This document shows, in pieces, positions 1 through 64,000 of a stretch of DNA of 64,000 bases; the first letter of the stretch is position 1, and each line of letters begins with the position of its first letter. The translations under genes were made by a program, and so were the position numbers. This DNA is from Ascidiella aspersa (Eukaryota): assembly GCA_963924565.1 (NCBI GenBank), contig OZ004607.1, positions 30,256,001-30,320,000 of the forward strand, written 5' to 3'. The notes below the pieces were generated by a model. That model was not told the origin of the DNA. It made no database searches and saw only the letters and a list, made by a program, of their open reading frames with translations.

Positions 1-388
1 CACTCCGAACACTTTCTCTGTTTTTAATTCGTATAAACGCCGACGTGGGGCTAAAATCGCAGCATTTAAAAGAAATATACTGTTACCTTTGCCACGCACC
101 ACCTTTTTTCCTAACGATTTCTTCTGGCAGATAGAAAATTTATAGATATACCAGGAATAAACAAATATTTAACATGAAATAAACTACTACTAAGTGCAGA
201 CGCTATAGCAATGGTGGGAATTAGCAGCATCGATGACCGTTAAAACTGCAGTTTTCCAAAGTCTTAATTGGAGACTTAAGAATAGAGTTGCGGAGTCGCT
301 TAAAAAAAATCCAAGTCTAAAGCCGGCCAAAATAATAGAGACTTCCAGGTATACAAGGTGAATAACCCGCTCGATGTTTTTCCTTCAG

Positions 389-3300
389 CCGCAGAAACCT
401 GCCCTCTCGTCGGTTGAGCAAGCCATCTCGACGCGCCGCAAAAACCGCCTGAGGGAGCTGCTGAGCGCGTGTTCCGAGGACGAGATCATGGAAGTGGCGC
501 TGCCCCACTTGGCTCGCGTCTTCTCGCTGTGGGAGTTTCTCATTATGAAGGTAAATGTGCTCAGCTGTATGAATGACTGGGTCTGTATGCTGGGTTTGTA
601 AAGTATACACTTAGCTTGCTCTTTCAAATGTCCTGTTCCTACGCGTTCACTTTGCAGAACACCTTGTGTATAGCATAATTTAAGTATAGATTAAATATTT
701 TAAGCTAACAGTGGCTAAGCGGCATTAATGCTGAGGCCGTAAGCTTTAAGACTTCGCGTGTTTGTTTTTTTCTGAACAAAGAAATGACTCAAATTGGTGT
801 CATTGTGTTTTTTAGCAAACCTGCTAGCTCGATACTGTGTGACCTATTTGTAATTTTAAGTATTACGTTTGCGAAGAGAGTATCACTTCTGCTTACCGTT
901 GACGCAAATTCAAAAGTTACAACTTTGCCGAGGTTGCAAAGTTTCATTTTTTTCGGGCGTGTAAGAAAATAGGTAACAGTAAGACTTTACAGACAATGTT
1001 TTAAAATCTCCAATTGCCCCCATCACAAACTAACCTGTCGTAGTAGGTTTTATTTTTTATTTTTGCTCGTATCGCCATCTATCCGCAAAATATAGCTTAA
1101 TTATTGGCCATCGGTCGTCAAAACTTAATAAATCTCGTCGCTTCTCAGGTGGAAAAGAACAAGCTGAGTCGCGTGTACTTCGCCGATGTGTACAAGGAAT
1201 ACGAGGCGCTGCACAAGTACGTGTGCCGGCTCACTGACAAGTACAAGGAGACCCTGGCAACTAGCAGTGACCCGCAGGCGGCCGAGGATGGCGAGGAGGC
1301 GTTGGAGAAAGACAAGCAGTCCATCGTCACCATTAGATGCAAAAAGGTGATAACTGTATTGCTCATTGATGTGTACTCCAACTGCCAACCCTTCCGAGGT
1401 TATTTTTGTGGCCTGTTGTGTCATATTCTGGTTTGGTGTTACTGAAAGAAACAAATCTCAAATATCAATTTATTTTTGAAATCGTTCGCAACAAACGGCG
1501 GCCTGCCGAAATTATTGTCTGAATAGCTTTTATAAACTATACTTATATAAGCAGTCCGTCTTCACCATGATATGCAAAAAGGTGCTTATCTTTTTTTTAA
1601 GTATGTAGACTCTGTGTATTAGACTTGACGATGTTAGTTTTGTCTGATAAGGGTAATCATATTCTTGTTTCAGTAAATGTACTGTTACCATTGCAGCGCA
1701 GCGAACAGGGCGTGCAATAATATCTGTCCATTAAATTTTTTGAGACCCTGGTATTAAGCGCGATCTGACAGCACTGCCGCCAATATATACCTGGCATTAC
1801 ATTTCTCAAATTATTTATCCTTAAAAGCGAAGACGCATTTCGATCAGAATTCAAAGTCATTTGGATTTACCCATAGCACACAATCGCGGTGTCTCCTCGT
1901 CCTCAATATTCGGTCTTCTTGGCTGCCTTCTCAAACATCAATGCACATTGATTTATTGCCCCAGACACCAATGTCGACCGCTTTATATTTACCCGGCCCT
2001 CGGACCCCCGCATCAAAACGACGGCGCTTACTTGTGCTTGATGCTGTGCTATTAATACCTCCACTTGGGCGATAAGGATTAGGGATGGGCGCTCAGCAAG
2101 GATGTCCACGCCCAACTTGTCATGTCGACAATATTATTTTCCTTCGAGTGTGGCTTTGCTTATACAGGAGGATGTTGGCTTTTGGAAAAGTTGTTTTACA
2201 TGCGGTACAACGGGCCTAGGCAAGCCTTGGGTTCTTAGAATGCTAAAATATTTTTTGGTGACCAACAGTCCCATGTACTTCTAAAAGATCATTACAAAAA
2301 CTCTTTAAATATATTAATAAATATACGTAATATAAGACAAATGTATAGCGATTTGATTTCGCGGATCCCCTACATATTCGCCGCATGCCCTAAATTGGAA
2401 AATACATATAGACCAAAGTGGTCAAAGAATGCCAGAATTTTGGCCACAAAATTATTTGTTTAGGATTCAACACGCGTGAGACTACATAACTGGTACGAAA
2501 GTCATATACCCCGGTTGACTACGCTTAACGATCTTAAATTCCATTTTTTAGTTTTTGATTCTTTAGACATATTTCATTTTGGTACAGCAATAAATATGTT
2601 TGGAAATCACTAAATGTTTCGCGGGCTATATACAATTGTGGTGCGAGTCACATGTGCCCGCCGTTCTGGTTTAGGCCACCCTGTCCCAAACTATTTCGCA
2701 CCCCCACCCTTATATTACCGTTTTTGTTAAATTTTCAGCTGGCCGAGTCGCTCGGATTAGACCAAGAAGAGCTCAAAGACGCCATGATCACTCTTCTCGA
2801 CTCTGAGCCCATCAAGCCAGCGCCAGAATCGGCTAAGGCCCAAGTAAAAGAGGTAAGTGAGAGCCAGGGTTGATCTCGAACGATTTTTTCGACGAGAAAT
2901 GCCATAATTGTTTCCAGATCAATTCTGCGAAGCTCGCAATAAGTAGCCAGGTCCCGTTAAACGATGCCGAAGAAATGGTTTTGAAACCTTAAGCAGGTAA
3001 TTGCTGCGACAGCGGAAATAAGTATAGTTTAACTTGCTCGCAAAAGTACAATTTCCTGGATGCCATTATGATTGTATGTGTATTGCGTGGATTCTACCGC
3101 CCAGTTAAAATATCAGGACATTTTAAAGTTCAATTATTAAACTTTACCTAAGAGGTTGAAGAGTATGCTTACTCTGGTTTTAATTTTTGTAATTTGCTCG
3201 TCGAAGGAGGTTTAACCGCATTGCAATTCAAAGAATTTGAGTTTAAACGGTCGATTTTAGGTACTATTAACATTTAAACAGTTTACAACACTCTTAATTA

Positions 3301-6300
3301 AAGTTTATATTCTCCTGTTCAAATTGCGTGGCGTTGATCGTGAATATGTTCTAACCATTAGAATCTAACGAGTTTCTTTTCTGGACGCGAATGCCATTGC
3401 ACTGTCGGCATTGTGGATCTGTGTGACCAAAGATTTTAATATTTTGGTTTTCTTTGTATGCGTTTAAACCGTCCAATGTTTGAAAAGGGGCCTTGGTCTT
3501 ATTCCAGTAACCAAGTAATCTAGCCGACTCTGACCTTTGTCGAGCATTGCCTTAATACGGAAGCCGCCCTGCGCCTGTGCAAATATCAAGTGCGCCCGAA
3601 ACGACGGACCCTAGCGTTTGTATTGCGACTATCTTGCGCTCCGCTAAGCCTTTGTACTACTATATACACCAACTGACCTTCGACTGTCTTTTGAACAGCA
3701 TAGGCACAGCAAGAAGTGTGCGCATTCCGCCCCTGTTAATTTGCGTGGGTAATTGAATGTCGACAAACCGTCAGTGCGGCTGTTGTCCAAACATGCCGAG
3801 ATCATCCCCCGCTTTGAAGGTATTTGTTGGCAGCGGCAAATCCCTGTAGCAGCTTTTCAAAAAAAGGGAGCAGGAAACCATCCCCGATTCACCCTCAATC
3901 AGTTTGTTTCGAAATTCCTCGGATTTTTCGACCCGCACCCTCTTCTGTGACCGCGCAGACGGATCATCTTGCTGTTTGTGCCCCTTGTAAGCCACGCAGT
4001 CCACAAGGTCACTCACTGTTTTGACGTTTCGCTTAAAAACCCAGGAGCGCTCTTCTAAAATGCCGGCGTTCCGTCTTGTTTTTAAGGCAAGGGCGGCGTC
4101 TTCAAACGCACCAGTGTTTGCCCCTGATCGGCGCAGCGAATCAGCCGGATAAATAAATGCGGCCGAGTTGAAACAGGCCTGACAAGTAACTCCTGTACAG
4201 CTGCCGTTCGGAATGACGAAGCACGTCGTATATATTATACGCGTTGTGCTTCTCCAAGGAAAATCGAGCACTCGCGTGCCGATTTACAAGGCAAACGATA
4301 AATATTTGCCAGTTGCTTGGGCTGTGTTGTTACCGGTGGAAATGCGCAGACAATGAAGAGGCGCGGTGCCCATTCTTCACGCTCTACTGGGGCACTTTGC
4401 TTCCTGCGAACAAAACAATTCCCGCTCTTCGTGCACGTCACGAAACGACCTCTTTTTTAGCCTTAAAAGGTCCTTTTTTGCTTAATGGACCCCATTGGTT
4501 TTTCGAAGTTGCCTTGTCCAGTATCGAGCTTTTTTTTGCTTTGAGAGCAATCTAACGTCTGCTTTCCTTGCGCATACGAAACCTAAAGTAAGTAGCCGAG
4601 TCGAAATGCAAAAAAATCAAAACAATATATTTCAAATCGTTATACACAATATTGTTAAGGTGGCGATAAAAGTACGCGGTAAACATGGTGGTGAAAAAAA
4701 GAGATCCTTTCTCGCTTGGCTTTCCCCGCAGATATCCATGGCAATGGAAAGTATATTTATTTATTTACACGCGCTGGGAGATTTAAATAGACAGCGCCGA
4801 GTGAAAGAACGCAGATCGACCCAGCGTTTGCAAAAAATTACCACATCTTTCCAATTAAACGAGCGCAACAACGTGTGTAGAAATTCTTCGCAGTTAAAAC
4901 AAAACAGCAACGCCGCATCAAGAGTATCGAGTAATGTTTGGACTTATTGTCGGATCTTGGTGTTTCAGTTTGGGGAATAAATATGTACACGCGAAAAAAT
5001 CGACTCAAACGGACTTGGAATAAATACGACGAGTGCCGCCCGGTCAGAGAAGGTGTATGGGTTATGTGGAGTGTGCTTGGAACATATTCGAAACGAGAAA
5101 TAATCTGTGCGCCTTTGAGTAAAGTCCGTAGGAGGAAACTGTTTAAGCGCGAGAGAGAATGCGGGTGAAAAGCGGTTCTTGCACGCACATACACCTTGCG
5201 CCATTGCGTCACACTGACGATAAAACATAATATGCTGAAAAAATCATCCCGCCGCCTTTAGACGCGCGAAAGTTAAACAAAGGCAAAAAACAACGAAAAT
5301 AAACGGCGCGTTACTGTTCAATGTTCTTGTGACGGCTTCATAAAAAAATCCGCGGTCGACGATCGAAAAGAGTAGAAAGCTAGTAGGAAGAGTGTCAGAA
5401 GTCGTACTGGGAAACGTAGACGCGAATGGTGAGCATGCGGTTATCGCGCATCACGCCGCGCGGGTTGTACGTGCTCATGTCCACCTTGACTAGGTGCTCG
5501 CTGGGCCCGTTCAGCTGCTCGTTGACCACCAGGTAGGCGTGCGGCCTGTACATGGACATCTGCATCAGGCTAAACAGCGTCGAGTTGCCCTGTACAATCG
5601 AGAAGTTGTAGTTCTGGCGACGGCGGCGTGCCGGGAACTTAATGCGGAAGAGCTTGGTGGGAGCTTTCAGGCCTGACGTGATTGACACGAAGTGAAATGA
5701 GATGCTAAGCGGCTCCTTGCGGCATGCTCCGTACGTCGCGCTATCGCTCGTCACCTTCTTGCAGCGGCGTCGCCGGCAGATGTTGGTCGTCACCTGCAAG
5801 GCCAAAAAATGTTGTTATTTACACTAATGTTCAAGTGGAACAGCAAAAAAAAAAAATTCTCGGTGCTTTATGGGTGCAAACGACATATAATAGCATTTCA
5901 CTCAGATTTAATACACTAATGGACCGAAAAGCGGCGTTTAACCGTTTGTAGATGGAAGAACGCGCCGGAAATGTATCTATAGTTTTAAAAGTCTTATAGA
6001 CTTGGACATTATCACATCCGTATGCATAACAAAGTATAAGCGGCCGCTTCAGAAAAACAGTTATTTCGTTCTACAAGTGAGACTTTACCTGTCTGTATCC
6101 GAACTCATCGGTTCTGGTTAGCTTGCGGAAGAAGCCGTTATCGGGGCACACGATGGGCGCGATGCACTGGTAGCTGCCGTGAGTGTTGACGCAAACCGCG
6201 TCTCTGCCGCACAACCGCTTGCCGCTGTCATCGCATTCGTTCTTGTCAATGCACGAGAAGTCCACCTGGTTGTAGCTGGACAAGCAGTGACATGCGCGTA

Positions 6301-9300
6301 GTTAGGCGTATATCCTTTGTATACGTTACGAAAACTTAGGGCACCGGTTCTAAAACTTGGTATATTTTTCTTGCATGTGCAGTGTTAACTAACATCTCAT
6401 GGGATATTATCACCTTGCAGGCTGTTAACTGCGTTTAACTTGAAAGTGGCTTTAGTTGCCTTGGATGGGTTTTGTGTATGATTTGTTATACCTTTAAAAT
6501 GTATTATTAAATTACTGTGGAAAAGGCTTGTTCGATTCATTGGAGAGCTGTTGTCGTGATGTTTTACAGTAACAAATCAGTGAAATAGCGTTATGAAAGT
6601 TTCTAAATGAGGTCTTGCGCAGCGCTTCAACTACAGTAACCTTTAAAATAGTGATACATTGTTTATACAGTAACATATAACATAGGTAAAGTTCCAATCC
6701 TAAGTGGGTTTCGAAGATGTGTTTATCACCAACCGGATGTCGGAGGTATGCGTTAAGCGAAAACGCGTAATTTCTTACCCTGGGGGACAGACGCAGGTGA
6801 ATGATCCCGGCAGATTGTCGCACCTCCACTGGCACTTACGACCCTCGCCCACACTGCACTCCTGGTCGTCCACGCACCGGTCTGTGTGACGTCACAATTG
6901 CAATAATTTTAAAAGATGCGAAAAGCAAAGCACGCGTTTACAAAGCGATACACTTCTCCATGTAGGTTAGAAGTTAAAATAAACCTTGGGTAAATTGATC
7001 CTTAACAAACTATGAAAACTTCATTCACAATAAACATGCAACTATAAACGTAATTTTCAACATCGAAAAACGAAATTAAAAACTTTAAATTCATGTTGAA
7101 CATAGGCTAACTTTGCCTCTCATGCAGACACAATTTCGTGTACGATTAGAGACCCATTACAAACAAAAATCAGCCTCAATTTACAAAGCAAAAACAACAA
7201 ACATGAAACCTCACGCACCGTGGTACTTGCTGAAGCCGCGGTGGCAGCGACAGAAGAAGCTTCCCTGTGAGTTAATGCACTCCGAGTTATGTGGACAGGA
7301 GCCGGGCACAGCGCACTCGTTCACGTCGGTGCAGTAGCGTCCATTGGTGAGAGAATCCTTTGCGTAGCCGGCCGCGCAAACGCACTCGTACGAACCCGGT
7401 GTGTTGCGGCACTGTTCGCTAGCCCCTGCAACGAAGAAAAGACCGCGTTAGGGCAGGCTAGGATTTACCTCTATACTGTGTGTGATGACGTGAATTGCGC
7501 TCGTGTCTTACTAGCAATGTACCAGTTTAGGCTGACTTGATATGCCGTGTCGAACGCAACCGTATACAATTTAGTTCCTTTTGTGTCTTGAAGGGAACAG
7601 GCTGTCTTTGACGAGGGCGAACGCTGCTCTTGATTTAGCAACGAGCAACGACTTTATTACAGCCCTGCATATTTAGGCTGCCTTACCAACTTACCACCCC
7701 CCACCCGCGGACACTAAAACAATGCTCTAACTTGCCAATACATATTTCTATTTTTCGTGCTGTCTCTAATAGATCACAATGCGCTATTATTTAGGAATTT
7801 TTGCCCAAAGATAATGCGGCCTTTGTTTACACAACATTTTATTGGTGGCGTTCAAAAGAAACGCGCCCGAACGCGCACTTTGGCGCGTGTTGAAAAACGC
7901 CCAGTGACCGGGAAACAAAACTTTGCCCCGAAGTTCCGATCGTGCAAATGACATCACTGCTCAGGCTCCGCCTCTAAAAAACAGTGAACCAGCCGACTTG
8001 TGCTAAATATAGTCGAGCGCCACGGTTTAACGACGACGCGCATTCTGGCGCTAAGTCACGACCTATTCGCCTTGACATCATTGCATCGGATGTTGTCGTT
8101 CCGTAACTCTGTTTGCGCTGCAAACAATGAAATCGCGCCCGCGGGAGGCGAAAAAATGTAATCCTCGCGTGCCCGCCGATTTCTTGGCACCGAGCCAAAT
8201 CCATTTTTGCGGGAATTCGATGCTATCTTTTGGCCGATTTTACATGGCCAAGAAACGGCCCGCGCCCTTTATTTGATCATGCTTACGCCTGTAGTGTGAG
8301 AATGGGTAATTTATATAATATGATGCAGAGTTTGACGGTTCGGTATATTTTATAGGAAGGCAAAATGTAGAGATTTAATTGCAGTTTTTGTTGTAACTTG
8401 ACCAATTTTATCCTATTTAATTCGTAACTGTTGATAAAAAAAACTATCGGAAGTGTGCATTTTCGCGATTTGGTTGGTCAATTTTCGCCGAATTCCTCGT
8501 GAAAATGAAATATCTAATTGGCATGGACAAAACAGTTTTCGGTGCCCAATTGCTTGTACGAGAGGCCACTTCTAAAAGTGTAAAATCTACCAGAATTTCG
8601 CGCTTGTGTTGTGTGTATGTGTACAACTGCAGCAAGACACCGGGCGGCGATTCGTAAACAAGCGCGGCCAGTTCCAGCTCTTAATCTGTTGCCGTCCGAT
8701 GAGCTTACGCGCCTTATGAGCGCGACCAGCGGACGTCGGCCACTGTTGGCACAACAACCAGCCTTTAGTCACTTACACTCGCTCGAGACTACCAAGTCAG
8801 GGTTTCGCAACCGCTTTAGAGGAATCAGCTTATTTTTTCAAAGAATTATTTTTTGGTCTATTTTGCCAAGACAACGCCATATTTCGTCCTTCCTTAAAAG
8901 CTGTTTAAATTGGCTTAAAAAGTGCAAAAGATTTTTAGAAACTTAAAATGGTCCTATACCTAAAGCTTTGTGAGGGGAACTGTGAGACTATACCGCCTTG
9001 TCCATTGCTGACATTCTCCACAGTCGCGCGGTTTTTAACGACCGTTATTTACTCGTTTACGCCCAGAAGTCCTGAACCCTTTTGTAGTTTTCTAGCTTTC
9101 TGGTTCGGATGCAAGCGATTGCGACTTGTTATGTACCCGGTATTGATGCTGCAAAGCTAGCTGCCAAAAGCGCACTCGTTTGCTTTTCAAGAGAATGACT
9201 GCTAAACATTTTTAAGAACAGAATCACGCCGGTGTTTTAGGAAAGCTTTAACAATTACCGCAAAATTTATTTATTATCACAGGGTGGAAATTTCTTCACA

Positions 9301-12300
9301 TGTGACGGTAATTTTTGGGAAAGTCCCTATTCTCTATAGATTAAAATCTAAATGATGCAAGCCTGTTATAATCAGACCGGTCTGTGACTAAAATATATGT
9401 TGGCGTCAGGACCCCTTAAACTGGGGCCTTCGCGTCTAGACAAATACCGCTGATCTGCCAACGTATCTCTGACGTTTAACCGCGTTCACACAAACACTCG
9501 TGTCATTTATATCGCGTTTACGGCCCTTAGCGAGGAGTTTGCCTCAATACCACTTGCTTGCTTCTCTATAAACTATTAGCCAAACAAGCCAGTGACAATG
9601 ACTGTTCTCCTTACCTTGGCACATCGACTGTAAGCACTCATCCTCATCTGAGCAGGTGCCGTCTCCATTGCTTCGGTAACCGGCCCGGCAGTGGCAAAGG
9701 TAGCTTCCCCTCGTATTTAGGCAGTACTGGTTGCTCTCGCACGGTCGTTGCGTGCACTCGTTAATGTCCCGACAAAATCGTCCACGCTGTTAGGAAAAAA
9801 ACGCATTTACGTCATTTTGTTGCGGCCTGGCCTAGCTCGGCCCAGTAAAGCGAAAAACACAGTCGTATAGCCGGCTAAGGCTCATAAAGTTTTACCGCTA
9901 GTGATTCAAGATTAAACTAAACTAAGCACATTCTTGTGGTGAAACGTCGTGAACAGTGTCTTTTTAGTGACAAGCTTATGTCATATAGAGTCTCCCTTTC
10001 TGGGAACAGAATAAATGGCACATATTGTTGGTAGTTGTGTTTTGGTAAGTCGCCGGTTAATCTTGGGTTGGTTCCAAACTATTGACCAAGGAGAAACGTC
10101 GCTGCCCTGTTTAATTTTGGCTAAATCTTTTAGGAAAGTAAGTAACTAGCCCTTTCAATGCGATAAACATGGACAACAAAGGACGATATCCTTAGATGGA
10201 AGGCTTGGCATCAACAAAAGACCGACTTTGCTCCCTCAAACTTTATCTATACTCATGAAATGTCCTGTTTGAAGTTCGCTGTTTAACATATATTATCGCA
10301 CAGAGTTAGACGAATCGATATCTCAGATGACAACCTTTTGTTTACTATCTTTAATTGGAATAATATGATACAGTGCCAATTGACGGATTTGGTGTTTAAA
10401 AAGTAAACATTAGGTAAAATATATGGTACGTGATGGAATGTCTAAAGTGCTATAGCCTCGCTCTGTTTACTACACTTTTTAAAAGGATACGACACCGCCA
10501 GAAATGCCAATTGCCGTATATTCTGTCACATGTTGCCATTTTCAAAGTAAATATTTACGAAATATGCGGTTCGGGCAGGAGAGTCAAAAGTGCCAGTTTT
10601 ACTCTTGACGCAAATGACTGTTTACTACGCTCTCTGTCGCCCTGGTTTAAACTTATAAACCCTCCTCACTTGTAGTATAACTTGCGGTTAGCTCGAGAGA
10701 CCCACGGCGCGCAATGTTAATGTGCGCTTTGGCCCTACTGTGACGCACTATGTCGCCGCAATTGGGGGTCGCGTCCCCTAGGGGCATGGGGGGGGGGGGC
10801 TGTGGGTGGCACTTACCTTCACCATCCCCGGCGAGCAAAGGCACCTGAATGAGCCCACCGTGTTGATGCATTTCTCACTGCTGCCACAATATCCGAAGGT
10901 GCATTCGTCAATGTCGACGCACTCGCCTGTTGAGTTGAGGATATAATGTAGGTTAGACGATTAGATATTTATCTTATAGTGTTGGCGAAATGAATAGAAT
11001 CGTGATGCAGTCACAGTAAAACCCGATTTTTGAGGCGTTGCTTTGTATACCTACCCTCTGGCCTTTTTGTCAAAGTGTAGAAGGAGCCAAATTGATTGCT
11101 ATGTAAAATACAAAGTTGCCTTATTATATTGAACAAACAGGCAAAGTCGTTGTCGATCTTTTTTAAATGGATAAATTTCAAAACCTTAGCCCTTTATTAG
11201 ACCCTGCCCAGGAAACTACTTTCGATCTTATTCTGTATATTTACCTATAATCATTATACCGAGGTTGCCTACAGGGAAAACCTTATCCATCAAACCGCAG
11301 CAATCGGTTATGCAAACATCGCCTTCTGCCAAAATCGAAAGAGCGATATTGCACGAGGGTCGTTGTGATTTGCAAGCAGATGTCTCTATATATCACTATA
11401 CCAACTCATACAAGATTGGGGCCTAAGCGCAAAAGAGACCTCTTAACATTATATCACTTGAATTATCTTGCAAAACGCGTAACCGATCGACTGATCATGT
11501 GTTCTGTGAACATCGTCTGGGAAAGTCAATTGGCCGTGCAGCGCCGACCCTTGACCCCGCACCTTTCAAGTGCAGTTGTTTAATCACCCATAGTACCGCA
11601 GAAAGTAGATTTCGGGTCGGTGCTACAATCGACGAACCCTCGTGTATCCCAAAGATTGTATAACGGAGACACGCCGGAATGTTTGCCGTACGGCTTTACA
11701 GAATGTGTATGGGAGAGGAGGTCTAATTGCGTCTCGAAGAGTACAGGTTTAGAAACCAAGACCCCCCACCCCGAAAAATCAATTCGAACACCTGCCAAAC
11801 GAGCTAGTGCTGATCCTGGGTAAACGACAAGCCACGAAACATATTTTTTTACAGGCAGCAACTTATTTCGAGTTTACTCAAAAAGATTGCATTGACGGAA
11901 AACAGCGCTCAAAACGCCAGCCGTCTTTCACCCACCTGTCGCCTCGTCGAGCTTGTATCCGTGATGGCAGATGCACCTGTAGCTGGCCCACAGGTTGCGG
12001 CACGACTGGCCCAGCTTGCACGGCGCCACCTCCTTACACTCGTCGATGTCCACGCACCCGCGCTCCGTGTGCCTGTCAAATGTCGACCCGGTTAACGAGA
12101 TATTCGAAACTTTACAGGCCGGCTTAGTAAGCCCCCTTATCCCTTGTTGGATCACGTTTTTATGTTTTTTTGTGGACAAAGCTGCAAATTTGCACCGCTC
12201 AGGTGCGAAAATTGGACCAAATTATGCTGAATTTTTTTAAAGGGAACCAGATGCATTTGAAAGAGAAAAAATACCATCATTTGAATGCGATGCACTGTGT

Positions 12301-15300
12301 GCAATAATGCAGATTTCTTATTTTTGCTGTTGAACCCGGTTTTGGACCAATGCAGTTTCGACTAAGTTGTAAGAAATACGATGGGTTGAAATTCTTCGCA
12401 AAGGGGTCACAGTAAATCATTATTTTGCGATTTGTTTTTCGTCAATTACTTGCCAAAAACAGCAATGCCCATTGCCCACTACCGTGCCAAAAACAGCCAT
12501 GTCCACTATCCTGACGAAAACATGTTGTCTGTTACACCTCTCGCCGTACAAGACCCACGTAGCCGGATGGAATGGTTTAGATGGGCAGAAACCGTAAACC
12601 CGGTATTTCTTTCGCCGCCCGACGCATCTGATCGCCACCTTCAGGCACAACAATGGCCTTTGCCCGGCCTAAGTCAACACTCAAACTTGATGCCAGTGGG
12701 CTAAAGGCTGAAAATTAGGCCAGATTACGTGGGACGCTTATATAAGGCACCCTTTGTCGATCAGTTTCTACATTTTATCAACCCATGGCAATTTAGACGG
12801 TGGCTTGTTGTTATACCCGCCCAGTACCCCTGAACCGCGCAGTAAACAAGGTGGGCAAAACCTCGGGCCCTAAAAAACGGCCAGCTTTAGCTTTCTGTTG
12901 GTAGGTAGCCGCGACATGTGCGCCAATAAAGGCAAACGTCAATATTGTTTCGTCACCCAAAGCGGCGTTCCATTGTATCGAGTGACAGCGCTCAATAAAT
13001 ACAGCGCGTGCGGCGGGCAACATAAGCCACCCCAAGGCGCGCGCGGCCATAAAGCGTCCCATTGTGCCCTGTCAACAGCAGCCCAGTGGATGTGTGGGGC
13101 TTAATTTGCCGGATCGATTACCAACACGATCCGGTATGTCTTCTGTACAACCCTGACGCCGAGTGTCGGTGGTGCAATACAGTATCGTAATGCGCCGTTC
13201 GCACGACACATTACACTTTATACAAAGCTAAACCCCGAAACCCTTTCAGGCTATCTTGTGAAAGCCACACCGTAACAACAGTGATTTAAAAGTGTGTGCC
13301 CCGAAACTTTTTGCGTTCTTAGAAAAATAACCTATTCGTGTTTTAAATAGGCATGTACACAAGTATGCGAGACTATCAATCAGAAAATTAGTAATATGCT
13401 TTGCAGTGTCTTAAAAGCGATTTTCTTTTATTATTTATTATTTTGTGTGTCGCAAGCTTAAAAAGTTTGAGAACCACTGCTGTACATTAAAGAATAAAAA
13501 TTGAATCTCTTTACTAACTAAGCGTGGAAATCACACTAAACACGAGCTAAAAATGACATTTCTTAGAAACTTATTCACCAAGTGAAATCCATTTCTCATA
13601 TATATGGTACGTCGCACAATTACTGGATAAACCTACCTCAGGCCTTCGGCGCAGAATCCGTTCAGAATCTTTCCCTCTTGAGATTCGACTCGCATCTGGG
13701 CGCGTCCACCCACGGCCAGGGCGAAGACGAGCACCACCAACTTGCCGCAACAAAACATTTTGTGTCGCTCGCGCTTAACGCTACACACAGTAGTAAAGTA
13801 CACAGTATACAATCAATCTTCCGAATATCCAGCGGCTTGCCTGATGATCGCGCAGCAGCAGTTTAGCAACGCAGGACGTACACACAAAAAAGCCTATATG
13901 TACCTGCAAAGAACGACAACTCGTAAGGCACTTGGTGCTGGAGGCCGCGCGCTGTTGTGGAAACAAACTGCAGCGTGCCTTCGCGCTGCCCGCCGAACGA
14001 ACGTGGCTAATCTGCTCTGGCTCGACTTAAGCCGACTACTCTGTTCAGCTGAAGCAGCAACAAGGCTCGGGCGCACTTGACAGACAGGTGCAACTTCCGA
14101 AGGCTACACGCCACAGCCCTATTGTAGCCCGGGTGCCCCATCCGGGTACTGCGACAATGGCACGACGAGGAATGCCAGCGAGCGCCTTTGAAGTCTCCTC
14201 AAGTTCCTTTTTTCCCATCGTCGGCTCTTTCCTTGCGAGCTCCTCTCTTTTGTCGAGAGAGCGCATAAACAAACCGCATAGGGCGAGCGGTTGGCCATAG
14301 GCAGCGGCGGCAATACATCTTCGACGGTTTTAGTGCGCCGTCGCGAATATGCCAATGGTCATTAGAGAGTCGCCTTAATTTGTTTACCCTGCTCTTAAAT
14401 CCAGCCCGCAAAATTGCACCGCTAAATTCCCTTTCTGCTGTTCCTGTAAGCCTAGGAGCAAATTCTATGCCAAGGCCATAGCTTTCGCTCTTATTTGAAC
14501 CAGTTTTCTGTGTCAAGTTGAAAACCACACCTTATTTTTAACTACGTTTTGCTGCAATTTTTCACTCTTTGTTCGATTCATGTCACCGCTTTCAAAACCA
14601 TTTTGCTACCTTTCTCTAGTAATATTTTGCTATCTTTACACATTAGTGGGCCGTGATTGTTGGCCAGTTTATATGGCCGATTTCCAAATCTTTTGCCACC
14701 TTCACCACTATTTCCGTACTATTTTTATACATCGGTGGACCGCATTTGTAAGTCAGTCCCGTCATTTCCCGCGTCTGACACGGGCTTTGCCGAAACGGTA
14801 TTTCCAAAACGTCGCCAAGGCAATCGCCCGAAATTGCGGCCCTCGGGTCGTTTGTTTTTGAAGGGACAACGCTGGGCGATTTGCGATCGTCTATAGACCT
14901 CCACATGCCGACCAAATTACGACCCTTCTTTCTCGTGGCACCATCTGCACTGGTGTAATCACACGCGGTCGCGAGCGCAATTTCGCAGTCTATGTGTCTC
15001 GCCCCCTTTCCTCTTCGAGAAACAACACTTATCATCCGAACACGACAATTGATGCTGGACATTGCTGACTGGCAACCCTGTTCCAACTCGCACACCGGGT
15101 GCAATAACACGACTGCGACCAACGAGGGTATTTGAAATGTACATGTAATCGGATTACCGAAGGCGTGGCGCCCAAGCCTCGTTATGCGAAATCGAAACTG
15201 GCTTCCTTCGCTCGTATATTGTGCTCTTCGTGGGTAAAACCGACCGACAAAAGGATGGTTTGCCGCCAAATCTAACCAACCCCATTCTCGTAACTTCGAT

Positions 15301-18300
15301 TGAAGCATACCGCTAGTGCGACGAAAACGGTGGCAAAGTTCACGTGGTGTGTTCATAACCGATCGGAATGCCTCTGCAAACCTGGTCGCGAACTTTCCAC
15401 GCCGCTTAGCGCATATTCGAGACGGACTTGTGGTTATTTTTCGTTGCGTACGCAGTCTGTCGCGGCCACGCGCTGCACACAAAAGCAGGCAATTTACAGA
15501 CGCGAACGTGCGTTTTGTCCGCGGTCGATTTGGCCTTGAGACGCGAGCGCGGCTCAATTTTGGGTCGGAAGCGAGTGAATAGCCGAGGCAACGTCCCCGG
15601 TTTCCTGTTGGCCCAGACACCTGCGGCCCTGGCAGCGCGCGGGCACGAAAGGCCAGTTTTACGTGACCACTTCGCAAAAAGCCAAGGTTCAATTTTTTAA
15701 GCGTACCCGTGGACCAGTTTTACCACCCCTTTGTTAAAGCCACCTGGCCGCTTTAAAGGCGCCTAGTTTTATTTTTTTTAGTTACGCATTTTTTTTTTTT
15801 CTGTTTTAACATTGTTGAATCAAAATCAATTTGATTTCATTTTTAACCACGAATTGGTGCCTTTTCCACAATTTTGGTAAGTTTTAACCAGTTTTCGCAC
15901 ATTTTTTGTTTGAAATCGGCCTTGTAAACTGGTCTGGAATTAACCTGTCCGCCGTCCACCCGATACATTTACTATACACGACGGCGCCGCTCCGTTAGAC
16001 CGCAAACGGACTTTGCTTGTCGGACTCGCATACTTTCCAACCACAACTCTTAGGGCCGAAGCGCTTAACGAGAAAGGAAGGCGGGAGAAAGTTGCCGGTT
16101 CGAGCACTCGGAAACGAATTCGCCCCTGTTCTGGTTCCACGCCAAGTGCGTTTGCCCGTGTCGGGCCACTTAAGTAGGCCAGCTTTCAAAACCAAGTCCT
16201 AAAAGAGCCCCGGCCGCTTCCTAAGAGGTTAACCGCCTGGTTAAATTCCTAATTGACCCTATATATCGAACAACGGCGTAAAATACGCAACACAGCTGCT
16301 TCGCGGGCAAGCGATGATGTATCGCGTGTCAAAATGCAAAGATTCCGTTCCCCCAACGTTGCATCGCTAATCGTGTGACGTCATGTTTTTCGCAGATCAC
16401 CGACACGAGCACGGCGGTGACGTCACAGGACGTTTCAAGCCAGGACGCGAACGTCGACGCGACGGCCCAGCAGCCTTCGCAGAGCGTCGGTAAGTGCAAG
16501 GGTGTGCGTTTTTACGACCGTAGCCCTTTTAGCGCGTCGCCGGCAAAACTCAGGCCAGTCGTTTCGTTCGTTTCTCGATAGCGTGCGACCTGCGCCTTAC
16601 GATCGGATGCGGTCGGAGTTTTTTCAATAAGCGCCAGTTATTTGTTCGATAGTGTGTGTTGCCGGTATGTGGTGCGGTATGCGACGGGGCGTGGTCGCAG
16701 CATCGCCAATGCTGCGTATAGGTTCAGTAGTTCGACCCGGCCTAATTGCAAACATGCGGCCGGGCTTATTTTTCACAATGACTTCGTAGACGGCAAAGCG
16801 TGGTTTGGGTAATAAATACAAACACCCTTTAGTGTTGACGTTTAAGGCACAAATCATGAAAAACAATGGCCATATATGTAAACGGCTAAAAAAAAATATT
16901 TCTCAAAGAGTTGATAAAGACAAAGTTGATGCAGTACATTTACGCTTTAAACCCCTTCAGGGTTTGTAAAGTTATTCAAACGAGGTAGGATTGGGTCATT
17001 TTTCTTCATGACGTTGAAAAAGACCCAGTGCTCTTTCTACTTGTATCACGTTGGTTTCATCTTTTGGTCAGCTAACATGACCCGTCCACCATTTTCCAAC
17101 TATACTGGTCCATTTTTTTTCAACCGTAATGTTCACGTAAAGGTGCCAAAAAAGATAGCAAGTCTCATTATCTATCCTTAAGCCTTCCCTTTGTCCTTAG
17201 ATCCGGCCAAGCCCGTGCAGACCGAGGCCACCTCAACCAATTCGCCGGCCACGCTCGTCGTGCAAGAGCCCGCCGCTGCCGAAGCGACTCCGCAACAAGA
17301 TGAACAGCAACCGCGGCAACTGGAAGCTGCTGCAGCGGCCGACTCGGAAGGCCATAAGGTATTTCGCGGTCGCTGGTTATTATAAAATATGCGCGTGGGA
17401 GGAAAACGGGAATTCTTCGGTTTCGGTACGACCGTAGCACTTAGTTTCGGGCGCCCTTGTATGTTTGTTGCAGTTTGTTGATCGAACAAATGTAGGAGAA
17501 CAGTTTTGCAACAACACCTCTTTGTGTGACCTTTTTACCGTTGTTGACATGAAAGCATAAGACTTATTTACCCCATTTTCTTGTTAATTTTGCAACACTG
17601 TGGTGAAAAAGTATGCATAAACGCAATATGTCGCAACTGGGACGAAATCATGTCAAATGTTTCTTTGCCCTTTTTGAAATGATGATGCCAACTAACCTTC
17701 TGCTAGGCTGTAGATCAGTGTTTCTCAACTTTTTTTCGCGGTGACTCAAACATTAAGCTTTAAGTATAACATTGAAGATTTGACGGCCCAGTTTTCCTAA
17801 TGAACTTTTTGTAATGTTTTTCTTATTGATATCTTCGAATTTGATTATTATTATGTCTTTGTATTGCTTACGCATTGTTTTTCAAACTTTGGAGAATCTT
17901 AACTATTCTGATTAAACCTAACCAATTATAAAAATACTGCATTCGGCGATCCAACCTAATCAAACGGCGACCCACGACCCATAGATTGAAACACTGCGTA
18001 GGTGAACGCTTTGGAGATCGCATGATATTTTACGGCGTGCGACAATTTTTTTATGGCCTTTGACACTCGTTTGAACAACTAGCGTTCGGCGGCAATTAGT
18101 TAATATTTAATGCAAAGTGTCCCGGTTATCATTCACAGGAGGCTGCGGTCATTGATTCAGCAGCAGAAACAGCAGTAGCAGCTGTGGCTGGCGCTGAAAG
18201 CATGCAAGTGGACACCCCAACGGCCGTACAAGACGCGTGAGTGACACCTTCTCATTATTGAGTGTTTACCTCGTTCGTGTGGGTGCGGCTTACGCGGTGG

Positions 18301-21300
18301 ATTAGAATTGTTATTCTCGCTTTGCAAGTTGACCAAAACATAAACCATACATTTATCTGTGCCGAACTGCGTTTCGTTGTTCTCCAATACGGCGCACAAT
18401 AAAAGCCGACATAAACTTAACCCTATCGAGAAATAAGTTTAACTGTACACCGCTATTAACCAGTAATTGGTCGTATTATTGACGGGATTATGTACCTACG
18501 CAAAATTAGGTTAATTTGTTTGCGTTATTCTATATTTTAAAAATGTGCTTTGTTCGAAATTTATGAGTTTTGATTAAGAACACATTTGAACTTAGAAAAA
18601 AATTACTCGCGCCAGTTCGTTTTCAGTAAGAGTACGCTTAGTTGTGTACAGTGTGTACACCTTAATCACCCGTAAAGAGACCACACAGGTGAACCAAAGC
18701 CAAAAAATAACACAGCTGATGCTTACCGCCACTTTCCCCTTAAAAACAAGACAAATTGACCCTCAACCAGCGACTTTAAAACCCACTATAAAACGAACCC
18801 GCATACTTGGAACCTTTACTGCTGCGACTCTTCTTCTGCTGTTGTTGTTATTAATATTTTTCTGGCGGCGCGTCGCGAACGGCGTCGGGCAATTTGTCAG
18901 CGCACTTGACGGCCCCTCAGCGCGCCAATCCCCAGTTTGTAAACACGATAAACCCCCGCGTAAACACGCCAATATGACTTTCGCACGACCGACAGACCGC
19001 CGACGACTCGCCCCACCAGCACCTGCTCCACTGATTTCGGTCGCTTTGTCTTTTCTTGACAGCAGCGCGTTTTGATGCGCACGCTTTACAAGAGCTAAGA
19101 GCTGTATGTGAAGACGACAAGATGTAAGCTACACTTTTGCCTTTTTATAAAGTGTCCGTATTAGACGTTTTATAGGGGAAGGTACTTCTTTAAATGGGCT
19201 TGTGAAAACTGGATTACTATCGGGTGCTTTACACTGCATCGGGTGCACAAAAAATGCCTTTGTCACAAAATATACCTAAGTTGCGACGCTAGACTGGTCA
19301 AGCCAGTTGGATATGACAAAAAGCCCACAAAGTTTTTTTGAGCGACGTAACTAAACAACATCTTGTGGGTCTTGTATGCTGTGATAAACGCTACCCGACC
19401 TTCGCTATACCGAACGTGTAAGAAAAAACACCAACGCCCATCGCTAATTAAACAGAGCGCTAAACTGGTTTCGAGTCAGGGCTGTTAATTGCTTTTGCGT
19501 TTGCGACGCGTAACACGACGTACTTCGCTCGCCGTGTGTTTCCTCGCGGCGCATTTAAATAGAGCCGGTGAACTTGTTACCACTCGGGGTACTGTACATT
19601 CTCCTCACCCGCTTGGAACGCCTTTTGCCTTGCCACCTTGTCCGTGTCGAGTTACTGATATCACAATCCCTTCTCACGGGCGACCAGGTTTGCTGAGCCA
19701 ACGCAATGCCGAAATTCTAAAAATAGAAACGGCCCGGTAACTCGTTGCGACCCGCGCCAACCCGATTGCTTTGCAATGAGAAAGGTTCATTGCCAGATTA
19801 CGTGATCCGCCGACGGAATGCCACCGACTAATTGCAAATTGTATAGCGCACGAATTTTGGACGATTGGCGTGAAAATCGCGACAGCGTCGTTGTTTTACG
19901 TCATTACATCCTACCTTTTCGGGTTCACGTATAACATAGCGATTGAAACTAATGAGAAAAGTCTGCACCGCAAAAGAATAAAATCTTGTACGAAATAAAA
20001 ATTATTAATTATTAGGATCTTAAGTCGCAACCTGCTCAACTGCTAGACGTTTTAACTCGGTATAATAATCGACTATTTCATCCTCCTGAACATTAATCAA
20101 AGTGAGCAATATAAGTTCACACGCTAAGTAGGAGATCTCAAACTTGGGACCATATATTAACCTTTTATTTGGTAAAATAGGACCCCTTTGCCGCATAACG
20201 CTTTCTTGCCAAAACAAACAAGCAAAATCAGTAGGCATACCTATTCTGGCCGGGTAGCTTTGTCACACAACAAAATTCACTTCTATACGAACAACAAGCA
20301 TATAAAAGTACTTTGGAACACATTATAAACCACAAGAGTTCTCCCGCCCACATTATTTTTACTCAAACGACAAAAGCCAAACGCGCCCCTTAACTCGCAT
20401 TAAACCCGCATTTCTTGCTTTGCCACAGCGGCAGCATTAACAACCAGGCCCGGTCACATTTACCGTTTAACAGGAGCCACACAAGCGACAAAGCCGAATA
20501 AAAACTTAACAGGGATTCTTAATTATTTTTTATCTGGACCACCTTTTATTTTTTTGGTTCTCGTGGAATTTTAGAGATAAAGTCATAAATTAAGTCCTAA
20601 AAAAGCTGCCTTAAGATGCCTCGTGTTTTCGGTCCGACAAATGTGAAACTGGAGAGTCTAAAAAACATTAAAGTAAAATGCGCCAGAACGTGTTTTATTT
20701 GAACAAAATCATTTTTATTTTTAAATTATAATCTAAGATTTTAACCATACTTTATGATCCCATAAAACTTGTACACGTACCCCAGTTACACAACCTCTCC
20801 CTTAACGTAGAATAAACCATTATTTCAAATCCTACAACAACAACAGCAGCAGCAGCAACAACGACAACATTGGAGAAGGTGGCGAGCCACTCAACGAAGC
20901 TGAGGCTGTTTCGATGCGTCACACGGTGATCGCGCCTTGCAGCACCAGCTCGCAGATCATCCAGATCGACACTGGCGAGGAAAAGCAGTTTATCGAGGTG
21001 CCGGAGGGATACACCCTCATCCAGACCCCCGAAGGCCTCGTTATGTCACAGGTAGGTGTTTTTTGTTGGCCTTTTGCGCAAATTTTTGGGTTGCGTTATT
21101 TTTTTTTTACGGCTTTGCTAACGACACGAGAAATTTGATTGGAACTAATAATGCTGTTTATAGAAATTTTATGTTTTTAAAACAAGATGCCAACGTTTCG
21201 ACAATAGCTCATGTCCCACTTATAACAGAATGTCGATCTATCGAAAATCCTAATATATTTAACTGAAAACAAAGCCCAGCTGAGTGTTTGTAGTACGTCC

Positions 21301-23075
21301 GATGCATTAGAGACTTGCAATAAAAAAAACTGTTTTAAAGCGTTAAGGCCAACAATTTAGCGAAAACTTGCAAATCACAGATCGAACAAACAATACTTTC
21401 TTTGCTTATTATTTTTTAAGCCTAGTTTGCGTCTCAGTTACCGCATTGCTGACTACGTAGGCCTGTCTAACTGTTCGGCGCTGGCAAAGTATATATATCA
21501 GCTATGAAAACGACGTAAATACTCTTATACTGTCAATCCTGATGGCAAATTTATACACTTTGCGCCTTTGTTTTGTTTGCGAACTGACTTTCACAATCGT
21601 CTTGTTCGCTCAAGTCCACGTTACGTCATCACATACAGCGCGAAAACAAAACAAGGCCTGTTTAGGCTTTTCTGCCGTTTGTAATCCCGATCGAATCTTT
21701 TCCCTTATTTAGCGATATCGCTATCTCCCATCCGACGAGCATAAAAACACGCACTATTAAAGCTGTGTGTGTACGACTTTTGTTCGCTCGTAACAGTGCC
21801 GTCATATGACGTCACAATACCGAAACAGAAGGACCGCTTGTGGCCGTTGTTGTGTGTGCACGGCTTAAGTCCACTCGCCAGCAATAATCGCATTTGCGCC
21901 ACAGACTTGCTTGTATATTACGCGCGCTGTGCGGTCGCGACTCTCCGAGGTGTCAACCCTTGCCATTCCCGCACGGCTCAGCCACCTTTAAGCGCATTTC
22001 GTCATTACCAGAACAAACCTAATAAGACTTGTCGCCGACCCGTCTCCCCCTATTTTTGCGGTATTAAAAAGTGAAAAAAAGTTCGCCTGGGAATATCGTC
22101 GCTTTTGCTTCGAGCTATAGACAATAACGTTCGTTAGGAGTTGTTCGGGTTATCTTTTATTAACGTATTTCATTAACCGGAACGTTGATAGCGTTTTTTA
22201 ATTAAACAAACGCTTTTTAACGTGGTTTAAGTTTCTAGCTGTTTTTACTCCAATACTCTTTAAAAGTTGGTCTGTAAGAGAATTTTTTCCCATAGCAGTT
22301 CAAAAACAAGGGTTTTAAATCCCCAATAAACATTTTGTAATTTTTTGTAACTAATTCCAAATGATTGGCTCAAATAAGTATTGTGAATTTTACATTTAAA
22401 TAAGTGGTTTAACACCAACGCATGTTCTCGTTTTCCTTTGTTAACGAAATCAATTTAAATAAAAAACAAATACCATACAAATCGAACTTAAACGCTTGGG
22501 ACCTTTTGACCGCGATTTTTTTAAGATCCTTAAGAAATAGGCCCGTCGCTTTAAAACAGGCTTTGCGCTGGCTAATTGGCATAAAATACCCTTTACGCCA
22601 TTTCTTCACACAAGTATCACGTTCTCGTTAAACACAGGCCAGACTTAAGCTCAAAATTCACCACATAAGCGAAATCGCATCCTTTCTCGCGAGAAAGCGA
22701 AAACAACGCAAAGCACGTAATAAGAATATCAAAGCCCATACAGAAGTAAACATAGTTAAAAATGAATAAAGAGTTATTCGAAACGTTCAAAATGATACCT
22801 ACTTCTGTATGGGCTTTGATATTCTTATTACGTCTTACTACAACCTCCAACCATTATGCTCCAAAACGTAAAACGCCTTTATTTTTGTTTTGCAGCCGGG
22901 CACAACACTATCTCAGGCCGAGGACGGAACCATCTACGTCACGCAGGAGGATGGCACCACGACGCCGCTTGATTCTCAGAAGGGGGTTCCCCTCGAAACG
23001 GTCGAGTCTCTGCTCTCGCTGGAAGGACAACAACAACAACAACAGCAACAACAGCAGCAGCAACAACAGGAGTGA
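389..23075 (+). CDS. ZNF839: ZNF839-like (DUF4764) protein, 3' portion; 5' exons lie outside the window
   Basis: Phase-consistent GT-AG exons 389-550, 1149-1346, 2739-2852, 16396-16489, 17201-17358, 18139-18236, 20811-21051, 22896-23075 (1245 nt, stop TGA). [35 protein letters not shown]|[23 protein letters not shown] resembles the recalled ZNF839 DUF4764 core ([23 protein letters not shown]...IYKEFEELHK). The C-terminal [12 protein letters not shown]|[11 protein letters not shown] resembles the recalled ZNF839 C-terminus ([22 protein letters not shown]). Confidence 0.8.
5395..13758 (-). CDS. Secreted fibulin-like protein (signal peptide, 7 Ca-binding EGF repeats, fibulin-type C-terminal domain), ~478 aa, nested in a ZNF839 intron
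   Basis: Exons 13758-13637 ([20 protein letters not shown] signal peptide), 12072-11936, 10926-10817, 9786-9615, 7425-7219, 6881-6779, 6275-6089, 5793-5395. All are GT-AG and in phase (1437 nt). EGF starts: DIDEC, DIDEC, DINEC, DEDEC, DVNEC, DDQEC, DKNEC, each with a CxNxxG/AS[YF]xC motif. The C-terminus [12 protein letters not shown] is typical of fibulins/hemicentin. Confidence 0.9.
17716..17996. mobile_element. Degenerate hAT-type MITE
   Basis: Termini cagtgtttctcaac ... ttgaaacactg; TSD poorly conserved. Confidence 0.5.
22757..22857 (+). repeat. ~100-bp dispersed repeat, copy 1 (SINE/LINE-tail-like)
   Basis: aaaatgaataaagagttattcgaaacgttcaaaatgatacctacttctgtatgggctttgatattcttattacgtcttactacaacctccaaccatta; near-identical copies at ~37242, ~58859 (rc) and ~61176. 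Confidence 0.85.
23028..23069 (+). repeat. CAA/CAG coding microsatellite (14 Gln) at the ZNF839 C-terminus
   Basis: caacaacaacaacaacagcaacaacagcagcagcaacaacag directly before GAG TGA. Confidence 0.9.
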
Positions 23076-24672
23076 ACTTAGTTCTAACTAAATTCCGGAT
23101 GAGATTGAGGCGCGTTTGCGACTGGAGGACCCAGCTGGATCCAAGTTCGTTTGTTCAGAAGGATCACTAACACTTGTGTAGCTCGAGGTTGAAATGAAGC
23201 TGCGTCCTACCACGAGCGCCGTCGTTTTGTATTAACATAGATCATCTATAACCAGCGTGTATCATCCCAAGTAGCGTGCCGTATATACGCGTCTATTTTT
23301 CCTTTTTTCGCCACTTGTTCTCTGACATAACAGTAGTAAAGCCATTTCAGACCGTAACCGTTACAGCAGCCGCGTCCTCGTCTCGGCCAATTTTAGGACC
23401 TATACCATATTGTGTGGCTCGTACGCGCGCGAGCTGTTTTACTACCGTCGTCGTTAAACTATAAAAGCAGTGCCAAATGGTCCCGATTGCTATCGAGCAC
23501 TTCCTCGATACGCAGGCTGCAGTGGTCGTTTTGCGGCCGTTTACGCGTGTCCTTGCTATGTCTGCTTTGCAGCGCCTTGCACTAGACCAAATCGTTGGAC
23601 AACCCGCCCAGAGGGCTACACCAGTGGTTCTTTGAACATTTTTGGTGTTATCACCCCAGAGAAGATCTTGAAGAGATTTTATTACTGTATTCGAATTTTG
23701 TTTAAATTACGATCTGCCATAATTCAAGAGATAGCAATATTTTAATAACGTAAATTGCATTAAAATGAACATTAAATACCTAAATACCGAAAAGGTCGTT
23801 CTACCTTTTGCTATTCAGAGTTCATAGATAGAATCTTATGTTTTAAATTGTCGAATTAAACCCATTACCTCCCACAGTTAAACCACTCCGCTCCACGAAA
23901 CCTAGCGATTACATTATTTGTCATATCAAGCATTACGCTGCAAGGCAGACATAAAACTAGTATTTGAATGTGTTTTTCGTTCGAACTGCCCAAAACACCG
24001 AAAGCGCCGCCCCCGTGATAAGCCGACATCCGTTTCGATTCTATTTCGTCTTCACAAGTTGTTTCGTCGTTTGTGTCTGTCCATCCACCGTTCATCTTTT
24101 TTTCGGTGTTTTGTGCGTTCAATAAAAGCTACATGGTGTACAGCAACCGGGCACCGCGGGGTCGTGTGAAATTCAGCCTCGTTGCGTTAATTTACTACAA
24201 GTCAATTCATCAGCGGTGTATGCCGAACAAAATCGAGGTCACTGAGCCGCGTCCCCAGGGTCCAATCAGCGAGATACGCATCGCCAAACCTGCCCTTTCA
24301 AGTTATTTTTTCCGCCGAAGCACATCGATCGGTTTGTCCGGTCATTAAACGGCATATGCCCGGCTGAATGGCATTACGACGTTTCGCACCATTGCCGAAA
24401 TTTGTCTTTGCTTTTTAAATTATGTACGCTTGGCTTCAGTCGCCGGGTTTGTCGCTTTAGTAAATATCGTCGACCCTCCTTTAAACGAAACTAAACGGTG
24501 GTAAAATAATGACATTTAGTATGACAAAGATTAAGACCGATAAAGCGTAAATCCTAATAACAAATAATCTAATTTAATTATTAACGTCCTTAACACAGTC
24601 AACTTATTAAACGACTTTTATAACAAAAGGTTACGATTGACTTTTTATTTGCGATTACAACATAATCTAGGT

Positions 24673-24916
24673 CAGGGTTTCCCAAACTTTCTAGTCTGAG
24701 ACCCCTTCTAATTTATTGAAAAAGTTTAAAACATAATATTTTCCGTTTTCTGCTTCCACACACGTCTGTTATAGTAGTGTGCATTTTAAGAGTTATGTTT
24801 TGCAAAAAGTTTGCTATTAGGATATCAAACAGAAAAAATTAACAATTTTATACAAGTTACACTTTGCGTAAAAAAGTATACGGACTCATTCACGACCACC
24901 AGTTTGGCAAGACCTG
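24673..24916. mobile_element. hAT-type MITE with perfect 8-bp TSD
   Basis: Imperfect TIRs cagggtttcccaaact / agtttggcaagacctg, flanked by ATCTAGGT at 24665-24672 and 24917-24924. Confidence 0.8.
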
Positions 24917-26145
24917 ATCTAGGTAGCCTAATAGTCAGATTTGGCGATGGACTAAACTGCATTGTACATCACTGACCGTTTCACCCATGTAAACTTCTCT
25001 TATCGCTTGGGTCATTAACCGCTCACTTAAAAATTCAAGGGGCGGAGGAAGGGGGTAGGCACCTCGGAACCATTGCTATCTCAAGCGATGATTTACAGCC
25101 GTGCATTTGGAAAACTGCTTGCTGCACATTTTTAAAGTATTATTATTTTCGTGGATGGCTAAACGTATAGTAAGTGGTACCAATCGGGCTTTACCGATGT
25201 TTTAATCTGCTCAAACATTTTTAGGTATTAGGGGTTTATGTGATCTTTAACAGCGTCTTGTAAAGTTCCGGAAATCAGTGCGCAAACCACTCTTTTTAAG
25301 AGTAGGTTTTTTAAGAGTATTAGTTATGTCTATATGAAAAAATACCACAAGTCATTGGCAGTAAGAGAAGGAATACAAGCTATTGCCTAAAAAAATAAGT
25401 TTTAAAGTATTTAAACTGGTAAACTATTAAAATTTAGAAAATATCGGGTCGAGCATAAACAAATGTTATCAAGTTTTGTGTCAGCAAAAACATTACATAA
25501 AACCCGTACGCTTAATAACTGATGTACTTAGCACTGTCTAAAATTAATTTAATTACAATCAAGAGCAAAAATATATTTTCAACATCACTGCTTTTATGAA
25601 ACTCAAGAATCAAAACAGTAATTTTTTTAGATGTCTGACTCTAGTCAAATTTGCACGATGCTAACTGCAGCACAATTAAAAGCAGCAAATTGCGTCATCT
25701 CGTAACCGTAGTCAACCTCAGAAAACTGAATCTGCATCGAAAACCGCGGGGGTTTAACTTGCTTTTAGGCAAACGAGTGAAAGTTTTTCTCCGCCTCGAA
25801 TTTTCTGCCGGTTTTCGGCCCAAAATAACCTAATGACGTCAACTGTATTTTTACGCCATCTTCAGAATGCAGTGAACCTAGTCGCCGCCTCTGCGGGCCC
25901 AGTGGGGGCGGTTTGAGGCCTGCTGCGTCACCAAAGCCTTTGCTAAATTCGACTGGAATGTCATTGTTGAATTTCGAATTTCAATGCGGACGGAAATGGA
26001 CTTTTGCGCATAAAAGATTTACGATCAATGCAAAATGTGCGTTTCAAGTGGAAAGGCGAAGCGCGAACCTTAAAGTGCCCTTTTGTGGTTTATGCCGCGC
26101 AGATTTTGTTTGTCAAAACAAGCCGTAAATCAATCGACAGATGTA

Positions 26146-26532
26146 CAGGGTGTCCATAAAGTCTCTTTACAATTTAAAAAATGATTAAAAAGTGAAATGA
26201 TGAGATATCGCAATGAGGTTTGTTTTATGTTAATCAGTATTTCATTAAGTTTTATTGGTACATTAAATACACTTCTAAACAATTCTTCAACATTTAATTA
26301 AAAAGAAACAAAAATATCATTACTTTATTTAACACACTTCTACATGGGCACCATTAGTTGCACGAAGCACATCTAAACGGTTAATTTAGAAATTTTGTCT
26401 GAAACAATAAATTGTAGTGTCAATAAAAACTTTTATGAAATACTGATTAACATAAAACAAACCTCATTGCGCTATCTCCATTTCATGTTTTATGATTTTT
26501 TTTAATTGTAAAGAGACTTTATGGACACCGTG
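26146..26532. mobile_element. Tc1/mariner-type MITE (TA TSD, ~120-bp imperfect inverted ends, transposase C-terminal remnant)
   Basis: TA|cagggtgtccataaagtctctttacaatt ... aattgtaaagagactttatggacaccgtg|TA; subterminal IR 26201-26244 vs 26435-26478; minus-strand RLDVLRATNGAHVEVC* at 26379-26329. Confidence 0.88.
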
Positions 26533-27817
26533 TATATTAGGAGGGTAAAGCATTGGTATAAGACAAAACATGTTAAAACTTAACGCATTTTATCACAAGG
26601 TTTTGAACTGCAATGTAACACAAAGCTAACAAAAATATTGACGCCAACACGTCAAGCAATTTGATCTTCCTTTAACATCCATGACAAACAAACAAGCCAG
26701 AGGCGTCGCTAAGGTTTTCAGATCAAACAACAAATTTCTTTGGGGACAAACTTTTCAAACATAAAAACTTCCCTTAAAAGATTTTCCTTATCTACAATAA
26801 AAATTGTGAATTAAAACAAAAAACTTTTTACCAACATCAATCATTTAAGCAAAAAAATAATATTACTGAAAAATAGTTAGGGTTGGTTTGACAAACCGCG
26901 AAACCCTTGGGAGAAACTTTGTAACCCATTATATAAGGCTAAAAATGCGTCAGTTTGGTTCAATCCTTATTCATACGTAAAAAAATTTAAAATTAAGAAA
27001 CTTATTTAAAATTAAAACATCAACCGTAATGTCTACCTCTTGTGTGAATCTTACATTTTCTTTTAATATACTAAACAAGTATAATATTTCGGTTCTTTTC
27101 TACCTAAACAATTTTCACCTTTGGCTGGACTTTATTTTAATTTTTGATCGACATTGACAGGAAAACTGCAGCCCTAAACCAGAAATTAAACCGATCTTAT
27201 ATTATTGTACTTTCGGTATTGCAATAACGAAAAAACAAATTGAACCTAAAAACACAAATATTTAACCAAATTTCTTCTATTTCATTTAATATCCCTTGTC
27301 ACACTTATTTTACGTTCAGCAGACATAATTTTACTGAAGCACGCTTAAAACAATGCACTCTCCAACCCGCCTGTAAAACATGTTTTTTCCGGTTTGCCCG
27401 CAAACAGGCTTCTCTGCATGCGGATCTCTCGAATCTCGTGTCGGGCGCACGAAAGCAATTGCCCTTGCCATACAAGATTCTTTCACCTGAGCGTTCTTCG
27501 CAAACTTGCAGCTCGCGCTTTTGGGCTCGCGAATGTTCGAGAGGCGGTTCTGTGGCAATGGAGGGAAACAAAAGATGGCTACCGCTGAGTTTTTTCTCTT
27601 AGCGAGCAATCGCGGCGATCGCACCTCTCGTAAACAAAGCTTATCACCGCGTCTCCGCCCGCGCACCGCTGTATATACACATATACACACACGGCCACAT
27701 ATAGATAATATGTATATGTACGCTGGAAACTAGCGCCGGTGGCGTTTTGACAATGGCTGACTGCTGCGATCAAGTTGACTGCGGTTGATCGCTGGAAATG
27801 TGCACGGATGCGCCGGT

Positions 27818-28106
27818 CGCGAACTTTCATTGGCCCAACCGACCCATTAAAAAGTACATCGAAACGAAACCGGACCCCATTTAAAACTCTTGGTCAGTTT
27901 GCAAGTATAAAGTGGTCATTGAAACCTTGTTTCGGAACTTTGATAAAGATTTTCGATGGCCGCGAACTTTCCTTGGCCCCAACCGACCCATTCAAAAGTG
28001 GGCACATCGAAACCGGCCCCTATTTAAAACTCTTTATCAATTTGTAAGTTTAAAATGGTCATTGAAACCTCGTTTCGGAACTTTGACAAACATTTCCGAT
28101 GGCCGC
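27818..28106. repeat. Tandem dimer of a ~143-bp unit
   Basis: Units start cgcgaactttc at 27818 and 27961 and share aaccgacccatt, atttaaaactct and ggtcattgaaacc..tttcggaactttga. Confidence 0.85.
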
Positions 28107-29449
28107 TTTGCTGACCCATGCGCAAAGCCAAGCTTCCAAATAAAGGTTTAAACAAACAAATTTTGTGTTGTCTTAAGTAATTTCGAAGCTGATCTATCAT
28201 ATTTAACGGAAAATAAACCTTTAACGGAAAATAACCGCTGTATTTTCGACAAGAAGTATAAAATACATGAAACTACCATTTTTAACGAACAAGGATAAAC
28301 CAAAACCACTTTACCGATTGACGCATAATGCCAGACACTTTTGCTTCAAAAAACAAAACAACGTAAATCATTTTAAACAACCACTCCTTAGTAGTCAAAT
28401 CTAGTCACTATCGTTCGGTCCTTTCACCATTGCAAAAACATCAAACAAGTCCCGCAGACACGGGGTTGGGCCGAGAGGCCGTAATGCAGCCTAAAATGCA
28501 TGACCATACAGCACAGGCGCGGTATATACGCACGTCATTCACAGACTGATCTTGCTGGTACGACGAAATTTTAACCGGTGCGAACTCTAAACAGGGATTA
28601 TATAAGCAGAGGATGAGAGCATTGACAGGCCCGTTCCCATTCGTGTCAATATAGGATTAGGTGATGATCGTAATGATTAATAAATCTATTATCCAAAGCG
28701 GCTTAATCGCATTTGTCCGTATCGTCCCGCTCGCCGCGCTGCTTGACGTCAGGCTATCAAGATGACCACCCACAATATCGTACCTGCTTTTTTATGTGGT
28801 CAGCTGCTGTTTGGGGAAGAATTTCGGCTTAACGTAAAGATCCTTTCGTAAACTTATATATCTCAATGCCAATTTTTGCGGTTTCGTTACTTGGACGGCT
28901 CCGCAACAAAATTCTATGCTTTATTTTATTGAGTTTACTTAACTATCGAAAATTGAGCTCTAAACAAAAATCTGTTTTCGATAAATCAATAAAGAACTCC
29001 TTCTTTTCAATTTTTTTAGTGAACAGTCTGCAATTTTTTCGCTTTTAAAGTAACCATGTATTTTTACATTTTATTTTTATATTATTTTCAGTGGCGAATT
29101 CATAACAAACGAAAGAGTCAAGCCTTTTTTTATTGCAATTACCATGCTTTGTGCGTTTATGACACTCCTGAAAGCATTTCAAACGGCGTTACGAAGTTCA
29201 AGAGCCGCTTCCTGTAATCTCAAGTAAAACGTAAACATTTCATTGCCAAACAGTATTTGGATCAGGAAAGAGTCCATTGTTAGCGTTTGCGCGTTTACTT
29301 TGATCATTGTCTTAATTTAGAGCTTATTGATCGCCAAACCTCAATCAACAATGAACAAGGCATGGAATATAACTGTAGGCTATGACGCAAATATCTACAA
29401 TTAGGCTTCTGACTGAATTTACTTCATAAAACAAAAATAACTACTATAG

Positions 29450-30198
29450 CAGGGGTCGGCAACCTACGGCCCGCCGATGTAATTCATCCGGCCCGCGGCC
29501 TCTCTGGCAAGTTAGAAACGAGTCTGTTTCACATACTTTTTGACTATTTTAACTACGTAAATGCAAAAAATTTTCGCGCTTCGCGCGAATGATTCATGCG
29601 TCTGCTTTTTTACGTTTTGATGCTGCCTTTTCAAGTACATCAGCGATTGTTAACCGTTAAGCCGTGGAAGGCTGCTGAAAAACGCTGCTTTTACCCTTAC
29701 GCCGTAGAAGGCGTGCGTCGCGCAAAAAAATATTGGACATCTATTTTTTAACATTTTTTTTTTATTTTCGGCAATATAATAAAAACTTGGAAAAAATTTT
29801 AAAAGAAATACCGGTATACCCGAAAAATCGCGATCGCTTCGCTCGCCAGTTGTGCCTTAACTTAAACGCTTAACAAACACTGAGCTAGATTAACTTTAAA
29901 TGTTACCGCGTTCCCTCAAAGTAGTTTTATTATACTTTTCATAAGAAGTATGGATGACGACGTGTGAACTCGAATTTTATACCAAAATAACGTTTTTTTG
30001 CGCTTTACTTGAACACTTTACTGCCTCTGTAGATGTAATTAAACACGTTTTTAAATGCAAAAAATAACCGAGGGGCGCCTGATTCACAGCTGTTCTTACA
30101 TTTTAATAACACAATTCTTAGTTATTATTTTGTGCGGCCCGCAGAGACCTTTCTAACTGGGTTTTGGCCCGCGACTAGAAAAAAGTTGCCGACCCCTG
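29450..30198. mobile_element. hAT (Charlie-like) non-autonomous element with perfect TIR and 8-bp TSD
   Basis: TIR caggggtcggcaac / gttgccgacccctg; subterminal ggcccgc motifs; TSD TACTATAG at 29442-29449 and 30199-30206. Confidence 0.9.
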
Positions 30199-31461
30199 TA
30201 CTATAGTGACAGTAAAAATGCAATTTTTTGGGGTAAATAAACACACGTGTAGTCTACTAACCACTTTCCGGATTATTTTTATTTTTTATTCAGTCAAAAA
30301 ACTGACTTAAGATGTTTGGTAACACTGTTTTACAATAGACATAACCAACGTAGGCAGACAAACAAAAATGTCATACGGCCTAAAAAACTTCTGCACGAGT
30401 CGTGCCAAAAACGTACTACCGGTAATTCCTATTTAGAGTTCAGAATTTAGAATTTGTCTAAAAAACATATGTTTCAATATACAATTAAACCTCTGCAACC
30501 GTGGTTCTCAAACTTTTTCAACTTGTGGTACACTAAGAAAACAAAGGCACACTTTCCATTGTTGTAATGACTTGAGTCAATGGCTTGACTTGAGTGCATT
30601 TGAATTACTGTTTTAAAATTACTTTACTTTACTGGACTCAAGTCGTCATTGTGCCAAATCACTTTATTTTTCTCAGTTTTTACAATGAAAATAATTTGCT
30701 TCCTATATGTTGCGCTTTTCTTATTCTTTAGTGAAGACATTGATTATACACGGACAAGTTTTCCAATTTTCAAAGTTTAACCTAGTTGGCTCGAACTTGC
30801 TGGTCGATTGATAACTATATTAAGCTTTAAATATTGGCACACTCCATTTCGACTTATCTGCAGACACTTTTTTTTATGCGAGAATACAGGCCAAATTTCA
30901 TGAAAATGGATCCAACTAAAAGGTAAAATTATCGTACTTGGCTCAAATGACTCAGGCCAAGTCGAGATATTTAAAAACAGTATCTTCAGTACATTCGCTT
31001 AATGTATTCCACACATTGAATATCTATTAAAAATTACGCAATTTGTGAAACATTATTTTAGGTGGAAATCTGATTCTTGGTATGTCTTTGCTTAGTTTAG
31101 AAACTTTAGACTTTAGACATACAATAGGGTCCACAAAATACGGTCTCTATGTATCCTTAATAGTATAACAGTGTTGACAAAAGTTTCAAAAACTTGGAAA
31201 TTAATGGAAACTTGGCATTACTTCTCTCAGATGGCAGATTACTACACCCCTGTCTGTTATTACAATGGTGCAGGAAAACAGGATTTCGTTCAGTTCAGCC
31301 ACATTCTATTTTTACGATAGTCAGTGTGTTTATCAAAAAAAAAACATTAAATTACTATGTTTAATATCAGACTGAATTAGTGTTGTATATTTGTAAAATA
31401 AAGCATAAAAGAGAAAGTTTGCCCCCAACCATCCTATTTCTCCACAGCGCCACCACTCTCT

Positions 31462-31504
31462 ATCGCCAAGCAACCAGCTATTTTCACCTTTGCCCCTGAC
31501 GTAA
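31462..31504 (+). promoter_or_regulatory. Candidate RFX X-box-like site plus CRE-like site upstream of DYNLT1
   Basis: ATCGCCAAGCAAC (31462-31474) resembles the X-box GTNRCC(N0-3)RGYAAC; TGACGTAA at ~31498. Both lie 90-130 bp upstream of the ATG. Confidence 0.4.
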
Positions 31505-31594
31505 CTGAAATTTGGTCATCAAACAGATATTTTGACTTGAAATCAATTGAGGTTTTTTGGACAATTTTTGACCAACTTTAACGCCAGTTTAGCC

Positions 31595-31936
31595 ATGGAT
31601 GACTTTCAGGCCGGAGAAGAGACGACTTTCGTTGTGGACGACGTTAGCAACGTCATAAAGGAGTCGATCGAAAACACGATCGGGGGAAACGCCTACCAGC
31701 ACAACAAAGTCAACCAGTGGACCTCAAATGTGGTGGAATTGTGCCTGAACCAGCTCACCAAGCTGAATCGGCCCTTCAAGTACATTGTGACCGCGGTTAT
31801 CATGCAAAAGAACGGTGCCGGACTGCACACGGCCAGCTCTTGCTATTGGGACAATTCGACAGACGGAAGCTGCACCCTGAGATGGGAAAACAAGACCATG
31901 TACTGTATTGTTAGCGTGTTCGGCTTGGCTATTTAG
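31595..31936 (+). CDS. DYNLT1: Dynein light chain Tctex-type 1, 113 aa, intronless CDS
   Basis: gccATGg start. [48 protein letters not shown]...[52 protein letters not shown] closely matches recalled DYNLT1. Confidence 0.97.
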
Positions 31937-32265
31937 ATACGCAGAACGAGTGTTACGTTTTTCCACATTTCGCACATTCACTTGTATTTTTACCGCTTTC
32001 AAAATTAAACTTTTAATGACACTAAGCCTCTATTTTGCAGTTAATGAGATATATGCGCTGTAAAGACACCTACATTTATGGTTTAAAGATTTTCAGGCGA
32101 ATAAATTACTAGAATTTTATTTCTTTTCACAGAAATGTAGTATTTGTGTGCATGTTTATTTTGTTTCGTAAGTTTCCTGTTAAAAATATTAGTGTATACT
32201 GTTATTTTTATTAAACTGTATTATCACCAAATTAGGTTGAAAGTAAGCCTAGGTACATTTGCTCA

Positions 32266-35200
32266 ATGGATGACTGTGACTTGGAAAAACTAACTGCTTC
32301 GCCAGCAAAGCTTTCTCCAAAGTTTAACAGAAATACAACTGAATATGAAGCCACAGTGGCAAGTAGTGTGAAAAAAGTTAAAGTGGATTGTATGACCAGT
32401 GATAGTGGAGCATCTTACCAAGTGTTTGTGAGTTGTTTTGTGTGTTCAAATACATATTGTTTTTGTTTTTTGAAATGTCTTTGGTTTATTTTTAAAATGT
32501 TTAAATAATAAATAATTTGCTCAAGAGTCGGTGCAGGGTTTTTACAAAGTCATTGAGTCTTTAAAAGCTTTTGAATTGATTTGTGTATTGATTTTAATCA
32601 AAAGTTCTATGAAAACATGTTTTTCCAAAAAAGCATTTCAATAGTCTTTGAATTTATCTTATATGAAGCTTTTTTATAATACTTGACTTACCCCTACCCA
32701 AACGCTAACCCAAATAATGTTAATATAAGCCCCGGGACGATTACATTTTAGGTCTTCAAAGAGCTACACATTTTTTTAAAATGTCTTTCAATTATTTTCA
32801 TAAAACTGTGTGGCAACCCTGCAGTGGAAATCATAAAATTTAGCCATATTTGTCACATGCATCAGATGTTTTGTGCTTTAAATAATTGTAGTTGCGTATA
32901 ACCAAACAAAATGTCATAAAACAACCTCAAGTAAAAAGGAATATTTTCAAAAAAATGCTCACAACATATTACCTCTAGTTAGATATATAAGAGAAACTAA
33001 AATTCACAGACAAGTCTTTCAAATACCTTAAAATTTGAAAAAATATATATCAGGTTTAAACATCACTCAAGTTGTAATTATGGGTAAACGTTTTTGGAAA
33101 AAATATTTTTGGAAGGTTTTTATGCTAGGGAGCAGGTGGGGAGAAAAGCATACCCTTAACAGAAGGTGCTGTTACCGAAATCAAAATAGAAGTATCATCA
33201 GAAGATGGCACGACCAAGCAATACTTCATAAGGGTCAAACGCTTGTCAGCCTCAGATGCCACACTCAAGCAATTGTCAATATCCAATGGAAAATTGGAAC
33301 CTGCATTTACAATGGACTGCTATGAGTACACATGTAAGAAATAACAAAACCACATATCAATAGGTCTCTTGTTAAAGTCCACAATTGTAAATCAATCTGA
33401 TGTTAACAGTGGGCATAATACGCTAAATCAATTATGATTTCTGCAGAAAACAAACAATGTAAACTTCCTAAAGTTAGTTATTTTATATTTGTTTTTTTTA
33501 GAAAATTGTTTCACCTACTAAGTTTATGAATGTTTTCTGCGAAACATTAGCTTTATCCCTTTAAAAAACATCTACAAAGTTTGCATTTCTACAATAATAG
33601 GTAATTTACTGATAAAAAGCACTTGTCAAACAACATTCCACTAACTATGGTGCTTTTAAGCTGTCCTTTATATTGAAGAGCTTTTAGTAATATTCTAATT
33701 GTACATTTTTTCCCATTTTCATGGCACAAACATGGTTAATTTATGTTGTCCTGTCTGTATTTTAGCAACTGTGCCATGTCAAATTACCGAAATCACAGTC
33801 ACAGCAGTTGCACCAGACAAGAAGTGTGTTGTCGTGGTTGCTAATGCAAGTCCAGAGTCAGCGGTTCCTTTGCTGATGGGTGAAACTGTTCTCACTGTTG
33901 CTGTTACCTCAGTTGACGGTAAAAACAGAAAGGTATAGAAAACAAAAAACATACATGATTTAAGTGACCATGTATTTTTTAATGACATGTTGGCTGTTGC
34001 AAACCTTGAATCTTGAGGAAATTTATGCGTTTTACTATTACTGGAGGATAAAGTAAGCTCATGTAGATTTGGATTATTTTGTTCCAACGGCCCATGGCAT
34101 AAATAATTTAGGAAAACAATCTTTCTGGAAACAATGACTTTAAAGTAGCTATAAAATAACTGGAGTCTGAGATATTGAAAACTAGTCTCGCACTTTATAA
34201 CTAAAGTAATTTCCATAATCCAACTCCAGCCAAATTTACCAATGGCTTTGAGTATAGAGTCTGGGTCTGACTCTACTGAAAATTTTCCATTATATGCTAT
34301 CCAACCTTTTATTGGTTTCCAATTTTCTACAAGCATATGTCAGACTATATTTTCATTGAGTTGTGAATCCCTGTTCAACATATTACTTTACGTTGTTTAA
34401 GTTCTGTTGAAAAACATTATTTTAAAATGTTTTGTTCACATGAGGGCTCTGTTTATTTTTAAACCTATAACTACAATTCTTATTGATACAGTTTTAAACT
34501 TGATTGTTTTAGTAATTTAGCCTCTTAGGTTATAAAAAAATATTTTTGTGATTACAATTTCAAACATTATTCTTAATTGATGGTTGCTGCAATGTCAAGG
34601 AAAATATTCTTACAATAAATTCCATTAGAATTGCAATAGTATTTGAGTTATGCTGTTTTTTATCATTGAAAAGAGTTATGTGCCAATTTTAATCACAATA
34701 CAAACATATCACGAATAATAATTAACATAGCAATTTTGTGTCATGATTGTAGGACTACACAGTTGTGGTAAGTCGCAAACAACTGCCATGGTATGTGGTG
34801 CTGAAAGATGAGGGCAAAGCACAGTCCTGGGAATGTCCGATGACTTTAAGTCCGTTCTACAATCCTGTTGCTATTGCTGGATCAGACCCCAGAGTGGTGA
34901 TGTCACAACCTTGTATTGACATGTTGACTAGAAGGTATGCAGTGAGCAAATATTTTTAAAGTAGCCTTTGTATATGTATATTTTTACATGACAAAGTATT
35001 TTATGTTTTTTGATTGTTTTGCATCACAAGAATCTTCATAGCATAAACAATTACGTTTGTTGATAACTTTGGAATATCAAAAGTTCGATTTAAACTTTAA
35101 TTGTTGTAAAACATCAAGGTATAGCTATCTTGCTCAACTGCAGTTGTGTGAAGCTCTGTTGAAACAAAAACTAAAAAGTTTTGTATCTATAATATTATAT

Positions 35201-38200
35201 ATATATATATACAGTACATGTAGATTTTAATGAAATTTAAGTTTGGTGAAAAAGCAAAATATGTGCCTCATTTACGTTTACGTGTATGTAGATCTAAGGT
35301 GAATCCAATGAATGAAGCTGCTCTTGACAAGGATTGGAAAGTAATTGACACCAAATTAGACCAAGAATTATCAGACACTCTTGCCTTGTCGGTTTACAAC
35401 TATAAAGGTAAGAATTTTCACAAAAAAATAAATCCTGCAATAAGAAACTATTGATTTGAATGTTATTTAAGTACTGGCTTAACATTGTGGAATTTTACTT
35501 TACAGAGTTTTTTTTTGTTATTTCAACTAATTATTTTACTTGTTGCCTATCAAATGAGGGTCATCTTTCTACCAATCTACAATTTTTCTACAAATTAAGG
35601 GGTCTCTGAAGAGCTTCCGTTGAAAAACATGGCAAACCGCATCACTTCCTGTGAGCAAAAGCCAAGTGAGGAGGTCGACACCAAAAAAGTAACCGAAAGT
35701 GCCTGGTACAAGGCCGACTTCGAAGGCTCCAGTACAACAACCAAAACTATTTCACACAAAGTAGAGGTATGTTAAGAATATGGTTGTAGCAGGGTACCTA
35801 TTTCAAATAGTTTAACCTGTATTAATATGTATACTAAAATTAGCCAGATTGGTAGTGTTGAACTGACTTAATTAGTAAATATAGTGTTATTTAAGCTAAT
35901 TGTTAAATGTAATATAATTATTAACTGCTACTTGTTTCGGTTTTTGCTGTTCTGCTCAAAATCCTGCTCTACAGAAGATTGGCCTTAAGATATTTTGCAA
36001 ATGTTTTGCCTGGGAATGGCTTTATAGTAAACACCTTTTGATAAAAGAAAAACGTTTATTTGAACTACATTTTCCAAAAATGAGGAAACTGTATATTTGG
36101 TATATAACTTTAAATTCAAACTGTGAAAAGCACTTATACAGGTTTAAGATTTTAGATAAAATGCGATGTAACAAAAACAAAAATCGGTAAAGAGCTATAG
36201 TCGTTATTGCACAACAGTAGATAATTTCTACATCAATTTATTACAAGCAGGTGCGCAACTGGGAAAAGCGTTTACAGCACATGGCAAGCGACACCAACCC
36301 TGATACGTTGGTTAAAGAAGCGGACAAAAAACAAAAGTCCTATCGACAGAAACTGCCACTCAAACCAGGTATAAACCAATGTGCAAAAAAAAACACATGC
36401 GCCATGCATCGTTAGTAAAAATTCAAGGTTGTGTTTCCAAGATCAGCAAAAGTTGTAAAACAAAATCCAAATTATTTGTATTTCCACGATAAATATACAT
36501 ATACAAAATTCTTTGTGTCTTTTGAGTTGCTACTTTTATTTTTCAGTTGTTTTTAGCTTGTAAACAATTACCCCAAACGGAGTAATTCAATAATTTTAGC
36601 GCGTTGTTTGGGAATGATATTAGATGGTAATGTGGTATCCCAAATCGTTTCAATTTTTATTGTTTATTTGAATAATAGATCAATCTAGAGTGTTTTTTTC
36701 CTAATTGATTACATATCATGCATTACACTGCACTTGAAAAAAAAGTGTTAAACAAAATATTGTTTTAGATTATTATCAGGGCTGGTGACGCTTTTTAAAG
36801 GTTAACAACCCCTGTTATATTTAAACATAGACCATATACATCACGCCATATTTTTCAACGTCAGCTAACAACTTGTTTACGTTCAAAATCCAGGAGAGGC
36901 TGCGAGGTTTCCGGAAGGGGAAGCCCCGTCCGACGACTTGCAGCAGTCGTGCGTATGTCTGGCCGCCGCCCTCAAGGTCAAAAGCAATGACGCCAAGCTG
37001 CACCTGCGCCTGGGACACGCGCTCGAAGAGAACCACTACCTGAAAGAAGTGTTCGGACTGCACAAGCACGTAGGTTGTTTGCTCGTGTCGTGTGTAGTCA
37101 CAACTACCAAACTGTTTAAACGAGTGATTGTGATTTGGCTACTGTTTGAATTGCAACGGCAAAGGCAGATCGCAGCGTGTCAATATGGCTGTTGATATGC
37201 TCTTCAAGTCGTTTTGTGGAAAGCGATAGCGATGGTTTGTTATGTTGAAAATGAATAAAGAGTTATTCCAAACGTTCAAAATCATAGCTACTTCTGTATG
37301 GGCTTTGATATTCTTATTACGTCTTACTACAACCTCCAACCATTAGGCTCCAATTGTTTGTTTGATGTTTAACTATTAAACATTCATACAACATATGCAC
37401 TTCGCAGTTTAGCGAAATGACAAAGCCAAAAATATGGTAAAAATTAGAACAACCTTTGGGTTGACTTTTTGCCTTTAAACATTGTAGATGAGTTGGAGCC
37501 AATTTAAAAAGTCCACATTTAATAAATATGACAAGCACATATTTTCTTTACCTGTCGTTCAAATGCTAAAACCAGTTAAGTCTCTAAAATGTGAATTTGT
37601 GGGTAAATAATAGACTAAGCGTCGCAATCATCTGCCACTGTCGGTCATTGAACTGACATTCCGATCTAAGGTTGCAACTTGCAATTCAAACAAATGGCAA
37701 TCAAAACAGTAAAAATGAATTTGACAAGTGTACAAACACCATGAAACTCTATTATTATTTAACATATGTGAGGAAACGATCAACCTTTACGGCAAGTGTT
37801 GCAGTGGTTCGAACAGAGTTACGGGCCATGATCTATTCGTGACACAGCGCCTGAACGCAGTATGCAATTTTGATCGAACGCGATCACAATTTTAGAGCAG
37901 GGGTTTTTAAACGGGGTTCCATTCACCCCTTGGTGATCCGGCAACTAGTGTTAGGGGGTCCATGAAGGCCAAATTGAAATATTAGTGTGAAGTACACAAT
38001 GAGAAAGTACACAAAGAAGTACACAATGATGGGTTCCGTTATCGTTGCCCAACATGGCTTCAGAAGGACTTGACCAACGAATACACAATCATTATGTATA
38101 TGTATGTTTCAGTTGTATTAAAGGACTAATCAATTTTTCAAATATATTTTAACTCTATTTCTCTTTTACATTTTTGGACTGAAATCAGCAAATTTATAAA

Positions 38201-41200
38201 GTATATTTGTATTGTGACGTCTATTTATGACGTCCTTTTTTATAAATGTTCTTGCCTGCAGTGGTCCACGCGAAGCCAAAAAAAATTTTAGTGCTCCGTA
38301 GTAAAAAAAGTTTAAGAAACCCTGTTTTATAGTATATAACTCATTACCTCTACAGGAAGAAGCGGAAGAGTTGGACGCTGGAACGGACAAAAGCGCCAAG
38401 GAAAGCTCTAAGCTGGAGGAGTGCCAGGCCATCTGCAAGCTTCACGGGGTCGCCGCAACCGCGCCCATCGCCCTGCAGCTGAAGGCCATCGACCAGGAGT
38501 ACAGGAGCTTGCGCGAAAGCGGACAGTCGGGCAGGGCTGACCACGTGCAAGGACTCTACGCGTGGAGGTCAAAGCAAGCGCTCAAGGTCGTGCTGGGCGC
38601 GAGCATTGGTGGTCGCTCTTCCGCTTAATGCGCACTGCCTGTTATTTTTTCTTTTTGTGGCGACGACGCAATTATGAAAAGTTAATCAACGGCTTAGCTT
38701 TGACCAACCTTTTTTTTACGATGGTGTTCTCGTATGCCAAATTAACAAAATAGACGTGTGACAAAAAGTTCAAATTTAATAGTGTACTGGCCTTATGTTT
38801 TTAATACGTTTTTAGTTTTGTCATTTTCTAAAAAACGATTTTTATTTTTTACTCCATAAATTCTTAGCCTCGTATTCGCTTTTATTGGTATGGTCAACGT
38901 TTTCAGTATAAAACCTTGGCACGTGCGTATTTCCAAGTCCAAAATAAAATGTAGTAAACGGGACTTAAAAAGTAATTTTGGGCGATCTCTTAAAATTAGT
39001 TAGCGGTCACCAAGCCAAACCTTAATAAAAAACTGCTCGTAGCTACAACCACTTACCAAAGCTATTCAACCACAACCCTTTGCGAATTGTGTACCCAGGG
39101 CGACAAATCGACTGCCTCTCACGCCGACGAGAGCTCGCCGCTTACCCAGGCCTACCTAAAGTACATGGACGCGCTGGCTTGTGACCCGAACAACTACCTG
39201 TGCAACCTGCACGTCGCCAGGCTGCTCGTCGAGCGAGAGGAATACGCAGAGGCAGTTGTGAGACTGCAACAGGCGGTCGGCCTTAAACCGGTCAGCGTCG
39301 AAGCAAGGTGAGCGATTAAAATGAAGAATCTGTTTGGTTGGTGTTGATTTACGTTTTGGTTCATTGGTTGCCAGTTTGGTTGTTAAGGTTTTAATTTTTT
39401 GAAATTGGTTAAAACGATTTGAGGAACCAAATCCACAGAAGGAACCTCTTGTGGATTCTGATTTTTACATTTTTTAAGCGAGTGCCTAATTTGCAGTCTT
39501 GTAAACAAGTCATTTTGAAATGACTAATGTCCCAGTCAAGTCTTTTCAACAAAATAGCAAGTCAAGTCCCAGTCCAAGTCACCAGTTGCCCAAGACAAGT
39601 CATTATTAGAGAAAGTCATCTCCAAGTCAAACCACTAATATAATAGTAAAACGGTTAACTCGCCCGATTATTTATTATTAGAAATAATTCAACAACAAAA
39701 ATAGCAAAAAACAATATGTAGTAATTTAATCGTTTTACATGCAAAATTAAGATAAATAGCTCCACTTTATAATAAAATGTTAAATGTAAACAGTTTATTT
39801 CAACCCAAGTCAATTGACTAATCAGTGCTTCTAAAACTTTTTTAGTTTTGTTCACCCCTAGCATCCATCTCCAGATTTCGTTCACCCTTGTCTCTTGATA
39901 TGATAAAACTACCTCGTCTATATATAACAGCACAAAATGACTTGAGTTGTTTCGCAAGCTATCACCTATTTCTCTCGGTTCACCCTTATTCATCCCTTTT
40001 TGTTAGTTCAACCCTGAAACAATTTTAATCACCCTGGGGTGAACCATTCACCTGATTAAGAAACATTGGACTAAATTATTGAAGTCAATCAAGTCAAGTA
40101 ATTTTACCAATATGACTAAAGTCATGCAAGTTAATTAACTAAAACGATTAAAGTCATGTCAAGTAATTTAAAAACAGTGCACTTAAGTCTAGTCATTGAC
40201 TTAAGTCATTACAACACTGCTAATTTGAGAAGCAGTGGTCGCTATTACCTACGGTCATGCGTTCAATTCTTAGCGAGCACCATTTTTGATTTCTCTGGCC
40301 AAGAAGTAATTCACTAAGATATTACGAAAATGCCTTGTTTTATCAAATTTATGCTGTTGTTAGATTTCTACTCGGCTTGGCTCTCTTGCAAGCGAAGGAC
40401 GAGGCCCGACAGAAAGAAGCCGTTGAGTTTCTCCACGAAGGTCTTGACCATTACATGTTGCGAAGACAGAAGGACGCAGAAGCGGAAGGTAAAGGGCGTT
40501 TTAGAAGCAAAATTGATCATTTTATATCCCAAAGCGAACGCTTCTATGATATCATGAGAAAATCCTGATTAAATCGACTAATTTCGGTAAGGTTTTCCGG
40601 AAGCATCGTGTGTACTTCTATGTTATGTCACGCTTGGAAACCTTATCTTACGTAAAAATATTTATTTTTTGTTTTTACTATATATATTTTTTGTAGATAT
40701 TTTTACAGAGGAGCCTTTTAAATTTATCTATACTGTGTTGCTTCGAGCAATGTTTTAACAATAATATTTTTCATTTTAAAGCTATTGTTTCATAAAAGTG
40801 AATCACATTGTATATGTTTTTAGGTTGTCAAAACCAACCAAAGTCAACCTTAAAATGTCCATGCACACGCTAGATTGTAGCAAATGCAAGTCGTGTAAAA
40901 CCTCCATGTCACTTCAGGTGTCAATCCTTCCTCGGCGACCGATCTACACTGCGAAGACTACTGGCGCCTTTCAAACATGCAGTTTCTCAACGGCCTCATG
41001 CTGTTAGCCAGCCACTTAAGGAAAACACCCGTGCCCGGAATAAGGACAGCAAAGGAGATTTACCACGGGTAAGCTACTTTTCTCATTCTCGAATGCTTAG
41101 CTGTGTTTTTTTATAAAAGCAGTATTTTGCTTACAGTATTTGTCTACACTCGTCAATGGCTTTGTGCTCAATGTACCACCGAGGGAGCATTTTTCAAGAG

Positions 41201-44200
41201 GTAAACGTTAGCTTCGGGGCGTTTTGGTTAAAGAATCAGCAATGCGTAGCTTAAATCCCGTGCAGAAGCGTGTATCGTGAAATGTACACTGTTAGAATAA
41301 AAGTTTAGTATTTTTCAAACTAAAATGTACTTTGATGTGATACTTTAATATAATAGTAAATAAAGTAATTGCACTGTTTAAACTCTCATTAAATCTTCCG
41401 TGATGTAAAATAGTCTTTGCTGTTGAAGTTTTTAATCAGTTTTTGTAAATCATATCTGAAATGCACCAACTGTCGAACCTATGCATTATTAGTTAACGAT
41501 GTGTGTTAATTTACCAACGTCCGTTTCCCTTGTCTTAAACAGCTTGAGTGGACGCTACTGAAGTCGCACTTCGCCCTGCTGGAGATTCTCATGTCTTCAC
41601 CAGGGGCGGGCAAGGGCGCTTGGGTGGCGCAACGTTGTCGCTACCTTTCCGCCATGCTACGATCCTGCACCATACCCCGGGATGATAGGTTGCTTGAAAT
41701 ACAAGAAAAGGTGGGATATTGGCTTTTATAGTTCGATATCTACTGATGAATTGTGGTGATTCAAGAGGTTGGGCAGCATCTAATAATCGCAACCCAAAAT
41801 GTTTGAGTAATTACTTGTAAAACTGTCAGAAAAAACTTTGAAAGAAATCGTAGTAGAATTTTTATTTAACTATTTTGGTATTTGTTGGTTGTTTTACTAT
41901 TGTGTGATACTGCGATTTTACGATCTTAAGTCGCTACCAACTTACTTGTTTAAAGCATTTCGCAACACTACTTCCCCACTACCAAGCAGGGACCCGTTCA
42001 TATTTTTACTATATATTAAAGAAAACTGTTAAAATTTGTCAGAAATGTATAGTATAGCCATATGCAAAAATGGCGCAAGGAACTGTTCTCCTAATGTAAA
42101 TCACCCGAGAATCTAAAAATTAGACCATTTTTTAGCGTAAACGGTGTAAGTTTTTAACCTGGCTCAAAACCAACCCCAGCTTTCGCACTGCTCAGGTTTC
42201 TCAGCACTTGGTCAGTGTGAACCCGTGCAACAGCGAGTCACTCTACCTCCTCGGCGTTGCCCAGCTACAGATCTACGACAACGAGACCGCTTCAGGTGCT
42301 GGTGACGAGCGTCCGCTGCAGGAAGCTATACAGAGCTTCCAGGCAAGCGTCGACCTAGAGGGAAAACCCGCCGCCGGGGAAGTCCCTATAGCAGGTTAGA
42401 GAGTTCCTGACTCCGATGACAAATGTCTTCAAATAGAAAAAACCTTTCATGGAAATCGTTGCACAAGTAATGAGTTGTGAGTCGCTGAGCCCGTTTTTGT
42501 GTATCCGGGTAGCTGGGTTTAAAGAATTGTAGTAGACGGCTCAGCAAAGATAGGTCCGGCCCTGATGTGTCTCGATATAAAAAAACGGTCAAGGTTCCGT
42601 GGTTTCAGTACTGAAATAGCTCAAACTTTTTATTGAACAAAAACAATTGTAGTTGTTTTTTCGGACCTTTAGCAGATCAATGCAGTGATTACTTTATTTG
42701 TAGCTCTTTTTAGTTTCTTAGTGTTTAAAGTTGCAGTGCAGAACGGTTGCGGTGCAGAATTTATTTCAATCCACTTAGAAAATATTATACCGTCACTTTA
42801 CCGATCCCTCATAAAACAGAGGTTCCTATTTCTACAATATTTTTGTGTTGAGCTCAGCGAACAAATACCGTCAAAAAGTGGATATATGCATGGTTTGTTC
42901 AGCGACTTGCATTCACTCGCCTTATTAAAATAAATTCAACTTTTTTTTCCATTTCAAAAACAAAACCCTTATCAATCTTAAACAGGTCAAAAGTGGTACG
43001 TCGAGAAACTGGAAAGAGAAAAACCCAAGCAAGCAGCGGCCCCTGCCCAGGCCCCAGCTGCGGGAAAGTCCCCAGCCAGGGGTAGGGGCGCCCCCGCGGC
43101 CAGGGCCCGCGGCAGGGGGGTTGCCCCGGCCCGAGGCGCCCCGGCCAAAGCCCCACCGGCCGCGAGGGGTGCGGCCAGGGGTGCCCCGAGGGGACGGGGT
43201 GCGTCATCACGTGGAGGAACTGCGGCCCCTGCTGCTGACTCGAAATGCAGTAAGGAGGCCGCGCCTGCACAACCAGCGCAATCACAGGTGAAATACAACT
43301 TTTAAGTTCAAAGCGCGTTTTAGTTATATTGAATTTAAATAAATTACGTAATATTTTGAAAGTTTGTTTTTGAGTTTCAATCATTCCCTTGGTATAATTT
43401 TCCGTGATTAGTTTTTTATTAAGTTTTCAAGAATGCAATCCAAGCATTTCTACCTGACTCGTTTTAAAGCGAATTAACGGCCAACGATGTTTACAAACAT
43501 GTTCAACGCTATTTAAAAAACCCGTTGCTTTTTACTTTGTGTGTCTTACCTAGATGCAAGTATATAACCGAAAAAAAGGTAAACTGAAAGAAATCAAAAT
43601 TCAATCTGATAACTACCATTGCAGGTATAACGCTGCAGCATCGCTGCATTTTCTTACAGCAATGTGTGTACAAAAAATCCAACGATGTAAAACTATGTAA
43701 CAGGACCCAAATCTGATTTTTATCGCCATTGCATTCAAGGTCCCGGCAGCGGCGAAGAAAGCAGATATCAAACCAGCGCCGATAAACAGGAGCACTTACC
43801 ACGCCAGACTTGGACTTGCGAGGGCGCTGTCAAGGACCAAGGACAGAAAGGAAGAATCCCGGGCACGCTACGAAGAAGTGATGAAGATGGCACCAGAGGT
43901 AGGTTTCTGGTGTTTTCTTATGGTTTTGTTGTTGCCGGTATGGCGTTATTGGTCGTAATTTTATAGTTAATAAACATTTTTTGCGATATTGGTTGTTGCT
44001 CTTTACATCTTGGTCGATTTTTTTGTTATCACAGGATCTTCTGGTGTATTGGTGCACTTTGTGGTGCTTTGTTGGTTACGAGTTGTTTACCGATGGTTTT
44101 TTTGTGGTTGGTCGTTTTTTTACGGCGGTTATAATTGTATTTTCGTGGCCCTGGTAAATTCAAATGGTGTTGTTGGCTGATTTGGTTCACGTTGGTGGTG

Positions 44201-45886
44201 TTTTCAAATATCCAGGTGCACGACGCGTACATCGAGTTGGCGGACCAACTGGTGAAGAGCGACCCTCTGGCTGCAGTGGATATTTACTGCAGGTTGGCCT
44301 TTTTTGTTGCAATACATTTGCTACGCGCATAATGCACGACTAATTTAGCAGCTTGTAGTAACTAACAATAGAGAAACTTTTAGTGCAAATCATGAAAATT
44401 AACTGCCTGAGAAAACTCCACAAAACGGCCAACTTTATGGGGTAATACATAACTCCACCCAAGCTTTTGCAAGATGATTAATTAATTCTTTGGTGATTAT
44501 AAGACCACTGTAAATATCACCATGCTCTTATTTAGATAAGATTTAGCGAAATATTCGCCACATTAAGGCTTGGCGTAGCCTGAACAACTGTGCGACACCG
44601 TTTTTTCACCTTAGTCTCACGATTGATATATAAAAATCCAGCCTATTCACCACTACATTTTGGATCCTCTGACCTGCTTTTCAATTTGCATGATAACCGG
44701 GCTCAAACAGCGTACGTCACTGATCTCAAACTCGTCCTTTAAACACTATAACCTCGCGTTGTTTCCGCCGTTATCCTTTTGCCTTCGACTTTAAAACATA
44801 ATTTTTTTATTTCCCAGGTTTCCGAGCAGCAGCGGGGACGACGCTGAGGAGTCGTTCGACGACGCTTACCTCAGCGGAGAGATCGTGAGCATTCTGATGA
44901 AGCACGAGCAACTGGACGACCCGCGCCTGGTCGAGCACATGGTCAAGTGGGGAAGGGTCATGGGAATCGGTGAGTCAAACGTTTTTGTGTTTGCGCGTGT
45001 GGATTTCAAAAATAATGGTGCCCAAAAGCGGGGTTGCGGACTCGGGTAAAAATAACCCGAAGCCAACTCCCGAGTCTGATTTCGACCTAAAAAATTAACC
45101 TGGGTCCGACTCCGGGTCCGACTCTACAGCCTGCATTTCGCCCGATTACGTAACTGAAATAAGGTGGATATTAAGCAATCCACTCACAGGGGAGTCATAT
45201 AAGTCATCCACCCACAATACGTGGTTCTCAAATACTCTACCACATGCTATTTCATCTTTACAATTCTCATCAATTTCGAAATTCGGTACTGCACATGAGC
45301 ACGTCGAACTCAGGAATCGGTTGTTTTACGTAGTCTTACTCGACTGCCGAGTCGAAATCTTATCCATCTTTTAGATTTTGTCCATCATTTTAGCCCACCA
45401 TTTTAAACCTCGATGGGTTTTTTATTTGAAGTATAGTAAGTCTATGATTGAACGTAACTAAGCTGCTTTAAGCTAAAAAGAACTATCAAATACATGGTTT
45501 ATGTGTCACATGGTTTATGTCTCTGTTTAAATTGGATCTGTTTTGTATGTTTGACCTTGATATTTAATTTTGGAATTGACTTGATAAATGTATTAGTTCT
45601 CAAAAATATCGGGTAACGCTTTAGGATACCTTTAGTAGTTTTATCGTTCTTACCGTACAAGCGTTTTTCTATAAAGTCAATCATTGTGCTTTCCTTGAGT
45701 CTGCTTTGTACGTCATTACAACACCCCGTCACGATTTTGTGTTCAGGGGTCCTTGAGAAGTACATGGGCATTCTGGACGCCAAGTTCAAGACCAACATGC
45801 TAAAGAGCATATACGCCGGCGTTCACCAAAAGGACTTGGACGACCCTGATCTCCTGGCCTTCTTTAAGTTCAAATGCTGGATTTAA
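32266..45886 (+). CDS. Uncharacterised ~1089-aa protein: 2x cadherin-like beta-sandwich, U-box/RING-like segment, degenerate TRAF-type finger, TPR repeats, RG/Ala/Pro-rich linker
   Basis: 20 in-phase GT-AG exons: 32266-32427, 33129-33333, 33766-33932, 34753-34934, 35292-35407, 35600-35766, 36251-36368, 36894-37069, 38356-38586, 39099-39307, 40364-40488, 40918-41068, 41137-41200, 41543-41710, 42196-42394, 42986-43287, 43740-43898, 44216-44292, 44818-44969, 45747-45886 (3270 nt). Cadherin-like motifs: LSPKFNRNTTEYEATV, IEVSSEDGTTKQYFIRVKR, VAVTSVDGKNRKDYTVVVSR. U-box-like: WECPMTLSPFYNPV. TPR-like: AKLHLRLGHALEE, EYAEAVVRLQQAVGLKPVSVEARFLLGLALL, SESLYLLGVAQL. Confidence 0.88.
37242..37346 (+). 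repeat. ~100-bp dispersed repeat, copy 2
   Basis: atgttgaaaatgaataaagagttattccaaacgttcaaaatc...caacctccaaccatta. Confidence 0.85.
37898..38324. mobile_element. hAT-type MITE in an intron
   Basis: Termini caggggtttttaaac / tttaagaaaccctg; flanks ttttagag / ttttatag (7/8 TSD match). Confidence 0.65.
39500..40219. repeat. aagtc-rich DNA-transposon-like element; related fragment (rc) at ~30561-30600
   Basis: Many caagtc/aagtca motifs. The terminus tgcacttaagtctagtcattgacttaagtcattacaacactg is an approximate reverse complement of gttgtaatgacttgagtcaatggcttgacttgagtgca at 30561. Confidence 0.5.
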
Positions 45887-48466
45887 AATCTTTTTACCTG
45901 TCATGCTGGGGAGCTGACAAATTGCCAGAACATTCTTTCAAGCGCTGTTGAATAATTTTTACTGTTTTAGTTTAGCCACTGTGATTTTAGTACTGCTGTG
46001 ATTCGCTGTAGTTGTACTGTGATTCGTTAAAAATGCTTTTAGCATGTACTAGATCAGTTCTAGATGCCAAAGTTCGCCTTTACCAATTCCATTTTCTACG
46101 TAGTGCCGCTTTTCATTTGCCCTTACGCTTACCTATTATCACTTTCACTGTCATCGTTACTGTTGTTGGTATTAAAATCTAAATACAGCTAACTTGTGTA
46201 GTTTTAGCTGGTTACGTGATTAAAGTGGTTGCGACTCCCTAAAATAATGCTTTTGTGATTTGCGAAGATTCTATCACATTTTGTGTGGTAGGCCTAGGTG
46301 GTTCAAAAAATTAAAACACAACTCCTTGCTTTTAATTTAATAAAGGCTTCTGGGTGGACAATTTTTATAGGCTTTGTACCTTGGCAAATGCAACAGGAGA
46401 ACATTTATCCTGTTTTCCGTGTTGTTTAAAAAAGTTATGGTATGACAGCCTTTTGGAGACCTTTGCCCTGGTAATGATATTGTGAATTTTGGGTTTTCGC
46501 CATTAGGCTCAAACGCTAAAATTGCGTTTAAAGAGATATTCTTATTCCGATTTACAGCAGCGAGCATGTCAGCTTTTTCTTAGTTTTTTCTCGAGGTCAG
46601 TTCCTATTTATACATATGCTACCCCGATATATAAGTACATACATTAACTTAACTAAAACAAATAAAGGTTACCTTTCTTGAAAATGCCCTAGTCCTACCC
46701 CTCAAATGCACAGAGATCCATCTACCAGTTATGCTGTAGAGTTGCTACTGGAAGCCCGCAATCTTCCTAAGTGCTTCCCGGTTTAATAAACGGAATGACT
46801 GTTTTTTCTACATGACAACGTCGCCAATTAAGATCGCCCACCAATAGAATTTCTTGACTTGCTTCGCTTGATTGGTAGGCTGCTCTCTTGCGGTAAAAGC
46901 GAGGGACGCAAAGCACGTGCAATCTAAGTGGCGCGAAATGACCAAGTGTAGTGTTACAAGATTTACTAGATTTTAACTTGATTTTTGGTACGCCATGTTA
47001 CACGCAAATATAATAAAACTAAGGGTTTCTTGTTAAAGCTTTCTTGTATAAGGTAAAAATGTTTTATATCTCAGTGATGTAATTTTCCGAAATAAAGACA
47101 ATTATCTTATCCAATGGTTCTCAACCTTTTAGGTTTCGTGGCCACCTTTAACCGTCGTGGCCCCCTCCTGCTTAGAAAAAATACCTAGTATTGTTTTTAA
47201 CGATTTTTCACTTGTTTTACTTCTTCACGTTAGTGACCAAAACAGCCACTAAACGTCCAACGAATCAATGCACTTATACTTAAAAAAAGAACTTGAAAAA
47301 TCTGTTATTTTACTTTATTTAACTTAGTTACTAGTCATTGCAAAGCTTATTCTTGAACTCGGCCAAGGTATTTTTGATTCGGCTTTGTTTTATACTAAGT
47401 CAAGCGAATGTCATTACATACCTCGATTTGTGGATCTGGTTTTGTGCACGCAAGATACAAAATCCAGCTTCGAGAAGATAGTTATAGTTGCGAATTAAAC
47501 GCACATCACGACGGCCTTCTTGCTGAGTAGTGAGTGCAAATCTCGGGTAGACACAAAAAACTTGAGCCATCACTTTTGTTATCATGTGGCAGCTTTATTG
47601 CAGTCGTACAAGTTTGTTTTATAACGCCTAACGTTTTCACGTCGATCGACGGTTTGTAGTTTTCCGTGATAGGCTATATACCTACACACACTCCTAGCAA
47701 TAATTCTAGAAAGTTTAACTGGCGAGTAGGGATCTGCAAAGTAGAATCCAAAGGTAACTATTCTATTTTACAATTATAGGTTTTGAATCTAGAGTGTTAA
47801 ATCCTAGGCCTAATAAGTTTTGAAATAACTTTTTAACTTTAATTTTTTGGGGATTGACAAAACAGCAATTAGTTGCTAATCTAATTGCTATCATATGAAT
47901 ACTGTTATCAACTGTCTGAATAACTTCCGCTTAAAAAAGTTGTTTAAATTAGAGTGCATAAGTACACAAAAAACTAGACAAGAACGTAAAACATAGAAAC
48001 ACCAGGTTGTAACCAAACCTTATTTTGCCCATATGGTAAGTGCAATCAAAACAATGCTGAGTTTTAGTTATACTTCTTTACAAATGAGATGTGTTAATTA
48101 GACAGTTAAATAATATATAAGCTATAGTTAAATAATATGCCGCAAAGAATACCAAGTAATTTCTATCATTCATGTGTTATTATTACTTGACAATTATAGG
48201 CTGTACATAACCTCATTGGCCTAAAGTTGAAATTGAGTAACCACGTAGCAAACTTCGCGCGTTTCACGATGGAATGTATAGCTATATATATTAAATGAAA
48301 AAAACAACATATTTATGAATAACAAACAGTTGAAACAATTAAAAAATCAAATGTCAAATTAGCGCGATAAAAAAATCCACACGTTGTATCAGTAAAATGT
48401 GAATTGAAAAATTGAGGACAATACTCTATGATGATGAATCGGTGCCAAAACATTTGTTGAGGGTTT

Positions 48467-49175
48467 TTAGCAGATGCAGCAGTTTTTATTATGCTTGAAT
48501 TCGCCCTGACTGACAGGTTGACGTTGGTTGAGAATGCGCATGACCTCACTCTCGAACGACAAAGCTGCAACTCTGGCGAAAAATTCCTTGACGTTCTGGC
48601 CAGTTTTGGCCGACACCCCCCAGAACTCCGCATTCATCGAATTTGCAACCTTTATGGCTTCGCACTCGATCTCTTTAAAAGCCAGTGGAGCCAAAAGATC
48701 TATTTTTGTCCCGACCAGAAAAATCATCGGCGAGCTGCCGCTGTTTGTTTCCAGTGCAACCTCTAACCATTTCTTAGCGTTAGCGAGGCTCTGGATCTCC
48801 GAGACGTCGAAAACAACCGCTAGAACTTGCACTCCACGGCAGTACGGGGTGACGGTACACTGGAACCCCTCATGGCCAGACGTGTCAAACATGTGAAGCG
48901 TAAAAGGCTGATTCAGGATCTCAAACTTTTCCATCAAAAAATCTACGCCGATCGTTGCTTTCAAATTTTGTTGGAACGACTTTTGGCAAAAAACGGTAAA
49001 GCAGACAGCTCTTTCCGACTGCATTTTCGCCGATAAGAACCATTTTGCATATTTTTAGGCTTACCTCAGTAGACCGGTCGGCCAGACATGATTGAAGGAC
49101 CCTCGGGTCGAACTTAAGATGTTCGTCGATTCGCGCATCCTTCGTAAAACATTGCGGAAAATTTGTGATGGTTCA
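48467..49175 (-). pseudogene. RAB34: Intronless Rab34/Rab36-family copy with a +1 frameshift and an upstream stop (probable retro-pseudogene; intact gene if the frameshift is an assembly error)
   Basis: Frame A reads TITNFPQCFTKDARIDEHLKFDPRVLQSCLADRSTEVSLKICKMVLIGENAVGKSCLLYRF, similar to the recalled RAB34 N-terminus (LPQCLRKEA..DFHPRV..C..). An A6 run at 48988-48993 shifts into frame B: FCQKSFQQNLKATIGVDFLMEKFEIL...DTSGHE...GTKIDL...SAKTG...CCIC*. An in-frame TGA lies at 49175-49173. Confidence 0.8.
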
Positions 49176-49672
49176 CTTGAGCAACCCCTGCTTTTATACC
49201 GGGGTACATTGTACAGAAAAATTAACGGTTTCCTAATTCTGAACTAAATTAGACATGCACCAAATCTGTTCAAACAAAACTTGTTGTTTTAGGTCCTATT
49301 CTTTTTCGTCATTACCTAATCTATACTGTTGTTTATATGTCTTTGACTTTTTTATTCATTTTATTATTACTTTGCTCTGTATAAGTATTTCATATTATTT
49401 ATAGTAACTGACGATGCCAGTATATGTAATATATGTATTCATTCAAAAAATGTCTAAACCTGATTTTAATCGGGTTTTTAAACTTTGAGTCTATTGTTTA
49501 TATACGCGTCAACGGAACAGTGATCGACAAGCAGAAACCTGCTGTCAATGGTTTTGAATTAAACATAATATATTGCCAAATTCGTCTTTGTTACTCCTAA
49601 TTCGAAACTAGTTTTACAACCAAACTTTATGACGTGACCCAATGCAGTCCTCGTCGTCACCATAAATCGACC

Positions 49673-50340
49673 GCGTAAAGTAACACGGAGATGATATTTA
49701 CCTCCCGTCAGGACCCCGGACCTTACGCTATTCCTGTAAGGTCTTGGCGTTCTGTTGTTATTCAATAAACACAGATAGGTTTAATACATGCCGGGCTAAG
49801 ATTTTTAAACATACAACTTTAACAATTGAAGTCGGATCAATGTAAGTCTAACAAGTTTCAGCCCCTTATAAAACCAGTTTAGACCTGTAACGCCCTTTTA
49901 TATTTTAGTTTCAGTTCCTTATTGCTGTGAGTTGAATTTCCGAAAATATTTATGAAGGGTGGTCCTTCGCTTGATAGCACTACTAAGGATAGTTATTAAC
50001 CTAAAAAAGTTTATTTATTGTGCTTTTATTTTTAAAGTCAATTTGTTTCTGTTTGTGTAAAAGTGCCAAACAATACAGTAGTAAAGGTGAAATTAAGGCT
50101 GTGCGCAAATTTGTAAATTGTAATAGCGGCATTGAAGAAGGTTGCGAAGTTCAAAACGATTGGCCTAATTCAAAGATGAATAATCTTCTTCTTGGAAACT
50201 TGTCACTTCAAATTCAACGCTTAATGGTTCGCTATTTTGCAATTTTTTTTTGGCTTTTTTGTACACATCGCTTGGTCAAAGAATCGTTTAGCAGAGGCGT
50301 GTTAACGGGAAGTAAATATCATCTCTGTGTTACTCTACGC
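49673..50340. repeat. ~37-bp imperfect inverted repeat pair (foldback/MITE-like ends)
   Basis: gcgtaaagtaacacggagatgatatttacctcccgt from 49673 vs acgggaagtaaatatcatctctgtgttactctacgc ending at 50340. Confidence 0.65.
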
Positions 50341-53300
50341 CAGGGGTGGCGAACCATTTCATCGCGCGGGTAACAAACACGAGCTTAATTCTAACAAAAT
50401 GCAAAAGTGGGTCGTATATTTGATTATATGCTAAAAAAACTGTGCTGCAGCGTCGTTTTAAGTGTAATTGTATGGGTTGATAATTCAAGGTTTTTAGACG
50501 ATTTCCAAATTCGGATCCCACGAATATTAAGAACCTAAATAGTTATCAAATGCTGCAGCATTTTTATGGGATTACAGGAGTTTACACAAGGCTTTTCAGC
50601 ATGGTTTATTGGTTTAACCAAGGTTTTCAGAATCTTTTAGAATTTTTTTTCCTTAAATGACCACCACCCTTTACATTTTACAGCGGTAAAATAAATGCTT
50701 TTAGTTGTCTGCATTCTGTACGCATTTGTTGAAGTACAATTATATAGGCGTACTCGTCACCCCTAAAACACTTTTGCACGACCCACAGATTGGGCACTTG
50801 GGCAGCCCTGATTTAAACAATATAGTGCTATCTAAATAAGAATTGTTTTTTACAAAATTTTCTGAAAATAATTGACAACAGTATCTCTAGAGAAACAAGT
50901 GGGTCATTAAAAATCTGTGGTGGGTCACTATGGAATTTTTGTTGCAACTTAAAGCCCTTTAAGGAAATCTCTGTACCTGGCATTCGCATTTGACCGACAC
51001 CTAATGATAAGGCGAAGGTTATCGGCAAGTAATTGGCCGCCCGAAAAAATCTCTAACGCTGCAGCAGACGGATACATTTAAACACAGTAACTGTTTCGCC
51101 ACAGCGATTGGCGGCGTTATTTCAATTTTTTCGCGATAAAACGATTAAGTTATATCGGTTCCAATTACCCAACATAAACGGCAGAAATTTTGTAATAGCA
51201 TGACTTCAGAGTTATGCCAGTGGCCCTCCAATCACTGATCCGTGGCCCACCTGTGGGTCCGAGGCCCCCGGTTGAGCAACCCTTAACTCCTAAAAATAAA
51301 CCAAGTTTAAACCTTGCATTAGTTGTTAAAATGTTGAAAAGTGACCAAACTCCAGCAATTTGTGTAAGTTATGTGACCTTAAATATACTTTTGTTCAACT
51401 CCCAATAAATACCTCCATATTCTGTTGGGTCCAAACTGTCCAATATACCAGAAAGTAAATTAAGTCAAGGTAAGTCTTGCGGAATTTTATTCTGTTGTGA
51501 GCGGCAAGACGCAGTTCAAGCTCGATCAAAACAGTCGCCATTTTTTTTACGATTTTTACCAGCGTTTAAAACGGACAAAATGCAATACAGAAATTTGGTC
51601 GATGCGTATTGTTGTGGGTGGTGTTTTGTGGCGCGGGGAGCGACAAAGGCGATGGGACCGATGCCAGCGATGGCTGTTATAAAAGAAACGTACAAAAAAT
51701 GTCAAAAATTAGATGTTCCCATACAACTTAATTAGCGCAAATGCCATGAAACGAACGCGACTAAAACTGACGCACTTACGTTAATTGTGTTATTTTTTTA
51801 ATCGATTAACAAAGATCACTAGATTGAATTTAAATTATTAACCACTTAAATGTCTTAAATAAACACACGTATTCGACGAATCATCTATATCTCGGTTCGG
51901 GTCCGAGTTGTCACCACTCCCCTTTGACGCCCCCAATCGCGCAACAAAAACATCGTTTGTTTAACAGCGTGGAACTTTTGTCATCGCGTTAAAAAATACA
52001 AAAGCGCGAATAAAAACGAAACAAAATCATCTCGGCTTTACAGAACGACTTGTCAAATTCAGTGGGATGCTGCTGTGGGTGTACTAATCCATTCAAAAAA
52101 AAGAAAGTTTGCAAGTCCGAAAAAAAGTTTGCAAGTTACACATAATCAAGCGCAAGCACAAAGCTATGCCGGGCTGGGTAGAAGTGTAGGCGGGCGAGCT
52201 ATTATTATTGTTACACATAACGACGTCGCACAGAGTAGTAGCCGTGCTGGGGAAAAACAACAGCGCTAGAGATTAGAAAGTTCGACCGTCGCGCCTAAGC
52301 TAAATGTACACGATTGGGCGCGACAGCGGTAAGATATATATATATATTATATAGCGGCGATAACAAAAAAGCAAATATGCACGGGCGAACTTGATTGCGC
52401 TACGCTGGTTGGGAATCGAGTGCGGGGGTGATATAAAAGCGCGAGTGTAATGGGGTCGGTTTAAACAACCCATCGCATTTTCGTCGTCCAAAAAGCGTAG
52501 GACGAAAAAGCCTGTGTTGTAGATTGCCCTTCCAAGTTTGAGTCAAACTACAGCAGTAGCTTTTAAGCTATTACTCAAGATGCTGTTCGTAAACCACCAC
52601 AGAAAGAACACGTTATGGCGGTTTTGTATAGTTACAGGTAGTAATGAATGAGTTCGTTGACATTTTCTTGGCAAATTGGTTCCGTTAAAAAAAAACAGAT
52701 AGCGAAAAGATAGTTGCGCCAGCGTTATGTTTGCAACATTTTCGATTCGACTGGGCGCCATTGCAAAAAATACCAGTTTTCGCTCAAAAAATAGAAATGC
52801 TTCAACAGGGGGGTGACACAACAGCATAAATGGGCGAGACACGACTAAAATCGAAAGAAAAAAAATCGGTAAAATTTCTGCGACGCTAAACACCTTGAAG
52901 TCTCCGGGCACCTTGCTTTCGGCCGCGTTTAATTGAACGAATCTCGCTCGACAAATAGAAAGATTTCGTCGAAAAGCGCAGAATGTACAGTTACAGAAAC
53001 GAATTCGAACGGCCATACCGTCAAGTAAAAGAGCGGCGAAAGAAAGGCAAAAAATTGGGCGAAACTGTGACAATTTTTGCGATAAAAAAGCGCGGCTCCG
53101 TCGTCAAAAAAGCACGAGATTACAGAATACGATATTAAAGAGAACTCGCAAACAGCGGTCAATTTTGAATGGATTTTGCTGCGATGCTGGCAAGTGAAAC
53201 GCGATTTGTTTTTTAGATGTTCAAAAATACAGAATAGGGGGCAAGTGGCGAGTGGGGTTATGGTGATGGAGACTAAAATCGAGATCTGTACACACAACGC

Positions 53301-53701
53301 GTTCTTATGTGCCGACGTTAGTGCGAAAAATGTTCGCGTCTCACTATAGAAGTCAAAAGTCTCCCGGCAGAAAATTGCACGTTTTGCCGTTCGTCGTTCG
53401 GCCAGCGTTGACTGAGGGACAATTAGTATTAACACTTTCGTCGTCGGCGCGTAAGTGCCATGGCGGACAAGCAAACTTGCGAGCACTGCTGTAGAACAGG
53501 CCAGGCTCACGTCGTCCGGCGTCAAATGCACTTGACACAGAGGCTGGGGGCCAATACTGCTGCGGTACTGCTTTGAAAATGCGGGGGCCGTCGCGTCATT
53601 TGGCTCGCGAGCCGGATTTGTACCTACGGCGCCTTGGACATTGCACGTTTTTGTCGTTTCGCGGTTTGAGTTTACCGGGGAAGTCCCCGAAGTGTATCCT
53701 T

Positions 53702-56700
53702 CTATGCGTCTTGGTTCACTTGGAGATGCCTGGGAAAAGAAAATGTTTGTTGTTGGGCCCAAAAGGTGTTAATTTACGTAAAGAGCATCTTTCTGAAGGA
53801 AATTGTCAAAAAAACAGTGCATTGAGAAGAACCTAAATAAGTTATTTTGTATAACATAATAATTGTTTTTTTTACTTTTTGACAGTCTCTTTTTGACAAA
53901 AAAAAAACTATTCTGAAAACTGTTGGAAGGTTGAAAAACATTTAGCAAGAACACTGTTTTGCACACTTTTTCAACCCATTATTAACTGTATTTACTTGAA
54001 AAACATAGAAAACATTTTGTCGGCTAAAAATGCTTACTCAGTTTTCAAAGTTGCCACTATTTTTTGAACTATTTTTTGCATCGTCAGGGACAAGATTCCG
54101 TGGGGATATTTCAAACACAGCTTCCTACCGCATATCTCCAATATAAAGAAAAAATATTCACTGTTGATTAGTGTCCCGGACTTGGATGTCCATCTCACCT
54201 GGAGCTGGCATCCTTTATGAGTTTGCTCAGAATTCCGTTCAGTCGCTTTTGCTTGACGTTGCGGGGATGACCCGAGTCCGAGTCCATGTCGTCCGAGTCC
54301 GCGATTCCGCCTTCCACCGCCTCCTCATCTTCCGCGTCCGACTCGGTTCCGCCTTTTACCGATTCCTGCTCTAGCGAATGTTCCGCTCCTCCTCTTTTAT
54401 CCGCATCTGTTTCCATGGCGACATCCCTTTCTTCCTCCTCGTCCGCGCCGCTTCCTCCTGGCTCTGAAAGAGGAAAATGCATTTTTTATAGGATTGGAGT
54501 ATTCCTTTCGCGGCTAAAGACACATTTTTGTGGTAAATTAACATCTGGTGGGAAAATGCTTTAAATAGTATTTACTCTTGATGTTAATAACAAATTTTAC
54601 TTCACATATAGTTACAAATAGACAAGGTTCAAAAATATAGGTAATCGGACTAACTTTCACTTAATTACAGAAATAATAGCAAATATCTAGGTACACTATG
54701 CACGAATCTGTAATGTAGCTTGATAATTAATCTCAAAGCAGAACAGGGCGAAAAATGGTACAAACAACTGGAAATATTACATTTTTCGCAGAAAATTATA
54801 GCATACTTTGCACAACTTCACAAAAAAAGTACACAACTCACCGTTATTGGTCTTGACGCCATGTTGAGTTGCCTTAAGCCACTGAGTCCTTCGTGCCTGA
54901 GTTCGTCGCATCTGGTCTGGGACCTAAAGTGACATCCAGACTTAAGAAACTGTTTGCTGAATCGTAATATATAGCTATTAGCTATAGTGTTTTAATCACT
55001 TTAGGTAACATGTCCCAACTGATTTGTATTCAATGGTATAAACTTTAAAACGAGCCGATTTTCTATTTTATCCACTGACTTGACTTGATTTAGGTCATTT
55101 TGATTTAACTTGTTCCGTTTACCACCTATTCGAATTATCTATAAACACAGGGCAATGCAATAATGTAAGCCGGTAAGGAATATGATCAAGCACAAAAAAT
55201 ATATTTAGCCAAAGAGTTTATTTTCTTCGGGTTAAAAAGTTTTCCGGATTAAATGTGATGACTTGATTTTAATCATTGGCATAGATTACTTAACTGAAGT
55301 TTATGCAAAATAACTTTTGATAAAAGTATCATATTGTTTGCACGTGTAACACTAATTGCTATCGATACGTTCAGTTTTCTGTTTTAGTTAGCAAAAAATA
55401 TAAAATAAAACTGGGAAAAGAAGAAAACGGATGTGTACCTGGTAGTCGCGGACGGGAGGCGCCAAGCGCACAGGGAACTCGTCGAATACATGGGACTTGG
55501 TGTAGATTGGATACCGGCTCTTGGTGATGTCACCCACCACCTTTAGGGCGTTGCCACATCGCTGCTCGCAGATATACACGTCAGCCTCCTTAACACCTGA
55601 GTAGAAATATGAAAGCTTTTTAACCTAAAGACTTTGAGTGGCATTTTTGTTTCAAAGATCGTGTTAGTGTATGACAGGGATGACAAAACTTTTTATTGCG
55701 TGGGTCACAAACGAGACTTTTATCCTTTAAAAATACACAAGTTAGTCATATATTAAATTCCATGATGATATTATTGCGAAACTATAGATACTCGATTTTT
55801 ATATAGAAAACAATTGTATAAATTTCAGGTGTGATAAGCGCGAATATTAAAAGTGCCTTGTTATAAATAATTTTTATACATTTTGTTCTTTTCTAAATAA
55901 GCAATTATATATTTCGTTACAATTAGAGTAAAAAAGGGATTGGCTAAAAATCTGTATTAGGTCACTTTGCGATTGGTTCGCCATTCCTGCTGTATGGGAT
56001 ATTTTCGAAGCTTGATATGACCAAAGGAAACTCTTCTACCCCATGCAAACCCAACCATAATAAATTAGCACCTCGAAACTTTTTGTAAAGGATTAGAATT
56101 TATCATTAAATTTATGTTACTGCTGTTCTGTATAAAAATCGTGGGATTTCATTACGTTTTACGGCCTTCCAATGAGACATATCACTAGCGCATTTGTGAG
56201 AAGCCTCAAACAACTGACAGTTTGTTCAAAGCCTAAGCAGCAGGCAAAGTGTTATGACAACATAATCGCTAAGAATTGCAATACAAGTATCCTCTCCATT
56301 AGATTTGTCCTTATAACTTGAACTACGGGGCGTACGCGGCACATTTATCGGGTGCTTCTGACGTAAAATTGCTGCGCAAAAAAACAGCAAAACCCACCTT
56401 TCGGTCTGCCCATGCAAAACGTGTCGACGTCCATGACGCAACAGGTGCTCACGACCGCCTCCAGCGGCACGATCTCGTGCAGGGGGGTGGCGATCAGCTC
56501 GTTTGGAAAGAAGAGATGCGAGTCGTCGTGGCGGACGTCCTGGGGTCGCAGGAAGTGGTGGCCGTAAGCGAACTTGTCGCCGCTGCGAGCGAAATAGGTC
56601 AAGAGTTCAAACGCAAAGCTAGAAGCAGACTTGGACAACTAGAGATTCTAGTTTTCTAATACAATAAATAAAATACTAACCTAATTTGTAAATTGCCTGG

Positions 56701-59700
56701 GTGCTCTAGTACTAGTTTCATGTAATTCGGATTTTATCAAAAACGCACTACTCTGTCCAGCGGCATTTCTAGTTTCTCAGTCGGAAAAAAAGGTAAATGA
56801 TTATTCCTTTGATCGAAACGATTTGTAGGTGATTTTTGCAGTGCAAAAAGCATAGGCGGTGGTAAAAGTATAAAAATTGACACATGAATATTTGTCATTT
56901 ACATTCTCATGGGAGTAACTTGCGATTTTAAAATATGATTGCGAATTTTAAATGTAATTCCAATCTAATTTTAAAAAGCTAAAGTCAATCTAGTTGCGTA
57001 TACGTCTGGAAGGGATTAACTAAATAAACGAATGCCATTTCCAGGGCATTAAGCAAATTTTTCGCGCTTCGCGCGTATATTCTTTATTTCATACAAGTTT
57101 TAAATTATGGCATGTCACTGTTTTGGCCATTGAGGCGCCATGTAATACTTCACCTTAAAAACAAATATCCTCAATACGCCACTGTTTTCGTAGTGGGCTT
57201 TTAATAGCTCCGAAAAGAGTACTTGGGCCGCGACAAAAAAGGTTTGCCGACCACTGTCCTATAATCTCTATCGGTGTGCACGGTCAATCGAAATGCAAAA
57301 TAAGCTCACTTGTCGTCTGTCCATAGCTTCTTGATGCGGAAGAAGTCGAGGGCATCGACAGTGGAATGCGATTGTAGGCGGTATGAGGTGCGCACAGGTG
57401 GGTTGCTGGATGAGCGCTGGCGCAAGCAGTGGTCGTGGATGAGACGTACGCAGTCGCCTGACGGAAGAGTGGCAAGGCATCATGGTTAGAATTGTTGATA
57501 AATGATCGCGGTTTACACTAAGGTCATTCAAACCCATTAACGTTTGGCCCTCGTTGACTCCAACTTTTTTACGTATAATTTCAAGACTGCTGGCCAACTT
57601 CGAGGAGACCATACAAAGGGGGACCAAGAGCGGCAAAAAGCCGTGACGCAAAAACGAAATTAATTACTTGCTTTTGATGCGTCACACCAATAGATGGCAC
57701 AAAAACATACCTTTGCAATTAAATAGATACAGTCAATATTAAAGATGTCAGATAATATCGGATCGGAGCTGTTACCAATGCCAAGTGCTACTCGTCCGGT
57801 ACTAGGGTGGTATCGGTGCCGATCCGATACCAAAATAATATCGGAATTTCAGCCATGATTTAAGTTTCAGCATAGAGTTTCTACCTTAAAAGGTAAATAT
57901 TTTTAACTATAGAAACTAAGTTAAAAACTGGACTCAACTTCTTAACGCTAAAGCCAATTTTAACCCAATAACCTGGAAAAAATGACCTTTAAACGTTTCA
58001 ATTTTATATATATTGCTTGTTCAAGTATAGTCATGAAGTCATTAAGTATCGGATTGGTCATCCATTCGTTTTGTCCAAAATTTGGGTTTCGGAAATAAAA
58101 TGTCAAGTATCGGCCATCCCTAGTCAATATAATGTGTTTGTTAAAATGGAACTTTTGAAATTAATCGTACAATGCCCGTAATGGTAAAACAAGTACCTTG
58201 CTTGATCACCAGGTCGTCCTTGGTGAGGGTCAAGTAGTAGGTGTGGCCCGGGGGCGCGCTCGGGGGCTGGGGAACCACCGGCACCTCGACGGGGACTTCC
58301 CGCTCGTCGCATTCGTCACAGAGGTAGGCGCGCTGGTCGTTGTAGTCAGCGGGCAGGACGCTCATGCAGTCGCAATGCTGCCAGACCTGAGCCAGCAGTT
58401 AGGGAGAATTGGTTAAACACGGATGCATATATGTGAAAACGTAAAGGCTGCTATCGTCATTAAAGTGAAGAGTAAAGCCGCTTCGGCTTCGAGGCACGGC
58501 CTGTCAAAATTTAGCATTCAATACTGTACACAGCGTTTTCCAACTGGGTGATATTTCTAATCCTAAAGAGTGCCGCGGGATAATTGGGCATCTTTAGGAA
58601 TCTGATTTATGCTCAGTTAGCAAGTCTCTTATAACTCATGTTGTACGATTAGAGTCAATATATAAAATTATTTTTTTCCTATGAGTCAAATATATCAAAC
58701 TACTATTTTTTTGCTGTGTGTTAGTCCAGTTACGTTTAGTGTAACATTATTATAGTACCTACTAAAAATTCAAGTGTGCGTGCCACAATCTATTTATTAA
58801 TTCTAAGGGGTGTCGCAAGTCATAAAATATTGGGAAACACTGTTGTAGCATTGGAAGATAATGGTTCGAGGCTGCAGTAAGACGTAGTAAGAATATCACA
58901 ACCCATACAGGAGTAGGACGCATTTTAAACGTTTCGAATAACTCTTTATTCATTTTCAACATATTCTGTTGTAGCAGTTGCGCAATAGCTGTGCCCAAAT
59001 AGTAAAAAGTTAATAACAGTGGATAAAATTTTAAGGTGATTGATGAGTAAGGTATACTTTAAAAAACTACTGCGTTGTGTTCAAAGGTTGAGATGTCCAA
59101 AATATACGCTTACCGGTCGTAATGGTTTAATACTCCAAAGTTAAGGGCTGGAGTTTACAAAGACATTTTAAAGCAGACAAAAAGTAATAGGCGTGAGATT
59201 CGCACATTTAAAAAGAGACATTGTCGCCCTGTTTTGGAAAGTTAAGCCTTTAAACGAAAGTATCATTCAGCTCGCAAAGCTTCCACACCAGCGCTAATAT
59301 TAAGGATTGGCAGTTGTAAAACAGGTGTGGTAAGATTGTCTAAAAGTAAAAAAACGACCAATGTTTTTCGCACCGTCAAAACAAATCTGCCTTTATTTGA
59401 AAGCTAAGCCTTTGTCACAAACAAATGCTCGTAAACACTAAACCGCCGCTCCTAGGCCAGGTTAAGTTAAGTTAAGAAGCCTTCACAGCACAGCGTGGTA
59501 GTACAGCTTAAAAGTTTTGAGTATTTTATACGACTGGATGGTTTGCAATAAAACTTGACAAGCGACTGAGATACAAAATCGATGAATTTCAAAATCAAAA
59601 GTTTGAATACGGAGTTAAACCTCGGCCTGCTCATTAGATGATTCGATAAATTCGGCGTTGGTTGTGATCTACAGAATTAATTATTTATAGATTACAAAAA

Positions 59701-62463
59701 TCGCGATATATCAACCGTTTTACGGACTTTTATTGCAAAAGGGGTGTTTCAGGAAACTAAAAAGAAGGGTACTTTTCTGTTGCTTTTTTACGATTTATAA
59801 TCTCTTGAAGAATAGTCTTACAACGGACAACAACAATTTTTTTCGGCGGAATGGTTCATTGACCGTAATGCAATTAGAATTAAAGGTGTTGCGCGATTCC
59901 AAATTGCAATGGAAACACTAAAATATCACAATTTGACTCACGTAGCACTTCTCGCACTGGATCATGACGCCCTCGTCCTTGTAAATGCCGCAGATGCAGC
60001 GGATGAAGTCGCTGTTTCGCCGTCGCTCGGCCAGCTCGGCTCGTTGTGCCTCCAAGTGCTGCAAAAACAGGTCGAAACCGGTTAGAACTAGAAAATGATC
60101 TCCACTGTCCCTTATAGCAACGATATGTGCAGGCCATCTTAGCAAACTTGTAAAGCAAGGTTCATGGTGACAAATGTTTTTGAGTAACAATAATGACTTT
60201 AAGTTCGACCACTGACTATATAAATATCTCTAATTCAGCCAATTTTAATATAAAGATAGTTTCATGTTTAAGCCTCTGTTAAAACCCCTATGGTTGATTT
60301 AAGAAGATGTACAGTGATAATGTTATCGCTTCTTCACTCACCTTTTTCTTTGACTTGTCGGTGACGTCGCCTAGTCTCGCAGCAGCCGTGTTGCGCGCCG
60401 CCGTGAAAGCTTTCCTGAGGCGAGCCACGTCACGGCCCAGCGTCGACTTGCGGCCGTGGTATTTCTGGAAATGAAATTAAAGGTTTAAATATTTGTAGGT
60501 TAAAAAAATGGAACGTAGGAATTAATTATTAATTAAGACAGCTCAGATACGGTTGTGACTGAATATAAATAAAACGTTTTTTCGCTATAACGATCATTAA
60601 TTCAAATTCAAGACCTTAACCTATATTACAGTTCACTTAACCTGAAAATAGGAAATCAACGTATTTATCTCAGTGAAATATTCCAATGGCTTATCTATTT
60701 AGTCTGAGATTATTAAAACCACTAAAAAAACAAGAAGAAAAGACTAAATCATAATAGTTCCCAACAGGATCTGCAAAATGCGAATAGAAGTTTTTTTTAT
60801 AAATCAAACGTTAAATGACTTCAATGTAACAAAAAAAAAAGATGATTATGGGTGCAAAAAATGGATGTTGCATAAATGCTCAACTTCTGTAGATAAATAT
60901 TTATTTTGTGACACCAAAAGACGCACCTCAGCACTACGAAAGACTCGCGACACGTCGGAACAAAACTCGTCGAACTTTTTGTATTGTTTCGTCACAAGCT
61001 TCTGCTCGACGAAGTTTAGGTCGACGGGGTCGGTGACGTGCTGATAGTACTCGGGGTTTCTGGTAAAGAAAATAGCAATAGTGTTTTAATTTCACACTAA
61101 GACAGGGTTTCTTAACCAGGGTTGTGAGAACTGTTCCTAGGGGGTGCGGGGATGCTAAATCTGAAACAAAAAAAATGTTGAAAATGAATAAAGAGTTATT
61201 CTAAACGTCCAAAATGATATCTACTTCTGTATGGGCTTTGATATTCTTATTACGTCTTGAAACAAAAAATGTATTACTGTAATTTATTTCTTTGCTCAGT
61301 TTAAAGTAAAACTAACTCACATTTTTCGATTGTCTTACTGTGTTAGCAGTTAATTGTATAAAAATAAAATTACAATCATTTTGTTATTTAAGCAAATAGA
61401 GTGGGCTGCGAGAATTGGTTGGTGGTTTGAAAGGGGTGCAGCAGAATAAAAAGTTAGGAGACAAACTGAACAGCTGCGAATAAATTATTATGATGATGAC
61501 TTTGTTTTTATCAATTAATCGTCTTGGGCAAAGGGATCAAATGATGATTTACGCTTGATTTCAGTAATTGTACAAAAATAAAACCAGGTTTAAGTACTGT
61601 TAACTTTTTTAGGAGAGTGTTAAATACCATTACATACCAATTCACAAACAAGCTAAGTTGTCGAAATTCAAAAATGTTGCCCTACAGATAGGAAATGATG
61701 TAAAAGCTTAATGGCAAACGGGGTACTAGTAATTATAAATAGGCAATACAGTTTACTAGACAGCACGTCTCTGTTCAAATCGTGACTAATCCACTTAATT
61801 TGTACGAGAGCAAAATCGTTCTTCAAATGCCAAACGGCAAATGACTTTAACTTTAGGGTCACTCACTGTAACTTGGAAGGCAGGTTAATGAATGGAATGG
61901 CGACCGAAATGCCGTTTTCGTCTTTGCACGTCATCACGGCTGTGAAGACGTCGGTGATGGCGCTCTCGAGCAACGCGTCTTTGTCCTGAAAAGAGAAGCA
62001 AGTTTAAATTGCATCTTAAATTTAAACGTCTCTGTAGTGCCAAATATAAACAAAGTTGTAAGGAATGTTGTTATAGTGTTTCTAGCCTGGTCTGGATTGC
62101 ACTATTATTCTGATCAGTTGTTACTGGCTAGTACACTCCAGAAGGGCTTGATCACAGAATACACATTTGTGCGTACGTTTCAGTTGTACGGAAAGGGTTT
62201 GATTGGAAAATATAACTAAAATTCAAATACCTTATTTTTTTTCAAAAACAGTTTTAAACTGCACACCTTCAGAGGAGACAAAATTTGTTTAGTATTTTTG
62301 GAAAGCGCTGTTTCCGAAAAAAAAAGAATTTTTAACTAAACCCTAAATGAAACTACTTTTAAACTACAGCCTGTTGGGACACATCTGACTTCTGGCAAAC
62401 TTTACAACAAATATACACTCAAAGAATTGCAACTCACCGAAGAAGTTCGGTCGTTTTCCACGC
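53702..62463 (-). CDS. ASH1L: ASH1L-like histone H3K36 methyltransferase, C-terminal half (Bromo-PHD-BAH); SET exons not in the window
   Basis: In-phase exons 62463-62438, 61985-61867, 61059-60927, 60464-60342, 60058-59942, 58386-58197, 57457-57310, 56582-56398, 55596-55439, 54923-54842, 54463-54199, then either stop at 54195 or exon 53729-53702. Bromo: [37 protein letters not shown]: [38 protein letters not shown]: [34 protein letters not shown]-terminal: RLNGILSKL. Confidence 0.93.
55675..55989. mobile_element. Degenerate hAT-type MITE in an ASH1L intron
   Basis: Termini cagggatgacaaaac / ggttcgccattcctg; flanks gtgtatga / ctgtatgg. Confidence 0.45.
57802..58123. mobile_element. Non-autonomous DNA element with TAGGG ends and gtatcgg subterminal motifs
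   Basis: ctagggtggtatcggtgccgatccgatacc ... gtatcggccatccctag. Confidence 0.5.
58859..58963 (-). repeat. ~100-bp dispersed repeat, copy 3 (reverse orientation, more diverged)
   Basis: taatggttcgaggctgcagtaagacgtagtaagaatatcacaacccatacaggagtagg...ctctttattcattttcaacat. Confidence 0.85.
61176..61258 (+). repeat. Dispersed repeat copy 4 (truncated), nested in a hAT-like element beginning at ~61103
   Basis: tgttgaaaatgaataaagagttatt...attacgtctt, flanked by the direct repeat tgaaacaaaaaa(aa)tgt. Confidence 0.8.
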
Positions 62464-62562
62464 CTGAAACAACATAATAATCAATATATTACGCCTGAAA
62501 CAACATAATAAAAAACAACATAATCATCAATATATTACGCCTGAAACAACATAATAATCATT
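62460..62562. repeat. Local triplication of the ASH1L micro-exon acceptor region
   Basis: acgcctgaaacaacataataa at 62460, 62491 and 62537. Confidence 0.85.
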
Positions 62563-64000
62563 ATAACAAAGCTGAAAAGCCAAAGAAAATACAACTCAAA
62601 CCTCGGCAGGTTTGATCTTGAAATTTATTTCAAATTACAGACACAACACAAATTAAAATTTGGGACTTTTCAGGCAAATTATGTTTTGCAGTGACGCGCT
62701 TTCAAGCGTAAACGGGATCGAACAGTTTCTTCGAAACCATTTTGGAAAGGTTTTCCCCCGATTACGATCCGAATTGCTTTGCAAGCGCTTGAAGGCAAAG
62801 TGCACTTGAAACGCCTACTTCGCTTTTAGATCACACAATAAACACTCAAAATGCCTTGCTGAAATGTAGGTTTAATCTCGTAATTGCTCCTGCTCTAATT
62901 TGAGCTCATCTCAGAGCCACGCGTAAGCCTTAGTGTAATCCAAACCGAATTTTTCAGTGCGGTTTCGGCCTCTACACTCTGTCGTGTTTTTCCGCCGCGC
63001 CGAACAACGCCCAAGACACGAGACGGTGGCAATTTGGCGTTTTTGGCGGTTGCGCCCGACACAGTTGCACGGGACAGTTGAGTGCTTTGTTTTCGTTGGC
63101 GCGTTCCCAGACAATTTTGCCTCTTAAGGCTTCGGGCCAAAATTCGCGAAAGTGGCCGGACCTAGATTTAGGCCAGGGCCGTGTGAGCTTCAGGCTGTTT
63201 TAAGTGTGGAATGCTTCAAAAGTGATTCCACTGTCCTAATGTTTTTTGCGATTCTTAAGTGCTCTACGTGGTCGCTACAAAGGAAGCTGCAAAGGAAGCT
63301 ATTCACAGATGATGACTTTCTTTAATAGACAGAAAGGCAGTAAAAAAATCGGACGAAATGGCAAATACGCATTAAAAAAAGTAATGGAAGAATAGGGAAA
63401 AAAAAGTTTGACAAACAGATATGTTAATGCCACAAATTCAAGCGGATAAACGACTAGAGGCCGTGATTTTAACTACTTGGTAAAATGCAGACTCTCAGCA
63501 CTAACCCTGGACCAGAACTTGGTATTATCGTCTTTAAATCCCGCCCACCGGTAACCAAACAATTAAGCTGCCGACCCAAAATTACAGGTTAGAGCGCCGC
63601 TTTACAGAATTTCCCGCCACAGTCAATCGAAGAGCGGCCAAACCGCAAACTCGACAACCCTATTTTGCTCGACCGGGGCGCGTCAGCGACAGCTATGACC
63701 CTAAGACGACACCGAAGGGACTGGTTATAAACAAAATAGAGCCGGGCTGGGTATTGGGCTAATTTCCACTGCGGCGTTACTTTTTCAAGTTGACGTTTTT
63801 GAACCATTGATTATTCTGTTTATTTTTCACAGTCTTCAGGTCAAGGGCAGCTCACCTGAGAGAAATCAAGGGCCTTGCAGATATTTTTAAATGGACGTTC
63901 GACCGCCCGTGACCGTCCGCCATATTGGATTAGCGTGCGGTTTTACAAAATGGCCGAGAAATAAATGACCACAAGGTAGAGCAGACATTTTGCGCCATTG

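What the first reader, a model, noticed from the sequence alone, without database searches (positions are those of the whole stretch)
31462..32268. Putative polycistronic (operon-like) unit: DYNLT1 plus the cadherin-like/U-box/TPR gene
Only 329 bp separate the DYNLT1 stop (31936) from the next ATG (32266) on the same strand. The spacer is AT-rich and 3'UTR-like, with no evident promoter. A polyA signal ATTAAA (32210-32215) is followed ~20 nt later by AG acceptors (32234-35, 32251-52) just before the ATG. This matches the known ascidian operon design, in which the upstream 3' end abuts an SL trans-splice acceptor. An X-box-like motif upstream of DYNLT1 suggests RFX/ciliary co-regulation (inference).
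Basis: partly seen in the sequence, partly recalled or inferred. Interest (0 to 1): 0.7.

Follow-up and report, generated by a model that had tools for sequence, protein, structure and literature searches.

The report
Sea-squirt two-gene operon, DYNLT1 first
In a sea squirt, an intron-free dynein light-chain gene sits 329 bases in front of a 20-exon gene of unknown function with RNA covering the gap, so the two are likely read as one transcript and split by spliced-leader trans-splicing, an ordinary arrangement in these animals.

Summary
The layout is real. An intronless DYNLT1 (31595-31936) lies 329 bp before a 20-exon cadherin-like/TPR gene (ATG 32266) in a phlebobranch ascidian (DYNLT1 99% identical to Phallusia). 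Stranded RNA starts near 31500-31536 and never drops to zero across the spacer (203, 49, 26, 11, 6, then 15). One spliced contig runs from DYNLT1 into the downstream exons. The genome has a tandem array of the Ciona-type 16-nt spliced leader (654 matches, control 24). The same order, with intronless DYNLT1 first and a similar X-box-like motif, recurs in one divergent ascidian-type locus (spacer 952 bp). This fits Ciona-type operons, 60% of which begin with a single-exon gene. The defining event, a leader joined at the acceptor, was not seen, and depth (6-15 reads) was too low to expect it. The acceptor position is therefore open; 32236 is a weak best guess. The U-box was not confirmed. Verdict: likely a new member of a known kind, about 0.7; low interest.

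The parts
31462..31474 (+). X-box-like motif ATCGCCAAGCAAC, about 30-60 nt before the first RNA coverage
   Evidence: One mismatch to a recalled RFX consensus; 10 such hits in the window; similar 14-mer ends at L012:9856. RFX domains exist in the genome (3 matches). Binding untested.
31500..31594 (+). Likely transcription start zone and 5' UTR of the unit
   Evidence: X4 depth 0 before 31404, 0.05 at 31404-31504, 30 at 31536 (6 molecules end there), 44-55 at 31548-62. Not a cap-mapping method.
31595..31936 (+). DYNLT1 (Tctex-1 dynein light chain), single exon, the only close copy in the genome
   Evidence: (3 matches: self, then 37% and 34% partial); X4 depth 117-124
31937..32265 (+). 329-bp AT-rich spacer: DYNLT1 3' UTR running into the 5' UTR of gene 2, covered by RNA throughout
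   Evidence: Depth 203 (31909-32009), 49 (32099), 26 (32167), 15 (32180), 11 (32210), 6 (32244), 8 (32249); X3 record 17 is colinear 31573-32427
32234..32235 (+). Best candidate trans-splice acceptor and cistron boundary (TTAG|G); predicted, not observed
   Evidence: Top score (4.2) of 17 spacer AGs with a small matrix from 19 acceptors; next to the depth minimum; leaves no upstream ATG. Alternatives: AG at 32251-52, 32191-92, 32171-72, 32131-32.
32266..45887 (+). Gene 2: 20 coding exons, 1089 aa, two cadherin-like beta-sandwich domains then TPR repeats; orthologue of Ciona LOC104266112
   Evidence: Model; introns 1-2 are RNA joints and the exon 3-4 join is a loose end; other exons inferred from GT/AG and an open frame; Pfam; orthologues of 1079-1098 aa in Ciona and Clavelina
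45888..46731 (+). Inferred 3' UTR of gene 2

Best explanation
DYNLT1 and the cadherin-like/TPR gene likely form a Ciona-type two-gene operon: one promoter before DYNLT1 likely makes a precursor across both genes, and the host's 16-nt spliced leader is predicted to be joined at an AG in the last 100 bases of the spacer to free the second mRNA. Shown: the layout, one-strand RNA with no gap, the SL gene array, and the same order in a second ascidian-type locus. Inferred: most transcripts end in the DYNLT1 3' UTR as abundant DYNLT1 mRNA (depth about 120-200), and a minority go on to give gene-2 mRNA at roughly a tenth of that (depth 7-15). Trans-splicing at 32173 or later (best guess 32236) would remove all six upstream ATGs. 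The X-box-like motif would put both genes under RFX control (untested).
For: Host is an ascidian: DYNLT1 is 99% identical to Phallusia, 96-97% to Ciona, 94% to Styela, 83-88% to four non-tunicates. SL leader plus GT donor: 654 matches at up to 1 mismatch against 24 for the reversed control, in a 584-bp tandem array on C3; the repeat unit has the full Ciona 16-mer. RNA covers the spacer without a gap and X3 record 17 joins DYNLT1, spacer and spliced exons 1-3, so the RNA-level gap is under the 100-nt Ciona criterion. In Ciona, 12 of 12 unbiased downstream genes of such pairs were trans-spliced, and 60% of operons start with a single-exon gene against 15% single-exon genes outside operons. L010/L012 (99.8% alike, counted as one organism) have intronless DYNLT1 952 bp before exon 1, with 42% third-position identity and an unalignable spacer. 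Ciona's two genes both map to a contig of 10,285,203 bp. Weak: exon 1 is already CpG-poor (o/e 0.17), the L012 spacer is too (0.40), and 3 of 7 spacer variants are CpG transitions, as expected inside a gene body.
Against: No SL-bearing or poly(A) loose end and no pile-up is listed at 32236 or 32253 (about 6% of X4 read, 29 loose-end rows not shown). The variants at 32244 and 32249 are not SL letters. Depth falls from 203 to 49 by 32099, so many DYNLT1 molecules may end well before the proposed AG. Depth doubles from 6-8 to 13-15 inside exon 1, which a second promoter would also give. Colinear RNA across the AGs also fits overlapping independent transcripts or unresolved read-through. The window spacer's own CpG o/e is 1.10, not depleted. 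L013, with an ascidian-type DYNLT1, has no gene-2 match in its 1095 downstream bases. No Ciona operon record for the pair was found.
Confidence: 0.7

Rival explanations
1. Two independent genes with overlapping ends: gene 2 has its own promoter inside the DYNLT1 3' UTR or CDS, with or without trans-splicing of a short outron.
For: Depth rises from 6-8 to 13-15 in exon 1 and the genes differ about tenfold in depth. DYNLT1 has its own AATAAA at 32100. Window spacer CpG o/e is 1.10. Ciona has putative promoters that overlap trans-splice acceptors (passages of PMC4691747).
Against: Close order kept with a non-conserved, differently sized spacer in L012, with the only shared non-coding motif upstream of DYNLT1. 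Single-exon first gene. In Ciona such close pairs were 12 of 12 trans-spliced. Exon 1 is CpG-poor from its first base.
Confidence: 0.17
2. One promoter but no trans-splicing: alternative polyadenylation gives a short DYNLT1 mRNA and a long, fully spliced two-ORF mRNA from which gene 2 is translated by re-initiation or internal entry.
For: X3 record 17 (4808 nt, depth 112.6) joins DYNLT1 to spliced exons and its length fits the whole gene. Minimum spacer depth (6-8) is similar to exon 2 depth (7-9). No leader was seen.
Against: A contig across two genes does not show one molecule. Six upstream ATGs lie between the ORFs. The host has the SL array. Unresolved dicistronic cDNAs also occur at Ciona operons that are resolved by SL.
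Confidence: 0.1
3. Chance closeness with background read-through and no functional link.
Against: Same order in L010/L012 at near-saturated silent sites. The nearest upstream coding exon seen in the window ends near 23076, 8.5 kb before DYNLT1, so the region is not compact.
Confidence: 0.03

Closest known systems
SL-resolved operons of Ciona intestinalis (Satou 2006, PMC1488885: sections 11, 13, 14, 15, 23 and parts 1-2 of supplement 1 read; Satou 2008, PMC2760879: passages and section 10 read)
   Same: Two same-strand genes with no RNA-free gap, single-exon first gene, same 16-nt leader in the genome, AT-rich YAG candidates like the published boundaries (15 of 16 YAG by my count).
   Different: Leader addition and poly(A) at the same AG are not shown here. 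An AATAAA at 32100 and an early fall in depth suggest extra upstream 3' ends; Ciona boundaries mostly lack AATAAA.
Oikopleura and C. elegans operons (as described in PMC1488885 section 13 and passages of PMC7986045)
   Same: Polycistronic precursor resolved by trans-splicing.
   Different: These keep intercistronic DNA (23-30 nt and about 100 nt) and C. elegans uses a dedicated SL2. This host carries the Ciona-type leader; a second leader was not searched for.
RFX/X-box ciliary promoters (passages of PMC2873420)
   Same: X-box-like motif 121-133 nt before the ATG of a dynein light chain, within the 100-250 bp range given for C. elegans.
   Different: One mismatch to a recalled consensus, no binding or reporter data, and DYNLT1 also serves cytoplasmic dynein (recalled).

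Membership tests
Ciona-type SL-resolved operon | Host is a tunicate with SL RNA genes | tested here: met
Ciona-type SL-resolved operon | Same-strand pair with under 100 nt between the transcribed regions | tested here: met
   No zero-depth bin between 31505 and 32514 in X4, lowest point value 6; colinear X3 contig. Mature mRNA ends not mapped.
Ciona-type SL-resolved operon | [quoted passage not shown] | tested here: inconclusive
   None listed at depth 6-15; under one read expected against a listing threshold of 3 (own arithmetic)
Ciona-type SL-resolved operon | Upstream poly(A) added at the G of the acceptor AG (no intercistronic DNA) | tested here: inconclusive
   No poly(A) loose ends listed; the only 3' pile-up is 7 molecules at 32179, which is not an AG
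Ciona-type SL-resolved operon | One promoter, none for the downstream gene | not testable with these tools
   Needs cap mapping; CpG pattern is mixed
Ciona-type SL-resolved operon | Unresolved dicistronic transcript as a single molecule | tested here: inconclusive
   X3 record 17 is a contig, not a molecule; X4 reads are 151 nt
RFX target promoter | X-box near the start site, conserved | tested here: inconclusive
   Motif in both promoters; alignment of the two 250-bp promoters beats controls at P 0.02-0.04; 10 equal hits in the window
RFX target promoter | RFX binding or dependence | not testable with these tools
   RFX domains present in the genome; no binding data
   No Pfam U-box hit in exon 4 or three orthologues; only zf-Nse E 0.02; no fold was predicted

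The most novel reading that the evidence does not exclude
An operon kept across ascidians puts an uncharacterised cadherin-like/TPR protein under the X-box promoter of a dynein light chain, marking it as an unknown ciliary or dynein-linked protein; and the long, fully spliced two-ORF RNA is a stable message translated without leader addition, unlike textbook Ciona operons.
Probability: 0.1. Interest if true: 0.55.

Novelty: new member of a known kind. Interest (0 to 1): 0.22.

Why it matters
About a fifth of Ciona genes lie in such operons (1,310 candidates), so one more is ordinary. The modest value is twofold. It is a case of an operon-like pair kept between divergent ascidians while the spacer changed from 329 to 952 bp. 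It also gives a guilt-by-association lead that the unstudied LOC104266112-family protein is co-expressed with a dynein light chain. Searches for the pair or gene in print found nothing, but the Ciona operon lists use identifiers that I could not map, so it may already be catalogued.

Tried and rejected
No RNA holder was listed by the run index; the RNA evidence comes from laying X4 and X3. A deeper, finer read-level view of 31420-32460 was not obtained, so the leader junction stays open. Checked whether the variants at 32244 and 32249 are leader letters: they are not. The pile-ups at 32028, 32098 and 32179 end in GC-richer hexamers and may be priming bias, so I did not take them as poly(A) sites (inference). 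A matrix from 19 cis-acceptors is small and noisy (true sites score 1.0-10.8 in sample; the pyrimidine-rich AG at 32131-32 scores -4.5), so its ranking is only a hint. Searched for processed copies of the junction that might carry the leader: only the locus itself. Rfam gave no match on the SL array. No shared upstream genes between the window and L012 by tblastx. Of 80 loci kept from 226 confirmed, 2 have gene-2 exons; most are too short to test; five non-ascidian-type loci with more than 5 kb downstream (L020, L038, L047, L068, L072) have none, among 29 whose lengths I printed. The first protein search listed annelids and molluscs on top, which suggested a non-ascidian host; cluster members and alignment reversed that. 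Ciona operon status: the KH gene file was too large to read, supplement searches for Tctex/dynein gave 0 with one file unsearched in each, PMC2860165 is not held, and the SLOPPR operon file was listed but not opened for lack of a KH identifier. These unseen files may settle whether the pair is already annotated. Earlier scan notes: none near or by sequence; two on Polinton genes by words, not used. No structure or complex was predicted.

Full report
Observation. DYNLT1 runs 31595-31936 as one exon of 113 aa (Pfam Tctex-1) and is the only close copy in the genome. The spacer is 329 bp with GC 0.30. ATTAAA 32210, AG 32234-35, AG 32251-52 and ATG 32266 are all present. The spacer also holds two more poly(A) hexamers, 17 AGs and six short-frame ATGs. 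In 5000 dinucleotide shuffles the hexamer-then-AG pattern appears in 7.7% and an AG in the last 40 nt in 90%. These signals alone prove little.

Gene 2. It has 20 coding exons (32266-45887) and 1089 aa. Introns 1 and 2 are RNA joints and the exon 3-4 join shows as a loose end; the rest is inferred from GT/AG and an open frame. Pfam finds two cadherin-like domains and TPRs but no U-box. A search with exon 1 gave 5 hits among 27 candidates, among them Ciona LOC104266112 (1079 aa), Clavelina and Phallusia. PDB sequence matches listed are to the TPR part only.

Host. DYNLT1 is 99% identical to Phallusia, 96-97% to Ciona, 94% to Styela and 83-88% to four non-tunicates, so the host is a phlebobranch ascidian. 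The Ciona leader (table) plus donor GT matches 654 times at up to one mismatch, against 24 for the reversed control, with a tandem array of period 584 bp on contig C3. The unit has the full 16-mer, a donor, a short hairpin and a T run. The machinery for leader trans-splicing is therefore encoded.

RNA (623 reads laid from about 6% of stranded run X4). Depth is zero upstream, rises at about 31500-31536, and is 117-124 over the DYNLT1 CDS and 203 just after the stop. It then falls to 49 (32099), 26 (32167), 15 (32180), 11 (32210), 6 (32244) and 8 (32249), and is 13-15 in exon 1 and 7-9 in exon 2. All of this is on one strand. Reads cover 31548-31562 at depth 44-55, so DYNLT1 itself is mostly not trans-spliced at the AGs next to its ATG. 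X3, whose kind is not on record but which is spliced and lacks the flanks, has one 4808-nt contig colinear from 31573 to 32427 and then spliced through exons 2 and 3; its length fits the whole gene plus 3' UTR. X1 and X2 span the region as unspliced contigs, so the junction is assembled correctly.

What the RNA does not show. No leader or poly(A) loose end is listed at any spacer AG, with 29 rows hidden. This blank has little power: at the DYNLT1 5' end 6 molecules pile up on a plateau of about 120 (5%), and the same share of 8-14 is under one read, below the threshold of 3 (own arithmetic). The variants at 32244 and 32249 are not leader letters. Continuous coverage fits an operon precursor, a stable two-ORF message, or overlapping independent transcripts.

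Conservation. A metagenome scan kept 80 of 226 confirmed loci. Two (L010, L012; 99.8% alike, one organism) have an intronless ascidian-type DYNLT1 followed 952 bp later by exons 1-3 of gene 2. Third-position identity to the window is 42% and the spacers do not align. L012 has a pyrimidine-rich TTAG 59 nt before its ATG. L011 ends just after the CDS. L013 has 1095 downstream bases and no gene-2 match, which is slightly against or uninformative. In Ciona both proteins are recorded on a contig of the same length, 10,285,203 bp, which shows linkage but not adjacency.

Promoter. ATCGCCAAGCAAC (31462-74) matches a recalled X-box consensus with one mismatch; 10 such hits occur in the window. L012 has a like motif ending 145 nt before its ATG, and the two 250-bp promoters align better than controls at P 0.02-0.04. 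RFX domains are in the genome. This is suggestive only. CpG o/e is 0.97 in DYNLT1, 1.10 in the spacer and 0.17-0.65 from exon 1 to intron 6; in L012 it is 0.94 in the promoter, 0.40 in the spacer and 0.33 in gene 2. The pattern is mixed, leaning slightly against a promoter at gene 2.

Mechanism. Shown: layout, gap-free one-strand RNA, leader genes, conserved order in one other organism. Inferred: one promoter, a precursor across both genes, most molecules ending as DYNLT1 mRNA, and a minority trans-spliced near the end of the spacer. An acceptor at 32173 or later leaves no upstream ATG. I give 0.7 to the operon, 0.17 to a separate overlapping promoter, 0.1 to an unresolved two-ORF message and 0.03 to chance.

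Comparison. In Ciona, operon genes abut directly, poly(A) goes on the G of the acceptor AG, and 16 of 18 boundaries lack AATAAA (PMC1488885). All 12 unbiased downstream genes were trans-spliced. There are 1,310 candidate operons and 60% start with a single-exon gene (PMC2760879). This locus works like those and meets the tests that could be run; the two defining junction tests are inconclusive. I could not tell whether Ciona's pair is already in the operon lists; unseen supplements may hold it.

Verdict. Real, likely an ordinary ascidian operon, a new member of a known kind. Interest 0.22.

Noticed in passing
G000:C3 about 5,218,000-5,450,000 and beyond (L009, L090): Large tandem array of SL RNA genes, period 584 bp, in two orientations and broken by inserts of about 8 kb; the leader equals Ciona's 16-mer, while the part after the donor differs. 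Rfam has no match.
   Followed up: partly
window 48470-49150, minus strand: Ras-family small GTPase ORF (Pfam Ras E 4e-28), convergent with gene 2 and apparently in one or two exons.
   Followed up: partly
window about 54200-64000, minus strand: Multi-exon gene with a BAH domain (E 3e-9) and a Cys/His-rich exon near 58200-58390; looks like a chromatin protein.
   Followed up: partly
window 22764, 37253, 58936, 61186: Four exact copies of a 16-mer (0 expected), part of a longer dispersed repeat, probably a small mobile element.
   Followed up: partly
window about 20820-23076, plus strand: Last exons of an upstream gene with polyglutamine runs, 8.5 kb before DYNLT1; no Pfam hit for the last exon.
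   Followed up: no
window 32500-33750 (introns 1-2 of gene 2): Low RNA depth (1-3) and short X3 contigs inside the introns, likely unspliced precursor; 32550-32820 also matches a dispersed repeat.
   Followed up: no
L020, L023, L024, L029, L030: Longer contigs with an uninterrupted DYNLT1 frame of non-ascidian type (84-85% identity); intron-free DYNLT1 may not be limited to ascidians.
   Followed up: no
window 42986-43287: Exon 16 of gene 2 encodes an Ala/Pro/Arg/Gly-rich low-complexity stretch with RG repeats, also present in the Ciona and Clavelina orthologues.
   Followed up: no

What the first reader, a model, noticed from the sequence alone, without database searches (positions are those of the whole stretch)
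32266..45886. Uncharacterised multidomain protein: cadherin-like x2, U-box-like, TPR, RG-rich (candidate cilium- or dynein-associated ubiquitin ligase/adaptor)
Two cadherin-like beta-sandwich repeats, a type best known from bacterial surface proteins, occur here without a signal peptide. They are fused to a U-box/RING-like segment (WECPMTLSPFYNPV...SQPCIDMLTRRSKVNPMNEAAL), several TPRs and a helical C-terminus ending FFKFKCWI. TPR + U-box recalls CHIP-type quality-control ligases, and co-location with a dynein light chain suggests an axonemal or transport role. I recognise no named human orthologue. Function is inference.
Basis: partly seen in the sequence, partly recalled or inferred. Interest (0 to 1): 0.75.

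Follow-up and report, generated by a model that had tools for sequence, protein, structure and literature searches.

The report
Unnamed ancient animal RING-like ligase gene
This is a real, expressed sea-squirt gene from an old, unnamed animal protein family whose middle part folds like the ubiquitin-ligase domain of TRAF6 but has lost its zinc sites; nothing found here ties it to cilia or dynein.

Summary
Window 32266-45886 (+) carries one multi-exon gene. RNA reads confirm four junctions, and homology covers residues 1-1079 of the Ciona orthologue. It encodes two PF12733 cadherin-like domains, a RING/U-box-like domain, a TPR solenoid, an RG-rich disordered loop and a helical C-terminus.

The genome is a tunicate's, judged by its closest orthologues. 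The gene is single-copy. It belongs to a one-to-one orthologue family found from sponges to amphibians. Every source calls it uncharacterized apart from three evident mislabels. No amniote, arthropod or nematode appeared among the rows listed.

The "U-box-like" stretch is homologous to the TRAF6 RING plus first zinc finger (PDB profile E = 7.5e-6; AlphaFold2 and Foldseek/VIA). RING zinc site II is absent in every row. Site I survives in only 7 of 52 rows. In the window, 2 of 8 RING ligand positions and 1 of 4 zinc-finger positions are Cys. The positions that contact the E2 in TRAF6 are conserved.

The most likely function is a zinc-free RING-type E3 on a TPR scaffold. This is inferred, not shown. 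The resemblance to CHIP and the cilium/dynein link are not supported. The scan noted the DYNLT adjacency separately (s1-806535).

The parts
31595..31936 (+). Neighbouring uninterrupted Tctex-1/DYNLT ORF. This is context, not part of the gene.
   Evidence: PF03645, 116 bits, E = 9.9e-34. ATG located. RNA depth 100-157.
32100..32132 (+). AATAAA (32100-32105), then a pyrimidine tract and AG (32131-32132), lying between the Tctex-1 stop and the ATG of the large gene. A possible poly(A) site / trans-splice acceptor.
   Evidence: Read directly from the sequence. No spliced-leader read was seen. The layout resembles Ciona operons as described in PMC1488885.
32266..32427 (+). Exon 1: start codon and N-terminal half of cadherin-like domain 1.
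   Evidence: PF12733, 28.1 bits. Junction 32427|33129. 93% identical to Ciona residues 1-54.
33129..33333 (+). Exon 2: C-terminal half of cadherin-like domain 1 and start of domain 2.
   Evidence: PF12733, 26.7 bits. Junctions at both ends.
33766..33932 (+). Exon 3: core of cadherin-like domain 2.
   Evidence: PF12733, 19.1 bits, below cut-off. Junctions at both ends. Matches Ciona residues 121-176.
34753..34934 (+). Exon 4: last strand of cadherin-like domain 2 and first two thirds of the RING/U-box-like domain (the ECP motif).
   Evidence: Junctions at both ends. Weak zf-Nse hit. As phmmer query it recovered the family. Key residues.
35292..35407 (+). Exon 5: last third of the RING/U-box-like domain (N-P pair in place of TRAF6 C105-P106, and the invariant Trp). 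The 3' end is inferred from GT and reading phase only.
   Evidence: 5' junction 34934|35292. Matches Ciona residues 231-285. Key residues.
35593..35769 (+). Exon with the degenerate TRAF-type zinc finger (1 of 4 ligand positions is Cys). Boundaries not confirmed.
   Evidence: Matches Ciona residues 276-335. Ligand positions. RNA depth 0.7.
36245..36391 (+). Exon: conserved linker holding the invariant W338 of the family, and start of the helical region. Boundaries not confirmed.
   Evidence: Matches Ciona residues 333-381. Invariant W338.
36884..37063 (+). Exon: first TPR-like helices.
   Evidence: Matches Ciona residues 371-430. TPR_11, 14.9 bits, below cut-off.
38356..38586 (+). Exon: helical region, the best-conserved exon.
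   Evidence: 70% identical to Ciona residues 432-508, E = 3.9e-27.
39093..39317 (+). Exon: TPR repeats.
   Evidence: TPR_11 19.4 bits and TPR_17 19.2 bits, both below cut-off. Matches Ciona residues 507-581.
40353..40487 (+). Exon: TPR/helical region.
   Evidence: blastp against Clavelina and Ciona, residues about 575-621. Not among the 17 matches.
40908..41078 (+). Exon: helical solenoid.
   Evidence: Matches Ciona residues 619-675.
41522..41728 (+). Exon: helical solenoid.
   Evidence: Matches Ciona residues 687-754.
42094..42387 (+). Exon: TPR repeat and end of the central solenoid. The true exon is shorter than the match.
   Evidence: Matches Ciona residues 707-811 with stops inside the match. 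TPR_17, 18.0 bits.
42982..43302 (+). RG-rich exon, given as the stop-free segment. A disordered loop.
   Evidence: 10 RG dipeptides in 107 aa. The equivalent Ciona residues 837-918 have pLDDT about 30.
43770..43904 (+). Exon: first C-terminal TPR-like helices.
   Evidence: Matches Ciona residues 918-962.
44210..44296 (+). Exon: C-terminal helical domain.
   Evidence: Matches Ciona residues 959-987.
44801..44983 (+). Exon: C-terminal helical domain.
   Evidence: Matches Ciona residues 981-1038.
45734..45886 (+). Last exon: conserved C-terminus and TAA stop.
   Evidence: 80% identical to Ciona residues 1030-1079. Stop codon read.

Best explanation
Shown:
- The window holds the single-copy tunicate orthologue of an unnamed protein family inherited vertically since the first animals.
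- The family's fixed architecture is: two cytosolic cadherin-like beta-sandwich domains (PF12733); a RING-fold domain homologous to the TRAF6 RING; a TRAF-type zinc finger; a roughly 500-residue TPR solenoid; an RG-rich disordered loop; and a C-terminal TPR-like helical domain.
- The RING has lost its zinc sites. Site II is gone in all members. Site I is kept only in the sponge, cnidarian and acorn-worm rows. The domain is therefore a U-box in the structural sense, and it arose inside a TRAF6-like lineage.
- In the window's species the zinc finger is degenerate as well.

Inferred:
- The zinc-free RING still docks a ubiquitin-conjugating enzyme through the conserved E-C-P-(I/V/M)-x-L and (D/N)-P surfaces.
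- The protein therefore acts as a RING-type E3 ubiquitin ligase.
- The TPR solenoid holds partners or substrates. The N-terminal beta-sandwich pair binds a ligand, possibly a glycan. The RG loop adds weak multivalent or RNA contacts.
- The adjacency to the dynein light chain gene reflects tunicate genome layout, possibly an operon, and not a shared function.
For: Gene reality:
- Four junctions from RNA reads.
- 17 of 17 own-genome matches lie in this locus.
- 6 of 8 read-versus-assembly differences in exons 1-5 are synonymous.

Family:
- A 60-aa exon recovered full-length orthologues at E down to 4.8e-09.
- Sources call them uncharacterized or hypothetical.
- The maximum-likelihood tree of 52 rows follows the animal phylogeny, with 37 of 49 inner branches at SH-aLRT >= 95.
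- PF12733 is found in 43 of 43 orthologues and TPR_11 in 39 of 43.

RING homology:
- The family profile hits TRAF6 RING plus zinc finger at E = 7.5e-6 (profile positions 197-322 to chain residues 13-137). RNF125, SIAH1, LNX2 and TRIM21 follow more weakly.
- The residue-level alignment shares the ECP motif with TRAF6.
- AlphaFold2 model of the domain: pLDDT 94-96 over the core.
- Foldseek's top five PDB hits are TRAF6/TRAF5 RINGs, E = 3.3e-4 to 8.7e-4.
- VIA-align gives TRAF6 Z = 9.5-10.0, rmsd 2.0-2.4, 90-93 residues aligned, 27-29% identity.
- Pfam RING models match 2-3 of 43 members each.

E2 surface:
- The TRAF6 residues said to contact Ubc13 are Glu69, Pro71, Ile72, Leu74, Met75, Ala101 and Pro106 (PMC5346735 discussion, passage read, citing Yin et al. 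2009).
- Their equivalents in the 61 rows are E in 54, P in 57, an aliphatic or aromatic residue in 61, L in 57, and P in 57.
- The window has E, P, M, L and P.

Whole protein:
- AlphaFold2 model of the Ciona orthologue: pLDDT 83.6, pTM 0.77. Only residues 433-442, 507-516 and 837-918 are disordered.
- Foldseek finds generic TPR scaffolds.
Against: - No biochemical or expression data exist for any member in the library I searched.
- All zinc ligands of site II, and in most lineages those of site I, are gone. Stability and E2 binding therefore rest on a model.
- Pfam's U-box model did not match at the thresholds used.
- By Z-score alone TRAF6 ties with RING1B (10.0 against 10.3). The special closeness to TRAF6 rests on sequence and aligned length.
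- The domain model was made on an unnamed fragment (P0008), not on the window's own protein.
- Conservation of the E2-contact positions could also serve folding.
- Met75 and Ala101 equivalents were not examined.
Confidence: 0.6

Rival explanations
1. Pseudo-ligase or scaffold. The zinc-free RING-like domain no longer recruits an E2. It serves as a dimerisation or packing module in a large TPR adaptor, and the protein organises a complex without catalysing ubiquitin transfer.
For: - Zinc site II is absent in all 52 full-length rows and site I in 45 of 52.
- The adjoining TRAF-type zinc finger is complete (C-C-H-C) in only 16 of 52 rows and degenerate in the window.
- The TRAF6 first zinc finger is said to be needed with the RING for Ubc13 interaction (PMC5346735 passage).
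- pTM 0.77 suggests the domain is packed into a rigid whole.
Against: - The positions equivalent to the TRAF6-Ubc13 contacts are among the most conserved of the protein, in 54-61 of 61 rows.
- Zinc-free U-boxes are active ligases. CHIP, E4B and Ufd2 U-boxes, solved with their E2s, align to the model at Z = 8.3-9.3.
Confidence: 0.25
2. One reading: a cilium- or dynein-associated ligase or adaptor, functionally coupled to the neighbouring dynein light chain.
For: - It lies on the same strand, 329 bases downstream of an expressed Tctex-1 gene.
- The layout AATAAA, then pyrimidine tract and AG, resembles a Ciona-type operon.
- Read cover does not drop to zero between the two genes.
- Foldseek hits of the solenoid include IFT-A TPR proteins and a sperm central-apparatus chain, but at TM <= 0.16 and among generic TPR scaffolds.
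Against: - Ciona operon members are reported as independently expressed (PMC1488885 passage).
- RNA depth differs about ten-fold between the two genes.
- No amniote among the listed hits, although amniotes keep motile cilia.
- No spliced-leader or bridging evidence was obtained.
- The genome holds 9 Tctex-1 matches.
Confidence: 0.1
3. An E3 for SUMO or another ubiquitin-like modifier, of the one-zinc SP-RING kind (PIAS/Nse2-like).
For: - Weak zf-Nse (PF11789) hits: 14.9 bits for window exon 4; 17.5 and 13.4 bits in two orthologues.
- Basal members keep exactly one zinc site.
Against: - All zf-Nse scores lie below the 27-bit cut-off.
- zf-Nse is not among the 25 families shown of 28, and the last of these matches only 1 of 43 members.
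- PDB sequence and fold hits are ubiquitin RING/U-box ligases, led by TRAF6.
- The site that is kept is site I. From memory, not checked here, SP-RINGs keep the other site.
Confidence: 0.05

Closest known systems
TRAF6 N-terminal module (RING plus TRAF-type zinc fingers)
   Same: - Best PDB sequence match of the family profile, E = 7.5e-6 over the RING and first finger.
- Shares the ECP motif.
- Top Foldseek hits.
- Longest structural alignment: 90-93 residues, 27-29% identity, Z about 10.
- A C-C-H-C finger follows the RING in 16 of 52 orthologues.
- The Ubc13-contact positions are conserved.
   Different: - No coiled coil and no MATH/TRAF-C domain.
- Zinc site II is absent in all rows and site I in most.
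- It is preceded by two cadherin-like domains and followed by a TPR solenoid.
- It is not a TRAF family member.
U-box E3 ligases (CHIP/STUB1, UBE4B/Ufd2, plant PUBs)
   Same: - A RING fold without zinc.
- U-box structures align at Z = 8.3-9.3.
- The PUB12 U-box is the second PDB sequence hit of the small profile, E = 0.29.
- CHIP also combines TPR with such a domain.
   Different: - Pfam's U-box model was not matched.
- Sequence is closer to TRAF6 than to any U-box.
- The domain order is the reverse of CHIP's.
- The TPR part is a long solenoid, not a three-repeat clamp.
- Basal members still hold one zinc site, so the zinc loss happened within this family.
PF12733 cadherin-like beta-sandwich domains (bacterial surface proteins; human CPED1/C7orf58)
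   Same: - Pfam matches above cut-off in the window and in 43 of 43 orthologues.
- The sea-urchin orthologue LOC580673 was one of the metazoan proteins named when the domain was defined. A carbohydrate-binding role and bacterial origin were proposed there (PMC2824669, passages read).
   Different: - Here the domains sit at the N-terminus of a protein in which I see no signal peptide, fused to a ligase-type domain.
- That paper's text does not mention the RING or TPR parts: its 'TPR' and 'U-box' counts are 0. Its supplement was not seen.
SP-RING (zf-MIZ / zf-Nse) SUMO ligases
   Same: A RING derivative with a reduced set of zinc ligands. There are weak zf-Nse hits.
   Different: All scores are below cut-off, and the nearest structures are ubiquitin ligases.
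IFT172 C-terminal U-box-like domain
   Same: A recently described zinc-poor U-box-like domain at the end of a TPR-rich ciliary protein (PMC13290226; search listing and start of abstract only).
   Different: No sequence or fold match to IFT172 was seen in any search here. The domain order and family are different.

Membership tests
RING/U-box fold superfamily | Cross-brace-type beta-beta-alpha fold. | tested here: met
   AlphaFold2 model, core pLDDT 94-96. Foldseek finds RING and U-box chains only, led by TRAF6. VIA Z = 8-10. The test was made on orthologue fragment P0008, not on the window's joined protein.
RING finger proper | Eight zinc ligands forming two sites. | tested here: not met
   The C85 and C105 equivalents are never Cys in 61 rows. 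All four site-I Cys are present in 7 of 52 full-length rows. The window has Cys at 2 of 8 positions.
U-box (Pfam PF04564) | Match to the U-box sequence model. | tested here: not met
   No PF04564 hit at E <= 1 on window exons or at E <= 0.1 on 7 proteins. It is not among the 25 families shown of 28 for 43 members. There is only a PDB hit to the PUB12 U-box at E = 0.29.
RING/U-box E3 ligases | Conserved E2-docking surface. | tested here: met
   The equivalents of TRAF6 E69, P71, I72, L74 and P106 are conserved in 54-61 of 61 rows and in the window. The contact list comes from a passage of PMC5346735. M75 and A101 were not examined.
RING/U-box E3 ligases | E2-dependent ubiquitin transfer. | not testable with these tools
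   This needs biochemistry.
TRAF family | TRAF-type zinc finger(s) after the RING. | tested here: not met
   Not met in the window: 1 of 4 ligand positions is Cys. Complete C-C-H-C in 16 of 52 orthologues. Weak Sina_ZnF and zf_C2HC_14 hits in two orthologues.
TRAF family | C-terminal coiled coil and MATH/TRAF-C domain. | tested here: not met
   No MATH hit in the window exons or orthologues. The C-terminal part is a TPR solenoid.
CHIP-type TPR plus U-box quality-control ligases | N-terminal three-repeat TPR clamp, then a helical linker, then a C-terminal U-box. | tested here: not met
   The order here is RING-like (about residues 195-260) followed by the solenoid (about 340-836 and 920-1079). 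CHIP U-boxes score below TRAF6: Z = 8.2-8.9 against 9.5-10.0. EEVD binding was not tested.
Cadherin-like beta sandwich (PF12733) | Pfam match above the gathering score. | tested here: met
   Window exons 1 and 2 score 28.1 and 26.7 bits against a cut-off of 24.2. Orthologues score 87-104 bits with two stretches each.
TPR repeat proteins | Pfam TPR match above cut-off and a helical-hairpin solenoid. | tested here: met
   Window exons taken singly are below cut-off, best 19.4 bits. The closest orthologue, P0084, has TPR_17 at 43.1 bits and TPR_11 at 37.8 bits, both above cut-off. TPR_11 matches 39 of 43 orthologues. The model is all-helical and its Foldseek hits are TPR scaffolds.
SP-RING (zf-Nse, PF11789) | Pfam match above the gathering score. 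| tested here: not met
   Scores of 14.9, 17.5 and 13.4 bits against a cut-off of 27.
Motile-cilium / dynein-associated proteins | Distribution that follows motile cilia; expression in ciliated cells. | tested here: inconclusive
   The family is present in many ciliated animals. No amniote appears among the 87 hits or the 120 listed of 164. Tissue expression is not testable here, because the sample of run X5 is coded.

The most novel reading that the evidence does not exclude
The family is an ancient cytosolic glycan-sensing ubiquitin ligase. The bacterial-type, putatively carbohydrate-binding beta-sandwich pair at the N-terminus would recognise sugars that should not be in the cytosol, such as lumenal glycans on ruptured vesicles or microbial surface polysaccharide. 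The TRAF6-like zinc-free RING would then build ubiquitin signals on a TPR platform. On this reading it is a defence or membrane-damage pathway that amniotes and ecdysozoans lost. Separately, the family offers a natural series, from a one-zinc RING in sponges and corals to a zinc-free U-box in most bilaterians, with several parallel losses.
Probability: 0.1. Interest if true: 0.85.

Novelty: new variant of a known kind. Interest (0 to 1): 0.55.

Why it matters
RING and U-box ligases are well known. This architecture, with cadherin-like domains, a TRAF6-like zinc-free RING and a TPR solenoid, has no described member. It is nonetheless single-copy and conserved from sponges to frogs and fishes, including laboratory species (Ciona, Xenopus, sea urchin, oyster, amphioxus).

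Because it is missing from mammals, flies and worms as far as the listed hits show, it has escaped study. It would add an unrecognised branch to the animal ubiquitin system.

The stepwise and repeated loss of zinc sites within one orthologous family gives a direct way to ask how a RING becomes a U-box.

For genome annotation, it gives a basis for naming hundreds of "uncharacterized LOC" entries.

Tried and rejected
CHIP-like reading. Rejected on domain order and on the ranking of matches.

Third Ig-like domain. The phmmer search with exon 4 also listed long proteins with 5-9 weak stretches each (P0002, P0007, P0013 and others). Pfam shows that P0007 and P0013 are He_PIG/PKD Ig-repeat proteins of unnamed ENA origin. 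I take these as summed chance or compositional matches to the strand-rich part of the query. The high-confidence RING model argues against a beta-sandwich there.

SP-RING reading. All scores are below cut-off.

Function from the fold of the whole protein. Foldseek with the 1079-residue model gave only generic TPR scaffolds (CTR9, SKI3, OGT, IFT-A, Tom71 and others) at TM <= 0.16.

The C-terminal 165 residues in the ESM Atlas. The look-alikes were only generic TPR proteins, with scores 0.92-0.94.

Literature.
- Gene and protein identifiers of 17 orthologues (the eighteenth term, LOC117357752, belongs to P0061). One paper holds one of them: PMC2824669, which mentions LOC580673 only as carrying the cadherin-like domain.
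- Domain words. Nothing on this family.
- served to find the TRAF6 contact residues.
- served to find the paper on Ciona operons.
Additional file 1 of PMC2824669 (architecture lists) and any expression or proteome tables that name these LOC numbers could not be seen and may bear on function.

Synteny of the Tctex-1 adjacency in other tunicates.

Spliced leader at the 5' end. The loose-end table was filled by an interspersed repeat at 37242-37353, and 58 further rows were not shown. Trans-splicing is therefore neither shown nor excluded.

Whole spliced model of the window. Exons were searched one by one. Whole-protein work used database orthologues.

Full report
**What is there**

On the + strand between 32266 and 45886 lies one gene of about 20 exons.

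- A stranded RNA-seq run of the same species label (X5) was laid on 31400-37399. It shows four GT..AG junctions, each with 4-5 reads starting at 3-4 places: 32427|33129, 33333|33766, 33932|34753 and 34934|35292. The last two are read with the cut 2 places to the right. All first mates lie on the minus strand, as expected for a + strand RNA in a stranded library.
- A six-frame search of the window's own 308.6-Mb assembly with the Ciona orthologue gave 17 matches. All are in this locus, in order, and cover residues 1-1079. The gene is therefore complete and single-copy.
- Of eight places in exons 1-5 where the reads differ from the assembly, six are synonymous. This fits a gene under purifying selection, but the sample is small.
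Each exon was handled alone, and whole-protein work was done on database orthologues.

**Domains in the window**

- Pfam places exons 1 and 2 in PF12733 (cadherin-like beta sandwich) above the gathering score: 28.1 and 26.7 bits against 24.2. Exon 3 scores just below it at 19.1 bits. The profile coordinates show two domains split by introns.
- The TPR hits of single exons are all below cut-off.
- The RG-rich exon has 10 RG dipeptides in 107 residues.
- The N-terminus has no hydrophobic stretch (direct reading).
- The reading frame ends with the conserved FFKFKCWI and TAA.

**Which organism and which family**

- A phmmer search of 1.84 billion representatives with exon 4 alone (60 aa) gave 36 hits at E <= 0.001. 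They include full-length proteins of 850-1240 aa that carry the match at residues 180-238.
- Their sources call them uncharacterized or hypothetical. They come from a crinoid, a scallop, teleosts, amphioxus, an acorn worm and a ray.
- A profile search of the 5.8-billion-protein collection gave 87 proteins at E <= 1e-5. About 60 are family members. They come from a sponge, cnidarians, molluscs, annelids, nemerteans, a bryozoan, echinoderms, amphioxus, tunicates, a skate and amphibians. The rest match only the cadherin-like part and include bacterial proteins.
- A second search with a caecilian protein gave 164 hits at E <= 1e-10, of which 120 were listed. Among them are frogs, salamanders, Xenopus, coelacanth, sturgeon, gar, bowfin, bichir, many teleosts and cartilaginous fishes. 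There is no reptile, bird or mammal. The 44 unlisted hits were not seen.
- Neither list holds an arthropod, nematode or flatworm.
- Three listed names look like mislabels: "target of EGR1", "PNO1" and "membrane protein".
- Exon by exon, the window is closest to Ciona, Clavelina and Styela, at 45-93% identity. I therefore take the genome to be a tunicate's.
- A maximum-likelihood tree of 52 rows reproduces the animal tree: sponge group, cnidarians, then amphioxus, ambulacrarians, tunicates plus vertebrates, and lophotrochozoans. 37 of 49 inner branches have SH-aLRT >= 95. This is what one-to-one orthologues inherited since the first animals would give.

**The RING/U-box-like domain**

- The window's exon 4 gave only a weak zf-Nse hit.
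- The family profile matches the sequence of the TRAF6 RING plus first zinc finger in the PDB at E = 7.5e-6 (profile 197-322 to chain 13-137). Weaker hits go to RNF125, SIAH1, LNX2 and TRIM21.
- A smaller profile aligns the shared ECP motif and the following helix residue by residue to TRAF6. Its second hit is a plant U-box.
- I folded a database fragment that covers just this domain (P0008, 129 aa) with a 61-row alignment. Mean pLDDT is 81, and 94-96 over residues 40-110.
- Foldseek against the PDB puts TRAF6/TRAF5 RINGs in the first five places (E = 3.3e-4 to 8.7e-4). LNX, RING1B/BMI1, RAG1, TRIM21, RNF8 and U-boxes follow.
- VIA-align gives RING1B Z = 10.3 with 73 residues aligned. TRAF6 gets Z = 9.5-10.0, rmsd 2.0-2.4, with 90-93 residues aligned at 27-29% identity. 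E4B, Ufd2 and CHIP U-boxes get Z = 8.3-9.3.
- By Z alone the RINGs are tied. TRAF6 stands out by aligned length, by identity and by the sequence search.

**Zinc sites**

I mapped the eight TRAF6 ligands onto the alignment using the pairing printed.

- The equivalents of C85 and C105 (site II) are never Cys in 61 rows. They are Pro in 56 rows, and Asp in 53 or Asn in 8.
- All four site-I Cys are present in only 7 of 52 full-length rows: the sponge, three unnamed rows that group with it, two cnidarians and Saccoglossus.
- The ancestral protein therefore already had a one-zinc RING.
- On the tree, the last site was lost more than once: in echinoderms, amphioxus, tunicates plus vertebrates, and lophotrochozoans. 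This assumes no regain.
- Pfam's RING models still recognise 2-3 of 43 members each.
- The TRAF-type finger after the RING is a complete C-C-H-C in 16 of 52 rows: amphioxus, echinoderms, vertebrates and cnidarians. It is degenerate in molluscs, tunicates and others.
- The window has Cys at 2 of the 8 RING positions and at 1 of the 4 finger positions. In this species both modules must be zinc-free.

**E2 surface**

A passage of PMC5346735, citing Yin et al. 2009, lists Glu69, Pro71, Ile72, Leu74, Met75, Ala101 and Pro106 of the TRAF6 RING as the contacts with Ubc13. I checked five of these.

| TRAF6 residue | Equivalent in 61 rows | Window |
|---|---|---|
| Glu69 | E in 54 | E |
| Pro71 | P in 57 | P |
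| Ile72 | I, V, F, M or L in 61 | M |
| Leu74 | L in 57 | L |
| Pro106 | P in 57 | P |

This is the main reason to think the domain still docks an E2. It is an inference, not a demonstration.

**The rest of the protein**

- The AlphaFold2 model of the Ciona orthologue (1079 aa, 52-row alignment) has pLDDT 83.6 and pTM 0.77.
- Residues 1-190 form two beta sandwiches. Residues 195-300 form the RING-like module and the finger remnant. Residues 340-836 form an all-helical solenoid.
- Residues 837-918, the RG-rich part, are disordered with pLDDT about 30. Residues 920-1079 are helical again.
- Foldseek finds only generic TPR scaffolds at TM <= 0.16. The ESM Atlas finds only TPR look-alikes for the C-terminal part.
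- The cadherin-like domain was defined in PMC2824669. That paper names the sea-urchin orthologue LOC580673 among its few metazoan carriers. It proposes a carbohydrate-binding role and a bacterial origin for the domain. Its text does not mention the other domains of this protein (its supplement was not seen).

**The dynein neighbour**

- An uninterrupted Tctex-1 ORF (31595-31936; PF03645, 116 bits) lies 329 bases upstream on the same strand.
- It is covered 100-157 deep. The large gene is covered 1.5-15 deep.
- Between the two genes there is an AATAAA (32100-32105). It is followed 26 bases later by a pyrimidine tract and AG (32131-32132).
- This resembles the Ciona operons described in PMC1488885, where the poly(A) site of the upstream gene abuts the trans-splice acceptor of the next. 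The same paper reports that operon members appeared independently expressed (passages read).
- I saw no spliced-leader read, because the loose-end table was filled by a repeat.
- The genome has 9 Tctex-1 matches.
- Other first-stage notes report operon-like units elsewhere in this genome (unchecked).
- The adjacency is therefore weak evidence for shared function. The phyletic pattern, absent from the listed amniotes, does not follow motile cilia.

**Verdict**

- The ligase-type fold is real and can be named more precisely: a TRAF6-like RING that became a U-box within this family.
- The CHIP analogy and the cilium/dynein role lack support.

The most likely mechanism is an E2-recruiting zinc-free RING on a TPR platform, with an N-terminal ligand-binding beta-sandwich pair. 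I put this at about 0.6. A non-catalytic scaffold is the main rival.

I found no description of the family in seven literature searches, apart from the single mention above.

I rate it a new variant of a known kind, of moderate interest. It is an ancient, conserved, unstudied ligase-like family that is present in several laboratory animals and, as far as the listed hits show, absent from mammals, flies and worms. It also carries a natural series of zinc-site losses.

Noticed in passing
window 37242-37353; copies at 22755-22864, 61175-61258 and 58850-58963 (minus strand): A short interspersed repeat of about 110 bp lies inside an intron of the gene, with three more copies in the window at 86-95% identity. 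In RNA run X5 it gives depth of about 50 on both strands with many loose ends and strand-switching joints, so it is transcribed from many places in the genome.
   Followed up: partly
window 31595-32266: The Tctex-1/DYNLT gene is a single uninterrupted ORF and is highly expressed. AATAAA at 32100-32105 is followed by a pyrimidine tract and AG at 32131-32132, then the ATG of the next gene at 32266. Read cover falls stepwise (49 at 32099, 26 at 32167, 6-8 at 32244-32249, 15 at 32355) but never to zero. This is compatible with a tunicate operon or with overlapping UTRs.
   Followed up: partly
orthologue alignment A2/A4 (no window coordinates): Within one orthologous family the last RING zinc site (four Cys) is kept in the sponge, cnidarian and Saccoglossus rows and lost in echinoderms, amphioxus, tunicates plus vertebrates, and lophotrochozoans. 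The TRAF-type finger is kept or lost in a different set of lineages. This gives several parallel RING-to-U-box transitions.
   Followed up: yes
window 31400-35400: There are many differences between the RNA reads and the assembly (23 listed places in 6 kb), several of them fixed in the reads, for example 15 of 15 at 32355 and 14 of 14 at 34803. The sequenced animal and the assembled one differ a good deal, as expected for a highly polymorphic marine invertebrate.
   Followed up: no
G000:C3:36284525-36284809 and 7 further places: The genome holds 9 matches to the Tctex-1 family. These include a second full-length uninterrupted ORF on contig 3 and one match with two in-frame TGA codons on contig 2.
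   Followed up: no
database rows P0194, P0198, P0193: Three fish orthologues carry names that do not fit the family: 'target of EGR1 protein 1', 'RNA-binding protein PNO1' and 'putative membrane protein'. These are probably annotation carry-over or fused gene models.
   Followed up: no
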